A stretch of DNA of 64,000 nt from Deltaproteobacteria bacterium. GTDB taxonomy: Bacteria > Myxococcota_A > Polyangia > Nannocystales > Nannocystaceae. The stretch lies in assembly GCA_016709225.1 (NCBI GenBank), contig JADJEE010000012.1, positions 2,179,630-2,243,629 of the forward strand, in the 5' to 3' direction. This document shows, piece after piece, positions 1 through 64,000 of this stretch; position 1 is the first letter of the stretch; the number at the start of each line of letters is the position of its first letter. The notes under the pieces were generated by a model that did not search any database, was not told where the DNA came from, and saw only the letters and a program-made list of their open reading frames with translations. Made by a program: the position numbers and the translations under genes.

Positions 1-1151
1 TGCTCGCGGGCGCTGGCATCTACGTCGCGCGCCGCTGGCGAGGCCCGGTGGTGACGACCATCCAGCCGCGACGTGGCGCGCTCGCGCAGACCCTGGTGGC
101 GATCGGCCGGGTCGATGCCCCGGCCGAGATCACCTTCGCCGCACGTGAATCCACGAAGATCACGCGCGTGGGCGTCGAGGAAGGCGAGCACGTCGTCGCG
201 GGCGAGCTGATCGTGCAGATGGACCAGGCCGAGGCCGAAGCCATGGTCGTCCAGGCCCAGGCCTCGCTGCAGCAGGCACGCGCACGCACGAAGCAGGTGT
301 CGACGATCTCGGCGCCTTCGGCGGCCGCGGGGCTGCGCGAGGCGAAGGCCAACCTCGCGGAGGCGCAGCGCGCATTCGATCGCAGCGAGCTGCTGTTCGG
401 CAGTGGCAACCTCAACGCGGCCGATCTCGATCTGGCGCGCACCGAGCTCGCGGTCGCGCGTGCGCGGGCGCGAACCGCCGAGCTACAGCAGGCAGCCGTC
501 AGCAAGTCGGGCGCGGACTGGCAGGCCGCCATCGCCGCGGAGATGTTCGCCGAGGCTGGACTCGCAGCGGCCGAGGCCCGACTCGATCGACTGCGCATCG
601 TCGCGCCCTCGGCGGGCACGCTGGTGGAGCGCACCGCCGAGGTCGGCGACATCGTGCAGCTCGGCACCCGCCTCGGCCGCATGACCCTCGACGGGCCGAC
701 CCGCTTGGTGATCGAGCCGGACGAGAAGAACCTCCGCTTGCTCGCGGTCGGCCAGCGGGCGCTGGCGTCGGCCGAGGCGTTCCCCGATCTCCAGTTCGAC
801 GCGACGGTCGACTACATCGCGCCGGCGGTCGACGCGATGCGCGGGACCATCGAGGTGCGGCTGTCGGTCGCCGACCCGCCGAGCTACCTGCGCACGGACA
901 TGACGGTGTCCGTCGAGATCGAGGTCGGTCGCGTCGACGAAGCCATCGTCGTGCCGCTCGAGGTCGTGCGCGACCTGGCCTCGCGCGCGCCCTGGACCCT
1001 CGCGATCGAACACGGCGTCGCCGTGCGCCGTGAGCTCACGCTGGGGCTGCGCGGCGACGCCGACGTCGAGGTCGTCGAGGGCTTGCGCGGCGACGAAGAC
1101 CTCATCCCGCTCGATGCGCGTGACATCCAAGCCGGCGACCGGGTGCGGTGA
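1..1151 (+). CDS. Efflux membrane fusion protein (HlyD/MacA-like periplasmic adaptor), 5'-truncated at window edge
   Basis: Reading frame is open from nt 3 (LAGAGIYVARRWRGPVV... = end of N-terminal TM helix), so the true start lies upstream of the window. Coiled-coil-rich, Ala/Gln-rich adaptor sequence with a beta-barrel C-terminus typical of HlyD-family MFPs. Immediately followed by FtsX permease and ABC ATPase genes. Confidence 0.8.
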   Translation, partial: LAGAGIYVARRWRGPVVTTIQPRRGALAQTLVAIGRVDAPAEITFAARESTKITRVGVEEGEHVVAGELIVQMDQAEAEAMVVQAQASLQQARARTKQVSTISAPSAAAGLREAKANLAEAQRAFDRSELLFGSGNLNAADLDLARTELAVARARARTAELQQAAVSKSGADWQAAIAAEMFAEAGLAAAEARLDRLRIVAPSAGTLVERTAEVGDIVQLGTRLGRMTLDGPTRLVIEPDEKNLRLLAVGQRALASAEAFPDLQFDATVDYIAPAVDAMRGTIEVRLSVADPPSYLRTDMTVSVEIEVGRVDEAIVVPLEVVRDLASRAPWTLAIEHGVAVRRELTLGLRGDADVEVVEGLRGDEDLIPLDARDIQAGDRVR

Positions 1152-1155
1152 GCCG

Positions 1156-2373
1156 ATGCCGATTGCGCTCTTCGTCGCGCTGCAGTTCCTCCGCGAGGGC
1201 AAGACCGCGTCCTCGTTGGTGGTGGCCGCCGTCGGGGTCGGCGTGACGGTGATCGTGTTCCTGTCGGCCCTGATCGGCGGGCTGCAGCAGAGCCTCATCG
1301 ACAAGACCCTCGGCACGCAGGCCCACGTCGTGGTGCGACCGCCCGAGGAGGCGCCACGTCGGCTGCGCGCCGAGCCCGACACCATCATCGCTCCGAGGGT
1401 CCAACGACCGGCGCAGCGCGTGCGCTCGATCGTGGGCTGGCAGCGCGCGATGGCGGAGCTCGCCGACGACCCCGAGGTCGAGGTCGTCACGCCGGTCGTG
1501 ACCGGACCGGGCTTCGCGGTGCGAGGGACCGCGTCCAAGGCCGTCACGGTGCTGGGCATCGACGTCGCGAGCTACGTCCGCGTGATCGCGATCGACGATC
1601 GTCTGGTCGCAGGCGAGCTCCCCCGCAGCGGCGCGGAGGCGGCGATCGGCAGCGAGCTCGCGACCGACCTCGGCATCGAGGTCGGTGACAAGCTCCGTCT
1701 CCAAGCTGCCGGTGGCCGCACCGAGCTGTTCACCATCTCGGGCGTGTTCAGGCTCGGCAATCGCGAGGTCGACGAGCGCTGGGTGTTGCTGACGCTCCGT
1801 TCGGGCCAGACCTTGCTCGATCTCGTCGGCGGTGTCTCGAGCCTCGAGCTCCGCGTCGCGACGCTCTTCGATGCCGAGCGCACGGCATCACGGCTGGCGT
1901 CGGCGACGGGGCTCGTGAGCGAGAGCTGGATGACGACCAATGCCGAGCTGCTCACCGCGCTGCGCTCGCAGGGCGCGTCGAGCCTGCTGATCCAGGCCTT
2001 CGTGGTGCTCGCGGTGACGATCGGCATCGCGAGCGTGCTGGTGGTGTCGGTGGTACAGAAGCGTCGCGAGATCGGCATCCTGCGGGCGATGGGCCTGTCG
2101 CGAGGGCGGATCGTGCAGGTCTTCATGATCCAGGGCGGTGTTCTCGGTTTGCTGGGCTCCGTCGTCGGCGTCGCGGCCGGCATCGCCGTCGCGATGGCGT
2201 TCCGCGGCGCCGTGGTCGACGCCCGCGGGGCGCCGTTGTTTCCCATCTCGGTCGAGCTGCCACTCGTGCTCACCGCCGCCGCCACGGCGATCGCCACCGG
2301 CCTCGTGGCCGCCCTGCTCCCGGCCCTGCGCGCGGGTCGACTCGATCCCGCAGTCGCGATCCGCCATGACTGA
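1156..2373 (+). CDS. ABC transporter permease, FtsX/MacB/LolE-like (DevC-like)
   Basis: ATG at 1156 is 5 nt after the MFP stop. N-terminal TM helix, large periplasmic domain, C-terminal FtsX-type 3-TM bundle (…[21 protein letters not shown]…). Stop overlaps the next start (ATGA). Confidence 0.85.
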
Positions 2374-3061
2374 CGCCGTCATCGAGCTCATCGGGGTCAC
2401 CAAGGACTTCGGCGACGACGTCGTGACCCGGGTACTCAAGGGCATCGACCTGCGCGTCGAGGCGGGGGAGTTCACGGCGCTGGTCGGCCCCTCCGGCTCG
2501 GGCAAGAGCACGCTGCTGAACCTGCTCGGCCTGCTCGACCGCCCCACCGGCGGCGTGCTGCGGGTGCTCGGCCGCGACATCGCGGGCCTCGACGACGCCG
2601 AGCTCACCGCGCTGCGCGGTCGATCGATCGGCTTCGTGTTCCAGTTCCATCACCTGTTGCCCGCGCTCACCGCGGTGCAGAACGTCCTCCTGCCCCTGGC
2701 GATCACCGCTGGTCACGTCACCGCCGAGCAGCGTGCCGCCGCCATCGAAGGCCTACGCGAGGTCGGCCTCGAGGGTCGCGCCGACGAGCGCACCACTCGG
2801 CTGTCCGGTGGTCAGCAACAGCGCGTGGCGATTGCCCGCGCGCTGATCGGCCGACCACCACTGGTGCTCGCCGACGAACCCACCGGCAACCTCGACACCG
2901 CCACCGCCGACGAGGTCTTCGAGCTGCTGCGAACCTTCAATCGCCGCTCGAAGATGGCCTTCCTCGTGGTCACGCACTCGCCGGAGCTGGCGGCCCGTTG
3001 CGACCGCGTCGTCACGCTGGTCGACGGTCGGATCGTCGACGACCGACGCCCCACACCATGA
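2366..3061 (+). CDS. ABC transporter ATP-binding protein (LolD/MacB ATPase-like)
   Basis: Walker [13 protein letters not shown] signature [15 protein letters not shown], Walker [14 protein letters not shown]-loop and H-loop. ATGA overlap with the permease gene. Confidence 0.9.
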
Positions 3062-3079
3062 ACCCGCGTCGCCGCGGCG

Positions 3080-4345
3080 TCATCGGGTCAGCAGGCCGAC
3101 GGTATCGACGACCGACGGTCGATTGAACCACTCGCGACGCAGGCGCGCGAACACCCGGTGGGCCACCAGGATCACCACGATGTCAGCGCTACGCAGGGCC
3201 TCCTCCGGGCTCTGCAGCGGCACGCCCTCGATCGGCGAGCTGCGCAGGTGCGGCTCGACTGCGACCACGTCGCCAAAATCCGCCGCCGCCAGCTCGCGCA
3301 CCACCTCGAGCGCGGGGCTCTCGCGCACGTCGTCGATATCGGGCTTGTAGGTGAGGCCGAGGCACACGATCTTCGGTCGCTTGAAGCGCTCCGCGATCGT
3401 GCGCACCTGCGCGACCACGCGGTGGGGCCGCCCGTCGTTCACGCGCCGCGCCGCATTGATGAGCGGCGTGTGCTCGGGCGCGACCGCGACGATGAACCAC
3501 GGATCGACCGCGATGCAGTGGCCGCCGACGCCCGGGCCCGGTCGCAGGATGTTGACGCGGGGGTGACGATTGGCCAGCCGAATCACCTCCCACACGTCGA
3601 GGTCGAGCGCGTCGCAGACGTTGGACAGCTCGTTGGCGAACGCGATGTTCACGTCGCGGAAGGCGTTCTCGGACAGCTTCACCAGCTCCGCGGCGTCGGC
3701 GGTGCAGCGCAGCACCTCGCCCGCCACGAAGCGCTCGTAGAAGGCCGCGGCGGCCTCGGTGCACGCCGGCGTCACGCCGCCGACCACGCGATCGTTCTCG
3801 ACCACCTCGCGGATCACCGCGCCCGGCAGCACCCGCTCGGGCGCGTGCGCCACGAACACGTCGCGCCCGGCCACGAAGCCGCCCTGCTCGAGGATGCCCG
3901 CAACCAACGCACGGGTGGTGCCGGGCGGACTGGTGGACTCGAGCACCACGAGGTTGCCCGGCCGCAGCACCGGCAAGAGCGCGCGGGTGGCCGCCTCGAC
4001 GAAGCGCATGTCGGGGCTGTGCCCGGGGCCGAAGGGCGTGGGCACGCAGATGAGGAACGCGTCGGCCGCCTGCGGCGCGTCGAAGGCCCGCAGGTTGCCG
4101 GCCGCCACCGCAGCGCGCACGAGCGCATCGAGCTCGGGCTCGACGATGTGGATGCGGCCCTCGTTGATGGTCGAGACCACGTCATTCCGTGTATCGACCC
4201 CGGCGATTTTCATCGGCGGCGATGCGGCACTGGCCCCACCGCGGGTCGCGAGCACCGCCGCGGTCGGCAGACCCACGTAGCCGAGACCGATCACACACAC
4301 ATCCCACGTGGCACGGTCACTCGAAGACTGCGACGAAGTGTTCAT
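3080..4345 (-). CDS. wecC: UDP-N-acetyl-D-mannosamine (nucleotide-sugar) dehydrogenase
   Basis: Collinear match to E. coli WecC: N-terminal Rossmann fold [16 protein letters not shown], catalytic region [32 protein letters not shown]-terminal UDP-binding domain. Convergent with the ABC ATPase (18-bp gap). Confidence 0.9.
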
Positions 4346-4488
4346 CCAACGAACTCCATGTCATGCTAAGGGCAAAGTCGTGATTGCGTCCACGGTTGGT
4401 CCGCTCGAATTCGTGGTGGCGGGGGTCGGAACGCATCGACCACTGTCAGCGCATGCACGCTCGGGGCAAGTGACAGGGGGATGACCGC

Positions 4489-5991
4489 GTGAACGCCTCG
4501 CTCGGCACACTCTGGCTCGGCGCGATCGCGGCCTTCGCGGTCGTCGCGGGGCTGATGCCGCTGGTGCTCCGGGCCTGGCGGGCGCTGGGTCACCGCGACG
4601 ACGAGGTCAGCCTCCGCAAGGTTCACACCGGACAGATCCCGCGGGCAGGCGGCCTGGTGATCCTCTTCGGTTTCGGCGTGATGCTGGTGATCGGCCTCGC
4701 GGGTGTCAGCTCGCTGTCGGCGACGCACGAGCTCTTCAGCGTCTCGCCGCTCACGGGCGCGCTGCTGGGTGCGCTCATCGTGGGGATGACCGGCGCCTAC
4801 GACGATCTCGTGGGCCTGCGTCCGCGCACCAAGCTCGCGATGCAGCTGGTGGCGGCGAGCGTCGCCGTGCTCTACGGCCTGCACTGGCCCGCGCTCGAGC
4901 TACTGGTCGGCTGGGAGTACAACTGGCTCGCGACGCTGCTCACGATTGGCTTCTTGGTCGCCGGTGTGAACGCGGTGAACATGATGGACGGGCTCGATGG
5001 GCTCGCCGCCGGCATCGCGGTGGTGGGCTTCACGACGGTGGTGCTGGCGATCTTCGCCGGGCCCACGCTCGTGCCCGGCACGCTCGCGGTGGGTTGGGCG
5101 GCCGCATGCGCGCTCGGAGCCACCGCGGGCTTCCTGCTGCACAACCGCCACCCGGCCAAGGTGTTCATGGGCGACGCGGGCAGCTACTTCGTCGGCTTCC
5201 TGCTGCCGGCGCTGCTCGTGCAAGTGTCGCCGGTGCGCTGGCGCGTGCCGGAGATCCAGCTGTCGATCGCGGTCCTGCCCCTCACGGTGCCACTGTTCGA
5301 CATGACACTGGCGATCGTGCGTCGCACGCTGCGGGGTCAGCCGATCTTCAGCGGTGACTCCGACCACGTGCACCACCGCCTCATGGCGGCCGGGTTCTCG
5401 CATGCGCGCGCGGTCACGGTGCTGTGGCTGTCGTCGATGATGTTCGCGGCGCTGGCCTACCTCAACGTCATCGGCATCGGCGGCTGGTGGACGCTGCTCG
5501 GCACGCTGGTGGCGGTGGCGATGGCCTCGGTGCTGCTCGGCTACCACCGCATGCTCGCGCGCCTGCCAGCCTTCACCGGCGAGCGGTTCCTCGGCTGGCG
5601 CGATCGTCGGCGCGAGGTGATGGAGCTGCTCGACTCCCTGGAGCGCGTGCGGCTGTCGGGCAACGACCGCGGCGAGGCCCGCTGGCGCCGCGTCGCGCCC
5701 GAGATCGCACTGGTGCTGGGTCGACTCGGCATCCCCGCGTTCCAGATCCGCCACCGCGAAGAGGTCGTGGTCGGCAGCGGCGATGCCCGCGACGCGTGGG
5801 CGTGGCTGGGGCTGCCACTACCGGGGCAAGACGGCGCCGAGCTGCGACTCGCGCTCGCGGTTCGCCTGCCCGAGCTGCAGCAGGAACGCCTGATGCTGAT
5901 CGAGCGCGCGGTGCTGGCGGTCGCGGGCGAGGGGTCGGCGGCGCGTCAGCTCGCGGTCGTGCGGGACGATCGCGACGCCGCGGTGAGCTGA
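4489..5991 (+). CDS. Glycosyltransferase family 4 (MraY/WecA-like sugar-1-phosphate:polyprenyl-phosphate transferase) with ~150-aa C-terminal cytoplasmic extension
   Basis: GTG start. Multiple TM helices and the conserved NAVNMMDGLDGLAAG motif of the WecA/MraY/WbpL family. Divergent from wecC (143-bp intergenic). Confidence 0.8.
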   Translation: MNASLGTLWLGAIAAFAVVAGLMPLVLRAWRALGHRDDEVSLRKVHTGQIPRAGGLVILFGFGVMLVIGLAGVSSLSATHELFSVSPLTGALLGALIVGMTGAYDDLVGLRPRTKLAMQLVAASVAVLYGLHWPALELLVGWEYNWLATLLTIGFLVAGVNAVNMMDGLDGLAAGIAVVGFTTVVLAIFAGPTLVPGTLAVGWAAACALGATAGFLLHNRHPAKVFMGDAGSYFVGFLLPALLVQVSPVRWRVPEIQLSIAVLPLTVPLFDMTLAIVRRTLRGQPIFSGDSDHVHHRLMAAGFSHARAVTVLWLSSMMFAALAYLNVIGIGGWWTLLGTLVAVAMASVLLGYHRMLARLPAFTGERFLGWRDRRREVMELLDSLERVRLSGNDRGEARWRRVAPEIALVLGRLGIPAFQIRHREEVVVGSGDARDAWAWLGLPLPGQDGAELRLALAVRLPELQQERLMLIERAVLAVAGEGSAARQLAVVRDDRDAAVS

Positions 5992-6083
5992 AGGCTTGGG
6001 GCCGCTTGCGGGCGGCGCCTTCGCACGCCCACGCCCGAGCGAAGACCCGCGCGGCGGCGCGTCGCTCCCCACGCGCGCGCGAG

Positions 6084-7679
6084 TCAGCGACCGGCGGTGC
6101 GCGGCGGCCGAGCAGTCGACGCAGCGACCTTCGGCACCGGACCCGTGACGTGCACGTCGAAGGCCTCGCCCTTGCGGGTCACCACCGCCTGGGTGGGTGC
6201 TCGCTGCGCCTGCAGGCCGAGCAGCGGCGCGAGCGACTGCACGCGGTCGAGCTGCGCGAGCGACTCGCCGTCGATGGCCACGGTCGCGGCCAGTAGGTGA
6301 TCGGTGCTCTTGTTGCCCGGCGTGGCGCCCTTGGTCTGCTCGAGCCAGTCGGCCAGCGACTCCGCGGCGGTGGGTCCGATCGCGACGGCCACCGCGCCGG
6401 CGTGGGGACTGCCCGCGAACGCGACCCGCAGAGCGCCCTGCTCGTCGATCAGCGAGGCGAACTCGGGCGGCAGCAGCTTGCGTGCGTTGTCGACCGCGAG
6501 CACATGCACGTTCACGCCCGCAGCGGTGCTGCGGTTGCGCTTGAAGCGGAGCTTGGGCACCGAGACGCCGAACGTGCGCGCGAGATCGAGGTTGCCGAGC
6601 ACCGCATCGATGAGCCCGATGACGGAGTTGCTCGCCCGTGCGGGGTCGTCGGCGCCGAGCGCCAGCACGATGTGATTGCGCGGCCCCAGACCCACCAGCA
6701 CGCGGCCGTTCCAGCTGCGCAGCACGGTGTTGTAGCGCTTGAGCATGTCCTCGAGCACGCCCTTGACCAGGAAGTTCTGCTTGTTGACCTCGCGCGTCGC
6801 GGTCGAGATCAGGTCCTTCACCACGGTCTGGTACTTCGCGTAGCGCGACGACGCGCCGGCCACGATGCTCGGCGACGACAGCAGGCCAGTGAGCGCCCCC
6901 TCGGTGATCTCCGACAGGCCATCGATGGTGCCGTCACCCTCGGCGGTCACGCGGAAGTCGCCGATGTTCTCACCCTGCGCGACCACCCGGGCGAACGGGA
7001 ACGTCGGCACAGCCTTGCGGATCTCCGCGCCGTCGATGGTCGCGAACACGCCGTGCTTGCCGTAGCCGTGGGCGAGCTCGCGGGCGGTCGCGAGGCCACG
7101 CTCGTCGCTCGCGAGCGCGAGCACGCCGTTGGCGGTGTCGAGCCACGCCAGCTTGGGCGGCACCAACGCGAGGCCAGCGGGCGCACCGGCGGGCGTGGTC
7201 GCGCCGCGCTGCAGATCGACCGCGCCGAACTTCCCGACCTTCGGACGACTGCCCAGCATCGAGGCGACCTCGGCCAGACGCACGCGCTCGATCGGCACCT
7301 GCACGATCAATTGTCCTTCGACGAGCGCCGCCGACCACGGCCTGGCGAGGTCGAAGCTGGGCACCAATGAGGCCTCGAACGGCAACCCCACCTGGGTCAG
7401 CAACGTGCGCAGCACGCCGCGTGGATCGACCCCGAGCCCGGTCGTCTGCCCCAGCGCCACCAACGCGGGGGCGGGCGCTGCGAGGTGGGCGGCGAACTGC
7501 GGCTTGGCCGGCAGTGCGTAGGGCCGCGGCATGCTTGCCGGCGGCTTGGCCTCGCGTCGCTTGCCCTCGGCGGTGCGCCGCTCCGGCGCCGCCGTGGTCT
7601 CGGCCCCATCGTGCTTGCACGCCGTCAGCGGCGAGAGTGCGAGAGCAGAACCGAGGAGCAGGCGTTGCCAGCGTCGCAT
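6084..7679 (-). CDS. Hypothetical lipoprotein (531 aa)
   Basis: Signal peptide with lipobox (LLLGSALALSPLTAC). Normal amino-acid composition, whereas the opposite-strand ORF is Arg/His-rich junk. No recognisable domain. Confidence 0.55.
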   Translation of the reverse strand: MRRWQRLLLGSALALSPLTACKHDGAETTAAPERRTAEGKRREAKPPASMPRPYALPAKPQFAAHLAAPAPALVALGQTTGLGVDPRGVLRTLLTQVGLPFEASLVPSFDLARPWSAALVEGQLIVQVPIERVRLAEVASMLGSRPKVGKFGAVDLQRGATTPAGAPAGLALVPPKLAWLDTANGVLALASDERGLATARELAHGYGKHGVFATIDGAEIRKAVPTFPFARVVAQGENIGDFRVTAEGDGTIDGLSEITEGALTGLLSSPSIVAGASSRYAKYQTVVKDLISTATREVNKQNFLVKGVLEDMLKRYNTVLRSWNGRVLVGLGPRNHIVLALGADDPARASNSVIGLIDAVLGNLDLARTFGVSVPKLRFKRNRSTAAGVNVHVLAVDNARKLLPPEFASLIDEQGALRVAFAGSPHAGAVAVAIGPTAAESLADWLEQTKGATPGNKSTDHLLAATVAIDGESLAQLDRVQSLAPLLGLQAQRAPTQAVVTRKGEAFDVHVTGPVPKVAASTARPPRTAGR

Positions 7680-7818
7680 GCGTGGAGTGGAACCTATCAG
7701 GAAGCGCGGGGGTCGGCACGTGCCGCGCAGTGGGCAGTGACGCCGCGCTCACACGCATGCTTCATGGTCCACGTGATCACGGCGACACGCGCTTGGTTTG
7801 CGCCAGCGTGCGCTCACG

Positions 7819-8685
7819 TCAAGGACGCGCGGTGGGATCGAGCACGCAGCGGAACCCGATCACGACGTGGCGCAGCGTAGGCGCGACCAAGCGCCGCGAC
7901 GACGCGCGCGCGCGCCACGATGGGTCGCTCCATGCGGCGCCCTTCACGACCGCATGGCCGCGCTCGAAGCTCGCCGTCCACTCGGCGGCGTTGCCCGCGA
8001 GATCCTGCACACCGTGCGGGCCCGCGGTCGCTGGCCGCGCTCCGACCGGCTGCAAGTCACCCGCACCGCCCTCGCGGGTGTTGACCAGCGACGCGACGAA
8101 GCGGTCGCCCCACGGATACACGCGGGCATCGTCGCCACGGGCCGCTCGCTCCCACTGCGCCTCGGTCGGCAGCGAGCCGAAGCCGCGATGCTGCTCGCCC
8201 CACCACTCGCAGTAGGCCGCGGCCTCGGGTTGGCTCACCAACACGGCCGGTGCGTGCTCGCGCTCGCGACGAGGACGGCCCTGCACCCACGTGAACGTGC
8301 GCGGGTCGCCGCCCGGCAGCTCGTCGTCGAGCGCCTGCGTACGCGCCCACGTCTGCCGGTCGACCCATGGCTCCGCGGCACCGGTCGCGTAGACGTAGCG
8401 GGCGTACTCCTGCTGTGTCACCGGGTGCACCATCATGTGATAGGTGCCGATGCGCGCACGATGCCGTGCGAGCTCGCGTCGCACCGAGGTCGCGGCCGCC
8501 CGCGCATCGCCGCCGAGCTTCACGGCGTCGTCGATCGCCGCCGTGCGCTCGTCGAGCGAGGCTCCCATCGCGAACCATCCGCCCGCGATCGTGACGGTCT
8601 CGCTGGTGTCCACGCCGGCGTGGACGCAACCGCCGAGCGCCAGTGCGAGCAACCAGCCTGAGGGCGCCTGGATCGCGGTTGGCAT
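7819..8685 (-). CDS. Formylglycine-generating enzyme (SUMF1/FGE-sulfatase domain) family lipoprotein
   Basis: Signal/lipobox LALALGGC. Conserved FGE-domain blocks (MVHPVTQQEYARYV…, AYCEWWGE…LPTEAQWERAARG, …RVYPWGD…, GVQDLAGNAAEWT, RGAAWS). Confidence 0.75.
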   Translation of the reverse strand: MPTAIQAPSGWLLALALGGCVHAGVDTSETVTIAGGWFAMGASLDERTAAIDDAVKLGGDARAAATSVRRELARHRARIGTYHMMVHPVTQQEYARYVYATGAAEPWVDRQTWARTQALDDELPGGDPRTFTWVQGRPRREREHAPAVLVSQPEAAAYCEWWGEQHRGFGSLPTEAQWERAARGDDARVYPWGDRFVASLVNTREGGAGDLQPVGARPATAGPHGVQDLAGNAAEWTASFERGHAVVKGAAWSDPSWRARASSRRLVAPTLRHVVIGFRCVLDPTARP

Positions 8686-8806
8686 CGTCTCGCGTCATCG
8701 TCCGCGCGGGCGAGGTGCTGCAGGTCGGGTGCGCGGCGGCGATGGCCCCAAAGTTGGGCCCCACGTGGATCGCGGCGGCCCGTCCTGATACGACTGTGCC
8801 CAGGCG

Positions 8807-9193
8807 ATGACGACTCCGTTCTACTGCGTGTTGGTGGCGTGGGTGTTGATCTACCTGCCGAAGGTCGGCACCAGCATCGGCATGGCGCGGCAGCCCGGCG
8901 GCTACGACAACAAGCATCCTCGGGCCCAGCAAGCGCAACTGAGCGGGTGGCCGGCGCGCGCCCACGCGGCCCACCTCAACTCGTTCGAGACCTTCCCTGC
9001 CTTCGCCGCGGCGGTGATCGTCGCCCACCTCGCGGGCGCCGACCCCAGACGCGCGTCCCTGCTCTCGCTCACCTTCGTGATCACGCGCGCGCTGTACTTC
9101 GTCGCGTATGTTGCGAACGTCGACAAGCTGCGATCCACGCTCTGGGGGATCGGGATCCTCGCGACGTTCGGGCTGTTCGTGATCGGGGTCTGA
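8807..9193 (+). CDS. MAPEG family membrane protein
   Basis: 128 aa with three or four TM helices and a FETFPAFAAAVIVAHL-type core typical of MAPEG/MGST-like proteins. Confidence 0.65.
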   Translation: MTTPFYCVLVAWVLIYLPKVGTSIGMARQPGGYDNKHPRAQQAQLSGWPARAHAAHLNSFETFPAFAAAVIVAHLAGADPRRASLLSLTFVITRALYFVAYVANVDKLRSTLWGIGILATFGLFVIGV

Positions 9194-9227
9194 TCGCCGC
9201 GCGCCGAGGTGGACGTACTGCGCGCGG

Positions 9228-9728
9228 CTAGAACTCGATGCGCCAGGCGATCGCGAAGCCGCGCCCACGCGAGTAGGCACGAAGGCTGTGGCGCTGCCGC
9301 AGCCGACCGTCGCGCCAGATCCCGAGCACCGGCAGGCCGGCGGCGGCCACCGAGCCGAGGGCCGTGAGCGCCGAGGCGCCCGCACCCGGTCGCTGCAGCA
9401 ACGTATCGCCGCGCATCTGCGCGAGGTCCAACACCAGCTGCTCGGCTCGCTCGCGGGCATCGGTCGGCTGCGTGTTGATCGAGTCACCCGCCATGAGCCA
9501 TCGCGCCCACGTCAGCTCGCGGCCCAGGCGATTCTCCTGTCCGAGCCACGGCCGCAGCGTGCCAGGGGTCGCCGCGGCATCGGTGCGGAGCAACACCGCG
9601 CCGTCGGACGGCGGCTCGCCCTCGTCGGCGTGGGCCGGACGCCCGAGCATCGACGCCAGCGCGCAGCCGAGCCCGAGGGCCGCCGCGCGGTGGAGCCGAA
9701 TCCCGGCCATGGGACGAGCGTGCGTCAC
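9228..9728 (-). CDS. Hypothetical secreted protein
   Basis: N-terminal signal-like segment AALGLGCALASMLGRPAHA. No domain recognised. Located downstream of the ECF sigma gene. Confidence 0.35.
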   Translation of the reverse strand: MTHARPMAGIRLHRAAALGLGCALASMLGRPAHADEGEPPSDGAVLLRTDAAATPGTLRPWLGQENRLGRELTWARWLMAGDSINTQPTDARERAEQLVLDLAQMRGDTLLQRPGAGASALTALGSVAAAGLPVLGIWRDGRLRQRHSLRAYSRGRGFAIAWRIEF

Positions 9729-9904
9729 GTCATATCAAGCTAACCGCAGCCGCACCCGCTTGGGAAGCCCGTCGATGACGCGACCGGCCGGTCGAGCGGC
9801 GGCGCGGGCGGCCAACCCACACCGAGGGGTCGCCCCTTTGGTGCTCGGCCGGATGGCGGCTCACACAATCGGCAGCGGCGGCCTCGCCGGCGCGCGATCC
9901 AGCA

Positions 9905-10532
9905 CTACGCGGGCGAGCCGTCGTCGCGGCCGAAGTCTCGCTGGAGCGCAGCCGCCCAACGCTCCAGGTCGTCGACCGTGCTGCGAATCAGCTGATCGGA
10001 GACATGCATGCCCTCGATCCGGTCGCGCAGCATCTGTCGCGCGCGGAACAGGCGGCTCTTCACCGTGCCCGGCTGAACCCCGAGCACGGTCGCGATGTCG
10101 GCCACGCCCATGCCCTCCCAGTAGTGCAGCTCGACGCAGATCTGGAAGTCGATCGGAATGCTGCGCAGGCCCTTGAGCAGCAGCTTCTTCTCCTCGTGCA
10201 GCGCCCGCAACTGCGACGGCGTGCCCATGAGGTCCTCGACCGAGAACTCGAGGAAGTCCTCGAGCTTCCCGTGGGTGCGCTTGCTGCGGTACTGGTGGAA
10301 CAGCAGGTGCCGCGCGATGCCCAGCAGGTACGCGCGGAAGGTGCCGTCCTTGATGCGATCGAAGCCCTCGAGGCTGGCCAGGAAGGTCCGTTGCGTGAGG
10401 TCGTCGACGTCGTTGTCGATCTTGCTGCGGAAGAAGCGATAGACGCTGCTGAAGTGGCGATCGATGAGCTCGTTGCCCGCCGCCTTGTCGCCGTCCTTCC
10501 AGCGCTTCAGCAGTTCGAAGTCGTCACTCAAG
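9905..10532 (-). CDS. RNA polymerase ECF-type sigma-70 factor
   Basis: Sigma-70 region 2 (…DLTQRTFLASLEGF…ARHLLFHQYR) and region 4 HTH (GMGVADIATVLGVQPGTVKSRLFRAR). The track ORF reaches 10624, but a TTG at 10532 (MSDDFELLKRW) aligns with the N-terminus of the paralogous sigma at 39376 (MAEITDFELLGQW). Confidence 0.8.
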
Positions 10533-10570
10533 GTGAGTCCTAGCGTACGCCGTCGCGTCGCGCCGCACCA

Positions 10571-10630
10571 CCCCAGCGCGCGCGCAGAGGCCAGCGCGCG
10601 CGCACGAGGCCAGGGCTCGCGCACGAGGCC
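10571..10630. repeat. Direct GC-rich repeats (gcgcgc-a-c/g-gaggccag units) in the leader region of the ECF sigma gene
   Basis: + strand cgcgcgcagaggccagcgcgcgcgcacgaggccagggctcgcgcacgaggccgcc: two or three imperfect ~17-bp direct repeats lying between the M50 peptidase stop and the sigma start. Confidence 0.4.
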
Positions 10631-10648
10631 GCCATGGCGGGGGACCGG

Positions 10649-11409
10649 CTACCGATGCAGCACTCGGGCGGGTTCTCGAAACGCACGCAGGAACCACAGC
10701 ACACCCGCGGCGAGCACCGCCAACGAGAACAGCCCGCACACCAGCCCCCAGATCCAGTACGTGCCCCCGAGTGCCTGCGCGATCACGGCGGTGTCCGACG
10801 GCATGTTGCCGACCGCGGTCGCGGCGACGTCGGTGAAGAGGTAGTCGGCCCGCGAGAACACCGACAGCGCCAGCTGGGTCGCGAGGAACACCGCGCCCAG
10901 CTGGGCGGACGCCGCGTTGCCGCGCACCGCCAGCCACACGAGCACGCCAGCGACGACGGCAGTGAAGCCGATGCCGAAGCCGTTGCGCACGAACAACGCC
11001 AGCGCGAGCACCAGGCCGATCGCAGTGAGCCACAGGAACGCCCGCGCGCCGCGTCGCGAGCGACCCGAGGCGAACGCGATCGCGGCCACGATCGCAGGCC
11101 CGAGCAGTCCGCCCGCGGCGGTGATCGCATGGGTGACGGCGCCGCCCGAGCCGCTGTGACTCGCGACGCCGGAGCCGTCGGCATACATCACCAACGACTC
11201 GAAGCGCCCGCCGGTGAGCATCGCGGCGACGCCGTGCCCGAGCTCGTGGAACAGCGTCGACAGCAGCAACAGCGGGTAGGCCAGCAACGCGCCGAACGGA
11301 ATCAGATACAGCGCGAGCGTGAGCACCACGCTCCACTTCAGGGCGGCGCGCGCACGGCGGCGCGCTGCCGCGTCCTCGAGCCAGTCGGACAATTGTCGCG
11401 ATCCCATGC
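10649..11409 (-). CDS. M50-family (M50B-like) membrane metallopeptidase
   Basis: HExxH zinc motif LFHELGHGVAAM embedded in a TM helix, with five or six TM segments. Start re-picked at the ATG giving MGSRQLSDWLED. Sits directly upstream of the ECF sigma on the same strand. Confidence 0.7.
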
Positions 11410-11495
11410 GCAGTGCTCCCCCCGAATTGCTGCACCCTCCAACGGCCCGGCGCAACCCGAGGTCTGCACGGGAATGCTGCTACACTCGCGCGCGT

Positions 11496-11867
11496 TTGGA
11501 ACCCGCACGACGACGGACCCAGGCGACCGCCGCTGCATCGCGAACTTCCATCGCGATCGCGCTGGTCGTGGCACTCGCGTGGGCGTGCGGCAGCGTCGAG
11601 CCCGATGACGGCGGCGCGAGTCATGGTGGCGCGACCGCGGGCAGCGACGGCTCGGGCGCCGACAGCTCCGCAGGCTGCACACCAGGCGCAGAGGGCTGCG
11701 CATGCACGCCCGGTGGCGCATGCGACGGCGTGCTCACCTGCCTGTCGAACCTCTGCGTCGACGCCGGACCGATGTGCCCCGTCGGTGAAGAGGGCTGCCC
11801 CTGCACCCGGGGTGGCACGTGCGATCCCGGCCTGCAGTGCGTGTCGACGACCTGCGTCGCGCCGTGA
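11496..11867 (+). CDS. Small secreted cysteine-rich repeat protein
   Basis: TTG start gives MEPARRRTQATAAASRTSIAIALVVALAWACGS (signal peptide). The mature part carries three C-x-PGG-x-CD-x-L-x-C-x-S-x-C repeats. Start is uncertain; the track ORF begins at 11319 inside the M50 gene. Confidence 0.45.
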   Translation: MEPARRRTQATAAASRTSIAIALVVALAWACGSVEPDDGGASHGGATAGSDGSGADSSAGCTPGAEGCACTPGGACDGVLTCLSNLCVDAGPMCPVGEEGCPCTRGGTCDPGLQCVSTTCVAP

Positions 11868-11886
11868 AGGCGCACCGCCGCCCGCG

Positions 11887-12792
11887 TCAGGGAGCCGGTG
11901 CGACGGCGCCGTCGGGCGCTGCCTTCGTGGGCTGCACGGCCTCGGCACCACCGGTCGGCATCGCGAACTTCGTGCCGTCGACGGGCACGTTGAACTCGAC
12001 CACCGTGAGCGTCTGCGTGGCCTTCGCGATGCTGATGTCCATCACTTGCTGGTAGGGCAGCTTGAAACCGTCGACCTCGCGATAGTCCTCGAGCTTGACC
12101 GACACCGGCGTGTCGCCCAGCGGCGAGGCCTGGCTGAACGCGTGGGCGACCTGCAGGCCGGACGCAGCATCGAAGCTGAGCGTGACCTTGGTGCCGCTCT
12201 TGGCCGCGAGCTCGACGTCGTAGACCTTCTTGCCGTCGAGGTCGCGCTCGCCGACCGTCTTCGCGGTCTCGAAGTAGCGCTGCCACTGGGCCGGCAGCGA
12301 CGGGCTCGAGGCCCACGCCTGCTGCTCGGCCTCGACGCCGGTCAGCTTCCGCAGGCCGCTGATCGGGTCTTCGGACCAGCTGACGTCGCCCTGCTTGCCG
12401 GCGCGCACGGTGCCGATGCCGACCATGGTCTGCTCGCTGTAGAAGTCGCCGTTCTTCCACCACAGCTTCATGTCGCCCGTGATGTTCTGGCCGCTGACCG
12501 CCACCGTGCCCTCGAGGTGAAGGCTCTCGAGCGCGTCGACCTTGGCCTTGCCGCCCTGGGCCTCGACGGCCTTGGCGAGCAGCGTCTCGGCGCTCGGGAG
12601 CCCGGCCGCAGCGGCGTCACTGCCACCGGCCTCGGCCTTGCCACCGTCGGCCTTGTCGGTCGCAGCCTTGCCGCCGTCGGCCTTGGCGGCCGTCGCCTTG
12701 CCACCGTCGGTGGTGGCGTCCTTCTTGTCGTCGCAGCCGGCCGCGAACACGAAGCTCGCGAGCACGAAGGTCAGCAGCGCTGGGGCACGCAT
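11887..12792 (-). CDS. Lipoprotein with low-complexity (K-A-D-G-G-K-A)n linker
   Basis: Lipobox FVFAAGC, then three KADGGKA(A/T) repeats and a globular C-terminal domain. Its ATG overlaps the S41 stop (TGATG). Confidence 0.6.
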   Translation of the reverse strand: MRAPALLTFVLASFVFAAGCDDKKDATTDGGKATAAKADGGKAATDKADGGKAEAGGSDAAAAGLPSAETLLAKAVEAQGGKAKVDALESLHLEGTVAVSGQNITGDMKLWWKNGDFYSEQTMVGIGTVRAGKQGDVSWSEDPISGLRKLTGVEAEQQAWASSPSLPAQWQRYFETAKTVGERDLDGKKVYDVELAAKSGTKVTLSFDAASGLQVAHAFSQASPLGDTPVSVKLEDYREVDGFKLPYQQVMDISIAKATQTLTVVEFNVPVDGTKFAMPTGGAEAVQPTKAAPDGAVAPAP

Positions 12793-14249
12793 CAGTGGGT
12801 TTCTCCTGCGGGAGGGGTCGGAGCGGGGGTGGCCGTCGAGCCGCCCAGCGACGCCACCGCGGCGTCGAGGACCGGATCGTGGCCCGCGGCGAAATCGGCA
12901 CGATGCTCGGGTACCACGACATCGGGCACCACGCCGACCCCCTCGACGAGCTCGCCCTTGGGCGAGCGGTAGTCGCCGACGACGTACTGCAGGATCGCGC
13001 CGCCCGGCAGCTCGTCGATCACCGACGGCAACGCGGCGCCGGCCGAGGGGCGCGCCCCGAACACCTTCACGCGATCGAGGTCGCGGAGGCCGGCCGCAAA
13101 GATCTCCGAGGTGCTCGCGGTGCCCTCGTCAACCAACAGCGCGATGGGGCCGGCGAACGCCAGCGGGTTGCCCTCGACGTTGAACTCCTGGGCGAAGTCG
13201 CGAAACTGCAGCTTGCCGAGGCTGCCGGGCGACTGCAGCAACATGCGTGCGACCGGCACGCTCATCGCACCGACGCCGCCAGGGTTGCCGCGCAGATCGA
13301 GCACCAACGCGGTCATGCCCTGGCTGCGCAGCTCGTTCATGCCGGTCTCGACGCGCTTGACCATCGGCAGCATCCACACGTTGAACGCGAGGTAGCCGAC
13401 GGTGGTGCCCGGCACCATGCGGTGCTCGACGCGGGTCGGGATGTTCTCGAGGTTGCCGAGCGTCACGCGCTCGCCCTCGGGATCGGTGCAGGTCAGCACG
13501 CGCACGAGCTTGCGCTCGCTGCCGGGCTCCGCGACCTCGAGCTTCTTGGTCTGTCCCGGGCGCGCGCACGACAGCCGCGCCTCGGCGACGCGCGCGATCT
13601 CGAAGGCGAACGCCGACTCGCGCTCGGCGTGTCCGCGCACGCGCGTGATCGCGGCGCCGAAGTCCTGCCCGTCGATGGCCAGCAGCGCGGCCCCGGCCGC
13701 GACCGGTCCGAGGTGTCCGGTCGCGTGGCTCTCGACCACCACCAGGCTGTCGTCGACCCAACGCACGCGCAACGGTGGCGTCGCGGTGCCCTCGCGCTGG
13801 TCTTCGTCGGCCGCGCCGTCGGGCGGGAACAGCCGGAAGTGACTCTGCCCGAGCTCACCGAGCATCTCGTTGATGATCGCGTACGCGCGCGTGGCATCGT
13901 CGACACCGACGAGCCGCTGGGCGTACTGCAGGCGCAGCGCGGGCCAGTCCTTGCAGCCGAGCTTCGGGTCGTAGTGCTTCTCGAGCACCTTGAGCCACAC
14001 CTGCTGCAACACCTCGACGAACTTGCCCTCCGGCAGCGGTGGCAGCGACGCGGGATCCAGCGTGGAGTAGTCGGTGCAGGCGGCCGGGTCGCGCACCGGG
14101 GCACCGCTGCGGTCCTTCTCGGCCGCGTGCGGATCGGCCGGCGCCGCGACGGCCGCCGGGGTCGACACCGGGCTCGACTCGCCGCACGCGGGCGCAGCGA
14201 TCGCTGCACACCACCACCATCGAAGGTGCCCTCGACGACGCGCGATCAT
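12792..14249 (-). CDS. S41 family C-terminal processing peptidase (CtpA/Tsp-like, PDZ-containing)
   Basis: Conserved S41 block ALVLDLRGNPGG, PDZ region, catalytic-Ser region. Start re-picked at MIARRRGHLRWWWCAAIAAPACG (signal/lipoprotein-like). The long upstream extension of the track ORF is Arg-rich junk. Confidence 0.8.
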   Translation of the reverse strand: MIARRRGHLRWWWCAAIAAPACGESSPVSTPAAVAAPADPHAAEKDRSGAPVRDPAACTDYSTLDPASLPPLPEGKFVEVLQQVWLKVLEKHYDPKLGCKDWPALRLQYAQRLVGVDDATRAYAIINEMLGELGQSHFRLFPPDGAADEDQREGTATPPLRVRWVDDSLVVVESHATGHLGPVAAGAALLAIDGQDFGAAITRVRGHAERESAFAFEIARVAEARLSCARPGQTKKLEVAEPGSERKLVRVLTCTDPEGERVTLGNLENIPTRVEHRMVPGTTVGYLAFNVWMLPMVKRVETGMNELRSQGMTALVLDLRGNPGGVGAMSVPVARMLLQSPGSLGKLQFRDFAQEFNVEGNPLAFAGPIALLVDEGTASTSEIFAAGLRDLDRVKVFGARPSAGAALPSVIDELPGGAILQYVVGDYRSPKGELVEGVGVVPDVVVPEHRADFAAGHDPVLDAAVASLGGSTATPAPTPPAGETH

Positions 14250-14953
14250 TCGTAGGTGACGCGCTCGAGCGCCGACAGATCCAACACGACGATCTCCTGG
14301 CGGCTCAGGTTCAGGATGCCGTTGCGCTGCATCCGGTTGAGCGCGCGCGAGATCTCCTCGCGGACGGTGCCCAGGCGCGCCGCGACGGTGTTCATGTCGA
14401 GCTGGCGCGGGATCACGGTCTGCTTGCCGGGCTCGGCCCCGTTGCGCACCGCGAGCGTGAAGAGGAACGAGGCCAGCCGACGCTCGACCGAACGCAGCGA
14501 CAGGTCGAGCACGAGATCGATGAGGCGGTTGGCGCGGAAGGCCATGTGGCGCATCAGCGCGAACGCGAGCGCCTCGGATCGGGCGGTGAGCTTGACGACC
14601 GCGTCGGTCTCGAAGCGATACACCTCGGAGTCGGCCATCGCGAAGGCACTCGCGGCGCACTGCACGTCGCGGGGCAGAAAGCCCTCGCCGATCATCTTGC
14701 CGGGCTCCGCGAGGTAGAGGATCTGCTCGCGACCCTCGCTCGAGATCAGGCTCAGCTTGAACTCGCCCGACTTGACCAGGAACAAGCCCGGGCCGGGCTC
14801 ACCGCGGCGGAACAACGAGCGCTTGCGCTTGACGTCGAGCAGCTCCGCGATCTGGTTCAGTTGTCCGAGCACGTCGTCGGGCACGCGGTCCCAACCTGCC
14901 CAACGCTTGAGCATCTTCGAGACCAGCTCGGCATCCGCGGCGTCGACAGCCAT
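14246..14953 (-). CDS. Crp/Fnr family transcriptional regulator
   Basis: cNMP-binding beta-roll (…FLVKSGEFKLSLISSEGREQILYLAEPGKMIGE…) and C-terminal HTH (TVIPRQLDMNTVAARLGTVREEISRALNRMQRNGIL). Start at MAVDAADAELV. 4-nt overlap with the S41 peptidase start. Confidence 0.8.
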   Translation of the reverse strand: MAVDAADAELVSKMLKRWAGWDRVPDDVLGQLNQIAELLDVKRKRSLFRRGEPGPGLFLVKSGEFKLSLISSEGREQILYLAEPGKMIGEGFLPRDVQCAASAFAMADSEVYRFETDAVVKLTARSEALAFALMRHMAFRANRLIDLVLDLSLRSVERRLASFLFTLAVRNGAEPGKQTVIPRQLDMNTVAARLGTVREEISRALNRMQRNGILNLSRQEIVVLDLSALERVTYE

Positions 14954-15101
14954 GCGCGGAGTGTAACCCCATGCGCACGCGCACGCGACACTTCTCACGC
15001 GCGATCGCGGGTCTTTCCTGCCCCTCGCAGGGCCCCGCCGCCACCGGGCGCCGGCGGCCCCGGGCCCTCGAGGCCGGCGCCTGTTGGGGGCACCCGCAAC
15101 C

Positions 15102-15458
15102 CTACGCGGGGTCGGGCACGGGCTCGAAGCGCCCACCGCGAAAGCGGCCCCGCTTGGGGCCGAGCGGCTCGGCCTCGTGCGAGAGCTGCCGCAGCCAAGT
15201 CCACGCGTAGATGCCAGCGTCGTGACCGTCCGAGAAGCGGATGCCGAGCGCGTACGCGCCCATCTCGTAGAGTCCGACGGCGGCGATGTCCGGCGCCACC
15301 TCGAGCTGGCGGACGACGTCGCCGTGGCCCTGGCACTGCGCGCACGGGCACCAGCTGCGAAGGTAGGGGATCGCCAGCTCGCTGTGGCTGCCGTCGTCCC
15401 ACGTCACCAGCAACGCGTTGCGTCCGATCGAGTGCGCGATGTCGGTCGGTGCGCCCAT
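15102..15458 (-). CDS. DUF971 (gamma-butyrobetaine hydroxylase-like N-terminal domain) protein
   Basis: 119 aa. VTWDDGSHSELAIPYLRSWCPCAQCQGH motif and GLYEMGAYALGIRFSDGHDAGIYAWTWL are typical of DUF971. The upstream 89 aa of the track ORF are low-complexity. Confidence 0.6.
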   Translation of the reverse strand: MGAPTDIAHSIGRNALLVTWDDGSHSELAIPYLRSWCPCAQCQGHGDVVRQLEVAPDIAAVGLYEMGAYALGIRFSDGHDAGIYAWTWLRQLSHEAEPLGPKRGRFRGGRFEPVPDPA

Positions 15459-15525
15459 GGCCTCTCGCCGCACGAGACTACCACGCGCGCTTGAACGCGG
15501 AAGAGCCCCGCGCGACGATGCCGCG

Positions 15526-15885
15526 GTGCAGCGCCTGACCGTCCTCACCCTGGTGTCGTGCCTCGCGATCGCGTGCAGCCGCGAACCGACGCAGGCCGGC
15601 GAAGGCGGCGGCGAGGGCGGGGCCTCGACCGGCAACTTCGACGACGAGCTCGAGCAGAGCTGTCGACCGTGGTGCATGCACAACGCCGACTGCAACCCCG
15701 GCTCGACCGACCTCGAGACCTGCACCGCGTCGTGCGTCGAGATGAACTCGCACTACGAGGCGCAGGGCCCGGCGTGCCGCGATGCCGTCATCGCGCTGTA
15801 CGACTGCCTGGCCGACGCCGCGTGCATGGACACCAGCGTGTGCCAGGGCGCCAGCAACGCCCGCACCGCGGCGTGTGGCGCGTAG
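15526..15885 (+). CDS. Small cysteine-rich lipoprotein
   Basis: GTG start gives MQRLTVLTLVSCLAIACS (lipobox LAIAC). The mature part has about 12 Cys (…CRPWCMHNADCNPGSTDLETCTASCVEMN…). Start is uncertain. Confidence 0.4.
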   Translation: MQRLTVLTLVSCLAIACSREPTQAGEGGGEGGASTGNFDDELEQSCRPWCMHNADCNPGSTDLETCTASCVEMNSHYEAQGPACRDAVIALYDCLADAACMDTSVCQGASNARTAACGA

Positions 15886-15898
15886 GCCCACGCGCGCG

Positions 15899-16789
15899 TC
15901 AGCTGCCCATCGCCCGCAACACGCCGTCGAGGCGGTGACACAGCTCGACCGGCACCCACAGGCGCCGGCCCTGCGCGTCGCCGCGAAACGCCAGCCCACA
16001 GTGCTCGAGCTCGGTGCACGGCGTGGTCGGCTGTGCCGCGTCGCCGACCGCGAGCGCCAGGGTCGGCTGCGACAACACGGCTTCGATCGCACGCTCGTCG
16101 AGGCGATCGCGAACCAGCACCGCCAGCAGCTCGAGCGCCGCGGTCGACAGCGTCGCCACCAGGATCCCCAGCAGGTGATCGTCGCGCAGCACTCGCTCGA
16201 CGTCGGCGGCGAGCAGCATGCGGGCCTCCGGATCGCCGTCGGCGCCCAACCGGCGCGACAGGCCCAAACGACGCGCGATGGCGCCGAGCGTGGCCTCGTC
16301 GGCGTCGCCGAGACCCGTCCGCAGCGAGCGTGGGCGCAGCTCGTTGGCCGCGGGGGCTTCGTCCTCGGGCGCGCGATGGGGATGAACGAGCGGTGCCGAC
16401 AGCTCCGAGGGATCGACGCGGATCGCGAGCTCGAACGAACGCAGGCGCGCGCGCTCGTGGCCGTTGAGACCGGCCACCACCGCACGCACGACCGCGTGCA
16501 GCGCCCGCGTGGCCTCGAGCACACCGGCGTCCGGGGCCGCGGCGTCGTCACGCCCGAGATAGCGGGCGGTCACGGCATCGGCATGGGCCAGGCGCGACAC
16601 CAACTCGCTGGGCCAGCTCGCGAACGCATGCCCGCTCGCCTGCAAGGCACGCAGGAACCGCGCGACGCTTCGCCGCGTCGCACGGACCTCGTCGACCGCC
16701 ATGGTGGTCGGCGGCAGCTCGGGTTCGGACGCGACGAGCCGCAGATGATGGGTCGACTCGGAGCTCATGCTTGCTCTGCATCGCCGCAC
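15899..16789 (-). CDS. Hypothetical protein
   Basis: Normal composition (helical, Leu/Ala-rich), whereas the overlapping -strand ORF 15478..16551 is Arg/Ser/Cys junk. No domain recognised. Confidence 0.45.
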   Translation of the reverse strand: MRRCRASMSSESTHHLRLVASEPELPPTTMAVDEVRATRRSVARFLRALQASGHAFASWPSELVSRLAHADAVTARYLGRDDAAAPDAGVLEATRALHAVVRAVVAGLNGHERARLRSFELAIRVDPSELSAPLVHPHRAPEDEAPAANELRPRSLRTGLGDADEATLGAIARRLGLSRRLGADGDPEARMLLAADVERVLRDDHLLGILVATLSTAALELLAVLVRDRLDERAIEAVLSQPTLALAVGDAAQPTTPCTELEHCGLAFRGDAQGRRLWVPVELCHRLDGVLRAMGS

Positions 16790-16883
16790 GAGCGCGGGTC
16801 CTTGAAGCCCGTGGCGCGCAGCCGTAGCCCGATCCCGGCCGCACGGAGCACCGCTTCGGCCGGAAATTTGTTCGGCCGCTGCC

Positions 16884-16895
16884 TACATGTAGGAT
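16884..16895. promoter_or_regulatory. Perfect 12-bp palindrome CCTACATGTAGG immediately upstream of the 16902 gene
   Basis: cctacatgtagg is its own reverse complement and lies 7 nt upstream of the ATG at 16902, in the divergent intergenic region. Confidence 0.3.
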
Positions 16896-16901
16896 AGTGG
16901 C

Positions 16902-17336
16902 ATGGACCCCGAGAACCCCCGTTTTCACGGTCAGAAGAGCTTCCGCGTGCAGCCGCTCCCGCGCCCGGGCGGACCCCTCTTCGACCGTCGCAAGCGGCGG
17001 TCGAGCTCGACGGCGGTGGCGATCGAGCTCGCACTGACCAGCGCCGCGGCGCGGGCCAAGCTCGACGCGCTGCTGGTCGTCGACGACGACGGCATGCTGG
17101 TCGCACGCTCGCGGGGTTCGCTGGATCTCTCGATGCTCGCCGCAGTGACGCCCATCGTGGGCCGCGGGCAGGCCATCCCGCGCATCAAGCGGGACGGTCG
17201 CGCGCTCGATCTGAGCGTCGAGACCATCGAGATCGACGGTGAGCGCTTCTATGTCGCGGCGCTCGGCGGCCGCTACCTCGAGCGCAAGCGCGAGCTCGAC
17301 TCCGGCGCGCTCGCGGCCCGCCGCATCCTCGCGTGA
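16902..17336 (+). CDS. Roadblock/LC7-like (MglB-like) domain protein
   Basis: 144 aa. LDALLVVDDDGMLVARSRG…LAAVTPIVG…IETIEIDGERFYVAALGG resembles the roadblock/LC7 fold pattern. Assignment is tentative. Confidence 0.4.
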   Translation: MDPENPRFHGQKSFRVQPLPRPGGPLFDRRKRRSSSTAVAIELALTSAAARAKLDALLVVDDDGMLVARSRGSLDLSMLAAVTPIVGRGQAIPRIKRDGRALDLSVETIEIDGERFYVAALGGRYLERKRELDSGALAARRILA

Positions 17337-17343
17337 GCAACGG

Positions 17344-18543
17344 CTACGGAGCCCCGAGCGCCCGGATCGCCGCGGTGACGCCGACGTCCTTCTCGCCCAC
17401 GACCGGCATGTCTCCGGTCAACGCGACCGCGACGTCGGGTGTCACGCCGCTGCCGTCGACCAGGCGATCGTCGGGCGAGTAGTAGCGCGCGATCGTGAAG
17501 GTCGCGACCGAGCCGTCGGGCAGGCCCATCACCTCCTGCACGGTGCCCTTGCCATAGCTGCGCTCACCGACGACGCGCGCACGCCCGCGATCTTGCAGCG
17601 CGGCCGCCAACAGCTCCGATGCCGACGCGCTGTGGCGGTCCTGCAGCACGACGATCGGCGTGGCGAGATCGGTGCCAGGGGCGTGTGCGGACTCCTCGCG
17701 CAGGATTCGCCCGCCACGTCCGCGGGTCCGCATCAACACCCCGTCGGCGACGAAGGTATCGGCGATGACCAGCGCCTCACCGACCTCGCCGCCGGGGTTG
17801 CCGCGCAGGTCGATCACGATGCCGGCGAGGTCCTTGCCGAGCGCGTGGCGTCGGGCCTCGATCGCGCGCTTGAACGCGTCGCCGCTCTCGGCCCCGAAGC
17901 GCCGCAGGACCACGTGCACGTAGCTGCGCCCAGCCTCGTCGCGCACGACCGCGGTCTCGAGCATCTTCGTGCTGGGGCGCGCCAGCACCAACTCGACCGC
18001 ACGGGGGCCGTTGCCGTCGACGGGCTGGACCAACAACGCGACCTCGTCGCCGATCGCACCGACCAGCAGGAGCTCGGCCTCGCGCTGCGACGCGAGCGCG
18101 TCGACGGACTTGCCGGCGATCTCGACCACCGCATCGCCCGGGCGTAGGCCCTCGCGCGCCGCCGGGGAGTCGGGCGCCACCGCCAGCACCTCGAGGCGAC
18201 GCGCTCGCGAAGCAGCTTCGGTGCGCATCGCGACTGCAAGCCCGGTCTCACCCGAGTGCTTGTGGCGGCGCAGCGCCTTGCGATCGGCGGCGCTCAGGAA
18301 GTGACTGTGGGGATCGAGCTCGCCCAACATCGCCGAAAGCCCCGCGGACAACAACGCGGCCTCGTCGACCGGCTCGTAGTAGCGGGAGAACACCGCCTCC
18401 ACCGCCTGGTCGAAGCCCGCACGATCCAGCCGCGGCGCCGATGCAGCCCGCAGACCGGGCTCCAGCGCCGCAGTTGCGACCAGGGTGCACACCACACCGA
18501 GCGCAAACCCCACGGCGCCGATTCGACGCTTCATCCCAACCAT
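17344..18543 (-). CDS. S41 family C-terminal processing peptidase with PDZ domain
   Basis: IVIDLRGNPGG block, PDZ (…GLRPGDAVVEIAGKSV…), catalytic region (…DRHSASASELLAAALQD…GERSYGKGTVQ). Signal peptide MVGMKRRIGAVGFALGVVCTLVATAAL. Second S41 paralogue in the window. Confidence 0.8.
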   Translation of the reverse strand: MVGMKRRIGAVGFALGVVCTLVATAALEPGLRAASAPRLDRAGFDQAVEAVFSRYYEPVDEAALLSAGLSAMLGELDPHSHFLSAADRKALRRHKHSGETGLAVAMRTEAASRARRLEVLAVAPDSPAAREGLRPGDAVVEIAGKSVDALASQREAELLLVGAIGDEVALLVQPVDGNGPRAVELVLARPSTKMLETAVVRDEAGRSYVHVVLRRFGAESGDAFKRAIEARRHALGKDLAGIVIDLRGNPGGEVGEALVIADTFVADGVLMRTRGRGGRILREESAHAPGTDLATPIVVLQDRHSASASELLAAALQDRGRARVVGERSYGKGTVQEVMGLPDGSVATFTIARYYSPDDRLVDGSGVTPDVAVALTGDMPVVGEKDVGVTAAIRALGAP

Positions 18544-18578
18544 CGTGGCGTATCCTCCGCGCGAGGTCAAAGCACCCC

Positions 18579-20519
18579 ATGACACCCATCGAGAACATCC
18601 GCTCCGATCGTTCCATCGTCGCGCGTCCCCGCGGGCTCGCTCGCTTCGCGCCGCTCATGATGGTCGCGTCGCTGGCGATCGCGTGCAAGAAGGACGACGC
18701 CAAGCCCGCGGATGCCAAGGGCACCGAGAGCAAGGACGGCAAGGTCGCCGACGCCGACACCAAGGACGGCAAGGCACCCGACGCCAAGACGCCCGACGCC
18801 AAGGCGCCAACGCCGACGGGCGACGCGCCGGTGGTCGCGCCTTCGCTCACCCGCGGCGACGTGCTCGCGCACGTCATGTTCGCCAACCCGTCGGTGCTGC
18901 TCGGCGAGATCAAGACCCAGATCGTGCCCGAGTCGGCCGCGCAGTTCGTCGACGAGTCGTTCCTGCGCACGATGGGCGGCGGTGCGCTGGGCTCACGCAG
19001 CGCACTCGCGACCAACCTCGACCTCGCCAAGCCGATGGGCTGCGCGCTGGTCGACAGCACCACCACCAAGGCGCCGCTGGCCTGCGTGATCGGCTACACC
19101 GGTGGCTCGAAGCAGCTCGTCACCGACCTCGGTGAAGAGGGCAAGCAGACCGACGCGGGCTCGCACATCGCGAAGTACTCGGTGAACGGCCAGGACCTCT
19201 TCATCGACGACCTCGGCGGCGAGGTCATCGTCAGCAACGCCGACGAGCTGTTCGGCAAGGCCCGGAGCTACCTCGCGGACTCCATCATCGGGCGCGCCAG
19301 CGCCATGAAGACCGACGTCGAGATCGTCGCCTACCCGGCCGACCTCATGCGTCGCTACGACGCCGAGCTCCGTCCGGTGTTCGACGCCATGGCCAAGCCC
19401 CCGACGCTGCCGACCGGCGGCAGCGCGGGCGAGAAGTTCGCCGGCGCCATGGCCGAGTACGGCATGAAGTCGAACGAGCGCACGCTCAAGATGATGCAGG
19501 AGATGCAGCAGTTCTCGATGGCGATGTCGGTCGACGGCGCCGGCCTCGAGCTGACCTACGCGCTGCAGCCCACGCCCGGCACCGAGCTCGCGAAGCAGTA
19601 CGAGATCACCTCCGCCGGCCCGGTCGATGCCGCGTTCGTGTCGTCGCTGCCGCGCTCGAGCTGGGGCGTGATGGGCTTCAACGCGCACATGTCCGAGGCG
19701 CTCGACACCGGCCCCGTGAAGGAGCTCCGCAGCGCGCTCGTGAAGGGCTATGCCGAGGCACTCGGCAAGGATGCCGCGCAGACCGAGGCCGCACTCGTCG
19801 AGTTCGCCAACGAGGCCCGCGCGACCTACTCCGGTCACTCCGCACTGGCACTCATGCAGGAGCCCGGTAGCGTCGGTGCGCTCGCGGCCGTGTTCGGCCT
19901 CAAGGACGGCGTCAACGCCCGCGAGGCCTGGAAGACCTGGTCGGGTGGATTCACCGTCGAGTCGTTGCTCGGCGCCGACGCGGCCAAGAAGGTCACGTGG
20001 AGCTTCCAGTTCGACGCCGCGAAGGTCGGCGAGGTCGCCGTCGATCGCTGGGTCATCGAGCCCACCGACGAGGTGAAGGCCGAGATGCGCAAGGACGGCG
20101 GCGCCAAGCTGGCCGAGTGGGAGACCAAGCTCGGCGGCCTCAAGCTCGTCGTCAACCGCGTCGAGCGCGATGGCAAGGTCGCGTGGATCATCGGCTCGGC
20201 CGCCGACGAGGCCTCGACCAAGGCGGTCGTGGACGCGATGGCGGGCAGCGCCTCGCTGGCCGGTGATCCGGGCCTCGACAGCGCGCTCGCACGCACGCCG
20301 GGCGCGTCGGCCATCATGGCCCTCAACGTCAAGGGCATGCTCGCGTGGATCGCCACGCTCGCGCCACCCGAGGAGGCCGCGAAGATCCCGACGGGCATCG
20401 GCAGCGATCTGAACGACGTGGTCATCACGACCACGTACTCGCCGTCGGGTCCGCAGGTCGGCGAGATCGCGTTCTCGCAGAAGCTGGTCGACGGCGTCCG
20501 CGCGCTGGCGAACAAGTAG
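18579..20519 (+). CDS. Hypothetical lipoprotein (646 aa) with K/D/A-rich linker
   Basis: Start MTPIENIRSD…LMMVASLAIACKKDD (lipobox LAIAC), then a KDGKAPDAKTPDAKAPTP low-complexity linker and a large globular domain. Divergent from the S41 peptidase. Confidence 0.6.
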   Translation: MTPIENIRSDRSIVARPRGLARFAPLMMVASLAIACKKDDAKPADAKGTESKDGKVADADTKDGKAPDAKTPDAKAPTPTGDAPVVAPSLTRGDVLAHVMFANPSVLLGEIKTQIVPESAAQFVDESFLRTMGGGALGSRSALATNLDLAKPMGCALVDSTTTKAPLACVIGYTGGSKQLVTDLGEEGKQTDAGSHIAKYSVNGQDLFIDDLGGEVIVSNADELFGKARSYLADSIIGRASAMKTDVEIVAYPADLMRRYDAELRPVFDAMAKPPTLPTGGSAGEKFAGAMAEYGMKSNERTLKMMQEMQQFSMAMSVDGAGLELTYALQPTPGTELAKQYEITSAGPVDAAFVSSLPRSSWGVMGFNAHMSEALDTGPVKELRSALVKGYAEALGKDAAQTEAALVEFANEARATYSGHSALALMQEPGSVGALAAVFGLKDGVNAREAWKTWSGGFTVESLLGADAAKKVTWSFQFDAAKVGEVAVDRWVIEPTDEVKAEMRKDGGAKLAEWETKLGGLKLVVNRVERDGKVAWIIGSAADEASTKAVVDAMAGSASLAGDPGLDSALARTPGASAIMALNVKGMLAWIATLAPPEEAAKIPTGIGSDLNDVVITTTYSPSGPQVGEIAFSQKLVDGVRALANK

Positions 20520-20601
20520 CCCTCGCGTCGGGGCGACGACGGCGTCCATCACCGCCGTCGTCGCGCCCACGGGCGGCCGACGCAACCGCGTCGGCTCCGC
20601 C

Positions 20602-20781
20602 TCACGCTGCGCGCTTGACCGCCACCGGCACGGTGCCGCTGGCGTCGTCGAGCGACCGACGGGCCCTGTCGAACAACCGCGCCTCGCGGACGCGCTGCAC
20701 CTCGTTCGCCATCGCCTCGGTCGTCACCGCATCGACGAAGCGCGACACGAAGGCGTAGTAGCGGATATTCGGAGCTTGCAT
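20602..20781 (-). CDS. Small hypothetical protein (59 aa)
   Basis: ATG preceded by GGGAGGAACGACC (strong RBS). MQAPNIRYYAFVSRFVDAVTTEAMANEVQRVREARLFDRARRSLDDASGTVPVAVKRAA. The rest of the 512-aa track ORF is Arg-rich junk. Confidence 0.4.
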   Translation of the reverse strand: MQAPNIRYYAFVSRFVDAVTTEAMANEVQRVREARLFDRARRSLDDASGTVPVAVKRAA

Positions 20782-21096
20782 GGTCGTTCCTCCCGTCCTG
20801 CCAAACCCAACGGAGCTCGGGTGCTGGCCTGACACCCGAACAACGAGTGCAGGCGCCGTACCATATCGAGGCACGTCCGATCGCGGTCCGGTGTTCCCGT
20901 CGATCGTCCCAGGGCGGGCCGCAGGGGTCGCGGCGGGGACCGTGGCCGATCGCCCGAAACGCGGCGCGACGGCCCGTGCTTTCGCGTAGTTCGGTCGGTC
21001 CGGTGCGATCCCCGAGCGGACGGGAACGGACCCGCGCGTGTCGAAGTTGTGGCCCCGCCCGCCAGATTGCCGACGGTGCAGCGTCGGAGTTCCATC

Positions 21097-22023
21097 ATGC
21101 GACACGTGGACGAGCCGCACACTGGTCGAATCGCGCGCAGCTGCGAGGCCTGCGGCGCGGTGGTGTCGCTGCCGGCGGAGCGGATCGCAGACCAATGTCC
21201 TTGGTGCGGATCGCGGCTCGTGGATGCCAGTGCCGCGGCCCACATCGATGCGGTGTGCCCCTTCGTCGTGTCCGAGCGGGCGGCGACGACACGGCTGCGC
21301 GAGCACGTCGCGGACGCGTTCTGGGCGCCCCGGGAGCTGCGGCAGCTGGCCCGCAGCGGGCAGCTGCGACCCGAGGCCCTGCGCGGTGTGCTGGTGCCGT
21401 ACTACGCGTTCGATGGCGTGACACAGTCGCGTTGGCAGGCCCGCATCGGGATCGATTGGTGGCGCACCGAGATGGTCCGCGACGAGCAGGGCCGGGCCCG
21501 CAAGCGACGGGTGCGTGAGACCGAGTGGCACGAGCTGCGGGGCACCGCAGTGGGTGAGTTCGTGGCGCAGCTGCAGTGCGGCTCGACCGCGCTGCGCGAG
21601 CACGAGATCGCGGGCCTGGGCCGTTTCGATCTCGGCACCGCGGTGGCCTTCGATCCGCGCGTGCTCGCCGGCTTCGCGGCCGAGCTGCCGGCGCTGCGGG
21701 CCGACGAGGTCGCCCACGCGGCGGTGACGGCCGCACGCGCCGCCGCCACGCGCCGCATCGAGACCGAGGTGCTCCCGGGCGAGCATCCGAGCCTCACATC
21801 GATTGCGACCGAGGTGCGCTTCGCCGCGCCCAAGCTCGCGCTGGTCCCGGTGTGGATCGCGAGCTATCGCCACCGCGGCCGCACGCATCGACTGCTGGTG
21901 CACGGCCAGTGCGGGCGCTGCGTCGGCCGGCCGCCAATCGATCGTGGCAAGGTGACGATCGCCGCGATGACGATCGCCGTGGTGGTGGTGGCGTGGCTGT
22001 GGCTGGCGGGGGTGTGGTCGTGA
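21097..22023 (+). CDS. Zinc-ribbon / C-terminal TM-anchor protein (paralogue A)
   Basis: N-terminal CxxC…CxxC ribbon (SCEACGAVVSLPAERIADQCPWCGS), central conserved region, C-terminal …RLLVHGQCGRCVGRPPIDRGKVTIAAMTIAVVVVAWLWL TM helix. Collinear similarity to the next gene. Confidence 0.55.
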   Translation: MRHVDEPHTGRIARSCEACGAVVSLPAERIADQCPWCGSRLVDASAAAHIDAVCPFVVSERAATTRLREHVADAFWAPRELRQLARSGQLRPEALRGVLVPYYAFDGVTQSRWQARIGIDWWRTEMVRDEQGRARKRRVRETEWHELRGTAVGEFVAQLQCGSTALREHEIAGLGRFDLGTAVAFDPRVLAGFAAELPALRADEVAHAAVTAARAAATRRIETEVLPGEHPSLTSIATEVRFAAPKLALVPVWIASYRHRGRTHRLLVHGQCGRCVGRPPIDRGKVTIAAMTIAVVVVAWLWLAGVWS

Positions 22024-22874
22024 TCGTCGTGCGTTGCGATGCATGCGGCGGCACGGTGACGTTCGATGCCGATCACGCGCGGGCACAGTGCCGCTTCTGC
22101 GCCGCGGTCGCGCTGGTCCCGGTGCCGCTCGACCGCCCACCGCCGCCGCCGCGTGAGGTCATCCCCTTCGCGATCGACGAGGCGCTGGCCCGGGAGCGCT
22201 TCGCGACGTGGACCCGCAGCTCGTGGTGGCATGCGCGGGACCTCGGCGCGGCGGTGGTGCAGCTGCGACCGCTGTGGTTGCCGGCGTGGCGGGCCCGTGC
22301 CGAGGTCGAGCTGCACTGGGCTGGCTTGGTGCGCGCCGACACCCGCAGCGGCCGACGCCCGCGCAGCGGCATCGATCGAGCGCCCGCGCAGGCCTTGGTG
22401 CCGGCCTCGCTGGGCATCTCGCAGCGCGAGCTCGACGCGCTCGGCGGCTTCTCGACCCGTCGGCGTCCGTGGCTCGACGACGACGCCGAGATCACGCGGG
22501 AGCTGCCCAATCTCAGCGAGGCGGGTGCGCGGGCGCAGATCCAACGGGCGCTGCAGGCTGAGCGGCTGCGCGAGGTCGCGGCACGCGAACACCTGCACGA
22601 TGCAGGCGCGACCGCACGCCTGCACGGCGTGGCGCTCGAGCTCGATGCACTGCCGATCTACATCGGCGCGTTCGCGTACCGCGGTCGGCCCTGGCGCATC
22701 GTCGTGCACGGCGAGTCCGGTCGCCTGGTCGGACGCGCACCGCTCGACCGTGTGAAGGTCACGATCGCGGTGGTGCTGGCCGCGATCGTGGCGCTCGCGG
22801 TGGCGCTGTGGCTCGAGCGGCGCGAGCCCGGCCCGCCCACGCCGAGCCCCGCGTCGGCGTCCGACCGCCGCTGA
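22020..22874 (+). CDS. Zinc-ribbon / C-terminal TM-anchor protein (paralogue B)
   Basis: GTG start overlapping the upstream stop (GTGA). RCDACGGTVTFDADHARAQCRFCAA ribbon; …RIVVHGESGRLVGRAPLDRVKVTIAVVLAAIVALAVALWL TM tail. Shares WRARIG/WRARAE and YYAFDG/YIGAF blocks with paralogue A. Confidence 0.55.
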   Translation: MIVVRCDACGGTVTFDADHARAQCRFCAAVALVPVPLDRPPPPPREVIPFAIDEALARERFATWTRSSWWHARDLGAAVVQLRPLWLPAWRARAEVELHWAGLVRADTRSGRRPRSGIDRAPAQALVPASLGISQRELDALGGFSTRRRPWLDDDAEITRELPNLSEAGARAQIQRALQAERLREVAAREHLHDAGATARLHGVALELDALPIYIGAFAYRGRPWRIVVHGESGRLVGRAPLDRVKVTIAVVLAAIVALAVALWLERREPGPPTPSPASASDRR

Positions 22875-22878
22875 CGCG

Positions 22879-25071
22879 TCAGTCCTCGACGCCGAGCTCG
22901 CGCATCAGGAACGAGAAGGTGTCGACGGACTGCGCGATCTCCTTCTTGGTCATGTCCGCGCCGCCGTGCCCCGAGTTCTCCTCGATCCGCAGCAACACTG
23001 GCTTGGACGAGACCGCCTGCATCGCGCCGACGAACTTGCGCGCGTGCATCGGATCGACGCGGTCGTCACTGTCGGCCGACAGCATCAGCAGCGACGGATA
23101 GGCGGTGTCCTTCGCGACGTGGTGGTACGGCGAATACGCGAACAAGGTCTCGAACTGCTTCGGGTCCTCGGCCGAGCCGTACTCGCTGATCCACGTGCGG
23201 CCGGCGCCGAAGCGGTGGTAGCGGACCATGTCGAGCAGCGGCACCGCACAGACCACGGCGCCGAACAGCTCGGGGTGCTGCGTCATCGCGGCGCCGACCA
23301 GCAGGCCGCCGTTGCTGCCACCCATGATGGCGAGCTTGTCGGGCCGCGTGATGTCGTTGTCGATCAGCCACTTCGCGGCGCCGGCAAAGTCGTCGAAGAC
23401 GTTCTGCTTGTGCTCGCCCATGCCGGCGCGGTGCCACGCCTCGCCGAACTCGCCGCCGCCGCGGAGGTTCGCGACCACGTACACGCCGCCCCGTTCGAGC
23501 CACAGCACCGCGCGCGAGCTGAAGCCGGGCTCGAGGCTGACGTTGAACCCGCCATAGCCGGTGAGCAGCGTGGGGTTGTCGCCGCGACGCTCCATGTCCT
23601 TGCGATGGACGACGAACATCGGGACCTTGGTGCCGTCCTTCGACTGGAACCACACCTGCTCGGTGACGAACTTCGAGGTGTCGACCGGCAGCTCGATCTT
23701 CTGCCACAGCTCGGTCTTGCCGCTCGCAATCGAGGTTCGATAGATCTGCGGCACCTCGGTGAACGAGCTGAAGTAGTAGTAGGCATCGTCTTCGTCGGGC
23801 TCGCCGAGCATGCCCGACGCACTGCCCAGACCCGGCAGCTCGACCTTGCGCACCAGCTTGCCGTCGAGCGTGCGGACCTCGAGCTCGGAGTGGGCGTCCC
23901 GCAGGTACGACAACACGAGATGGCCGCCGATGATCTGCATGCCGTCGAGCACCGCATCGCTCTCGGGCACCAGCTCCTGCCAGTCCGCGCGCGCGGGCTT
24001 GGCCGGATCGACCCGCATCACGCGGTACCGCTGCGCGCCGTCGTTGGTGTAGACGTAGAACTTGTCCTTCCACGCCCCCGCGCCGTAGACGGCCGGCTGG
24101 TCCTTCACCAGCGGCTTGAACTCGGGCGCCGCACGACGCTTGGGATCCGGCTTCCCGCGCTTGCCGTGCAGATCGGCGACGTACACGTCGGTCGCGGCCC
24201 AGCCCCGCTGATGCGTGACGAACAACCACCGGCCGTCGCGTGAGACGCTCGCGTTCACGAACCGCGTGGGATCGTGGGCCGCGGGGTAAACCACCGGGTC
24301 TTTGCTGGGGTCGCTGCCGAGCGCGTGGAAGCGGACCTCCGCGTGGCCCGGCAGCTGCTCGACCGGGATGCTCGGATCGGTCGGGAGGTTGACGTAGTAG
24401 AAGCCCGAGTCGTCGGGCAACCACGCGGCGTAGGCATAGCGCGCGCCCTCGATGGTGTCGGTCGGCATCTCGGCGCCGGTGTCGAGATCGCGCACGTACA
24501 TCGTCGAGGCGTCGGCGTTGTTGCGCGACAGCTTGTAGGCGAGGTAGCGACCGCTGCGGCTGGGCATGATGCCGTGCACCGACACGCTGCCGTCGGGGCT
24601 GAGCGTGTTCGGGTCCATCAGGACCTCCTCCTTGCCCTGCTCGCCCTTGCGGACGTAGTAGATGTCCTTCTCCTTGTCGCGATGGCTGCGGGTGTAGAAG
24701 TACCGCTCGCCGCGGCGGGTGGGCGGCGACACCGAGTCGATGTACGACAGCTCCGCGAGGCGCTTCTCGAGCTCCGCGCGCCCGGGCAACGCCTCGAGCC
24801 GCGCGCGCGCGTGGGCGTCCTGCGCCTTCATCCAGGCCTTCACCTCGGCGTTGGCGACGTCCTCGAGCCAGCGATAGGGATCGGCGACCTCGCGCCCATG
24901 GATGGTGTCGACCACATCCTCCCGGCGGGTCGGTGGGACGCCGGGGGTGGCGCCATCGGTGCTCGTCATCTTGCCTCCGCCACCGCCGGCGACCTCGGGT
25001 TCGGTCGTCGCGGTCTCGCGGCAAGCGGCCAGCGCGAGGACGAACAGGGGAACGCGGGACCAGCGATGCAT
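22879..25071 (-). CDS. Prolyl oligopeptidase (S9A family prolyl endopeptidase), secreted/lipoprotein
   Basis: N-terminal beta-propeller with DPYRWLED, C-terminal alpha/beta-hydrolase domain with GGSNGGLL (nucleophile Ser), DDRV (Asp), GHGG (His). Start at MHRWSRVPLFVLALAAC (signal/lipobox). Confidence 0.85.
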   Translation of the reverse strand: MHRWSRVPLFVLALAACRETATTEPEVAGGGGGKMTSTDGATPGVPPTRREDVVDTIHGREVADPYRWLEDVANAEVKAWMKAQDAHARARLEALPGRAELEKRLAELSYIDSVSPPTRRGERYFYTRSHRDKEKDIYYVRKGEQGKEEVLMDPNTLSPDGSVSVHGIMPSRSGRYLAYKLSRNNADASTMYVRDLDTGAEMPTDTIEGARYAYAAWLPDDSGFYYVNLPTDPSIPVEQLPGHAEVRFHALGSDPSKDPVVYPAAHDPTRFVNASVSRDGRWLFVTHQRGWAATDVYVADLHGKRGKPDPKRRAAPEFKPLVKDQPAVYGAGAWKDKFYVYTNDGAQRYRVMRVDPAKPARADWQELVPESDAVLDGMQIIGGHLVLSYLRDAHSELEVRTLDGKLVRKVELPGLGSASGMLGEPDEDDAYYYFSSFTEVPQIYRTSIASGKTELWQKIELPVDTSKFVTEQVWFQSKDGTKVPMFVVHRKDMERRGDNPTLLTGYGGFNVSLEPGFSSRAVLWLERGGVYVVANLRGGGEFGEAWHRAGMGEHKQNVFDDFAGAAKWLIDNDITRPDKLAIMGGSNGGLLVGAAMTQHPELFGAVVCAVPLLDMVRYHRFGAGRTWISEYGSAEDPKQFETLFAYSPYHHVAKDTAYPSLLMLSADSDDRVDPMHARKFVGAMQAVSSKPVLLRIEENSGHGGADMTKKEIAQSVDTFSFLMRELGVED

Positions 25072-25297
25072 CGCGGCGGATGGTAGCAGCCCCCGTGGAG
25101 GTCTCGCGGCGGAACGGATGAACGGCATGATCCGGCTTCGATCCCCGGCGCCCCCTCGCAGGTTTCGCCGCATCCGCGAGTGCCCATGCGTGGACAATCA
25201 CACCGCGACGGCGACCCCATCGAGGCCAACCACCGCCGGCCTTCGAGGACGTCGCCGGGGCGCCGCACGCTTCATCGTGGGCTCGCGCGCGCGCGCT

Positions 25298-27121
25298 CTA
25301 CTGCCCGGCCCTGCGCGCCAGGTGCTCCGGCACCATCGCCTGCGCAGGCGTGAGCACCTCGCCGGCGTAGTGATAGCCATCGTGCTCGGCGTCGGCGTAG
25401 TACGTCGAGCCATCGTCGGCGACGTAGAACAGCATCTTGCCACCGTCGTCGGAGGTGTCGAATGCCGGGAAGTCGGCGGTGATGGACTCGCGGGTGCCGT
25501 CGGGCGCGAGATAGTCGATCGTGGTCGAGAACGCCGTCTGCGCGCGGGCGCCGAAGGTGTGGCCGACCATCAGCCAGCCATCGTAGCTGGCGCCGGGATA
25601 GTCGTAGGTGGAGCCGGTCGCACCGAGCAGATGCACCGCCTTGCAGTTGTTCCACGCGGCGCTGGACTGGGCGCAGAAGTACTGCGTGCGATCGACCGCA
25701 CCGTCGCGTCGCACTGCAGTGACGTCGCGCAGGCGCAGGGGCGCCTCGGCGTCGGCGCAGCGTAGACGCCCGAAGAACATCTCCTCTGCGCCGTTGCTCG
25801 GGCCGAACTCCGAGTTCCCGCGCCAGCCGCCCATCACGTAGACCTCGTCGTCCTCGTTGACCGCGACGTCGCCGAGCGTCGCGTAGCCCGGGCCCGTGGC
25901 GATCGGAACCAGCCCGGTGGCGATGCCGGCCGCGTCGAAGTACGCCAACGCGACGTCCCAGCTCCCGGCGGAGACCCGCGAGAACGGGCCCGAGGCGGTC
26001 TCGGCGTCGAAGACCATGCCGACGATCACGTCACCCTGGCCGTCGACGTCGAGCGAGTGCACGAACTCGTCGGAGCTGCCACCCAGCGACCACGCGCGCA
26101 GCGGCTCACCCTGCTCGGACCAGGCGGCGACGAAGAGGTCGTGGGCCCCGGCGGCGACGAGGTCGTGGCCCGCGACCACGGCATTGCCGGCGAAGCGGCC
26201 GGCCGCGAGCACCTCGCCGGTCGGCGAAGCCGCGACGTGATAGACGGGTGGGTCGACGCTCGCGTCGCCCGCGGCCCACAGCACGCGGCCGTCGTCGGGA
26301 TCGAGGCGCGCCACGGTCGCGTGCCCGGTCGCAGTGGCGATGTTGCCACCGGCGACCAGCGTGCCGTCGCTGGCGATGCGCAGGTCGTAGATCACGGTGT
26401 CACTCGCGCGCCGCCATCGCACCTCGCCCGCGGCGTCGAGCTGCACCAACTCGGTGTCGCGAGGCGACCCGAGCCGCTGCACCGCAACGGTGGTGTTGCC
26501 GAGCGCATCGACGACCATTGCCGTGGCGTAGTCCGAGCTGGTGTTGGTCCCGAGCACGCGCGTCCACAGCACGTTGCCGTCGAGATCGAGGGCTCCGAGG
26601 AAGACGTCGCCGAGCGCGGCGGGCTGGCCCTGTACCGGCGGCAGCGCGTAGGTCTCGACGCCGTCGATCGCCGCGCCGACATTGATCGTGCTCGCGATCG
26701 CGATCACGCCGCCGCCCTGGGCGAGCGCCTCGAAGCCATTCATGTTGCCGTCGATGAGGGTCTTGGCCCAGACGAAGTTGCCGGATCGATCGAGCCGGGT
26801 GATGGCCGCTGGGTAGATCGACTGCGGGTGGCTCGGCAGGCGGATGTCGCCGAACACGGCGTCGCGCCCGAAGCCGACCACGCGGGTGAAGGCCGCGATC
26901 CCGCCGTCGGGCAGCGCTGCGCTCGCGACGGCGTTCTCGACACGCACCTGGAACGGCAGGTCGCTGCCGGCGTGGCGGTTCCAGCTCCGCACCGGCACGC
27001 ACGCCGCCTCGTCGACGCGATCGCCCTGCGCCGTGGGCCCTAGATCGCGTGTGCCTTCGTCGAGGGCACATGCAGACGCCAGTGCGAGCATCGACGCCAG
27101 CACGGCGATCGAGGTCCCCAT
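25298..27121 (-). CDS. Hypothetical beta-propeller-repeat lipoprotein
   Basis: Start MGTSIAVLASMLALASAC (lipobox). Repeated DG…(V/L)W / DG…L(A/V)(A/G)G blade-like motifs. No catalytic motifs recognised. Start may be ±1-3 nt. Confidence 0.55.
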   Translation of the reverse strand: MGTSIAVLASMLALASACALDEGTRDLGPTAQGDRVDEAACVPVRSWNRHAGSDLPFQVRVENAVASAALPDGGIAAFTRVVGFGRDAVFGDIRLPSHPQSIYPAAITRLDRSGNFVWAKTLIDGNMNGFEALAQGGGVIAIASTINVGAAIDGVETYALPPVQGQPAALGDVFLGALDLDGNVLWTRVLGTNTSSDYATAMVVDALGNTTVAVQRLGSPRDTELVQLDAAGEVRWRRASDTVIYDLRIASDGTLVAGGNIATATGHATVARLDPDDGRVLWAAGDASVDPPVYHVAASPTGEVLAAGRFAGNAVVAGHDLVAAGAHDLFVAAWSEQGEPLRAWSLGGSSDEFVHSLDVDGQGDVIVGMVFDAETASGPFSRVSAGSWDVALAYFDAAGIATGLVPIATGPGYATLGDVAVNEDDEVYVMGGWRGNSEFGPSNGAEEMFFGRLRCADAEAPLRLRDVTAVRRDGAVDRTQYFCAQSSAAWNNCKAVHLLGATGSTYDYPGASYDGWLMVGHTFGARAQTAFSTTIDYLAPDGTRESITADFPAFDTSDDGGKMLFYVADDGSTYYADAEHDGYHYAGEVLTPAQAMVPEHLARRAGQ

Positions 27122-27278
27122 CCACGCGCCCGCTTGCCCATGCGATCCACTGCACCCGTTCATACCCTCCACCTTTCGCGATGCCCAACGGTGCATCGCC
27201 CTCGGTAGGGGTCTGTAACGCTCGGCCGAGGTTGGTTCGGTCGGCCCGGTCGGTCGTGCTGGGGCGCGCGGGCCGGCC

Positions 27279-36276: not shown

Positions 36277-39234
36277 TCACGGCTTGGCGCGCGCCCGCGC
36301 GAGCCACGGATCGTCGGCGCTGGCCATCGCACGCACCGCAGGCACCCGCTCGAAGAAGCCGCGCGCTGCCTCGGCATCACCCCGTGCACGGGCCGCCTCG
36401 CCCGAGAACACCAGGCACGGCGAGATCGCGGCGGCCCAGCTCCAGTCGAAGTTGCGGGGTTCGACGATCGGCCGGCACGCCGCCAGTACGCCGTCGTGGT
36501 CGCCCGCGTCGTGCAGCAGGCGCGCGCGGTGGAAGTGGGCGGCGAAGATGAAGCGGGCGTCGAGCGCCAATGCAGCGACCTCGTGCCAGTGGGCCGCCGC
36601 GGCCTTCGGGTCGCCCTTCGCCTCGGCCGCGAAGGCGGCCGCGACCTCGCGCACCGGTGCGAACTCGCTGGTCGACGTGGCCGCGGCCGCAGGCCCCTCG
36701 AGCGCGGCGGTCAGCAGCGCAAGGGCGATCTCGAAGCGCACGTCGCGACGCAAGGTGGCCTCGACCGCGTGCTCGCGCAGGCGCTCCAGCTCGAGCAGCC
36801 GCGTTCGGTCGCCGCCGATCGACTCGAGCGTGGCCAGGGAGATCCACGACATGCTGCTCGAGTTGGTCAGCGCCCCCCGCAGCAAGCCCGCGCGCGCGCG
36901 CTCGAAGCTCGCCCGGCCGCACGCCGCATCGCCGCGTGCGGTGCACAGACCGAGCTCGTGCAGTGGATCGAAGCTGGGATCGCGATCGGTCCGCTGTCGC
37001 ACGCGCGCGAGCGCGAGCGCGTAGTCGCCCGCGGCCGCGTGCCAGCCCAGCGCCTGCACGAAGGCATAGCCGTCGTCCTCCGCGAACGGCGACAGCAGCT
37101 CGAGCGCGCCACGGTAGTCACGCTCGAGTCCGCGTCGGCGTGCGCGCCAGAACGCGAGAAACTGCGGCGCTTGCTCGGCGCCGGCGGCCGCGTCGAGTGC
37201 CCAGTCGACGGTGGGCAGGTCCTCGATCGCGGCCGCGCGATCGAGCACGTGGCTGAGCCCACTGCCGAAGCCGGGCGAGAGCGCGTGCAGACGTCGGAAC
37301 TCCGCCACCGCGCCCGCGCCGTCACCACCGTGGTAGAGGCACTCGAAGAGCCCGTAGGCGAGGTAGACCTCGCGGGGAAAGGCCGCCGTGGCCTCGCGCC
37401 AGCGGGGCAGCGCGGCGGCGGGACCATCGCGCAGCTGTACGAGGTTGGCGTCGACATAGCGGCGCTTGGGCTCGGAGAGCTCGCCGGCGCCGGCGAGCTC
37501 GAGCTCCGCGCGGGCCTCCTCTTCGAGCCCGAGCCAGCCGGCGAGGATGCCACCGTAGAAGTGGGCGTCGACGGCATCGGGCTGCAGGCGTCGGGCTTCG
37601 TCGAGGTAGCCCAGCGCCAGCGCGAGGTCGTGCCGCTCGAGCGCAGCGACCCCGAGCGCGAGGTTCTGGGCGTAGTCCGTCGGCCGCGGCGCAGCGGCGG
37701 GCCCCTCGAGCGGATGACCGAGCACGTGCACCGCGAGCTCGCGCGCCAGCTCTCGCACCGCCTCGGCGAGGCCGTTCGCATCGGTCGACCGATGCTGCTC
37801 CCACTCGACCTCGCCGTCGGGGGTGCGCAGGCGCAGCGTGACCTCGTAGCCATCGCCGTGGGCCGCGACGACCCCCGAGACCAACGCGGTGGCACCGAAT
37901 GCGGCGACGACCTCGGGCAGCTCCGCCGCCGGGCTGCCACCGAGGGCGGTCTTGAGGCGGTGGTAGCGAACGACACGGATGCCCTCGCGGTCGCGCAGCT
38001 CCTGCTCGACGAGCTCGGGCAAGCCGTCGACCGCCCACGAGAGCCGCGGGTCGTCGACCACGTCGAAGGGCTGGAACGCGAGCACCGGCGGCCCCTGGAC
38101 CGGGGCAGCGGCAACCACCGCGACTGGCGGCTCGGCCGGCATGCGACCGACCGCGAGCCCGATGCCCACCGCCACCGCAATCGCGCCCCCGATCACGGTC
38201 GCACGCACGCGGCGACGTCGGCGACCACGACGCTGCTCGATCGCCTGCAGCAGCGCGTGCATCGACGGCCAGCGCCGCGTGCGATCGGGCGCGAGTCCCC
38301 GCGCGATGATCGACGACAGCCACTGCGGCGCGCCGGCACCATCGGCCGGCGCCTCGAAGCTGCCCGCGGCCTTGAGCTCGGCGAGGGCCTGGAGCGGCAG
38401 CCGCGGGAACGGGCCGCGGCGGTAGATGCCGCCGAACAGCGCCACGCAGAACGCGTACTGATCGCTGCTCGCGTCGGCCTCGTCGCCGCGCATCTGCTCC
38501 GGTGCCATGAAGTACGGCGTGCCCATCACGATGCCGGCCTGGGTCTCGAGCTCGCCGGCCGACAGTCGCAGCGCATGTGCACTGTCGCTGGCCGACTCAC
38601 GCGGCCGACCGTCGCTCACCGGATCGATGCCGCGCGCGAGCCCGAAATCCGCCACGCGAACCCGACCATCCCGGCCGCGCAGCACGTTGGCGGGCTTGAA
38701 GTCCCGGTGCAGGACGCCGGCCGCGTGCGCCGCCGCGAGGCCGTGCCCCGCGGCCAAGAAGGCGTCGAGCACCTCCTCCCACGACCGCGGCGCCGCGGCC
38801 AACCACGCATCGAGGTCCTCGCCCTCGACCAGCTCCATCACCACGAACACGTTGCGTCGCTCGGCGTCGGTGCCCGGTGCCGCGTCCGCGAGGTAGTCGC
38901 CGACGTCGTAGACCGGCACGACGTTGGGGTGCGAGATGCGAGCGATCGCGCGGGCCTCTCGCAACAATCGCGCGGCGCCGTGGGAGCCGACGTCGGCGAC
39001 ATTGACCAGCTTGATCGCAACCTTGCGACGCAGCTCGGGGTCCCAGCCCCGGTACACCACGCCCATGCCGCCGCGGCCGAGCGGCTCGCCGAGCTCGTAG
39101 CGATCGACGCGCAACGCCGTGGCGCCGCCGCCGAACATGCGCTGTTCGAGCCGCGCGAGTGACTGACGCTCCTCGGGCGCGAGGTCGCCGAGCGGCTCCT
39201 CGCGTTGGGTCGGGTCGTCGTCGTCGCGCTGCAT
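36277..39234 (-). CDS. Serine/threonine protein kinase with C-terminal TPR-repeat region
   Basis: Hanks kinase motifs: GRGGMGVVY (Gly-rich loop), VAIKLV (Lys), HRDFKPANVL (catalytic loop), DFGLAR, APE. Followed by a TM/linker and ~500 aa of TPR-like helical repeats. Start re-picked at MQRDDDDPTQ (the upstream ORF portion is antisense of the sigma gene). Confidence 0.85.
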   Translation of the reverse strand: MQRDDDDPTQREEPLGDLAPEERQSLARLEQRMFGGGATALRVDRYELGEPLGRGGMGVVYRGWDPELRRKVAIKLVNVADVGSHGAARLLREARAIARISHPNVVPVYDVGDYLADAAPGTDAERRNVFVVMELVEGEDLDAWLAAAPRSWEEVLDAFLAAGHGLAAAHAAGVLHRDFKPANVLRGRDGRVRVADFGLARGIDPVSDGRPRESASDSAHALRLSAGELETQAGIVMGTPYFMAPEQMRGDEADASSDQYAFCVALFGGIYRRGPFPRLPLQALAELKAAGSFEAPADGAGAPQWLSSIIARGLAPDRTRRWPSMHALLQAIEQRRGRRRRRVRATVIGGAIAVAVGIGLAVGRMPAEPPVAVVAAAPVQGPPVLAFQPFDVVDDPRLSWAVDGLPELVEQELRDREGIRVVRYHRLKTALGGSPAAELPEVVAAFGATALVSGVVAAHGDGYEVTLRLRTPDGEVEWEQHRSTDANGLAEAVRELARELAVHVLGHPLEGPAAAPRPTDYAQNLALGVAALERHDLALALGYLDEARRLQPDAVDAHFYGGILAGWLGLEEEARAELELAGAGELSEPKRRYVDANLVQLRDGPAAALPRWREATAAFPREVYLAYGLFECLYHGGDGAGAVAEFRRLHALSPGFGSGLSHVLDRAAAIEDLPTVDWALDAAAGAEQAPQFLAFWRARRRGLERDYRGALELLSPFAEDDGYAFVQALGWHAAAGDYALALARVRQRTDRDPSFDPLHELGLCTARGDAACGRASFERARAGLLRGALTNSSSMSWISLATLESIGGDRTRLLELERLREHAVEATLRRDVRFEIALALLTAALEGPAAAATSTSEFAPVREVAAAFAAEAKGDPKAAAAHWHEVAALALDARFIFAAHFHRARLLHDAGDHDGVLAACRPIVEPRNFDWSWAAAISPCLVFSGEAARARGDAEAARGFFERVPAVRAMASADDPWLARARAKP

Positions 39235-39375
39235 CGTCGTTGGTGGCACGCACGGACACGCGGGCGACGGCTGCTCCGCGCCGTTGCACCGGGAACGTCG
39301 CCAGGCACATGCTATCGCAAGCGAGCGAGCGTCGTCGCGCCGGGCTTTGTGGCATGATCGCGCTCGACCGCGCGC

Positions 39376-40026
39376 ATGGCCGAGATCACCGACTTCGAGC
39401 TGCTCGGCCAGTGGCGCGCCGGCGACACCGCGGCGGGCAACCGCCTGCTGCGTCGGCACTTCCAGAGCGTGCATCGCTTCTTCCGCAACAAGGTCGACGG
39501 CGACATCGACGACCTCATCCAGCGCACGTTCCTGGGCCTCGTCGAGGCCTTGCCGCGCTTCCGCGAGCACGCGCAGTTCAAGACCTTCTTGCTCGCCGTC
39601 GCGCGCAATCATCTGCTGCTGCACTACCGCGAGCGCGCGCAGCTGCAGAAGCGCAACGCCGAGGACGTCTCGGTACACGACCTCGGCGTCGCTGCGGCGC
39701 CCAGCGGGGCCATCGCGCTGCGCGAGGAGCAGCAGCTCCTGCTGACGGCGCTACGCCGGCTGCCACTGGCGCTGCAGCTGACCGTGGAGCTGTTCTACTG
39801 GGAGCGGCTCGGCGTCGACGACATCGGGCTGGTGCTCGAGATCCCCGCCGGCACGGTGAAGAGTCGGCTCGCGCGCGCGCGCGACAACCTGCGCGCGACG
39901 CTGCAGCAGCTCGCGACCGCGCCCGAGGTCCGCACCAGCTCGATCTCCGACCTCGAGCAGTGGGCACACTCGCTGCGCGACGTCGTGGCCGCACTCGACG
40001 GGGCCGTCAGCGGCGACGCGCAGTAG
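39376..40026 (+). CDS. RNA polymerase ECF-type sigma-70 factor (paralogue of 9905..10532)
   Basis: Region 2 (…DLIQRTFLGLVEALPRF…ARNHLLLHYR) and region 4 HTH (RLGVDDIGLVLEIPAGTVKSRLARAR). Same N-terminal motif as the other ECF sigma. Divergent from the kinase. Confidence 0.85.
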   Translation: MAEITDFELLGQWRAGDTAAGNRLLRRHFQSVHRFFRNKVDGDIDDLIQRTFLGLVEALPRFREHAQFKTFLLAVARNHLLLHYRERAQLQKRNAEDVSVHDLGVAAAPSGAIALREEQQLLLTALRRLPLALQLTVELFYWERLGVDDIGLVLEIPAGTVKSRLARARDNLRATLQQLATAPEVRTSSISDLEQWAHSLRDVVAALDGAVSGDAQ

Positions 40027-40639
40027 CTCGGCCCGCGCGCGCGACCGTCGGCGCCGGGGCCCGCTCGATCATTGCACGCACGAGCGCGTCGAGCTGCCGG
40101 CGCTGCTGCTCGACCGTGCTCGCACCCCACCCGGCACCGTGGCCCGCCTGCATCAAGAGCTGGGTCAGTACCGCCGGCTTGCCGCCAAAGCGATCGAGCG
40201 AAAGCTCGCCGGCGCGCGCGGCCGCCTTGAGCGTCGAGGTCATCAGCTCGACGAAGATGCGATCGCCATCCTCGATGATCTCGCGGGCGCGCGCGTCGCT
40301 CGACTCGAGCAGCTCGCGGGCGTGGGGCGAGGCATCGACGAGTTCGTACACGGTGGTGAACTTCGCGGACAACATCGCCACCACCCGCTCGATGGGGTCG
40401 GGCAGCTGCGCGGCTGCACGCGCGCCGTCGACGATGCGCGCGACCACGGCCTTGCACACGGCGACGAAGATGGCGTCCTTGTCCTCGAAGTGGGCATACA
40501 GCGTCGGCTTGGCGACGCCGGCCTCCTGGGCGATGAGCTCGACGGTCGTGCGCCGGTAGCCGTAGCGCTGGAACAGCCGCGTGGCGGCGCGGACGATGGC
40601 GTCGTGCTTGGACGTGCCTGGGGTGCCACCCGGAGCCAT
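40007..40639 (-). CDS. TetR/AcrR family transcriptional regulator
   Basis: N-terminal HTH AATRLFQRYGYRRTTVELIAQEAGVAKPTLYAHFEDKDAIF. Divergent from the SDR gene. Confidence 0.8.
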   Translation of the reverse strand: MAPGGTPGTSKHDAIVRAATRLFQRYGYRRTTVELIAQEAGVAKPTLYAHFEDKDAIFVAVCKAVVARIVDGARAAAQLPDPIERVVAMLSAKFTTVYELVDASPHARELLESSDARAREIIEDGDRIFVELMTSTLKAAARAGELSLDRFGGKPAVLTQLLMQAGHGAGWGASTVEQQRRQLDALVRAMIERAPAPTVARAGRATARRR

Positions 40640-40705
40640 CGATGCCGCCGCAGGGTACCACCAACGCACGTACGGCCGGGTCGCGTGCGGGACGGTGAAA
40701 CCATT

Positions 40706-40731
40706 TGAACCGTTCTGACGTTTGTGGTTCA
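40706..40731. promoter_or_regulatory. Candidate TetR operator: inverted repeat TGAACC-N14-GGTTCA
   Basis: tgaaccgttctgacgtttgtggttca has perfect 6-bp arms (an inner GAACCGTTC is also palindromic). It lies in the 107-bp TetR/SDR divergent intergenic region. Confidence 0.45.
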
Positions 40732-40746
40732 GTTCGGAAGCCACCC

Positions 40747-41652
40747 ATGACCACCGCAGACTCCACCCCCGCCGTCCTCGTCACTGGCTGTTCCTCTGGC
40801 ATCGGTCGCGCGACCGCGCTGCGGTTGGCGCGGGCCGGCAGCGGCTGGCGGGTGTGGGCCACCGCGCGGCGGCCGACCGAGCTGGCCGAGCTGGCCGCGG
40901 CCGGCTGCCGCACGCTCGCGCTCGACGTCTGCGATCGCGAGTCGATGGCCGCGGCGGTCGCGGCCGTCGAGGCCGAGCACGGCCACGTCGCGGCGTTGAT
41001 CAACAACGCCGGCTACTCGCAGACGGGCGCGTTCGAGGCGGTGCCGCTCGAGGCGGTGCGCCGTCAGTTCGAGACCAACGTGTTCGGCGTGATCGCGCTG
41101 ACGCAGCTGGTCCTACCGGGCATGCGCCGCGCCGGCGCCGGTCGCATCATCAACCTGAGCTCGATGGGCGGCAAGCTGGTGTTCCCCGGCGGCGGCTACT
41201 ACCACGCCACCAAGCACGCGATCGAAGCCCTGAGCGATGCGCTGCGCTTCGAGGTGCGCAGCTTCGGTGTCGAGGTGGTGCTGATCGAGCCCGGCCTCAT
41301 CAAGAGCGGCTTCAGCGAGGCCGCGGTGTCGAGCATGCAGCACCGTGAGGGCGTCGGTGCGACGTACGACGTGTTCCACGACGCGGTCGCGCGCGCGACC
41401 AAGGAGATCTACGACAAGGGGCCGCTCGCCGCGTTCGCCGGCGTGCCCGACGACGTCGCGAAGGTCATCGAGCGCGCGCTCGCAGCCAAGCGTCCACGTG
41501 CGCGCTACACCGTGACGATGTCGGCCAAGCTCTTGCTCGCGCAGCGGCGATGGTCGAGCGATCGCGTGTGGGACTGGTTCCTGCGGCAGAACTTCCCCTC
41601 GCCCGCACCGCTCGGCGCACTCACGGCGGCGGCGGAGCCCCGCGACGCTTGA
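40747..41652 (+). CDS. SDR family oxidoreductase
   Basis: TGCSSGIGRATA (TGxxxGxG NAD(P)-binding), NNAG, catalytic YHATKHA (YxxxK), classical SDR length. Confidence 0.85.
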   Translation: MTTADSTPAVLVTGCSSGIGRATALRLARAGSGWRVWATARRPTELAELAAAGCRTLALDVCDRESMAAAVAAVEAEHGHVAALINNAGYSQTGAFEAVPLEAVRRQFETNVFGVIALTQLVLPGMRRAGAGRIINLSSMGGKLVFPGGGYYHATKHAIEALSDALRFEVRSFGVEVVLIEPGLIKSGFSEAAVSSMQHREGVGATYDVFHDAVARATKEIYDKGPLAAFAGVPDDVAKVIERALAAKRPRARYTVTMSAKLLLAQRRWSSDRVWDWFLRQNFPSPAPLGALTAAAEPRDA

Positions 41653-43180
41653 ACAACGCCTCGAGCCGCACCCAGCCCCAGACGTAGCGCCAGTCGTCGC
41701 GGTGGATGACGCGCAACACCGTGCCGAGCGCCGCAAAGGTGCCGAGCAGCAGCGCCGCCTCGCCGGCCAGCATCCACGCCGCGGGCCCGCTCATCTGGCG
41801 CTTGAAGCCCCACGCGATCGCGGCGCCGACCAACGCGATGCCGACCACCCGCGCGTAGGCGCGTAGCGGCAGGATGTCGCCCATCGGCAGCCCCGAGGCC
41901 CGCGCGATGCTCCAGCTGTAGAACACGACGATCGGCACGAACGCGATCGCGGTGCCCATCGCCGGGCCCTCGAAGCCGACCCACCACAGCAGCGGCAGGC
42001 TGATCACGAGGTTCGCCACCAGCGACAGCACCGAGGCCTGGAAGACGTAGCCCGGGCGGCCTGCGGCCACGATCACGGTGCCGAAGGCCGCCACGCGTCC
42101 GGCCGTGAGGATCGAGTACCAGCGCAGCACCGGCGCGGCACCGGCGTACTCGGGCGTGAACAGGATCTCGACCAGCTCCTCGGCGGCGACCACGAACACC
42201 ATCGCGATCGGCACCACCAGTAGCGAGACCTTCTCGATCGACCCGCGCCACAGCGCGATCGCCTCGCGCGGGAGCTTGTCGCGGAACATCGCCACCAGCT
42301 GGGGCGCCATCGCGGTGCCGACGATGTACGGTACGCGCGTGATGATCGGGATCTGCCACGCGCCGGCCTGATACTCCGCGAAGTACACGTCGGCGAACGC
42401 GAGCATGATGAGGAAGCGGTCGAGGCTGTTGTTCAGCACCGCGACGACGTCGGTGAGCCCGAGCGGGAGACCGAAGCGAATCATCTCGCGCAGCGAGGTC
42501 GGCGACGGCACCCGCTCGGCACCGCGATACAGCGAGCGCAGGCTCGCCAGCACCCACACACCCTGGGCCACGCCGACCAGCACGAGGCACTGCGCGACCG
42601 TCCACGCGTCGCCACCGAGCGTGATGGGCACCAGGGTCGAGCACGACAGCGCCAGCGAGCGGAACACGCCGTAGGCCGCGGCGCCGCCTGGCCGGTGCTC
42701 GGCGACCAGCAGGTTGGGCAACACGCGACCGGGCAGATCACCGAGCGGCATCAGGGCGATGACCACGAGCGGACCGAGATCGACCGCAGCGTCGGAATCG
42801 ACCGACGACAACATCGCGACCAGGTCGCTGCCCCAACGCCCGATGAACAGCAGCAACAGCCCCGCAGCGGCCCCCAACACCAGCAACGTGCGGCAGATCC
42901 GTCGCGCGATCGCGGCACGCTCGGCCAGCGGACGGCCGGGCAGGTGGTACATGACGGCCTGCGGAAAGCCGGTCGCGACCACCAGCGCGACCGTGTTGTA
43001 GACCAGCAGCAACGCGGTGAGCGTCGCAACATCCGCTTTGCCGAGCAGGCGCACGACCAACAGCGGCACCACGATGTCCGCCAGCGTCGCGAGCACGTTG
43101 CCGAGCACGAGCACACCCGCCGCCTGCGAGGCGAGCTTGCCGGCGGATGGCGGCGGCGCGGCGGGAGACTCGGCGGTCAT
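41621..43180 (-). CDS. Polysaccharide biosynthesis / oligosaccharide flippase (MOP/Wzx-like) family membrane protein
   Basis: 519 aa, about 14 TM helices, N-terminal LGNVLATLADIVVPLLVVRLLG typical of polysaccharide biosynthesis (PF01943/PF13440-like) proteins. Confidence 0.7.
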   Translation of the reverse strand: MTAESPAAPPPSAGKLASQAAGVLVLGNVLATLADIVVPLLVVRLLGKADVATLTALLLVYNTVALVVATGFPQAVMYHLPGRPLAERAAIARRICRTLLVLGAAAGLLLLFIGRWGSDLVAMLSSVDSDAAVDLGPLVVIALMPLGDLPGRVLPNLLVAEHRPGGAAAYGVFRSLALSCSTLVPITLGGDAWTVAQCLVLVGVAQGVWVLASLRSLYRGAERVPSPTSLREMIRFGLPLGLTDVVAVLNNSLDRFLIMLAFADVYFAEYQAGAWQIPIITRVPYIVGTAMAPQLVAMFRDKLPREAIALWRGSIEKVSLLVVPIAMVFVVAAEELVEILFTPEYAGAAPVLRWYSILTAGRVAAFGTVIVAAGRPGYVFQASVLSLVANLVISLPLLWWVGFEGPAMGTAIAFVPIVVFYSWSIARASGLPMGDILPLRAYARVVGIALVGAAIAWGFKRQMSGPAAWMLAGEAALLLGTFAALGTVLRVIHRDDWRYVWGWVRLEALFKRRGAPPPP

Positions 43181-43307
43181 GCTGGGCGCACTCGGGCGAT
43201 CCGACCGGGGTCGCGAACCCGCGCGCCGTAGGTATAGCGCAGCCCCGCGCGCCGCGGCTGCTCGCCCGTGCGACGTTCGCCACGCGTCGGCGACGCGCCG
43301 CCGTTCG

Positions 43308-44009
43308 TCACGCGGTGCTCGGCAGGTAGCCGGCGAGGTAGCGCTCGAGCATGCGCTTGGTCTCGGTGACGATGGCCGCGGCGAGCGAAGGATCGGTCTC
43401 CCGCGCCAGCACCAGCATCATGGTCGCGACCGTGTTGACGACCATCGTCGCAACCACGCGGCGGGTCGCCTCGGGCAAGCTCGGGGCCCACGCGCCGAAC
43501 AACGCCGCGGTCGCACCGATGAGCTCGCGCATCAGCGCCTGATCGGCCTCGGCGTACTCGCCGTACAGCTCGAGGTTGCGCCACACCGCCTGCATCACGG
43601 TGCTGCGGCCGTGCAATCCGACGAAGCCATCGATCACGCGCGCCAGCAGATCCGGCCACGGCGTCGCCAACGCGTCGGCACCCACCAAGGTCGCATAGCC
43701 CGTGCTCGCCTCCAGCAGACACCGCTGCGCAATCTCGCGGAAGACGGCGTGCTTGTTGGGGAAGAACTGATAGACCGAGCCGATCGAGGTGCCCGCACGC
43801 GCGGCGATGCCCTCCATCGTGGTGTCTGCGAAGCCGAAGCGCGCGAACGACTCGGCGGCCGCCTCCACGATCCCCTCGAGGCGGCGTTGACTCCGCACCT
43901 GGGTCGGACGCCGCCGCGCCGGGCCCTCGACGACCGCCGCCGCACGGGCGCTTTTCCCCGTGGTCTTGGAGGCTTGGCGCTGTTTCGCCGGTGTGCTGCG
44001 AGGCGGCAA
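43308..44009 (-). CDS. TetR/AcrR family transcriptional regulator
   Basis: HTH IVEAAAESFARFGFADTTMEGIAARAGTSIGSVYQFFPNKHAVF. Divergent from the P450 gene. Confidence 0.8.
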   Translation of the reverse strand: MPPRSTPAKQRQASKTTGKSARAAAVVEGPARRRPTQVRSQRRLEGIVEAAAESFARFGFADTTMEGIAARAGTSIGSVYQFFPNKHAVFREIAQRCLLEASTGYATLVGADALATPWPDLLARVIDGFVGLHGRSTVMQAVWRNLELYGEYAEADQALMRELIGATAALFGAWAPSLPEATRRVVATMVVNTVATMMLVLARETDPSLAAAIVTETKRMLERYLAGYLPSTA

Positions 44010-44021
44010 CTTGCCAAAAAA

Positions 44022-44063
44022 TGAGGCTCGCCTCAGATATTGTCAAACATGAGGACGCCCTCA
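44022..44063. promoter_or_regulatory. Two candidate TetR operator inverted repeats TGAGG-N4-CCTCA
   Basis: tgaggctcgcctca (44022-44035) and tgaggacgccctca (44050-44063) share TGAGG/CCTCA arms. The first is intergenic; the second overlaps the P450 start codon region. Confidence 0.45.
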
Positions 44064-45434
44064 CATTTGGTCGAGCTCCCCGACACGCATGAGGGTCTGC
44101 CGCCCGGTCCCGGCGGCCTGCCGTGGAGCGGCCTCGCGCTGCTGCGCGACCCGCTCGGCAACCTGACGCAGGCCCACGCGCGCTACGGCGATGCGATGAC
44201 GTTCCGCGTCGGCCCGCTGCGCTTCGTCGCGGTGGCCGACCCCGCGCTCGCGCAGCACGTGCTGGTTCGCAACCATCGCAACTACGTCAAGAGTCGCAGC
44301 TACGCGGGACTCCGACTGGTGCTCGGCAACGGCCTGGTCACCAGCGAGGGCGAGGTGTGGCGACGGCAACGCAAGCTCGCGCAGCCGGCATTCCACCGCC
44401 AGCGCCTCGCCCGTCTCGCCGAGACCATGGCGACCTGCGTCGACGAGCGCATGGGCGAGTGGGCCGCCCGCAGCGACACCGCGATCGACATCCACGGCGA
44501 GATGATGCAGCTGACGCTGCGCATCGTCGCCCGCACGCTCTTCGGCACCGACCTCGCGGCCGACGGCGGCGACGTGCTGGCGCAGCTCGGCCCCGCCGTC
44601 ACCGAGGCCCTGCACAAAGCCGAGCAGTATGCAGAGTCGTTGATCCGCTTGCCGCTGTGGCTGCCGACCAGCTCCAACCGCCGCTTCGCCAAGGCCAAGA
44701 AGCTGCTCGACGGCATCGTGCACGGCATCATCGAACGCCGCCGCAGCGGCGGCGAGGCCCACGACGACGTGCTCGGCATGCTCATGTCTGCGACCGACGA
44801 GCACGACGGCGGCGGCATGGACGACGCACAGCTGCGCGACGAGGTGATGACGTTGTTCATGGCGGGGCACGAGACCATCGCGACCGCGAGCACATGGACG
44901 CTGCTGCTGCTGCACCAACACCCGGAGATCGCTGCGCGCGTGCGCGACGAGGCCCGCAGCGTGCTCGCGGGCCGCCCCCCGAGCTTCGACGACCTGCCGC
45001 GACTGCCGTACCTCGGCCAGGTCATCGACGAGTCGATGCGTCTCTACCCGCCGGTGTGGATCGTCGAGCGCCAGGCGCTCGCGGAGGATCAGCTGGGCCC
45101 GTGGCGCATCCCCAAGGACACCATCGTCGGGGTGTCGCCGTGGCTGATGCATCGCCACCCTGGGCTGTGGGACGAGCCGCTGCGCTTCGACCCCGATCGC
45201 TTCGCACCCGAGCGCCTGCAGGAGCGCGCCAAGCTGGCCTACCTCCCCTTCGGCGCCGGCCCGCGGATCTGCATCGGCAACCACTTCGCGCTGATGGAGG
45301 CCAAGATCATCCTCGCGACGATCGTGCAGCGTTGGTCGATCTCGGTCGACGCGCCAGAGGCGGTGCGCTTCGATCCCAGCGTCACGCTGCGCCCAGCCGG
45401 CGGCTTGCCGGGTCGGCTGCACGCGCTGGCATGA
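44049..45434 (+). CDS. Cytochrome P450
   Basis: Heme-thiolate loop FGAGPRICIGNHFA, ExxR (ESMR), I-helix AGHETIA. Start may instead be the ATG at 44040. Confidence 0.9.
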   Translation: MRTPSHLVELPDTHEGLPPGPGGLPWSGLALLRDPLGNLTQAHARYGDAMTFRVGPLRFVAVADPALAQHVLVRNHRNYVKSRSYAGLRLVLGNGLVTSEGEVWRRQRKLAQPAFHRQRLARLAETMATCVDERMGEWAARSDTAIDIHGEMMQLTLRIVARTLFGTDLAADGGDVLAQLGPAVTEALHKAEQYAESLIRLPLWLPTSSNRRFAKAKKLLDGIVHGIIERRRSGGEAHDDVLGMLMSATDEHDGGGMDDAQLRDEVMTLFMAGHETIATASTWTLLLLHQHPEIAARVRDEARSVLAGRPPSFDDLPRLPYLGQVIDESMRLYPPVWIVERQALAEDQLGPWRIPKDTIVGVSPWLMHRHPGLWDEPLRFDPDRFAPERLQERAKLAYLPFGAGPRICIGNHFALMEAKIILATIVQRWSISVDAPEAVRFDPSVTLRPAGGLPGRLHALA

Positions 45435-45487
45435 ACCCGCGCGCGCCGGCGAGACCGGCGCGCAAGCGGCCGTGAACCGAGCGCGTG

Positions 45488-45955
45488 CTACTCGAGCAGG
45501 CTCCGCAGCATCCACGCGGTCTTCTCGTGCACCTGCATGCGCTGCGTGAGCAGATCGCAGGTGGGCTGGTCGTTGGCGTCGGCCGCGGTCTGGAAGATCT
45601 CGCGGGCGGTGCGAGCCACGGTCTCGTGACCGTCGACCAGGCGACGAATCATGTCCTGCGCCTTGGGCACGCCGTCGTCCTCCTGGATCGCCGACAGCTT
45701 GGCGAACTGCGCGTAGGTGCCGGGCGCCGGCAGTCCGAGCGCACGGATGCGCTCCGCCACGAGGTCCACCGCGAGCGCGAGCTCGTTGTAGTGGGTCTCG
45801 AACATCAGATGCAGGGTCTGGAACATCGGGCCGGTGACGTTCCAGTGGAAGTTGTGGGTCTTGAGGTAGAGCGTGTACGTGTCCGCCAACACGCGCGCGA
45901 GGCCGTTGGCGATGGTCTCGCGCTTGGCCGCGTCGATGCCGATGTCGATGTTCAT
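45488..45955 (-). CDS. dps: Dps (DNA starvation/stationary phase protection) ferritin-like protein
   Basis: Full-length Dps signature: …[52 protein letters not shown]…. Confidence 0.9.
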
Positions 45956-46009
45956 CGTGATCCTCCGGTGGGGTGTCCGATCTACCGCATTTTCGCGGCG
46001 ATCTGACGC

Positions 46010-47026
46010 TCAATAGCTGTGCTCGTCGAGCTTCACCTTGCCGCGGAACACCCAATAGACGATGACCGTGTAGGTCGCGACCAGTGGCATGCCGACCACC
46101 GCGATGACGAGCATGCGCCCGAGCGTGCCTTCGGAGGCGGCCGCGCGGTGGATCTCGAGGCTATGGGCCGCATCGATGCTCGAGTGCACGAGGTTCGGCG
46201 CCAACGCCACCGCGACGAGGCCCGTCAGCGCCGCGATCGTGCAGCACGACGACACGAACGCCGAGCCGGCGCGGCCCCGGTGGATTGCGCGGGGAATGTT
46301 GGCGATTGCGAGCACGTGCAGGACCACGAGGATCCACGCGACCGGCCAGCGCGAGAGCCCTGCGGTCGCGTGGGGGATCCCCAGCACCGCGCTGAGCGAC
46401 ACCGCCAGCCATGCGGCCAGGAACGCGACGAAGCTGCGCCACATCCAACCCACGGTGCGGCGCTGCAGTGCGCCCTCGGTCTTCAGGTGCAGGTAGATGC
46501 TGCCGTGCATCGCCGCGGTCGCGAGCGCGAGCACGCCGACCAGCAGCGGGAACGGCCGCACGAGATCGCCGAGTGTACCGACGAACTCTCGATCGGCGCC
46601 GATCGGTACCCCCTGCACCACGTTGCCGAGCAGCACGCCACCGACGAATGTCACCGTCGCGCTCGATGCGAAGAACGACGCGTCCCACCAGCGGCGCCAT
46701 CCTCGACGATCGACCTTGCTGCGGAACTCCAGCGAGATCGCGCGACCGATCAACGCGAACAGGATCACCATCACCGGCAGGTAGAAGCCGGAGAACAGCG
46801 TCGCGTAGGCCTCGGGGAAGGCCCCGAACAGCGCGCCGCCGAAGGTCACCAGCCACACCTCGTTGCCGTCCCACAGCGGCCCGATGCTGTTGAGCGCGAG
46901 CCGGCGCTCTTGCTCGTCGCGCAAGAACACGTGCAGGATGCCGACCCCGAAGTCGAAGCCGTCGAGGATCGCGTAGCCCATCAGCAGCACGCCGACGAGC
47001 GCGAACCACACCCACGCGAGATCCAT
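46010..47026 (-). CDS. cydB: Cytochrome bd ubiquinol oxidase subunit II
   Basis: Collinear with E. coli CydB (…GYAILDGFDFGVG…NSIGPLWDGNEVWLVTFGGALFGAFPEAYATLFSGFY…). GGAGG RBS. No cydA on either side. Confidence 0.9.
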   Translation of the reverse strand: MDLAWVWFALVGVLLMGYAILDGFDFGVGILHVFLRDEQERRLALNSIGPLWDGNEVWLVTFGGALFGAFPEAYATLFSGFYLPVMVILFALIGRAISLEFRSKVDRRGWRRWWDASFFASSATVTFVGGVLLGNVVQGVPIGADREFVGTLGDLVRPFPLLVGVLALATAAMHGSIYLHLKTEGALQRRTVGWMWRSFVAFLAAWLAVSLSAVLGIPHATAGLSRWPVAWILVVLHVLAIANIPRAIHRGRAGSAFVSSCCTIAALTGLVAVALAPNLVHSSIDAAHSLEIHRAAASEGTLGRMLVIAVVGMPLVATYTVIVYWVFRGKVKLDEHSY

Positions 47027-47062
47027 CAGGCACGCCTCCGGCCGGCGTGCGCGGTGCGTGGG

Positions 47063-47578
47063 CTAGACGCGGTTCCAGATCGCGAATTGATCCTCGACAT
47101 CGGACAGCGGCATCGCCATGGTCGCGTAGCCGTCACCGAAGTAGATCACGTCGCAGACGAGATTGCAGCCGTTCGACTCGCAGTCCCCCGCCAGGGCGCA
47201 GGAGAGCTCGAGCTCCCAGCCCGCGCAGTCGAGCGGGGTCCACGGGGTCTCGCCGTCGGCCGCGGGCGCACGCGCAGCGTTGCTCACGAGCCGCGCCTCG
47301 GCGCAGGTCAGGGACAGCGACAGCTCACCGTTGCCGCGGTGGAGCTCGCCCTCGACCTCGTAGTTGATGCCGTAGGTCTGCACGCCGCCGACGAACTCGA
47401 CCTCGCCGAGCGTGCCCTCGAGGTCGTCTCGCAGCAGCATCACCGGGGCGCCCTGCGGCGCATCGGAGTCCCAGCCGCCGGCGAACCGGGTGGCCGTGAC
47501 CCCTTGATCGCTGCTGTCGGATCCCTGGCAGCTCGGCATCGCAGCCGCGATCGCGAGGAGGAGTGTGGCTCGGCGCAT
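47063..47578 (-). CDS. Small cysteine-containing lipoprotein/secreted protein
   Basis: MRRATLLLAIAAAMPSCQGSD… signal peptide; 171 aa, 9 Cys. The N-terminal 214 aa of the track ORF are Arg-rich junk. Confidence 0.45.
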   Translation of the reverse strand: MRRATLLLAIAAAMPSCQGSDSSDQGVTATRFAGGWDSDAPQGAPVMLLRDDLEGTLGEVEFVGGVQTYGINYEVEGELHRGNGELSLSLTCAEARLVSNAARAPAADGETPWTPLDCAGWELELSCALAGDCESNGCNLVCDVIYFGDGYATMAMPLSDVEDQFAIWNRV

Positions 47579-47718
47579 GGTCGTGATCCCGCGCCCGAGA
47601 GATCGGCGCGCAGCCCGGGATATCGCGGGGCCGCCATGGCCGGCAAATTCCCGGCGGATCCGGGCGGCTACGCCGCAGGCGACGTACGAGCCGTGCACGT
47701 CGCCTGCGGGCGGGGACT

Positions 47719-49749
47719 TCACGGCCGCTGTTCGGCCGCGAGCACCTCGGCGAGCTGCCGCTCGGCCTTGCCGTCGGGCATCGACATCACGCCGATCGAC
47801 ACCTCCGGCGGCTCCGGCAGCGGGGACATGGGGTCGACGTCGCCACCACCCTCGGAGCACATGCAGTCGAACCCACCTGCCCTGGCGAGTAGCGCGGTCT
47901 CCGGGCACATCGCATCGACACGCGCGAGATCCCCGAGCGGCGGGCCGCCCCACGTGTTGGTGCTCGAGCACCCACAGTCGTCGTCCATGAACTGCCCGAG
48001 CGGACACGTCACGGGGGTCTTGCACTCGCTCCCGGTCGGTGCACCGCCGCCGAACTCCCCGCACATCTCGTCGGCGGCCGTCGAGTCGTGGTCGTCGGGC
48101 ACGGGATGCGACTTGCGCGGATCCTCGCCGGGCTTGCGCTTGAACAACGCATCGAAGAACGCTCCGCGGTCGGCAAACCCATCCTTGGTCAGCACGCCCA
48201 TGCTGAGGAGCTCCTGACACGCGGGGTTCTTCGGATCGAAGCCCCCGGGCTCGAGGCCGCCCGCCGCGTCACCGCCGTCGGCTGCACCCGTGGCCTCACC
48301 TTCGTCACCCTCGCCACCGGTATCGCCACCACTGGCGCTCGTCGTGGTGCTGCTGCTCGACGTCGTGGTGCTGCTGCTCGTGGTGCTGCTGCTCGACGTC
48401 GTGGTGCTGCTGCTCGACGTCGTGGTGCTGCTGCTCGACGTGCTGCTGGTCGTTCCGCTGCTGCCGGGGCAACCGCTGACGCACACGGGGTCGCCCGCCG
48501 CGTTGTTCTCACACTTTGCGCCCGGCTGATAGCACCCCGCCTCCCGCGCACGATCGATGTAGTCCATCCCGGTCGTCACCAGCTCGACCGCTTCGATCCA
48601 TTTCTTCACCGCGTAGACGATCCCCTGTTGACCAGGGTTGGTGATCCAGCCCGACCCCGGGATCCAGCCCGTCGGATTGAGGGCCGGGCCGTCGGCGAGC
48701 GGATTTCCCTCATCCGTCGCAAGGCACTCCTGCATGGACGTCAGCAAGCCCATGCCGTCGGCGATCTCCTGCGCCATGCTCGCGGAGCAATCGTCTTCGG
48801 TGAATCCATCGAGCGGGCTGGTGCTACCCGACATCGCACCTCCGCTGGCGCGATTGTCACAATAGTCGCTCAGCCACGAGATCTCGTCTTCGCTGAAGCC
48901 ATAGCTTCCCTGGAGTTCGTCTTGCAGCGGCGTCGCCCCGCCGGGCATCTTGCCGCCGCTCTCGGCGGCGAGCTGCTCGCACATTTCCTCGATCGTTCCC
49001 CAGCCGCCGGGCGTACCCGTGGCCGCACAGCTTCCGCCGGCAACGATGGAGGCCGGCGCAAGCACACCGCTCTTGTACGTCGGCCCCGCCAGGTCGCAGA
49101 GCGCGTCATTGACGAGCACGTCGCCCATGATCGTCGCAAGATCACTGCGTGCGATCACGTCGGCGTCGAGGCCGATCATCTGCTCCACCACCACGCGCGC
49201 AGCGGCTCCTCGAATCGCTCGCTCGGCGAGGTCGTTCCGGTACGCGACCCGGACGTGGACGCTGGGCGCAGGCTCGTCGGCGAACCACACGACATCACGC
49301 ATGCGATTGGCGTTGGCCGCCGACACCGCGACCACGGCGGGATCACGCGACCATGCGGTGCAATCCTGGTAGCTGAGCAGCAGACCTTCGAGCCCATCGG
49401 CGCCCGCCTCTGCGACGTACTCGAGGAGGTCGTCTTGACGCACGGCGCACTCATCGGGCGTCAGGTAGCGCAGCACTGCGAGTTCTGCACGCGTCACACG
49501 GGCGTACGCCTTGCCGTCGCGAATCGCGTACGAGTGTTGAATTGCGGAGAACATCTCGCCTCCCGCGTAGCCCGTGCCACTGACCCACTCGGAATGGCGA
49601 GAGCGGAACTCCGCGAGCGCCGAGTTCGCGTTCACCGGATTCTCGGCAGCGTTGGCCTGCGGCACGAAGTACGTGGAATCCGGTAGCTGCCCGACGGCGG
49701 CGACCAGCAATGGCGTGGCGATGCATGCGGTGATGAATGTGCGCTTCAT
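47719..49749 (-). CDS. Secreted multi-domain protein with poly-Ser/Thr linker and Cys-rich C-terminal region
   Basis: Signal peptide MKRTFITACIATPLLVAAVG. N-terminal globular domain, then (S4T3)n linker, Gly/Asp/Glu-rich acidic stretch, and a C-rich C-terminus (…CKTPVTCPLGQFMDDDCGCSS…CMCSEGG). Confidence 0.6.
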   Translation of the reverse strand: MKRTFITACIATPLLVAAVGQLPDSTYFVPQANAAENPVNANSALAEFRSRHSEWVSGTGYAGGEMFSAIQHSYAIRDGKAYARVTRAELAVLRYLTPDECAVRQDDLLEYVAEAGADGLEGLLLSYQDCTAWSRDPAVVAVSAANANRMRDVVWFADEPAPSVHVRVAYRNDLAERAIRGAAARVVVEQMIGLDADVIARSDLATIMGDVLVNDALCDLAGPTYKSGVLAPASIVAGGSCAATGTPGGWGTIEEMCEQLAAESGGKMPGGATPLQDELQGSYGFSEDEISWLSDYCDNRASGGAMSGSTSPLDGFTEDDCSASMAQEIADGMGLLTSMQECLATDEGNPLADGPALNPTGWIPGSGWITNPGQQGIVYAVKKWIEAVELVTTGMDYIDRAREAGCYQPGAKCENNAAGDPVCVSGCPGSSGTTSSTSSSSTTTSSSSTTTSSSSTTSSSTTTSSSSTTTSASGGDTGGEGDEGEATGAADGGDAAGGLEPGGFDPKNPACQELLSMGVLTKDGFADRGAFFDALFKRKPGEDPRKSHPVPDDHDSTAADEMCGEFGGGAPTGSECKTPVTCPLGQFMDDDCGCSSTNTWGGPPLGDLARVDAMCPETALLARAGGFDCMCSEGGGDVDPMSPLPEPPEVSIGVMSMPDGKAERQLAEVLAAEQRP
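48340..48450. repeat. Tandem 21-bp coding repeats (cgtcgtggtgctgctgctcga x ~5) encoding the poly-Ser/Thr linker
   Basis: Near-perfect copies at 48340, 48361, 48397 and 48418, plus a 15-bp partial copy. They translate on the - strand to SSSTTTS repeats. Confidence 0.6.
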
Positions 49750-49890
49750 GGCAGCGCCCGATTCATCAAGTTGCGTGCCAACCCGAACGCAACGCCGTCA
49801 TCGTGGATTCATGTGAGGCGCTCGCACGACGCGTCGTGAGCCGCACAGCGGGACAGGTGCCGGTGTCCCCGGTGTCACCAGGGCGACGCC

Positions 49891-51057
49891 TCAGGCGACG
49901 TACGCCACGATCGACTCGATGGTCCGGCTCGCGCGACTCGCCGGCGTGATGCGCACCAACAGATCGCGGGCCCAGCACGCGAGCGGTGACTCCCACTGTG
50001 CGATTGCACCGAGGCGACGGGCGCCGCGCTGGATGTCGTCGACGCGTGCGCGCCGGCGCTGCGCCCAGGCATGGAAGGCATCGGCGGCGCGCACGTGGGC
50101 GACCAGCTCGCGGGCGAGCACGACGGCGTCCTCGATCGCCATCGCGGCGCCTTGCCCGAAGTTCGGCGTCATCGCGTGGGCGGCATCACCGATGAGCCCG
50201 ACCGGGCCGTCGTGCCAGCGCGGCAGCTCGATCTCTTCGATGTCGTGGTGCAGCAATCGCTGCTGGCCGTCACCCATCGCGGCGGCGACGGCGGTGAACG
50301 GCCCCCCGAAGGCCGCGAAGCGCTCGCGTACGCTCGCAACCGTCGCAGCCCCGTGCTCGCCGGCGGTGCCGCGGGGCGCGTTGGCGACCATGAACGCGTA
50401 GACCTGCTCGCCGACGAGCGGCACCAAGCCGACGCGCTTGCCCTCGCCCCACATCTCGACGGCGCGCTCGAGCCCGCCCGCGACGGCGCCGGTCCAACGC
50501 CAGCAGGTGTAGCCGGCGTAGCGCGGCTCGATCGCACCGAACGCCAGCGCACGCACGGCCGAACGGACACCGTCGGCACCGATCATCGCGCGGTGCTGTC
50601 CGGTCACGCCGTCACTGCGCACCACCTCGACGCCGGTCGGGGTCGACACGAAGTCGCGCACGGTCGTGCCGCAGGTGACGCGCACGCGCGCGCCGTGGAG
50701 ATCGCCGGCGTGCTCGAGGCCCTGCGCGAGGACTTCGTGGAGATCGCCGCGGTGGATCGCATACGCGTCGCCGTGTCGCGCCGCGATGCCGGCGAGGTCG
50801 GTCATCGACAGCACGCGGCCGCTCGCATCGGTGATCGCCGCAACCCCCATCGCGCGACCACGCGCGGCCACGGCCGCACCGACGCCGATGCCCGCGAGCG
50901 CCCGCATGGCGTTGGCCCCGAGCGTGATGCCAGCTCCCTCGGCGCGCAGGCTCGGCGAACGCTCGAGCAGATCCACGTCGATACCCTCCTGCGCCAACGC
51001 GCGCGCCAACACCAGGCCGGCGATGCCACCACCGACGATCAGAACGGACTGTCTCAT
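49891..51057 (-). CDS. FAD-dependent monooxygenase (aromatic-ring hydroxylase, UbiH/salicylate hydroxylase-like)
   Basis: Start MRQSVLIVGGGIAGLVLARALAQEG (GxGxxG FAD fold), DG motif (GADGVRSAVR), C-terminal GD motif (LIGDAAHAMTPNFGQGAAMAIEDA). Confidence 0.85.
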   Translation of the reverse strand: MRQSVLIVGGGIAGLVLARALAQEGIDVDLLERSPSLRAEGAGITLGANAMRALAGIGVGAAVAARGRAMGVAAITDASGRVLSMTDLAGIAARHGDAYAIHRGDLHEVLAQGLEHAGDLHGARVRVTCGTTVRDFVSTPTGVEVVRSDGVTGQHRAMIGADGVRSAVRALAFGAIEPRYAGYTCWRWTGAVAGGLERAVEMWGEGKRVGLVPLVGEQVYAFMVANAPRGTAGEHGAATVASVRERFAAFGGPFTAVAAAMGDGQQRLLHHDIEEIELPRWHDGPVGLIGDAAHAMTPNFGQGAAMAIEDAVVLARELVAHVRAADAFHAWAQRRRARVDDIQRGARRLGAIAQWESPLACWARDLLVRITPASRASRTIESIVAYVA

Positions 51058-51077
51058 CTGGACTTCACTCCCTCGCG

Positions 51078-51107
51078 ACCAAGCCACCTGCGCGGCGTCG
51101 GCTTGGT
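51078..51107. promoter_or_regulatory. Candidate TetR operator: inverted repeat ACCAAGCC-N14-GGCTTGGT
   Basis: gaccaagccacctgcgcggcgtcggcttggtt has 8-9-bp perfect arms and lies in the 90-bp divergent region between the monooxygenase and TetR genes. Confidence 0.45.
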
Positions 51108-51147
51108 TATGATGCGAGCGCCGCGATTGCGGCACTCGCAACTGCGC

Positions 51148-51768
51148 ATGGCCGTCGACCCTCGCAAGTCCCCGAAACAACGGCGTTCTCGGGTCACCAT
51201 CGACGTGATCCTCGAGGCCACGGCTCGCATCGTCGGGCAGGTCGGGCTCGATCGCGCGACCACCAATCGCATCGCGGAGGTCGCGGGCGTGAGCATCGGC
51301 TCGCTGTATCAGTACTTCCCCGGCAAGGAGGCACTGCTCGCCGCGCTGATCGAGCGCGAGGCGAGCGCAGACCTCGAGGCCCTGCGCGTGCACTTCGAGG
51401 CCAGCGCTTCGTTGCCGCTGGCGGTCGCCATCGATCGCGCGTGCGAGGAGCTCGTGGCCCGGCACGCGCGCAACCCGGGGCTGTACCGATGGATGCTCAC
51501 CTACGTGCCCGCGCTCGGACAACACGCGAAGATCCGCGCCATCGCGGCGCAGGGGCGCGCGCTGCTGCGGGACATGCTCGGACGCCGTCGCGGCGAGCTC
51601 GATCGCGAGCTCGAGCCGGCACTCGCCGCGATGATCCTCGGCAGCGCGATCGAGGCCGCGGTGCACACCGCGATCTTCGAGCGCCCCGAGACCCTCGGTG
51701 ACGGCACCCTCGCGCGCGAGCTCGGCCGGCTCTGCCGTGGCTACCTCGGGGTGTCGTCCGACGATTGA
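51148..51768 (+). CDS. TetR/AcrR family transcriptional regulator
   Basis: HTH ILEATARIVGQVGLDRATTNRIAEVAGVSIGSLYQYFPGKEALL. Start at MAVDPRKSPKQRRS. Confidence 0.8.
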   Translation: MAVDPRKSPKQRRSRVTIDVILEATARIVGQVGLDRATTNRIAEVAGVSIGSLYQYFPGKEALLAALIEREASADLEALRVHFEASASLPLAVAIDRACEELVARHARNPGLYRWMLTYVPALGQHAKIRAIAAQGRALLRDMLGRRRGELDRELEPALAAMILGSAIEAAVHTAIFERPETLGDGTLARELGRLCRGYLGVSSDD

Positions 51769-51892
51769 CACCAGCGGTGCAGGTCACCGCTGGCCAGGCG
51801 GCGAACGAAGCTGACGCAAACACTGCCAACCGTGAGGGGGCGCTCCGGTTTCGTCAGGCATCCGGGTTCCCAGGCACTACACTCATCGAGTC

Positions 51893-53026
51893 GTGCGTGG
51901 GTCCGTCGCTACCATCGCCTTCGCGAGCACTGCGTCGTTCGCCTGTGCAGACGCGCGCCCACGCGTTGCCACCGACGACACGGTCGCGCCCGATCCTGCC
52001 GTACCCCGGCTGGTCCGTGCGACGCCACGGCGAGCGTTCCCGACCGATGGGCTCGACATCGTGATCGCCCGCGATCGCATGCTGCTGGGTGACGTGCGGG
52101 TCGCGAAGATCGTCGCGGGGCGCGTCGCGGCCGACGAGGTCGAGCACCATCGTGTCGCTGCGCTGGCGCAGCAGCTCCGTGATGCCCCACCGACGGTGCC
52201 CGTGGTGATCCGCGCCGACGAGCTCACGCGCTTCGGTGCGGTGATCGACGCGATGTACACCGCCCACGGTGATGGCCGCGACGAGTTCGCCATCGCCGTG
52301 GCACCCGTGAACGCCGATGGCGTGGCCGGTGTCATCAGCGTGATTCCGTCGCGGACGTGGGACCACGACATCGACGAGGGCGTGCACGACCTCGTGTGTT
52401 TCACGGTGGCACGCGTCGCCGACGCCACGGTCGAGCTCGAGGTGTGCGGCGAAGCGCCGAGCCGTTTCGCGCTCGATGACGCCGAAGGCATGCGCGGTCA
52501 CCTCACAGGTCCCGGCTGGAACCACCACGTGCGGGTGGTCGCCGATGCGGACGCGCAGTGGTCGAGCATCGTACGCGTCATCGATGCCCTCGGTGGTCCG
52601 CCGTGGGACCACGATGCCATCGACGCGCGCACGATTCGCCCGCACTACATCGTGCTCGACCTCGATCCGCGGATCCCGTGGCGCGCAGGCCGATGGGATC
52701 AGCTGCGCGTGCGGCTCGCGGACATCGAGCTGATCGAGTACGCCGATCGCCGCCGCGATCGCGCAGCGCTCGAGACACGGGCCACCGCCATGATCCCCGC
52801 GCTCGAGCGCTGTCTACGGGGCTCCGACGAGCTGCGATTGCGCGTGCCCGACCGCATCACGATCGTCCTGGCGACCCATCCCGAGCTGGGCGACGTCGCG
52901 TTCACGGCCGATCGCAGCGCGCCCGCGTGCGTCGCGACGCTGGTGGCCCCGCTCGCCCCGCGCATCGTCGAAGTGGTGCCCGGCGACGCCGAGCTACACT
53001 TCGCGATCGACGTGCCCCCCGAGTGA
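51893..53026 (+). CDS. Hypothetical secreted protein
   Basis: GTG start with signal-like N-terminus (VATIAFASTASFACA). No recognisable domain. Normal composition. Confidence 0.45.
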   Translation: MRGSVATIAFASTASFACADARPRVATDDTVAPDPAVPRLVRATPRRAFPTDGLDIVIARDRMLLGDVRVAKIVAGRVAADEVEHHRVAALAQQLRDAPPTVPVVIRADELTRFGAVIDAMYTAHGDGRDEFAIAVAPVNADGVAGVISVIPSRTWDHDIDEGVHDLVCFTVARVADATVELEVCGEAPSRFALDDAEGMRGHLTGPGWNHHVRVVADADAQWSSIVRVIDALGGPPWDHDAIDARTIRPHYIVLDLDPRIPWRAGRWDQLRVRLADIELIEYADRRRDRAALETRATAMIPALERCLRGSDELRLRVPDRITIVLATHPELGDVAFTADRSAPACVATLVAPLAPRIVEVVPGDAELHFAIDVPPE

Positions 53027-53048
53027 CCTCCGCCCGAGGCGCCTCCGA

Positions 53049-53444
53049 TCAGAACCAGTAGTCCGCCACGCAACGACCATCGCGCGGTAGGTCGTCGAAC
53101 GTGTCGAGCCCATCGAAGTGATCGATCGGGATGTGGCCGACCGCCTCGGGCGCCGCGAGTCGAAGATTGACGGCAAGGCGCCGGCGCCCCTCGCCGTCGA
53201 GCTCGCGCGCACGCCAGAAGCCCACGCATCCGCACGCTCGACAGAAGTGGAACTCGATCGCGCGGCCACGCACGTAGGCCTGCGTCTCGCCCTCCACCGC
53301 GACCCCCTCGCCCTCGAAGTCGTAGCCCCAGAGCGCGCCGTAACGCCGACACACGGTGCAGTTGCACGCCGTCGCGCCGTCGACCTCGGCCGTGAATCGC
53401 CAACGCACCGCGCCGCAGTGACAGCTCCCCTCGATCATCGCCAA
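53049..53444 (-). CDS. GFA family protein (glutathione-dependent formaldehyde-activating / CENP-V-like zinc protein)
   Basis: MIEGSCHCGAVRW…CNCTVC…FCRACG: the characteristic Cys pattern of the GFA/Mss4-like fold, 131 aa. Confidence 0.75.
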   Translation of the reverse strand: MAMIEGSCHCGAVRWRFTAEVDGATACNCTVCRRYGALWGYDFEGEGVAVEGETQAYVRGRAIEFHFCRACGCVGFWRARELDGEGRRRLAVNLRLAAPEAVGHIPIDHFDGLDTFDDLPRDGRCVADYWF

Positions 53445-53683
53445 TCCTCGTCCGCGACCGCGCGACGGCGCCGCGCCGGCACGCTAGCGCGCGGTCCTGT
53501 GCGAGTGCAACCGTCGGCGACGCGCCCCGGCTGGCTGGCTCAGAAGCGGATGCGAATGCCGCCCGGCCGAAGCGCGACACGTCGACCCGCTGCTCCGGCG
53601 AAGCTCGGTCGCCGCGATCGATGCGCCCCGAGGAACGACCCGGCGACGATCGTCCCGACGCCACGCGGGGTCGGCGTCGTGCG

Positions 53684-54724
53684 ATGCTCGGGCTCCGCAC
53701 CGTGCTCCACCTCGTCGACGTCGCCGATGCCCGATCCGCCGAGCGCTTCGTCGATCGTTTGCTCGTCGCGGGCATCGATTCGACGGTGCGCGAGGGTGCC
53801 GATGGTGGACGCGAGCTGTGGGTGGTCGACGACGATCGGCTCGAGGCCGCGCAAGCGGTGATCGCTCGCGACGACGACGACGAGCGCGAGACTCGGCGCA
53901 AGGCCAAGGCGCTGCGCGCCGAGCAGGCCGCGAGCCATCGCGATCATGCCAGCCGCTCGGTGGATCTCCGCAATCGTTGGCGCAGCGCCACCGGCACGGA
54001 GCTGTCGCCGCTGACGACGATGCTGGTGGTCGCGAGCGCGATGGTGGCGTGGTCGACCTCGCTGGGAGATCCTTCGACGCCGACGCTGCAGGCGCTGTCG
54101 ATCGAGCCATGGCTCTCGAGCGAGCGCTTTGGGCAGGTGATGCAGGGTGAGATCTGGCGGTTGTTGACGCCGATGTTCATCCACTTCGGCTTCTTCCACC
54201 TGCTGTTCAACATGTCGTGGGTGCTGACGTTCGGGCCGCAGATCGAGCGCAACCATGGCTTTGCGACCATGCTCGCGCTGGTGGTGCTGAGCGAGCTGGC
54301 GGGCTCGATCCCGCAGTACTACGCGACGGGACCGAGCTTCGGCGGCATGTCGGGCGTGGTCTATGGCCTGTTCGGGTTCGTGTGGATGCACGCACGCTTC
54401 GGGCCCTCGGGCCGCTATGTGCTCACCGATCGCGAGGCCGTGTTGTCGATCGTGTGGCTCGTCGCCTGCGGTAGCGGTTGGTTGGGCCCGATCGCGAACC
54501 TCGGGCACGCCGGCGGTCTCGTCGTCGGCCTGCTCATGGGCACGCCCGCGTATGTCCAGCACCTCCGCGCGCGCCGCAGCGGGCTCGCAGCGGTCGAGCA
54601 CAGCTGGGCCAACACCTACGGCACGCCGTGGCTGCGGTTCCGCCACCGCGTCATCGCGGGCTACGTGCCGCTGTGGCTGTTGTTGATCGCGATCGCCGTC
54701 GGCATCACGGACGTGCTGCGTTGA
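53684..54724 (+). CDS. Rhomboid family intramembrane serine protease with N-terminal cytoplasmic extension
   Basis: Catalytic GxSG in a TM (FGGMSGVVYGLFG), His in a later TM (LGHAGGLVVGL), 6-7 TM segments. ~130-aa soluble N-terminal domain. Confidence 0.8.
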   Translation: MLGLRTVLHLVDVADARSAERFVDRLLVAGIDSTVREGADGGRELWVVDDDRLEAAQAVIARDDDDERETRRKAKALRAEQAASHRDHASRSVDLRNRWRSATGTELSPLTTMLVVASAMVAWSTSLGDPSTPTLQALSIEPWLSSERFGQVMQGEIWRLLTPMFIHFGFFHLLFNMSWVLTFGPQIERNHGFATMLALVVLSELAGSIPQYYATGPSFGGMSGVVYGLFGFVWMHARFGPSGRYVLTDREAVLSIVWLVACGSGWLGPIANLGHAGGLVVGLLMGTPAYVQHLRARRSGLAAVEHSWANTYGTPWLRFRHRVIAGYVPLWLLLIAIAVGITDVLR

Positions 54725-54730
54725 CAGCCC

Positions 54731-55297
54731 TCATCCGCGATGCCACGCGGACGACAACAGGCCGTACACGTAGAAGTCGCGCCGCTGCCCGCGGCACACG
54801 CGGAAGCTCCGCAGGCAGCCCTCGCGCTCGAAGCCCAAGCGCTCGAGCAGACGCTGCGATCGAAGGTTGTCGTCCCGGACGTAGGCCTGCGCGCGATCGA
54901 TGCGATCGTGGGCGAAGGCCCACCCCAGCACCGCCGTTGCCGCTGCACCCATCAAGCCGCGGCCCCACTGCGGCTGCGCCAGATCGAACGCGACCTCGGC
55001 CCAGCGGTGGGCAGCCGAGTACTCGTTGAAGCCGCAGGTTCCGACGAGCACGTCGCCGTCCCGTACCACCAGGCCCCACTTCGATGGCTCCCCCGCGGCC
55101 CAGCGCGCGTGCGCCCTCGCGATGATCGCCTCCGCTAGCGACAGCGACGGCTCGGGATAGCTGGTCCGCTCGGTCACTGCGGGGTCGCGGAGATAGTCGA
55201 ACAGCGCCGCCGCGTCCGAGGCCCGCAGCGGGCGGAGCACCGCCGCTTCGAGCTCGAGCGTCGGCGCAACGTCCACTGCATCGACCACGAAAGCCAC
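54731..55297 (-). CDS. GNAT family N-acetyltransferase (RimJ/RimL-like)
   Basis: GTG start preceded by AGGGAG. …GTCGFNEYSAAHRWAEVAFDLAQPQWGRGLMGAAATAVLGWAF… acetyltransferase core. Confidence 0.7.
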   Translation of the reverse strand: MAFVVDAVDVAPTLELEAAVLRPLRASDAAALFDYLRDPAVTERTSYPEPSLSLAEAIIARAHARWAAGEPSKWGLVVRDGDVLVGTCGFNEYSAAHRWAEVAFDLAQPQWGRGLMGAAATAVLGWAFAHDRIDRAQAYVRDDNLRSQRLLERLGFEREGCLRSFRVCRGQRRDFYVYGLLSSAWHRG

Positions 55298-55416
55298 TCC
55301 CTCTCGCCGCCGGCAGCGGCAACACGAGCGTAGCCCGGCCGCCGCGGGCGTGACAACGATCAACGGGGGCACGAGGCCCGTGCGCACCGCTCGTTACTGC
55401 TACGCTCCGCGCCAAC

Positions 55417-56409
55417 ATGCGTGCCGCCGTGATCCACCGCTACGGCGGTCCCGAGGTGTTGTCGCTCGAAGATCGACCCGATCCGAGCGTCGGCGACGAC
55501 GACGTGCTCGTCGCCGTGCACGCGGCAAGCCTGAATCCCATCGACTACAAGCTGCGCGAGCGCAAGGCGTGGCCGCTGCTTCGCCCGCGCTTTCCGGTCG
55601 GCCTCGGCTGCGACGTCGCTGGGGTGGTGCTCGCCACCGGCTCGCGTGTCGAGGGCTTCGCGGTCGGCGACGAGATCTTCGCGCGACTCGAGAAGGACCG
55701 CATGGGCGGCCTGGCCGAGCGCGTGGCGGCGAACGCCACCGTCGTGGCGCGCAAGCCCACGCGTTGCGACTTCGTGCAGGCGGCCTCGATCCCGCTCGCG
55801 GGGCTCACCGCCGTGCAGGCGCTGCGCGAGCACGCCGCGCTACAGCCGGGGCAACGGGTATTGATCCACGCGGGTGCCGGTGGGGTGGGCTCGCTCGCGA
55901 TCCAGATCGCCAAGCTGCTCGGAGCGCACGTGCTCACCACCTGCAGCGAGCGCAACCGAGAGCTCGTGACCGAGCTCGGCGCCGACGAGGTCATCGACTA
56001 CACCCGCGAGGACGTCGCCGCACGCGCGAAGGACGTCGACGTCGTGTTCGACACGCTCGGCGACGCCTCCGAGGTACGCTCTCTCGGCATCGTGCGGCCG
56101 GGGGGCGTGGTGGTGGGCGTGAGCGGCATGCCCGATCCCGACTTCCCGCCGCTGCCGTGGTTCGCGCGGCCCATCGTTCGTTGGCGCACGCGCGCGCGTC
56201 GGAACGCCGCCACTGCGCGCGGTAGCCGATTCGCATATCTGTTCATGCGTCCCGACGGTCGGCAGCTCGCCGAGCTCGCCGCGTGGATCGACGAGGGCCG
56301 AGTGCGACCGATCATCGACCGCGTGTTCCCGCTCGCCGACGTGCGCGAGGCGTTCGCGGAGCTCGAGCGCGGACGCGCGCGCGGCAAGATCGTCGTCACG
56401 ATCGCGTGA
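55417..56409 (+). CDS. NADPH:quinone oxidoreductase / zinc-type alcohol dehydrogenase (MDR superfamily)
   Basis: MRAAVIHRYGGPEVL…, Rossmann fold LIHAGAGGVGSLAIQIAK, C-terminal …RGRARGKIVVTIA. Confidence 0.85.
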   Translation: MRAAVIHRYGGPEVLSLEDRPDPSVGDDDVLVAVHAASLNPIDYKLRERKAWPLLRPRFPVGLGCDVAGVVLATGSRVEGFAVGDEIFARLEKDRMGGLAERVAANATVVARKPTRCDFVQAASIPLAGLTAVQALREHAALQPGQRVLIHAGAGGVGSLAIQIAKLLGAHVLTTCSERNRELVTELGADEVIDYTREDVAARAKDVDVVFDTLGDASEVRSLGIVRPGGVVVGVSGMPDPDFPPLPWFARPIVRWRTRARRNAATARGSRFAYLFMRPDGRQLAELAAWIDEGRVRPIIDRVFPLADVREAFAELERGRARGKIVVTIA

Positions 56410-56570
56410 CGTGCGGTCAGGCGTACGGCGGCCTGCACCGGCTCGGGCCGCGCCGCCAACATCGCCCAAGTCGCGGGGACGCTCGCAGCCTACACTGGTG
56501 GTCCTTGCAAGCCACCGACGACCGACGATGCCTGCGCTTCTGGCAACCCGACACGCGCGCCGTGATCGGC

Positions 56571-57362
56571 ATGCTGCGGCTCGAGCACGAGGACCGCATC
56601 AAGACCACCTGCGCGGAGCACTTCTCGGTCGTCGTGGTCTACGAAGGTGCGTTCGATGGCTGGTACGGTGGCAGCGTGCAAACCCACGTACCGGGTGCGC
56701 TCAAGCTCAAGGAACCCGGCGAGGTCCACCGCGGCGTGCGGGTGCACGCCCCCTTCACCCTGCAGGGCGCCGCGATCGCAGCCGAGCAGATCGCAGCAGC
56801 CGCCGACGCGCTCGGCGTGCGTGGAGCCCCTCACTTCCGCGCCCACGGCTTCGCCCCCGACACGCGCGCCGCCGGGTTCGCTCGCGCGATGCACGAGGCG
56901 CTGACCTCGGCGCGCGCGACCGAGCTCGAGCGCGCCACCCTGGTCGCCGAGACCCTGGCCGAGATCGTCGGCCGACGACGCATGCGACGATCGCTCCGCG
57001 CCGTGCAGCGTGCCCGCGCCTACCTGCGCGAGACCCTGAGCGAGCGCATCACGCTCGACGCGCTCGCCGAGCACGCCGCGCTCGACAAGTTTCATCTCGC
57101 CCGTGCGTTTCGCAGCGAGGTCGGCCTACCGCCCTACGAGTACCTCACGCACTTGCGCGTCGATCGTGCGCGCGAGCTGCTGCGAAACGGTGCGCGCGTC
57201 GCCGAGGTCGCCCACGCGGTCGGGTTCTACGACGAGAGCCAGCTGCACCGACACTTCCGTCGCATCATCGGGGTTGCTCCCGGCGCGTATGCGCGCAGCT
57301 TCGGGAGATCGCGAGCGCGCCGCCAACATCGCCCAAGCCCCGCGCGCGTGCCCGGCGAATGA
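56571..57362 (+). CDS. AraC family transcriptional regulator
   Basis: C-terminal dual HTH (…ITLDALAEHAALDKFHLARAFRSEVGLPPYEYLTHLRVDRARELL…VAEVAHAVGFYDESQLHRHFRRIIGVAPGAYAR). N-terminal start uncertain (ATG 56571 or GTG ~56559). Confidence 0.7.
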   Translation: MLRLEHEDRIKTTCAEHFSVVVVYEGAFDGWYGGSVQTHVPGALKLKEPGEVHRGVRVHAPFTLQGAAIAAEQIAAAADALGVRGAPHFRAHGFAPDTRAAGFARAMHEALTSARATELERATLVAETLAEIVGRRRMRRSLRAVQRARAYLRETLSERITLDALAEHAALDKFHLARAFRSEVGLPPYEYLTHLRVDRARELLRNGARVAEVAHAVGFYDESQLHRHFRRIIGVAPGAYARSFGRSRARRQHRPSPARVPGE

Positions 57363-57371
57363 TCCGATCCA

Positions 57372-58276
57372 TGACCGATCGAGACCACCATGCCCACCCG
57401 CCGGCGACCATCCGACTCGGCGACCTCGAGGTTGCGCGCATGGGCTACGGCGCGATGCGCCTGCCCGGCAAGGACGTGTGGGGCGAGCCCGATGATCCCG
57501 CGCGGGCGCGTGCGGTGCTACGTCGCGCCGTCGAGCTCGGCGTCGAGCTCATCGACACTGCGTGGTTCTACGGGCCGCTGGTCGCCAATCGCCTGATCGC
57601 CCAGGCGCTGCGCCCGTATCCGAGCAATCTGGTGATCGCGACCAAGCTCGGCGGCAAGCGCCTGCCCGACAAGGGCTGGGCACCGGCGCTGCGCCCCGAG
57701 GAGCTGCGCAAGGGCGCCGAGGACGACCTGCGATCGCTGGGCGTCGAGCGGCTCGACGTCGTGCACCTGCGCCACATGCCCGGCGCCGGCGTGCCGCTGA
57801 TGGAGTCGCTCGATGTCCTCGTCGCGCTGCAGGCAGAGGGCAAGATCCGCCACCTCGCGCTCAGCAACGTCGGCGCACGCGAACTCGAGCAAGCACTCGC
57901 GCGCACGCCCATCGTCGCGGTGCAGAACCTCTACAATGTCGGCGGCGGCGACGGACCGATGGCGCGCCAGGCCCACGCCGTGGTCGAAGATCCCGAGGGC
58001 GTGCTCGAGCTGTGTACACGCAAGGGCATCGCGTTCCTGCCGTTCTTCCCGCTCGCGGTCGGCAACATCGCGAGCGAGCGAACCGCCCTCGCGGCCATCG
58101 CCGAGCGCCACCGGGCCAGCCCCGCTCAGATCGCGCTCGCGTGGCTGCTGGCGCGCTCGCCCGTCATGCTGCCGATCCCCGGCACATCCTCGCTCGCGCA
58201 CCTCGAGGAGAACTGGGCCGCGCGCCGCATCGCGCTGACGCCCGACGACGTCGCAGCGCTCGCGGCCGAGGGTTGA
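57372..58276 (+). CDS. Aldo/keto reductase
   Basis: …LIDTAWFYG…, …NLVIATKLG…, …ALSNVG…AVQNLYN…, C-terminal IPGTSSLAHLEEN: AKR catalytic-tetrad context. The AraC stop overlaps an alternative ATG at 57360. Confidence 0.85.
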
Positions 58277-58364
58277 CCAGGGCGCTTCGCGCCACGCGCC
58301 GGCGAGCGCGACCGCCACGCGTGTCGGCGGCGCGAGGCCGGATCGGCCCCGTTGGGGTGGCGCG

Positions 58365-58940
58365 CTAGGGTCCGCACTGCGGTGGCATCGTGCAGTTGCG
58401 CGTCGCGAACTTCCGATCGGCACCGGCCGGCAGCAAGAAGCCGAGCGTGTAGCCGATCGGCATCGGCTGCGGGTCACCCGGGCACGGCGAGCGCATGCGT
58501 TCGATGAACGTCACCGTCGCGCCATCGTCGACGATGATCGTGCCGGCGCCGGCGGGGGACAGCGTGCGGTCCTCCACCATCAGCTGCAGCTTGCCGAAGT
58601 CGATGCCGCTCGCCACGCCGCGCGGGCACGAGAATCGCTTCGCGAATGCGGCCTCGCTGGCGATGGTGCCCAGGCCAGCAGGTCCACTGCGTCCGGTACA
58701 CTCGGTGGGCGCGGCCCACGGTTTCAGCGGCCTCGCGGCCGAGAGCCCCAGCAGGGACGGCGAGCACGGGTCGATGGCCTTGGGCTGTGCCTTCGTTTCG
58801 ACCTTCGTCGCTGCCTCGAGCGCGGCGTCGAGCTCGTGCTTCGGTGGCGGCTGTCGCTCGGGCTTCTCGTCCGGTCGTGAGGAGCACGCGAGCAGCGTGG
58901 TGAGAGCGACGGCGATCCTTCGCGCGTGGGTGCGTCCCAT
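58365..58940 (-). CDS. Hypothetical lipoprotein
   Basis: MGRTHARRIAVALTTLLACSS (lipobox LLAC); 191 aa, 6 Cys. No domain recognised. Confidence 0.5.
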   Translation of the reverse strand: MGRTHARRIAVALTTLLACSSRPDEKPERQPPPKHELDAALEAATKVETKAQPKAIDPCSPSLLGLSAARPLKPWAAPTECTGRSGPAGLGTIASEAAFAKRFSCPRGVASGIDFGKLQLMVEDRTLSPAGAGTIIVDDGATVTFIERMRSPCPGDPQPMPIGYTLGFLLPAGADRKFATRNCTMPPQCGP

Positions 58941-59033
58941 CGCGCGCGAGCATACTCGCTCGCGCGCGGATCTGGCGACGTTGGGGACTCGACGAACCGC
59001 CTGTTCGACGGGCCGGCGCGCCCGGGCACAGCG

Positions 59034-59648
59034 TCAGGGGACGCGCTCGGCCGCGAAGTAGTGGTTCTCGCCCCCGTCGACCCACGACCTCATCGGCGTG
59101 AGCCCGGCCGCGATCATGCGGGCGTGGTACGCCGAAGCGCCGAGCGACTGCGACGATCGTTCGGTCAGTACGTCGGTCCACGAGCACGCCTGCGCGGGCG
59201 CGCTGAAGAGGAAGCGACCTCCGGGTCGCAGCGCCGAGGCCACCCGGTCGATCACCGCCAGCTGCACCGCCTCCGCGAGCAAGAACATCAGGCCGACCGC
59301 GACCACGCCGTCGAAGCTGCGACCGAAGAAGCTCGAGTGCTCGACCGCTTCACAGATGACGCGCGCGTCTGGGCAACGGCGGCGGAACGCCGCCACCAGC
59401 GTCGGTGCGGCGTCGATGCCATGGAGCTCGAAGCCGTCGTCGAGCAGCGCTTGCGAGATCGGTAGGCCGTGGCCGCAGCCGAGATCGAGGATCGACGCGC
59501 CCGGCGTCAGACCTCGGGACCACGCACGCACGGTCTCGAGGCCGATCTCCCCGCGGCCGCGGCGGGTCATGAACTCCGTCGCGACCCCCTCGTAGCCGTT
59601 CGAGGCCGCTTCCGCGCCCACGCAGGTCGGCTCCGGTCGCGCGGCCAT
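59034..59648 (-). CDS. Class I SAM-dependent methyltransferase
   Basis: Motif I ILDLGCGHG, post-I acidic residue, motif II region. Confidence 0.7.
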   Translation of the reverse strand: MAARPEPTCVGAEAASNGYEGVATEFMTRRGRGEIGLETVRAWSRGLTPGASILDLGCGHGLPISQALLDDGFELHGIDAAPTLVAAFRRRCPDARVICEAVEHSSFFGRSFDGVVAVGLMFLLAEAVQLAVIDRVASALRPGGRFLFSAPAQACSWTDVLTERSSQSLGASAYHARMIAAGLTPMRSWVDGGENHYFAAERVP

Positions 59649-59719
59649 GGCACGACGCTAGCAAAGTCGGCGCGCCGATGGCCACCGCGCCGGCCGACGT
59701 GCTAGATGCGACGACAATC

Positions 59720-60586
59720 ATGGCGTGGCGAGCTCTGAAGGTACTCCTGTCGATGTCGTTGGGACTCGTGGCCTGTAGAGCCGGAGTGGTCGGTGAGGCG
59801 GTGCGGCCCGTCGATCCCAAGGGTTCTGCAGCGCTCGACGGCAACCCGACCAAGTGTCGCTCGACCGCAGGCCCAGCCGAGCCGCTCGTGGTCGATTGGA
59901 AGTCCGACGCGCGCGCCGAGCTCGAGCTCGCGATGCGCGGCGGTGTCGTCGTCGTGCGCTACGACTGTGAGCAGCTCGCAGTGCTAGACCGCTGTCGCCT
60001 CGACGGCAGCTACGCGTTTGCTGGCGTGACACGAAAGGAAGAGTCGGTGCAGATCGTCAATCGCGACGAGCTCGCCGCGAACGTACCGCTCGCGAAGGCG
60101 ACCTTCAGCGCCGCCCTCGACCGTGGTAGCAGCCTCGACATCGCGTTGGTGATGATCGGCAAGCAAGCGACGACGGTCGGCTCTGCGATGCGCCCGCAGC
60201 TGCAAGGCGAGTGCGATGGCGCCACCCACTACGTGCGTGGCGCCTACGTCGGCGCATTTGCGCTGCGCACCGGCACCGCCGGCAAGGTTCAGGCGGTGGC
60301 CGACATCTTCGGCGCGGGGATCAAGGCAGGCAGCGCCAGCGATCGCAACACGGCGACGAAGGAGGGCGAGCTCGATGCCTGTCGGGCCGCGACGGCGCGC
60401 GCTGAGGTGCCGCCGGAGCAGTGCGGTGCGGCGATTCGACTGCAGCTCGAGCCGATCGGCGACGCGGGCTCGAAGCCGAGCGACGACAAGGGCGAACGCA
60501 GCCCGTGTCCGTCGGGGATGGCGCTCAGCGAGGGCAAGTGCTCGGCGTCGGTCGCTTCGAAGGCACACCTTTGTGATCCCAAGTGA
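59720..60586 (+). CDS. Hypothetical lipoprotein; possibly the N-terminal part of a frameshifted lipoprotein-Sel1 fusion
   Basis: MAWRALKVLLSMSLGLVAC (lipobox). Ends …CSASVASKAHLCDPK* while the Sel1-repeat ORF continues in the +1 frame from 60573. Confidence 0.5.
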   Translation: MAWRALKVLLSMSLGLVACRAGVVGEAVRPVDPKGSAALDGNPTKCRSTAGPAEPLVVDWKSDARAELELAMRGGVVVVRYDCEQLAVLDRCRLDGSYAFAGVTRKEESVQIVNRDELAANVPLAKATFSAALDRGSSLDIALVMIGKQATTVGSAMRPQLQGECDGATHYVRGAYVGAFALRTGTAGKVQAVADIFGAGIKAGSASDRNTATKEGELDACRAATARAEVPPEQCGAAIRLQLEPIGDAGSKPSDDKGERSPCPSGMALSEGKCSASVASKAHLCDPK

Positions 60587-61547
60587 CAAGGCCGAGTGCG
60601 AGGCGCAGTGCGAGCTCGGCGATTCCGGCAGCTGCTACAACCTCGGCGTGCAGCGTGAGGTCGGCGACCTCGAAGGTGCGCTCACGGCTTACGAGCGCGG
60701 CTGCGACGGCGGAAACGCGCGAGCATGCTCGGCGGCGGGCTTCGCCTGGATGACGCGACGCATGCAGGCCAAAGACGATCAGGCCAAGCTCGACGCACGA
60801 CTGAAGGCCGAGAACCGTCTGGCACAAGCCTGCGATCGCGGCGATGCGTGGACCTGTTGGAACACCTCCACCTGGTACCTGCGCACCGGCGCACTCGAGG
60901 TCTTCCCGCGCGATCCCACGCGCGCGATGTCGTTGCTGCGGCGCGGCTGCGACCTCGGCTACGCGCCGAGCTGCAGCAGCCTCGCCGACACGCTGATGGC
61001 CGGCAAGGACGCGCCGCGCGACGTGCCGGCTGCGCTCGGGCTCTTGGTGCGCGGCTGCGACGGCGGCAGCGCCGAGGATTGCACGCGTCTGGGCGACACC
61101 CAGCGGCAGGGCAAGCTCGTGATGAAGGATCCCGCGGCCGCGGTCGCGGCCTATCGCAAGGGTTGTGATCGCGGCGGCGCGATCGCGTGCTTCAAGGCCG
61201 GCACGATGCTCGCCAACGGCGAAGGCGTGTCGAAGGACGACGCGGCAGCGGTCGCGGTGTGGTCGCAAGCCTGCAACGAGAACATCGCCGGCTGGGACGC
61301 CTGCAAGTCGCTGGGTCAGGCACTCGAGCGTGGCGAGGGCACGGCCAAGGATGCCGAGCGCGCGGCCGTGGCCTACCAGCGTGGCTGCACGCGCGGCGGG
61401 TGCCTGCGCGCCGGCGAGATCTACGAGAAGGGTCTCGGCGTCACGGTGGACTTGACCAAGGCCCGCGAGGCGTACGACCAGGGCTGCAAGCGCTTCGCCG
61501 ACGCGCAGGCGTGCAAGGCCCTGAAGCGCCTCGGCGCAGGTTCGTAG
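60573..61547 (+). CDS. Sel1-like cysteine-rich repeat protein (HcpA-like), lacks own signal peptide
   Basis: Eight ~36-aa repeats, each with a Cys pair (RGCDGGNARACSAAG, QACDRGDAWTCW, RGCDLGYAPSCSSLA, RGCDGGSAEDCTRLG, KGCDRGGAIACFKAG, QACNENIAGWDACKS, RGCTRGGCLRAG, QGCKRFADAQACKAL) of the Sel1/Hcp disulfide-repeat type. GTG start 14 nt inside the upstream ORF in another frame. Confidence 0.55.
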   Translation: MIPSDKAECEAQCELGDSGSCYNLGVQREVGDLEGALTAYERGCDGGNARACSAAGFAWMTRRMQAKDDQAKLDARLKAENRLAQACDRGDAWTCWNTSTWYLRTGALEVFPRDPTRAMSLLRRGCDLGYAPSCSSLADTLMAGKDAPRDVPAALGLLVRGCDGGSAEDCTRLGDTQRQGKLVMKDPAAAVAAYRKGCDRGGAIACFKAGTMLANGEGVSKDDAAAVAVWSQACNENIAGWDACKSLGQALERGEGTAKDAERAAVAYQRGCTRGGCLRAGEIYEKGLGVTVDLTKAREAYDQGCKRFADAQACKALKRLGAGS

Positions 61548-61590
61548 TCGCGGGCCCGCTGCCCGCATCACCGCCGCCCGCGGCGTCGCG

Positions 61591-61986
61591 CTACCAGTCG
61601 CCCAGCTTCTCGAGGACGCCTCGTCGCTTGACGATGTTCTTGTAGTCCCACTGGATCGTCTTCGCCTTGCGCAGGCATCGCTTCACGACACGAGCATCGA
61701 GCTGCGCGAGGTCAGCGAAGCGCAGCTCGGCGGCCTTGAACTTGCCCTCGGCGTGCAGCGCCGGCTCGTCGAACGACTGACCGCTCCAGAACAGCAGCTG
61801 CACGTCCTTCTTCCGCACCCAGTAGCCGACCACGGGGTTGTCGGCGAGAAACCAGACCGGACCTCCGTGCCAGAGCTTGCTCTGTGCGCGGGTGAGCCCT
61901 GCGTCGATCAACGCCGCGAGCGCGTCGCAGATCGCTCGGGCGTCGTCGGTTTGCGCGGCGTTGTAGGCTTCGATGTCCGAGTGCAT
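61591..61986 (-). CDS. DUF1801 (YdhG-like) domain protein
   Basis: 131 aa; MHSDIEAYNAAQTDDARAICDALAALIDAGL…WHGGPVWFLADNPVVGYWVRKKDVQLLFWSGQSF… is typical of the YdhG/DUF1801 fold. Confidence 0.6.
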   Translation of the reverse strand: MHSDIEAYNAAQTDDARAICDALAALIDAGLTRAQSKLWHGGPVWFLADNPVVGYWVRKKDVQLLFWSGQSFDEPALHAEGKFKAAELRFADLAQLDARVVKRCLRKAKTIQWDYKNIVKRRGVLEKLGDW

Positions 61987-62317
61987 GGGGTCCTTCCGTT
62001 GGTGCGGGTGACGATCGCGTGGCCGCGGCCACGGCGAGTCTACACGCCCGTGGCGGCGCGCCACGACCACGCGAGAACGCTGACGCGGCGGAGTTATCGC
62101 GCGCGCGCGGTCCGGCAAGTGGATCGCGGCGGCGCGCGCATCGGCTCGATGGAGATGTACGGCCACACGCACTCGAGCCTTCTGCGAGGGGCCGAGATCG
62201 TCGCCTGAAGCGCGCCTGAGCGTCGATCTCGTTGCCCCGCCCACTTCAGGACGCCGGACACCCCGGAAATCGACCGTGGTCATGCGTCCGTCTGGCCGCG
62301 ACCGGCAACTAGCCTGC

Positions 62318-64000
62318 GTGCGCCGACGTCACGCATTCTCCACCCTGTTGACCCTGGTCGCCGCCGTGAGCGGTTGCGACGTCTACGAGACGCGACCGCA
62401 GGAACCGCCGCAGGGTGACCGTGAGGGCCTGGGCGCGCGGTACGTGACCGCATTCGGCGACACCGTGTCGTTCGAGCTCGATGCCCTCGAGGTGCCGGGC
62501 GACAACGCGGGTGTGCGCGGCTTCGTGGCGATCACCCCGGCGACGCGCTCGCTGATCGCGGCGGTCGTCGTACGCGACGCCGGTGGTCAGGCGTGGCCGC
62601 TCGATGAGCTCCTCGGTGCCGCGCGCATCGACCCCGTACTGCGGCTGCGTTTCGACAACGGCACAGTCATCGACATCCCTGGACGCTCGAGTCTGACCGA
62701 GCTCGCCTTCGACCTCAGCGAGGTGGCACTGCCGCGGGGCACCAACCCCGAGGTCAGCGTGCTGCTCGGCGGTGACAGCATCGGTGGCGGTCACGCGGTT
62801 CACGTCGCGCGCATGGGCGACGTCGACCTCGACGGCGCGGTCGACTCGTCGGACCTCGTGACCCTGTTCGCAGCTGGTCGCTACGAGACCGGCGAAGCCG
62901 CGAGCTACTCCGAGGGCGACTTCAATGCGGACGGCGTGTTCGACTCGAGCGATCTCGTGGCGCTCTTCGGCGGCGGCGACTATCAGGCCCCCGGGGTCGC
63001 GACCCCGAGCGATGACGAGCTGGATGAGGCGCTGATCGTGCGCGACTATCCGCCGTACTGGCTCGCATCGGGGGAGGTCGCCGATGCGCTGTTCGAACGC
63101 CAGGCCGAGGTCGACGATGCACTCGCGTCGGAGAACCTGACCACGCCCCAGCGCGACGCGTTGAACGAGCAGCGCGAGGCACTCACGCGACAGATCGAGG
63201 CGGTCCGCGGTGCCAGCTCGCGACCGGACCTCAACTACAACGACATCGACCTGCTCGGCTACGAAGGATGTGCGGTGACCTGTTGGCTATCGGCGCGTTC
63301 GATTGGCGCAACGCTCTGGGAGGTGGAACGCACCGAATCGGGCACATTCTGCGAACAGTGGCACGACGACGACTGCGCCGGGGAGCTCGCAGTCGACGGG
63401 CGTTTCCCGATGAGCTGTGATCCGGTCGCGGGGCACGGCGGTCACGCGGACGCGCCTGGCATCGAGGGCTGGCTCGACGGCGCGCACTATCAGTACCAGG
63501 CATGCGGTCCGCACGACGTGCAACCACCGCCGCTGGGCTCGGGCAGCTCGGCCGCCACTGCGGAATGCGAGCAGCACGTCGCGTTGACCATGCACTGCGA
63601 GAACTTCGGCAAGGCCTGTGGGCAGACCGGCGCAGGCGCGGCGGCCTGCGACTATCGAGAATCGCGCGAGGCCGACGTCCACATTGGTGCGGCGACGCGA
63701 CGGGCGCAGGGCTCGGTACTCGCGCCGCGGGCCGAGATCAAGGGCAAGGTCCAGTTCTCGTCGACGCTCGAGAGCGAGTTCGGCGTCATGATCACGCCCG
63801 CGACGCAATCATTGACGGGTGTCGGGATCGCGAACTCGGATGACGTGCCCACGGCCAACGACCCCTGCGAGGAACTCGAGGGCGACGCAGTCGGGACCAT
63901 CGGTGTCGAATGCTACATCGAGCAGGAGTTCCTCGCGGCCAAGAAGCCCAAGGTGGCGTGCAAGCTCTTCTTGCGCGGCGAGCTCAAGGCGACGATGTCG
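62318..64000 (+). CDS. Dockerin-containing lipoprotein, 3'-truncated at window edge (not in supplied ORF track)
   Basis: GTG at 62318 gives MRRRHAFSTLLTLVAAVSGC (lipobox AVSGC). The frame stays open for 561 codons to the window end. Paired dockerin-type Ca-binding repeats DVDLDGAVDSSDLVTLFAAG … DFNADGVFDSSDLVALFGGG. Cys-rich C-terminal part. Confidence 0.6.
   Translation, partial: MRRRHAFSTLLTLVAAVSGCDVYETRPQEPPQGDREGLGARYVTAFGDTVSFELDALEVPGDNAGVRGFVAITPATRSLIAAVVVRDAGGQAWPLDELLGAARIDPVLRLRFDNGTVIDIPGRSSLTELAFDLSEVALPRGTNPEVSVLLGGDSIGGGHAVHVARMGDVDLDGAVDSSDLVTLFAAGRYETGEAASYSEGDFNADGVFDSSDLVALFGGGDYQAPGVATPSDDELDEALIVRDYPPYWLASGEVADALFERQAEVDDALASENLTTPQRDALNEQREALTRQIEAVRGASSRPDLNYNDIDLLGYEGCAVTCWLSARSIGATLWEVERTESGTFCEQWHDDDCAGELAVDGRFPMSCDPVAGHGGHADAPGIEGWLDGAHYQYQACGPHDVQPPPLGSGSSAATAECEQHVALTMHCENFGKACGQTGAGAAACDYRESREADVHIGAATRRAQGSVLAPRAEIKGKVQFSSTLESEFGVMITPATQSLTGVGIANSDDVPTANDPCEELEGDAVGTIGVECYIEQEFLAAKKPKVACKLFLRGELKATMS

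Follow-up and report, generated by a model that had tools for sequence, protein, structure and literature searches.

Among described systems, the closest to the locus reported here is that of YdjG (SamG) in B. subtilis, the architecture of which, including two tandem N-terminal zinc ribbons, has been described together with a proposal that its core adopts a PepSY/YpeB-like or NTF2-like fold (PMC11237479). Recruitment of YdjI and PspA to the membrane in B. subtilis needs both YdjG and YdjH, and these two proteins bind one another in the bacterial two-hybrid system (PMC8581546; bioRxiv 10.64898/2026.02.06.704340). SamG was predicted by AlphaFold 3 to be monomeric in the B. subtilis preprint (bioRxiv 10.64898/2026.02.06.704340); association with itself or with a paralogue is therefore no known property of the family. 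YdjG/SamG proteins are among the least understood parts of the Gram-positive Psp/SPFH membrane-stress machinery. A second comparison, by analogy only, is with E. coli PspB and PspC, a co-transcribed pair of small inner-membrane proteins that have been proposed to serve jointly as a membrane-stress sensor or anchor for a cytoplasmic effector (bioRxiv 10.64898/2026.02.06.704340). However, PspB and PspC have no sequence or fold relation to the proteins discussed below, are not a paralogue pair and lack a zinc ribbon.

The window analyzed here, a 64-kb stretch of Nannocystaceae DNA, carries two tandem genes on its plus strand. Gene A (21097..22023) starts with ATG at 21097 and encodes a 308-aa protein in which a single zinc ribbon and an alpha/beta core precede a C-terminal transmembrane (TM) anchor, while gene B (22020..22874) starts with GTG at 22020 and encodes a diverged paralogue of 284 aa whose domains follow in the same order. 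At 22020..22023 on the plus strand, the A stop codon and the B start codon overlap in the sequence GTGA. A preliminary description of this DNA had given these coordinates, translations and overlap correctly, and the pairwise alignment it proposed confirms that the genes are tandem paralogues, as their products can be aligned from zinc ribbon to TM helix, a length of about 250 residues, with 27% identity (E=1e-14). Its view that the architecture belongs to no named family did not hold, as by sequence comparison A and B belong to the YdjG/SamG family. In BLASTP searches, B. subtilis YdjG matched A from its second ribbon to the TM helix (E=2e-19) and also matched B (E=3e-6), and hhalign aligned YdjG with the A/B family profile over 288 columns (probability 100%, E=1.5e-40). 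The YdjG sequence came from a B. subtilis-type pspA-ydjGHI contig recovered in a metagenome scan with a ydjG primer; a scan of viral contigs with a ydjG primer gave no match. YdjG and the pair share a homologous ribbon, an alpha/beta core, the motif LLPVW...NGQTG.V.G..P.S..K and a C-terminal TM helix in that order, with matching predicted topology, but are only 20-24% identical.

The family is large, with 11,382 clusters (50% identity) at E<=1e-3 and 3,355 at E<=1e-30. The ribbon was matched twice in 131 of the 150 best family representatives, and canonical members such as YdjG carry two tandem N-terminal ribbons, whereas A and B have one each. A and B are thus a single-ribbon subfamily, and the ribbon count leaves the homology intact. 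Two-ribbon YdjG-like genes of Bacillota and other phyla (L026, L032, L033 and L036) share the family profile, core and TM anchor with A and B, but are single-copy and code for proteins of about 360-410 aa. In the Pfam and NCBIfam copies searched there was no model for the family core, nor was a solved structural relative found; scans of A, B, the small ORF S and distant relatives against Pfam, NCBIfam, PADLOC and PHROGs returned only sub-threshold zinc-ribbon matches. Family proteins are publicly labelled 'hypothetical' or 'RpoP/S27E'. An unmarked precomputed entry assigns PF26832 ('Phage_gp86') to the member P0039, where a local scan did not report it, and the same model is faint on two other members. 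By predicted fold, the A model resembles giant-virus proteins annotated 'DnaJ-like subfamily C member 3' from Yasminevirus (A0A5K0UBJ7) and Edafosvirus (A0A3G4ZSZ8), with Foldseek E-values of 3.7e-10 and 1.8e-7, respectively, over about 260 columns (TM ~0.55). These proteins differ from A in being larger, only 12-14% identical, annotated as chaperone-type and encoded by viruses of eukaryotic hosts.

The ribbons lie on the plus strand at 21142..21207 in A (Cys16, 19, 34 and 37) and 22035..22100 in B (Cys6, 9, 24 and 27). Both have the spacing CxxC-x14-CxxC and not CxxC-N17-20-CxxC as first described. The four Cys are invariant in an alignment of 36 family members and, for B, in 13 orthologues; neither the Cys ligands nor the C-terminal motif varies within the A clade or within the B clade. 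A PDB sequence search with the family profile matched the zinc ribbons of RpoP/Rpo12 and S27e (E=1.3e-5) and nothing else, and the Pfam zinc-ribbon match of A was sub-threshold (23.7 bits against a cut-off of 27). The AF2 models (mean pLDDT 94.4 for A and 82.5 for B) share the order of their secondary-structure elements and have short beta-strands around the four Cys. Each ribbon has its four Cys in two knuckles on a small predicted beta-ribbon; zinc binding by A and B is probable. The A model also includes a two-stranded hairpin of about 35 residues, while the central hairpin of B is shorter by about 25 residues. B has diverged much more than A and lost those hairpin residues, and its role may differ from that of A.

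Each protein has one hydrophobic segment, at its extreme C-terminus, with a net positive charge ahead of the helix. In A the TM helix spans residues 286-305 (21952..22011, plus strand), the sole Kyte-Doolittle-19 window above 1.6, where AF2 places a helix at 283-303; in B, a hydrophobic window and the AF2 model place it at residues 247-266 (22758..22817, plus strand). The single C-terminal TM helix of the initial account is thus upheld in both proteins by hydropathy and AF2. By alignment, hydropathy and AF2, the helix follows a G-x-P-x-S/D-x-x-K motif in both A and B, and the shared C-terminal motif noted earlier proved to be the best-conserved block family-wide. The 'YYAFDG / YIGAF' blocks singled out along with it are at non-homologous positions, with YIGAF of B aligning to VWIASY of A. 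As only 3 residues follow the helix in A, this protein would be tail-anchored; in B the helix is followed by a Pro-rich tail of 18 residues. The pair probably has a tail-anchored topology with the N-terminus inside, placing the ribbon and alpha/beta domain in the cytoplasm.

The surroundings of the pair differ from those of its relatives. In B. subtilis, ydjG occurs singly, with pspA, ydjH (TPM domain) and ydjI (Band_7_1 domain and a ribbon) as its neighbors, and a Band_7_1 (SPFH; YdjI/SamI-type) gene adjoins four of the five two-ribbon members with inspected contexts, including L026, L032, L033 and L036. The Nannocystaceae genes are an overlapping paralogue pair without those neighbors, as tblastn, phmmer and HMM searches detected no PspA, TPM (YdjH) or Band_7_1 (YdjI) homologues in the window, nor in the sequence flanking related loci. 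The window also encodes an MVP-like protein (30741..33335), a candidate partner of A and B. With no canonical partner nearby, the functional analogy to SamG is drawn from homology alone.

Upstream of the pair, a divergent 59-aa ORF, S (20602..20781, minus strand), codes for a soluble protein without Cys and is preceded by the RBS GGGAGG. The preliminary description had listed S as a flank of the pair. The ORF and its RBS are real, being conserved in 8 loci in length (55-61 aa), N-terminus, start, C-terminal AA* and RBS, but S is only a lineage-specific neighbor. An HMM search recovered it from the closest clade only, scans against Pfam, NCBIfam, PADLOC and PHROGs gave no match, and a database of 5.8 billion proteins yielded only two clusters, each at least 90% identical to S. 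S was rejected as a component of the system because it is missing from most loci with the pair. The divergent S/A intergenic region (20782..21096) is a promoter region, not the 315-bp 'leader' proposed earlier. A sigma-54-type promoter-like element, TGGTACG-N4-CTGCA (20848..20863, minus strand), lies within it about 65 nt upstream of the S start codon and is the sole match to TGGYACGNNNNYTGCW in the window, where 0.10 would be expected. All 8 loci share its TGCA and CGTACCA cores without change, and from its sequence the element appears to be S's own conserved promoter, facing S. Searches of the region gave no sigma-70-like promoter, terminator or Rfam match, and with a fold z of -0.70, an RNAalifold consensus energy of -3.4 kcal/mol and no covariation, a structured leader or riboswitch was rejected.

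The two genes have likely been inherited as a unit. Among related loci, sought with a B-only alignment as query, all 20 independent ones keep the NTGA stop/start overlap, B beginning with GTG, ATG or TTG, and A precedes B in every Nannocystaceae-type locus. The MRHV start of A is kept in L002 and L008. No locus examined carried just one of the two paralogues. A and B sequences form separate monophyletic clades whose topologies mirror one another, so that the trees are congruent, and the pair sits in a stable, housekeeping-type synteny with vertical co-inheritance. Under the scenario we favor, one old duplication of an ancestral family member in the Nannocystaceae and their relatives would have given rise to A and B. 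The ancestor was most likely of the usual two-ribbon form, and both copies, single-ribbon today, would have been co-inherited ever since. A second lineage, represented by L004, has a tandem YdjG-like pair as well. The translational coupling suggested earlier is plausible given how strongly the overlap is conserved. What is new here is the single ribbon, the single old duplication with matching trees, the NTGA overlap in all 20 loci and the lack of PspA, YdjH and YdjI nearby.

Taken together, the paralogy, the conserved NTGA overlap and the congruent trees make a heteromeric A-B membrane complex a reasonable inference, although an operon overlap on its own is no proof of such a complex. We think it rather likely that the two proteins, derived from a duplicated YdjG/SamG-family gene, form a 1:1 heteromeric, tail-anchored cytoplasmic scaffold or sensor, with the heteromer, topology, zinc binding and function all being parts that we infer. 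The NTGA junction would favor equimolar synthesis of A and B, and the anchored heteromer may then recruit one or more cytoplasmic partner proteins to the membrane, much as SamG-SamH bring the SPFH protein SamI and PspA to the membrane in B. subtilis. One ribbon from A and one from B would jointly take the place of the tandem pair found in canonical members. A more specific version, which we put forward tentatively, is that A and B form an obligate heterodimer, a membrane-stress sensor or adaptor that stands alone, either needing no PspA, TPM or SPFH partner or relying on a non-canonical one, and is built on a core fold that has no solved relative and is common to more than 11,000 bacterial clusters and, by fold, to giant-virus proteins annotated as J-domain proteins.

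Alternatively, A and B could be co-expressed but separate, each a monomer or homomer anchoring a different cytoplasmic partner after subfunctionalization, with the overlap serving only co-expression. The predicted SamG monomer, which has a known membrane partner in the unrelated YdjH (bioRxiv 10.64898/2026.02.06.704340; PMC8581546), is consistent with this, as are the low identity of A and B and their different hairpin lengths and tails; moreover, 4-nt overlaps are common in high-GC operons, the L004 kinase gene, for example, overlapping its neighbor. However, retention of the NTGA overlap at all 20 loci despite start-codon changes, the congruent trees, the consistent presence of both paralogues and the tandem pair of the L004 lineage argue against separate functions, and we regard this explanation as possible but doubtful.

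Less probable still, and to our minds unlikely on the whole, is that A and B are membrane-tethered nucleic-acid-binding or regulatory zinc-ribbon proteins, acting for instance by sequestering or releasing a transcription factor or by binding DNA or RNA at the membrane, and not part of an SPFH/PspA-type scaffold. Their ribbons do resemble the RpoP/S27e/TFIIB type, PMC9239133 notes that DNA binding is known for ribbons of the YdjG type, a conserved sigma-54 promoter lies next door and the L004 family member is linked to a Ser/Thr kinase. Zinc ribbons are nevertheless generic interaction modules, the matches of A and B fall below family cut-offs, neither protein has an HTH or other DNA-binding domain, and the sigma-54 promoter faces S, which most pair-carrying loci lack; what experiments have documented for the family is recruitment to the membrane (PMC8581546). 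A pore-forming, toxin or anti-phage defense module inserting the long beta-hairpin into membranes, as the two-stranded AF2 hairpin, weak top Foldseek PDB matches to beta-pore-forming toxins and secretins and family homologues in a few records deposited as phage might suggest, is highly improbable and was rejected because PADLOC matched none of A, B and S and the toxin and secretin matches are non-significant (E>=0.1, probability <=0.08, TM ~0.1), while the A hairpin is charged in sequence rather than amphipathic, the 'phage' records are unannotated fragments and the pair's stable synteny and vertical co-inheritance speak against such a module.

On the scaffold or sensor reading, the Nannocystaceae pair is a version of the YdjG/SamG family that nature has split into two single-ribbon subunits and that has lost its local linkage to PspA, YdjH and YdjI. 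Nothing known is overturned by this; rather, proteins labelled 'hypothetical' and 'RpoP/S27E' are united under one family. The myxobacterial pair offers a useful comparison for what the conserved core and ribbons bind and for whether the family has a role beyond the Psp context. If the reading is true, division of a two-ribbon module into single-ribbon subunits would be a natural dissection of how the family engages its partners.

Reading of the sequence confirmed that genes A (21097..22023, plus strand, ATG start, 308 aa) and B (22020..22874, plus strand, GTG start, 284 aa) overlap by GTGA (22020-22023, plus strand), which is shared by the stop codon of A and the start codon of B, as the preliminary description had it. 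The paralogy proposed for the tandem products is real, since BLASTP aligns A with B at 27% identity over ~250 residues (E=1e-14). Four cysteines are arranged as CxxC-x14-CxxC in both proteins, correcting the N17-20 ribbon spacing described at first, and one of the blocks then taken to be conserved joined non-homologous positions; YIGAF in B aligns with VWIASY in A. The single C-terminal transmembrane (TM) segment proposed for each product holds, the sole strongly hydrophobic stretch being at the extreme C-terminus (residues 286-305 in A and 247-266 in B).

Against Pfam, NCBIfam, PADLOC and PHROGs, A, B and the small divergent ORF S gave nothing beyond sub-threshold zinc-ribbon similarity. Word-indexed searches returned ~40 relatives each for A and B, nearly all from metagenomes, Nannocystaceae/Myxococcota MAGs and Paraliomyxa miuraensis, along with distant family members carrying two N-terminal ribbons. 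The gene of one Bacillota member immediately follows one for a Band_7_1 domain plus zinc ribbon, which pointed to the pspA-ydjGHI operon of Bacillus subtilis. The YdjG sequence was obtained by searching metagenome contigs with the cloning primer that PMC8581546 gives for ydjG; the matching locus, L031, encodes pspA, ydjG (341 aa), ydjH (TPM domain) and ydjI. YdjG matches A with E=2e-19, in an alignment spanning its second ribbon to the TM helix, B with E=3e-6, and the joint A/B family profile with 100% probability (E=1.5e-40, 288 columns). These three sequence comparisons place A and B in the YdjG/SamG family. Because both the family and its architecture have been described before, the earlier view of an unnamed family falls.

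In an exhaustive profile search the family comprised 11,382 clusters (50% identity) at E<=1e-3 and 3,355 at E<=1e-30. Of the 150 best clusters, 131 matched the ribbon twice, and the proteins of these 131 are ~360-380 aa. Where public names exist for family proteins, they are "hypothetical" or "RpoP/S27E". YdjG homologues (22-34% identity) also occur in unannotated records deposited as phage (H1-H8, e.g. OR846590.1 123935..125011) and assigned to Enterococcus phages, Listeria phages or faecal "Bacteriophage sp."; these records may be bacterial contigs misfiled as phage.

The pairing of A with B is conserved. An A orthologue lies immediately upstream of the B orthologue in all seventeen genome loci from the B-alignment search, and the same order is found in L001, L002 and L038, which encodes the outlying A-like protein P0033. 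Stop and start overlap as NTGA in each of the 20 independent loci; most have GTGA, five (L009, L012, L017, L021 and L038) have ATGA and L015 has TTGA, so the overlap was retained while the start codon itself varied. Neighbor-joining separates the A and the B proteins into two monophyletic clades with mirror-image internal topologies, which fits a single duplication and strict co-inheritance thereafter. Neither clade shows any variation in its ribbon cysteines or its C-terminal motif. Cys275 of A (21919..21921), in a G-x-C-V-G motif just before the TM helix, is invariant in the A clade and occurs neither in B nor elsewhere in the family. In the Nannocystaceae MAG locus L020 (7001..7815), the B orthologue is frameshifted, giving two tblastn pieces and an ORF that stops after 164 aa, either a pseudogene or an assembly error. 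In a separate lineage, L004 (2945..8306), three genes are chained by 4-nt overlaps: one for a Ser/Thr protein kinase (1019 aa, with TPR), then a YdjG-like gene with two ribbons (427 aa) and another YdjG-like gene (341 aa, hhalign 99.2%), which together form an independent tandem pair downstream of the kinase.

The AF2 models of A (mean pLDDT 94.4, pTM 0.84; confident) and B (mean pLDDT 82.5; acceptable) have the same predicted order of elements: ribbon, two helices, a very long beta-hairpin (~25 residues shorter in B), small helices with a long helix, a three-stranded sheet bearing the family motif, and the TM helix. In a Foldseek search of BFVD, the A model shared its fold with two giant-virus proteins annotated "DnaJ-like" (subfamily C member 3), A0A5K0UBJ7 of Yasminevirus (E=3.7e-10) and A0A3G4ZSZ8 of Edafosvirus (E=1.8e-7), with TM ~0.55 over ~260 columns. 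These matches to a predicted model suggest that the YdjG core fold is also found with chaperone-type modules.

In B. subtilis, YdjG and YdjH are membrane components on which the membrane recruitment of PspA and of the soluble SPFH protein YdjI depends, they bind each other in two-hybrid assays, loss of either causes shape defects under alkaline shock, and SamGH has been proposed to be a stress-signaling unit held back by SamI (PMC8581546; bioRxiv 10.64898/2026.02.06.704340). By homology, A and B would be tail-anchored, with a putative zinc-binding ribbon and the core on the cytoplasmic side. We favor a 1:1 A-B heteromer that would serve as a membrane-anchored scaffold or sensor and recruit a cytoplasmic partner to the membrane, given the conserved stop/start overlap, the strict co-inheritance, the ligand residues kept in both copies and the drop in ribbon number from two to one per chain. 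That A and B are paralogues acting separately is rather unlikely in light of the same overlap and co-inheritance. It is improbable that they are membrane-tethered regulatory or nucleic-acid-binding proteins, and a pore-forming or defense module, for which we found no support, is highly improbable.

A Band_7_1 SPFH gene adjoins ydjG in B. subtilis and the family gene in four of the five two-ribbon contexts inspected, the exception being L034. In contrast to the pspA-ydjGHI operon, tblastn, phmmer and HMM searches detected no PspA, TPM/YdjH or Band_7_1/YdjI homologue near the A-B pair, either in the 64-kb window or in the regions flanking the Nannocystaceae loci. An 864-aa ORF (30741..33335, minus strand), at a distance of ~8 kb, carries in this bacterial genome a shoulder domain of the major vault protein (MVP; Pfam MVP_shoulder, 89 bits) together with one Vault_3 repeat (42 bits). 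As the MVP shoulder domain has an SPFH-like fold, its product is a candidate, though a speculative one, for the SPFH-type partner that is missing. The local order, S41-PDZ protease (17344..18543, minus strand), 646-aa lipoprotein (18579..20519, plus strand; lipobox LAIAC, no Pfam domain), S, A, B and prolyl oligopeptidase, is common only to closer relatives, and synteny yields no functional lead. In L006 and L020 the lipoprotein gene and S are separated by ~2.6 kb of inserted sequence. Genes of a distant YdjG-like subfamily adjoin rplM(-rpsI) (L003 5546..6930; L037 1008..2368), always preceded by a ~105-aa ORF with no Pfam match on record.

The small ORF S (20602..20781, minus strand, 59 aa), with GGGAGG before its start, proved real in the closest clade: eight loci encode 55-61 aa and conserve the N-terminus M..P.LR[YF]YAFV[SA]RFVDAV, the ...AA stop context and the RBS. 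HMM searches found no S among related loci outside that clade, nor did the big protein database hold any beyond near-identical copies. S is a lineage-specific neighbor, with no sign that it belongs to the A/B unit. The 315-bp spacer (20782..21096) has a few invariant blocks, one of which, TGGTACGGCGCCTGCA (20848..20863, minus strand; TGGTACG-N4-CTGCA), precedes the S start by ~65 nt. Judged by sequence it is a good sigma-54 -24/-12 element, the sole such match in 64 kb (0.10 expected by chance), and 8 related loci keep its core unchanged. The structured leader once suggested for the plus strand was rejected, with no Rfam match, no unusual fold stability (z=-0.70) and no covarying structure; a divergent promoter region is the better reading of the spacer.

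The variant seen in Nannocystaceae and relatives, duplicated and translationally coupled with one ribbon per protein, appears to be undescribed so far; it is uncoupled from PspA, YdjH and YdjI, whereas B. subtilis ydjG is linked to all three. The scale of the family, and its core without a domain model or solved relative, may be unreported too. The A-B pair is a natural dissection of a large, poorly understood membrane-stress family.

What the first reader, a model, noticed from the sequence alone, without database searches (positions are those of the whole stretch)
45488..47578. cydB (cytochrome bd subunit II) present without an adjacent cydA
A full-length CydB with a GGAGG RBS is flanked downstream by dps and upstream (36-nt gap) by a small Cys-containing lipoprotein gene. 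No CydA-like 9-TM ORF is present on either strand within several kb. Subunit II alone is not functional in known bd oxidases, so either cydA is elsewhere (unusual split) or this CydB homologue has been recruited to another role. The Dps neighbour hints at an oxidative-stress context.
Basis: partly seen in the sequence, partly recalled or inferred. Interest (0 to 1): 0.5.

Follow-up and report, generated by a model that had tools for sequence, protein, structure and literature searches.

The report
Cytochrome bd genes split apart
The lone cytochrome bd subunit II gene (cydB) is real and intact, and its partner cydA appears to lie about 38 genes upstream in the same myxobacterial genome, so this is an ordinary oxidase whose two-gene operon has been pulled apart.

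Summary
A full-length cydB lies at 46010-47026 on the minus strand (Pfam PF02322 E 2.6e-98; it passes the NCBIfam cydB equivalog cutoff). A Dps gene follows it after 54 nt. A 171-aa lipoprotein gene precedes it by 36 nt. No cydA is found anywhere in the 64 kb.

cydA does exist in this genome. Protein accessions and locus tags of the source MAG, and of two sister MAGs, put an intact cydA 37-38 genes away on the same multi-megabase contig. It is co-oriented with cydB and upstream of it. That cydA keeps the ancestral neighbours seen in the nearest relative, where cydA and cydB overlap. Here a cysteine-rich lipoprotein gene follows cydA instead of cydB.

CydA and CydB show parallel divergence from relatives (79% and 78% identity to the same operon). 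Both are under purifying selection since the split (dN/dS 0.08 and 0.09). All key residues are kept.

Among the related lineages examined, all 79 GTDB loci that could be judged (of 80) and all 5 close metagenomic relatives have cydB directly after cydA, so the split is unusual. The biology looks canonical: a short-Q-loop bd quinol oxidase whose subunits are made from separate transcripts. A new role for CydB is not supported. The link to Dps is specific to this lineage and untested.

The parts
46010..47026 (-). cydB, cytochrome bd quinol oxidase subunit II (338 aa), intact and separated from cydA
   Evidence: PF02322 over the full profile, E 2.6e-98. TIGR00203 256.8 bits against a 117.3 cutoff. 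78% identical to the CydB of a canonical cydAB operon (P0002). 113 of 116 conserved columns kept. dN/dS 0.092 against L007.
47027..47062 (-). 36-nt spacer carrying the GGAGG RBS and the TGATG motif. In relatives TGATG is the 1-nt overlap of the cydA stop with the cydB start, so the last ~20 nt look like a relic of the cydA 3' end.
   Evidence: Sequence read. DNA homology to canonical operons starts 5-16 nt upstream of the ATG. Junction sequences and alignment. No significant RNA structure (z 0.02).
47063..47578 (-). 171-aa cysteine-containing lipoprotein gene of unknown function, probably co-transcribed with cydB
   Evidence: No Pfam or NCBIfam hit. Cys17 is invariant after the signal peptide. 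13 synonymous and 0 non-synonymous differences against L007. Only two distant homologue clusters exist, and neither is near cyd genes.
45488..45955 (-). dps (155 aa), 54 nt downstream of cydB on the same strand
   Evidence: PF00210 E 4.5e-28. NCBIfam Dps models hit but below their cutoffs. NCBI names the identical protein 'DNA starvation/stationary phase protection protein'. The hairpin between cydB and dps is only weak (z -1.9).
47675..47707 (-). 13-bp stem-loop just after the stop codon of the 676-aa gene. Candidate terminator marking the upstream end of a lipo171-cydB-dps transcription unit.
   Evidence: RNA fold of 47579-47718: -83.4 kcal/mol, z -3.9, 0 of 200 shuffles fold as well. No U-tract, so the consensus terminator scan missed it.
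45420..45487 (-). Strong GC-rich hairpin between the convergent dps and P450 genes. Candidate bidirectional terminator closing the unit.
   Evidence: -47.3 kcal/mol, z -4.7, 0 of 200 shuffles fold as well.
47063..64000 (.). The visible 17 kb of the ~38-gene block that separates cydB from cydA. cydA itself lies beyond coordinate 64000, inferred to be on the minus strand. The block carries ordinary genes and no integrase, transposase or phage genes.
   Evidence: Pfam hits: FAD monooxygenase, TetR, GFA, rhomboid, GNAT, Zn-ADH, AraC, aldo-keto reductase, methyltransferase, Sel1, DUF1801. Codon-position GC is like the rest of the window. Accession and locus-tag arithmetic.

Best explanation
This cydB is the cognate subunit II of a canonical short-Q-loop cytochrome bd quinol:O2 oxidoreductase whose operon has been split. 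In the ancestor, as in the nearest relatives, cydA and cydB overlapped by one base (TGATG). In this Nannocystaceae-like lineage a block of about 37 genes now lies between them. I estimate its length at roughly 40 kb from gene density; the DNA read directly shows only that it is at least 27 kb. The breakpoint falls in the last ~10 codons of cydA. cydA stayed with its old upstream neighbours (Cu-monooxygenase, glyoxalase, Ser/Thr kinase, asparaginase) and acquired a new stop codon. cydB kept its start codon and RBS and now sits behind a small lipoprotein gene and in front of dps.

Shown: the split, the intactness of both genes, their parallel divergence, and purifying selection on both. Inferred: the two subunits are made from separate transcripts (cydB probably in a lipo171-cydB-dps unit bracketed by two strong hairpins) and assemble in the membrane into a normal bd oxidase.
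For: 1. Location of cydA. It is in the same MAGs, 37-38 genes from cydB. In the window's MAG, cydB is MBK6922491.1, lipo171 is MBK6922492.1 (IPH07_34195), the 389-aa protein is MBK6922528.1 (IPH07_34375), cydA is MBK6922529.1 and asparaginase is MBK6922530.1. The longest contig reported for each is 3,673,469 bp. The spacing is the same in MBK8235231/269, and 37 genes in MBK8716450/413. The gene order implies that cydA and cydB are co-oriented with cydA upstream.
2. Direct DNA. In GCA_020050275.1, whose cydB locus is nucleotide-identical to the window, the cydA contig (L100) shows Cu-monooxygenase, glyoxalase, kinase, asparaginase and cydA in synteny with the canonical operon L002. The synteny ends about 20 nt before the cydA stop. 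A 424-aa Cys-rich protein gene follows, and 10 kb downstream there is neither cydB nor overlap with the window.
3. Cognate partners. CydA and CydB are 79% and 78% identical to L002, 75% and 75% to L095, and 73% and 69% to L006. Spearman rho is 0.73 over 80 loci.
4. Both genes maintained since the split. cydB has 22 synonymous and 6 non-synonymous differences (dN/dS 0.092). cydA has 34 and 9 (dN/dS 0.084).
5. Residues. CydA keeps H19, E99, E107, H186, K252, E257, M393 and E445. CydB keeps 113 of 116 conserved columns and is no more diverged than the CydB of the canonical operon (p-distance to outgroups 0.360 against 0.382).
6. Precedent. The E. coli bd-I subunit CydH/CydY (ynhF) is encoded outside the cyd operon, so a bd subunit can be supplied from a distant locus (PMC8951039).
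Against: - I did not read the DNA joining cydA to cydB. Same-contig linkage and the 38-gene distance rest on accession and locus-tag numbering plus identical 'longest contig' values. By DNA I can show only that the separation is at least 27 kb.
- No expression or assembly data exist.
- Only about 24-27 kb of the intervening block was inspected, so a mobile element in the unseen part is not excluded.
- A second, divergent cydAB elsewhere in the genome was not searched for.
- The selection estimates rest on few substitutions, and L007 is a contig with about 1x coverage.
Confidence: 0.8

Rival explanations
1. CydB has been recruited to a CydA-independent role, for example a membrane partner of the lipoprotein or part of a Dps-linked oxidative-stress module.
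For: New genomic context: a 36-nt gap to lipo171, a 54-nt gap to dps, and hairpins bracketing the three genes. lipo171 is strongly constrained (13 synonymous, 0 non-synonymous differences).
Against: CydB shows no accelerated or altered evolution and keeps the family's conserved columns. Its divergence tracks that of the distant CydA. That CydA has no other cydB next to it. lipo171 homologues in other genomes lie between a DEAD helicase gene and dus, unrelated to cyd genes. dps lies within 10 kb of cydAB in only 2 of 80 related loci.
Confidence: 0.05
2. The split inactivated the oxidase, and both genes are relics on the way to decay.
For: Operon disruption often precedes gene loss. cydA lost its last ~9 codons and gained a new C-terminus.
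Against: Both ORFs are intact in every assembly seen. dN/dS is 0.08-0.09 for both genes between lineages that already share the split, similar to the neighbouring asparaginase at 0.066. The heme and quinol-site residues are retained. The CydA C-terminal tail is variable among relatives anyway.
Confidence: 0.07
3. This cydB is a spare duplicate, the genome has another complete cydAB, and the cydA found here pairs with a different subunit II.
For: Myxobacterial genomes are large and often carry several terminal oxidases (general knowledge). I did not scan the whole proteome.
Against: The only cydA close to this clade in these MAGs has no cydB beside it. Its nearest relative belongs to the same operon (L002) as the nearest relative of this cydB. 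The top 120 CydB hits list only one cluster known to come from this organism, P0001, which holds the window's own protein.
Confidence: 0.05
4. Mis-assembly or a chimeric contig created an apparent orphan.
For: The source is a metagenome-assembled genome.
Against: The identical arrangement occurs in at least seven independent assemblies from different projects and technologies. One diverged allele (97.5% nt identity) has the same junction. Three long-contig MAGs show the same 37-38 gene spacing.
Confidence: 0.02

Closest known systems
Canonical cydAB operons of the short-Q-loop bd oxidase clade in Myxococcota (nearest: Nannocystaceae MAG GCA_019694555.1, locus L002)
   Same: CydB is 78% and CydA 79% identical. 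The five genes upstream of cydA are the same. The TGATG stop/start motif is retained in front of cydB.
   Different: In L002 and in the other relatives examined, cydB starts at the cydA stop codon: all 79 of the 80 GTDB loci that could be judged, plus 5 close metagenomic relatives. Here about 37 genes intervene, and cydB has new neighbours (lipo171, dps).
Structurally solved bd oxidases: M. smegmatis (7d5i), M. tuberculosis (7nkz), E. coli bd-I (6rko) and bd-II (7ose)
   Same: CydB aligns over its full length with these subunit II chains (E 1e-60 to 2e-50). The partner CydA keeps the E. coli heme ligands and the Q-loop residues K252 and E257.
   Different: The Q-loop is short, unlike the long Q-loop of E. 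coli. No CydX or CydS gene is evident: the 54-nt gap after cydB leaves no room. The subunit genes are unlinked.
E. coli CydH/CydY (ynhF), a bd-I subunit encoded outside the cyd operon
   Same: It is a precedent that a bd oxidase subunit can be encoded at a distant locus and still assemble (PMC8951039).
   Different: That is a 3-kDa accessory helix. Here it is the core subunit II.
Archaeal CydAA' and the OR-C/OR-N families (cydA without cydB)
   Same: They are cases where the cydA-cydB pairing is broken (bioRxiv 10.1101/2021.01.16.426971).
   Different: In those, cydB is replaced by a cydA paralogue or is absent. Here a bona fide cydB is kept and only relocated. The gene after cydA encodes a secreted Cys-rich lipoprotein, not a CydA paralogue.

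Membership tests
Cytochrome bd oxidase subunit II (CydB; Pfam PF02322, NCBIfam TIGR00203) | Full-length match to the family models above the curated cutoffs | tested here: met
   PF02322 329.6 bits against a 35.6 cutoff, profile positions 2-302 of 302. TIGR00203 256.8 bits against 117.3.
Cytochrome bd oxidase subunit II (CydB; Pfam PF02322, NCBIfam TIGR00203) | Retention of the clade's conserved residues and multi-pass membrane topology | tested here: met
   113 of 116 columns that are at least 95% conserved are kept. The 3 changes are conservative and within the control range (mean 1.75, maximum 8). A crude hydropathy scan finds 7 strongly hydrophobic segments. It aligns end to end with solved CydB chains.
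Cytochrome bd oxidase subunit II (CydB; Pfam PF02322, NCBIfam TIGR00203) | A cognate CydA with heme ligands and a quinol site encoded in the same genome | tested here: met
   CydA is MBK6922529.1, numbered with the window's MAG. The 481-aa sequence from GCA_020050275.1 (L100) has the H19, E99, H186, M393, E445, K252 and E257 equivalents. Linkage to the window rests on accession numbering, not on reading continuous DNA.
Cytochrome bd oxidase subunit II (CydB; Pfam PF02322, NCBIfam TIGR00203) | Typical organisation: cydB immediately downstream of cydA in one operon (usual, but not defining for the protein family) | tested here: not met
   No cydA in the 64 kb. cydA is 37-38 genes away. All 79 of 80 related GTDB loci that could be judged have the adjacent arrangement.
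Cytochrome bd oxidase subunit II (CydB; Pfam PF02322, NCBIfam TIGR00203) | Assembly with CydA into an active quinol oxidase containing hemes b558, b595 and d | not testable with these tools
   Needs expression, spectroscopy and activity assays.
Dps (ferritin-like DNA-protection protein) | Ferritin-like four-helix domain with the Dps ferroxidase motif | tested here: inconclusive
   PF00210 98.4 bits against a 24.5 cutoff. The NCBIfam Dps equivalogs hit below their cutoffs (79 bits against 114). His/Asp/Glu positions resembling the Dps ferroxidase site (FHWNV...LHLMFE...DLVAER) are visible in the translation, but I did not align them to a reference Dps.
Bacterial lipoprotein (the 171-aa protein) | Signal peptide ending in a lipobox with an invariant Cys | tested here: inconclusive
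   The N-terminus is MRRATLLLAIAAAMPSC. Cys17 is invariant in the 4 homologues, two of which carry more canonical VTAC and CAAC lipoboxes. No dedicated lipoprotein predictor was available.

The most novel reading that the evidence does not exclude
Uncoupling cydB from cydA is adaptive. cydB, together with dps and a small lipoprotein, forms a separately regulated (for example stress- or stationary-phase-induced) unit. Supply of subunit II would then become the control point for assembling active bd oxidase, a regulatory design not described for this enzyme.
Probability: 0.1. Interest if true: 0.45.

Novelty: new member of a known kind. Interest (0 to 1): 0.2.

Why it matters
The result is mainly practical. 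An orphan cydB could be read as a pseudogene, a novel function or an incomplete pathway. Here it is none of these. Genome-based metabolic reconstructions that require adjacent cydAB would wrongly score this widespread activated-sludge myxobacterium as lacking a bd oxidase.

It is also a natural experiment. It suggests that the two core subunits need not be translationally coupled, because both stay under purifying selection after separation. If cydB regulation turns out to be tied to dps, that would be a modest new angle on the role of bd oxidase in stress protection.

Tried and rejected
- tblastn of E. coli CydX against the window found nothing (best E 1.1), and the 54-nt gap after cydB leaves no room for a small subunit gene.
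I used it instead as a baseline for cydA-cydB adjacency.
- Exact look-ups of the NCBI-annotated CydA (P0256) and of the 676-aa protein (P0133) failed. I therefore could not read record coordinates on the 3.67-Mb contig or bridge the gap directly.
- I tested whether lipo171, the 676-aa protein, the 377-aa ORF and the Cys-rich protein after cydA are paralogues, which would hint at duplication-mediated rearrangement. They show no similarity.
- I looked for shared genes downstream of cydB between the window and its relatives, and found none. This leaves simple insertion and a more complex rearrangement both possible.
- The consensus promoter and terminator scan found nothing. RNA folding found two strong hairpins.
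- lipo171 function: there are no family hits. The AlphaFold model is weak (pLDDT 60.6). Foldseek against the PDB gave no significant match (best E 0.03, TM 0.35). The afdb50 library was unavailable.
- Literature searches for orphan or split cydB found no description of such an arrangement.
- Foreign origin of the visible part of the intervening block was rejected on composition and gene content.

Full report
**What is in the window.** The window is about 70% G+C throughout. It encodes exactly the proteins NCBI lists for a metagenome-assembled 'Deltaproteobacteria bacterium' with IPH07_ locus tags. Sister MAGs are labelled Nannocystaceae. On the minus strand lie, in order:
- a 676-aa secreted protein with no family hit (47719-49749);
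- a 171-aa lipoprotein gene (47063-47578);
- a 36-nt spacer with GGAGG;
- cydB (46010-47026, 338 aa);
- a 54-nt spacer;
- dps (45488-45955).

A convergent P450 gene follows. cydB matches Pfam Cyt_bd_oxida_II over the full profile (E 2.6e-98). It passes the NCBIfam cydB equivalog cutoff (256.8 against 117.3 bits). It aligns end to end with subunit II of the solved mycobacterial and E. coli enzymes.

**No cydA in 64 kb.** I found no cydA by three routes. tblastn with E. coli CydA gave best E 0.44. tblastn with the CydA proteins of the two nearest relatives gave best E 1.5. Pfam scans of all sizeable ORFs gave no PF01654 hit. The same gene order recurs in at least seven independent assemblies, so it is not an assembly artefact.

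**How unusual the split is.**
- The closest CydB homologues with readable context (78%, 75%, 74% and 69% identity) all sit directly after cydA, overlapping its stop codon. L005's cydA carries one frameshift, in a 3x long-read assembly.
- A scan of GTDB species representatives with the related CydA returned 80 loci. In 79 of them cydB follows cydA directly. The 80th contig ends 60 bases after cydA.
- dps lies within 10 kb in only 2 of the 80 loci.

**Where cydA is.** A search with the CydA of the nearest relative found a 79%-identical CydA cluster, P0138. On ENA contig L014 that gene follows a kinase gene and an asparaginase gene, as in the canonical relative L002. What comes after it is a 420-aa Cys- and Ser/Thr-rich lipoprotein gene, not cydB.

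The cluster members include NCBI proteins numbered in series with the window's genes:
- In the window's MAG, dps, cydB, lipo171 and the 676-aa protein are MBK6922490 to MBK6922493 (lipo171 is IPH07_34195). The 389-aa lipoprotein is MBK6922528 (IPH07_34375), CydA is MBK6922529 and asparaginase is MBK6922530. The longest contig reported for each is 3,673,469 bp.
- Two further MAGs show the same spacing: MBK8235231 against MBK8235269, and MBK8716450 against MBK8716413.
- Locus-tag steps equal accession steps, so 37 genes lie between cydA and cydB.

The gene order is asparaginase, cydA, Cys-rich protein ... 676-aa protein, lipo171, cydB, dps. L014 and L100 are collinear over the cydA end of this order. 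Together these imply that cydA and cydB are on the same strand with cydA upstream.

Direct DNA evidence comes from GCA_020050275.1, whose cydB locus is nucleotide-identical to the window. Its cydA contig (L100) carries Cu-monooxygenase, glyoxalase, kinase, asparaginase and cydA in synteny with L002. The 10 kb downstream of cydA holds neither cydB nor any overlap with the window. The separation is therefore at least 27 kb by sequence. From gene density I estimate about 40 kb; I did not read the joining DNA.

**The breakpoint.**
- Homology between the split lineage and L002 ends about 20 nt before the new cydA stop codon.
- Homology on the cydB side begins 5-16 nt before the ATG.
- The window still carries ...CCGGAGG...TGATGGATCT. 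This is the RBS plus the stop/start overlap seen at the cydA-cydB junction of relatives.

The simplest reading is one break inside the variable C-terminal tail of cydA. The visible 17 kb of the intervening block and about 10 kb at its cydA end carry ordinary metabolic and regulatory genes. Their codon composition is native, and no integrase, transposase or phage genes were seen. Insertion and multi-step rearrangement cannot be told apart, because the flanks downstream of cydB are not conserved among relatives.

**Whether the split enzyme is maintained.**
- The distant CydA keeps the equivalents of H19, E99, E107, H186, K252, E257, M393 and E445, and has a short Q-loop.
- CydB keeps 113 of 116 columns that are at least 95% conserved. 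Its mean distance to outgroups (0.360) is no larger than that of the operon-encoded P0002 (0.382).
- The identities of CydA and CydB to the pairs in relatives run in parallel: 79/78, 75/75, 76/74 and 73/69, with rho 0.73 over 80 loci. This marks them as the original partners.
- Between alleles that both already have the split, cydB shows 22 synonymous and 6 non-synonymous changes (dN/dS 0.092).
- cydA shows 34 synonymous and 9 non-synonymous changes (dN/dS 0.084). The asparaginase control gives 0.066.

These numbers are small, and L007 is a contig with about 1x coverage. Sequencing errors would inflate dN rather than deflate it.

**Likely expression.**
- A 13-bp stem-loop follows the stop of the 676-aa gene (47675-47707; region z -3.9).
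- A very strong hairpin lies between dps and the convergent P450 gene (45420-45487; z -4.7).
- The lipo171-cydB spacer is unstructured, and the cydB-dps spacer has only a weak hairpin.

I infer a lipo171-cydB-dps transcription unit. No consensus promoter was found. This step is inference only.

**The neighbours.** lipo171 is a real, constrained gene (13 synonymous, 0 non-synonymous differences) with only two distant homologue clusters in 5.8 billion proteins. Those homologues lie between a DEAD-box helicase gene and dus, near lgt and lspA, and not near cyd genes. Its AlphaFold model is poor and matched nothing significantly. There is thus no sign of a conserved CydB-lipoprotein or CydB-Dps partnership.

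**Comparison with what is known.** Canonical bd oxidases need CydA and CydB, which are encoded together. The known departures are replacement of cydB by a cydA paralogue, or cydA families lacking cydB (bioRxiv 10.1101/2021.01.16.426971). A distantly encoded bd subunit is known only for the small CydH/CydY (PMC8951039). My literature searches found no report of a split cydA/cydB, but the library searched is limited.

**Verdict.** This is a standard bd oxidase with an unusual but mechanistically undemanding gene arrangement. Interest is low, about 0.2. The most novel reading still open is that separate regulation of cydB with dps controls oxidase assembly, which I put at roughly 10%.

Noticed in passing
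window 30741-33335 (minus strand): An 864-aa ORF matches the major vault protein shoulder domain (PF11978, E 2.3e-25) and a vault repeat (PF17795, E 1.1e-10). It is a bacterial homologue of the eukaryotic vault shell protein.
   Followed up: no
L014 5483-6745; L100 11433-12707 (outside the window): The gene that now follows cydA in place of cydB encodes a 420-424-aa lipoprotein with a long Ser/Thr/Gly-rich linker and 26 cysteines (counted in the L014 copy). It has no Pfam hit and no similarity to lipo171 or the 676-aa protein.
   Followed up: partly
window 47719-49749 (minus strand): A 676-aa secreted protein with a poly-Ser/Thr tract and 22 cysteines. It has no Pfam or NCBIfam hit, and its GC3 is slightly lower (0.83) than its neighbours.
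   Followed up: no
window 62276-64000 (plus strand, runs off the end): The ORF contains two repeats, DLDGAVDSSDLVTLF and GDFNADGVFDSSDLVALF, that look like dockerin or EF-hand-type calcium-binding repeats. It then has a Cys-rich region. No Pfam hit at E below 1e-4.
   Followed up: no
L096 10001-10501; L098 3568-4068: The only distant homologues of lipo171 sit in a conserved block between a DEAD-box helicase gene and dus. The block lies within 3-4 kb of lgt and two lspA (signal peptidase II) genes, which are lipoprotein-processing genes.
   Followed up: no
L005 6533-7943: In a 3x-coverage long-read contig, the cydA next to a 74%-identical cydB is split by one frameshift near 7702-7704. It could be a sequencing error or a real pseudogene.
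   Followed up: partly
window 36277-39678 (minus strand) and 39376-40026 (plus strand): A large Ser/Thr kinase gene lies beside an ECF sigma factor gene. It is 43% identical over 301 residues to the kinase that sits upstream of cydA in L014, and so looks like a paralogue of it.
   Followed up: no

Follow-up and report, generated by a model that had tools for sequence, protein, structure and literature searches.

Introduction

Type I dockerins (PF00404), such as those of Clostridium thermocellum CelS (2mte/1daq), GH9 (4fl4) and 5lxv_B, are modules of ~60 residues that consist of two duplicated loop-helix segments, with EF-hand-like 12-residue loops carrying D/N at positions 1, 3, 5, 9 and 12 and Gly at position 6. 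They carry a Ser-Thr recognition pair at loop positions 10–11, and in a secreted cellulosomal enzyme the dockerin usually sits at one terminus. Dockerin F-hands differ from a true EF-hand in having no entering helix. [quoted passage not shown] 2009, ref. 34 of PMC2930009). Freshwater Planctomycetes possess cohesin- and dockerin-containing proteins that have no connection with cellulose, and "planctosome" assemblies were proposed for them (PMC6461901). These reports do not support the original prediction on the DNA studied here, according to which such modules are uncommon outside cellulosomal clostridia.

Here we describe a gene for a dockerin-like lipoprotein that lies at the 3′ end of a 64-kb stretch of DNA from a Nannocystaceae-type myxobacterium (hereafter, the window, meaning the whole stretch that was analyzed), and compare its product with these systems. 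The features are collected in Table 1.

Results

A lipoprotein gene at the edge of the window

Translation of frame +2 from GTG 62318 to the end of the window (62318–64000) gave 561 codons with 0 stops, as originally predicted, and 2–17 stops were counted in each of the remaining five frames. The frame is bounded upstream by a stop at 62081, and is open from 62084 to the window end. The GC contents of the three codon positions, a coding signature judged against DNA of ~70% GC, were 0.71/0.50/0.84 and even throughout 62318–64000. There are three candidate starts, GTG 62276 (chosen by NCBI), ATG 62282 and GTG 62318 (chosen in the original prediction, and in agreement with the start of the orthologue P0003), all of which lead to the same lipobox Cys. 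The protein, P0001, contains 781 amino acids and is 100% identical to the window translation. It is present in NCBI as MBK6922508.1 and other entries, labeled [quoted passage not shown]. The prediction that an unlisted gene runs off the window edge was borne out by an identical 12-kb contig from the same organism (L001), in which the gene occupies 8266–10611, equivalent to window positions 62276–64621. These coordinates place the stop 621 nt past the window end, so that codons 1–575 are inside the window, whose end cuts off the stop and the 206 codons ahead of it. The frame at 62276–64000 is a real, previously annotated gene of a Nannocystaceae-type myxobacterium.

Table 1. Positions of the lipoprotein gene, its encoded features and an adjacent gene relic in the window
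Feature	Position	Strand	Remarks
FAD-monooxygenase gene relic, 73 bp	62079..62151	+	89% identical to the intact downstream FAD gene
Lipoprotein coding sequence (P0001)	62276..64000	+	Continues to a stop equivalent to 64619-64621; identical NCBI protein
Signal peptide with lipobox LLTLVAAVSGC	62276..62377	+	PROSITE PS51257-type pattern; Cys34 codon 62375-62377
N-terminal domain, residues ~56-178	62441..62809	+	Strand-rich in low-confidence model; conserved in P0028 and P0030
Dockerin-like F-hand pair, residues 181-236	62816..62983	+	Internal duplication; Dockerin_1 19.8-20.3 bits; PDB matches
Putative Ca-loop 1, DVDLDGAVDSSD	62819-62854	+	Followed by helix LV(T/A)LF
Putative Ca-loop 2, DFNADGVFDSSD	62918-62953	+	Followed by helix LV(T/A)LF
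Variable acidic linker, residues 256-316	63041..63223	+	Helical in low-confidence model; absent from P0030
Cys-rich C-terminal domain, residues 317-781, window part	63224..64000	+	~465 aa and 20 Cys in the full domain
Motif W-H-D-D-D-C, residues 362-367	63359..63376	+	W, H, D364, D366 and C invariant in six relatives

Orthologues and selection

Full-length orthologues of P0001 were found with 86% (P0002), 80% (P0003, from a Nannocystaceae MAG) and 73% (P0004) identity, and the frame is kept in every one of them. Whole-gene dN/dS values against the three orthologous genes (NG86) were 0.20, 0.22 and 0.28, pointing to a real gene under purifying selection. The lowest values were obtained for the first Cys-rich subdomain (0.11–0.16) and the dockerin-like module (0.14–0.19), and the highest for the linker (0.26–0.44) and the mid segment spanning residues 471–600 (0.22–0.48). 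P0028 (741 aa, E 4e-46) and P0030 (652 aa, E 3.5e-7) are distant relatives of full length, ~30% identical to P0001, and retain the entire architecture, comprising lipobox, N-terminal domain, dockerin-like module and Cys-rich domain.

Gene neighborhood

Upstream of the lipoprotein gene, a 289-bp intergenic region separates it from a divergent DUF1801 gene, and the downstream neighbor encodes an FAD-dependent monooxygenase. The 73-bp relic of the latter gene, which lies in the intergenic region ahead of the lipoprotein gene, marks a local rearrangement and is no part of the lipoprotein product. The neighbors in the window are absent beside the orthologues in L002 and L003. These two loci and L040 have in common an upstream divergent gene for a 763–815-aa protein without a Pfam family, and a downstream gene for a small membrane-anchored EF-hand protein; the genes of the distant relatives P0028 and P0030 adjoin yet other genes. 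No gene was common to all seven related loci compared. Because the neighbors differ between loci, the lipoprotein gene looks monocistronic and outside any conserved system, and the lack of a conserved neighborhood means that context offers no functional clue. Flavin monooxygenases and Ser/Thr kinases recur near related loci, the monooxygenases belonging to different families. Myxobacterial genomes encode great numbers of such kinases.

Signal peptide and lipobox

The sequence LLTLVAAVSGC satisfies the PROSITE PS51257-type rule (a positively charged n-region, an h-region and [LVI..][ASTVI..][GAS]-C in the first 35 residues) from any of the three starts, with the Cys at position 34, 32 or 20 and an R within the first seven residues whichever start is used. 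All six full-length relatives, down to ~30% identity, have a Cys behind the hydrophobic stretch, the equivalent residue being found in P0002, P0003, P0004, P0028 and P0030, in agreement with the lipobox signal peptide of the original prediction. From this pattern, P0001 is predicted to be lipidated at Cys34. A short Pro/Glu-rich tether lies between the lipobox and the N-terminal domain.

The dockerin-like module

The two peptides quoted in the original prediction are exact, with DVDLDGAVDSSDLVTLF starting at 62819 and DFNADGVFDSSDLVALF at 62918, and they are the only dockerin-type loop motifs in the six frames of the 64-kb window, with no third. Comparison of GDVDLDGAVDSSDLVTLFAAGRYE with GDFNADGVFDSSDLVALFGGGDYQ, at an offset of 33 residues, gave 14 identical positions out of 24, in keeping with the predicted duplicated pair of dockerin-type Ca-binding segments. 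Both 12-residue loops, D-V-D-L-D-G-A-V-D-S-S-D (loop 1) and D-F-N-A-D-G-V-F-D-S-S-D (loop 2), have D/N at positions 1, 3, 5, 9 and 12 and Gly at position 6, and these D/N positions are conserved in 28 related modules (alignment A6). The match to Dockerin_1 (PF00404) that was proposed as a check was obtained for all four orthologues (E 9e-4 to 5e-4), but at 19.8 bits (residues encoded in the window) and 20.3 bits (all of P0001) it falls below the gathering threshold of 22.9. No other Pfam family matched P0001 at E<=1, and the Pfam EF-hand models gave no match.

In searches of the PDB, the family profile matched the Ruminococcus flavefaciens dockerin 5lxv_B (E 8.5e-4). The profile of 28 modules matched 4fl4_A (1.6e-5), CelS 2mte_A (8.5e-5) and 1daq_A (8.9e-5), and 5lxv_B (1.6e-4), followed by troponin C (3e-3), these E-values against solved dockerins being weak and driven mostly by the Ca loops, with a generic EF-hand protein only ~100-fold worse. 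The module had pLDDT values of 25–31 in the AlphaFold2 model of the full protein. Given the sub-threshold Dockerin_1 match and the dockerins standing first among the PDB matches, we assign the module at the superfamily level to the dockerin-type F-hand pairs, as a divergent subtype and no certified Dockerin_1 member.

Relatives of the module

The module most resembles modules of planctomycete surface proteins, and not clostridial or myxobacterial dockerins, with 45–59% identity and E-values to 5e-11 (43–56% identity to planctomycete-type modules in alignment A6). At least 20 independent proteins in a database of 5.8 billion matched it, with E-values down to the same figure, and hmmsearch with the module seed of the family recovered 22 modules of the planctomycete type (GDxNxDGxFDSSDLVxxFxxGxYE ... 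GDWxGDGxFxSSDLVxAF) at 1e-19 to 1e-26. Among the matches listed in a search of one genome for each of 185,579 species, 34 of the 36 loci were from Planctomycetes and matched in the module only; the remaining two, the sole myxobacterial loci among the matches listed, were full-length orthologues in Nannocystaceae MAGs. The statement that such modules recur in myxobacteria is therefore not supported by the matches listed, which contain these two orthologues against 34 planctomycete loci.

The planctomycete modules (Pirellulaceae/Planctomycetales) share with that of P0001 the consensus GDaNlDGvFDSSDLVavFxaGxYE...GDWNGDGxFDSSDLVaAFxxGgYE and an anchor-proximal position in exported proteins, most of them just before a PEP-CTERM signal (present in P0005, P0009 and P0025). 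In those proteins, however, the module is C-terminal, usually lying between a second dockerin-like pair of more canonical type and the PEP-CTERM, whereas in P0001 an N-terminal lipid anchor lies ahead of the module and the flanking domains are unrelated. P0001 ends in ...GTCITPESV, and no PEP-CTERM signal was found in it with Pfam.

The size, duplicated loop-helix segments and loop pattern of type I dockerins recur in the P0001 module, but unlike them it is internal, following a lipid anchor and a domain without a family, has a sub-threshold Pfam score and carries a G-x-Y-E extension after each helix. Unlike cellulosomal enzymes, P0001 has no CAZyme catalytic domain, and no cohesin was seen in the neighboring genes and window ORFs searched. 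The host would be an aerobic myxobacterium and not, as for such enzymes, an anaerobic Firmicute. Canonical EF-hand pairs such as troponin C have the paired Ca-binding loop-helix motif in common with the module, but score worse than dockerins against the module profile. The proposed planctosome resembles P0001 in that dockerin-type modules occur in a non-cellulosomal context in envelope proteins of Gram-negative bacteria, but that model (PMC6461901) rests on co-occurring cohesin and peptidase domains, neither of which turned up in P0001 or the window ORFs searched.

N-terminal and Cys-rich domains

The N-terminal domain matched no known family in Pfam, and nothing in PADLOC or PDB sequences. 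Planctomycete matches reaching residues 122–180 were unconvincing, falling on the first dockerin-like pair of those proteins. An assignment to DUF7901, by way of P0019, was likewise rejected, as P0001 has no DUF7901 match at E<=1 and it is the dockerin part that accounts for the BLAST alignment.

The Cys-rich C-terminal region of the original prediction has 20 Cys in full, and within the window 13 Cys follow the lipobox Cys. Fourteen are invariant across the six full-length relatives. Other residues invariant in the six full-length sequences, besides those of the W-H-D-D-D-C motif, are W348, W399-x-D-G-x-x-Y-Q406, E442, R464 and K563; in the fragment P0029, M replaces the W of W-H-D-D-D-C. The C-terminal domain matched nothing credible in Pfam (E<=10), PDB sequences (E<=10) or PADLOC (E<=1), and the 561 residues encoded in the window had no match in NCBIfam. 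The Pfam matches of the C-terminal region at E<=10 were scattered single-member chance matches only. Self-comparison revealed no internal repeat in the domain. A match of residues ~334–389 to the glutaredoxin-like XCC2852 (1ttz/1xpv; E 0.1) was judged to be due to chance, and was gone with a deeper profile. AlphaFold2 gave a pLDDT of 30.6 for the full protein with four orthologues and 30.4 for the C-terminal 468 residues with six relatives. The C-terminal domain is strand-rich in these low-confidence models (pLDDT ~30 throughout), neither of which is usable, and a β-rich, disulfide-bonded head with a binding site is a putative reading.

Rarity of the domains

An exhaustive HMMER search with the C-terminal profile gave six matches among 1.84 billion cluster representatives, namely the orthologue cluster P0002, the fragments P0027, P0029 and P0031, and the distant full-length relatives P0028 and P0030. 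A word-indexed search with a nine-sequence profile returned the four orthologues and one fragment only, and a metagenome scan returned one fragment. In all, the N- and C-terminal domains are represented by about eight clusters among ~15 billion proteins. The Cys-rich domain family is without description in the literature and databases searched, which is an orphan-domain observation and no new mechanism.

Discussion

Three features are read directly from the sequence, namely the signal peptide with its lipobox, the pattern of the Ca loops, and a set of conserved cysteines that is even in number. We consider P0001 to be, probably, an exported, lipid-anchored envelope protein with a Ca-binding dockerin-like module near the anchor and a Cys-rich head, and no part of a cellulosome. 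The Sec-type signal peptide ends in the lipobox, and lipidation at its Cys would place the protein in the oxidizing periplasm or on the cell surface, where its cysteines could form up to ten disulfides. The module may bind two Ca2+ ions and act near the membrane anchor as a stabilizing unit or as a unit of Ca-dependent attachment to a protein or a surface polymer. The closely related planctomycete modules have a corresponding location, immediately ahead of their PEP-CTERM anchor. The Cys-rich domain would be the working head, probably held by disulfides, in the periplasm or at the surface, and its invariant His/Asp/Trp/Tyr motifs, W-H-D-x-D-C and W-x-D-G-x-x-Y-Q, suggest a binding site for a ligand, metal or substrate.

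DNA of 70% GC commonly contains long open frames, and the antisense frame of 62318–64000 has 2 stops only, which are the grounds on which the frame might be read as a chance opening or a pseudogene fragment, and the dockerin as a low-complexity Asp/Gly artifact. We give that reading practically no credence, and regard it as refuted by a GC3 of 0.84 against a GC2 of 0.50, by orthologues at 73–86% identity with an intact frame and dN/dS of 0.2–0.28, by two relatives of ~30% identity that keep the architecture, and by the 20 or more independent matches to the module, with E-values to 5e-11 in 5.8 billion proteins. Binding of the module to a cohesin, on a scaffoldin whose gene lies elsewhere in the genome, would display the Cys-rich domain as a catalytic or substrate-binding subunit of a cellulosome- or planctosome-like complex. 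This reading would account for the module having all sequence hallmarks of paired dockerin repeats, with Ser-Ser at loop positions 10–11 among them, and for solved dockerins being its best structural relatives, and has a counterpart in the non-cellulosomal cohesin/dockerin assemblies proposed in Planctomycetes (PMC6461901). Against it, the genes called on L001 and the ten largest of the window's other ORFs revealed neither a cohesin nor a carbohydrate-active domain, a second dockerin motif pair is absent from the 64 kb, and P0001 carries no glycoside-hydrolase or other CAZyme, CBM or peptidase domain (Pfam), its module scoring below the Dockerin_1 threshold. P0001 is also already anchored in the membrane by its own lipid. 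Such an anchor is unusual for a dockerin-borne subunit. We judge this kind of complex quite improbable, and a cellulosome-type assembly for P0001 unlikely.

The C-terminal domain might instead be a toxin, lytic enzyme or pore-former serving predation or antagonism, the Ca module contributing to stability only. The host group is predatory, and the narrow, patchy distribution, the rearrangement-prone locus with variable neighbors, a trypsin-like protease gene adjoining one orthologous locus, and invariant His/Asp/Glu/Arg/Lys compatible with a catalytic site would all fit. Yet searches of Pfam, PADLOC and PDB sequences revealed no similarity to toxins, lysins or pore-formers, the loci do not consistently have an immunity-like neighbor, and at dN/dS of 0.2–0.28 diversifying selection was not seen; no specific evidence points to a predation effector, and we consider the explanation as a whole unlikely. 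A related and similarly doubtful proposal is that the N- and C-terminal domains form an undescribed extracellular family in which the two invariant motifs would build a metal-dependent catalytic or toxin site, which would make P0001 a Ca-dependent, surface-docked predation enzyme or effector. The two domains are restricted to a handful of Nannocystaceae-like lineages. We favor the envelope lipoprotein with an anchor-near Ca-binding module.

P0001 belongs to a known, loosely defined, non-cellulosomal kind of dockerin-like protein, and its dockerin annotation is already public. The gene carries little weight for general biology, as public MAGs already label its product a dockerin-repeat protein, and non-cellulosomal dockerin-like modules are known and widespread. 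For the disulfide-rich domain attached to the module, no relatives could be detected beyond a few sequences, which makes it a possible target for structural genomics as a new domain family. The subtype of the module is common to Planctomycetes and a few myxobacteria and is always near a membrane or surface anchor, a position that would fit a general function in attachment to surfaces in a Ca-dependent manner instead of cellulosome assembly.

Possible rearrangement around the lipoprotein gene

The region flanking the lipoprotein gene was compared between the window, a 12-kb contig of the same organism (L001), and two related loci (L039 and L043; see table). Just 5' of the lipoprotein gene lies a 73-bp relic of an FAD-dependent monooxygenase gene, and an intact copy of this gene, together with a TetR gene, lies 3' of it. 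In L039, the gene order is DUF1801, FAD-dependent monooxygenase, TetR, and lipoprotein. Contigs from three further assemblies of the window organism each stop within the repeated TetR/monooxygenase segment, at the point where L039 runs on into the upstream region of the lipoprotein gene. The relic, the order in L039, and these contig ends suggest a local duplication or rearrangement at the lipoprotein locus, possibly with a second copy downstream. Near the lipoprotein gene, L039 and L043 also contain genes for small Cys-rich putative lipoproteins, for which no Pfam family is on record.

Other open frames and related modules

A Pfam search of the 889-aa open frame returned MVP_shoulder (E 2.4e-25, 89 bits) and Vault_3 (E 1.3e-10), domains of the eukaryotic major vault protein, and by these matches this bacterial genome has a predicted vault-protein-like gene. 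Two other large frames with coding-type GC3 gave zero Pfam matches at E<=1e-3.

Planctomycete proteins with related dockerin-like modules share a fixed C-terminal cassette, in which a canonical dockerin-like pair precedes a GDxNxDGxFDSxDxVxxFxxGxYE-type pair, followed in L033 and L035 by a PEP-CTERM-like tail. The N-terminal regions joined to the cassette differ greatly, and several copies occur per genome.

Genes flanking the orthologues

Upstream of the orthologues in L002, L003, and L040 is a divergently oriented gene, not found in the window, encoding a conserved 763-815-aa protein with a recurring G-N-(L/F)-E-L-V motif and without a Pfam family. On the 3' side, the gene directly after the orthologue encodes a ~110-aa protein that combines an EF-hand pair with a hydrophobic segment at its N-terminus; in L002, a trypsin-like gene is inserted between the two. 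The window lacks this EF-hand gene. In the lineage of these three loci, the small EF-hand protein may represent a calcium-related functional link.

Coordinates of the features described
Feature	Location	Strand	Remark
763-815-aa protein gene	L002 6599-9046; L003 7616-9892; L040 1-2289	(-)	
Small EF-hand protein gene	L003 12349-12687; L040 4755-5084; L002 13463-13858		
Segments of the possible rearrangement	window 62079-62151; L001 10626-12103; L039 1-2153; L043 1-3458		
Vault-protein-like frame	window 30741-33410	(-)	889 aa
Large open frame	window 17874-20519	(+)	881 aa
Large open frame	window 47719-49797	(-)	692 aa
Small Cys-rich putative lipoprotein	L039 4724-5299	(+)	191 aa, N-terminal ...LLAAC
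Small Cys-rich putative lipoprotein	L043 1205-1741	(+)	178 aa, N-terminal ...LALGC
Cassette-bearing planctomycete proteins	L033 4785-5591; L035 9020-10432; L023 1-5577
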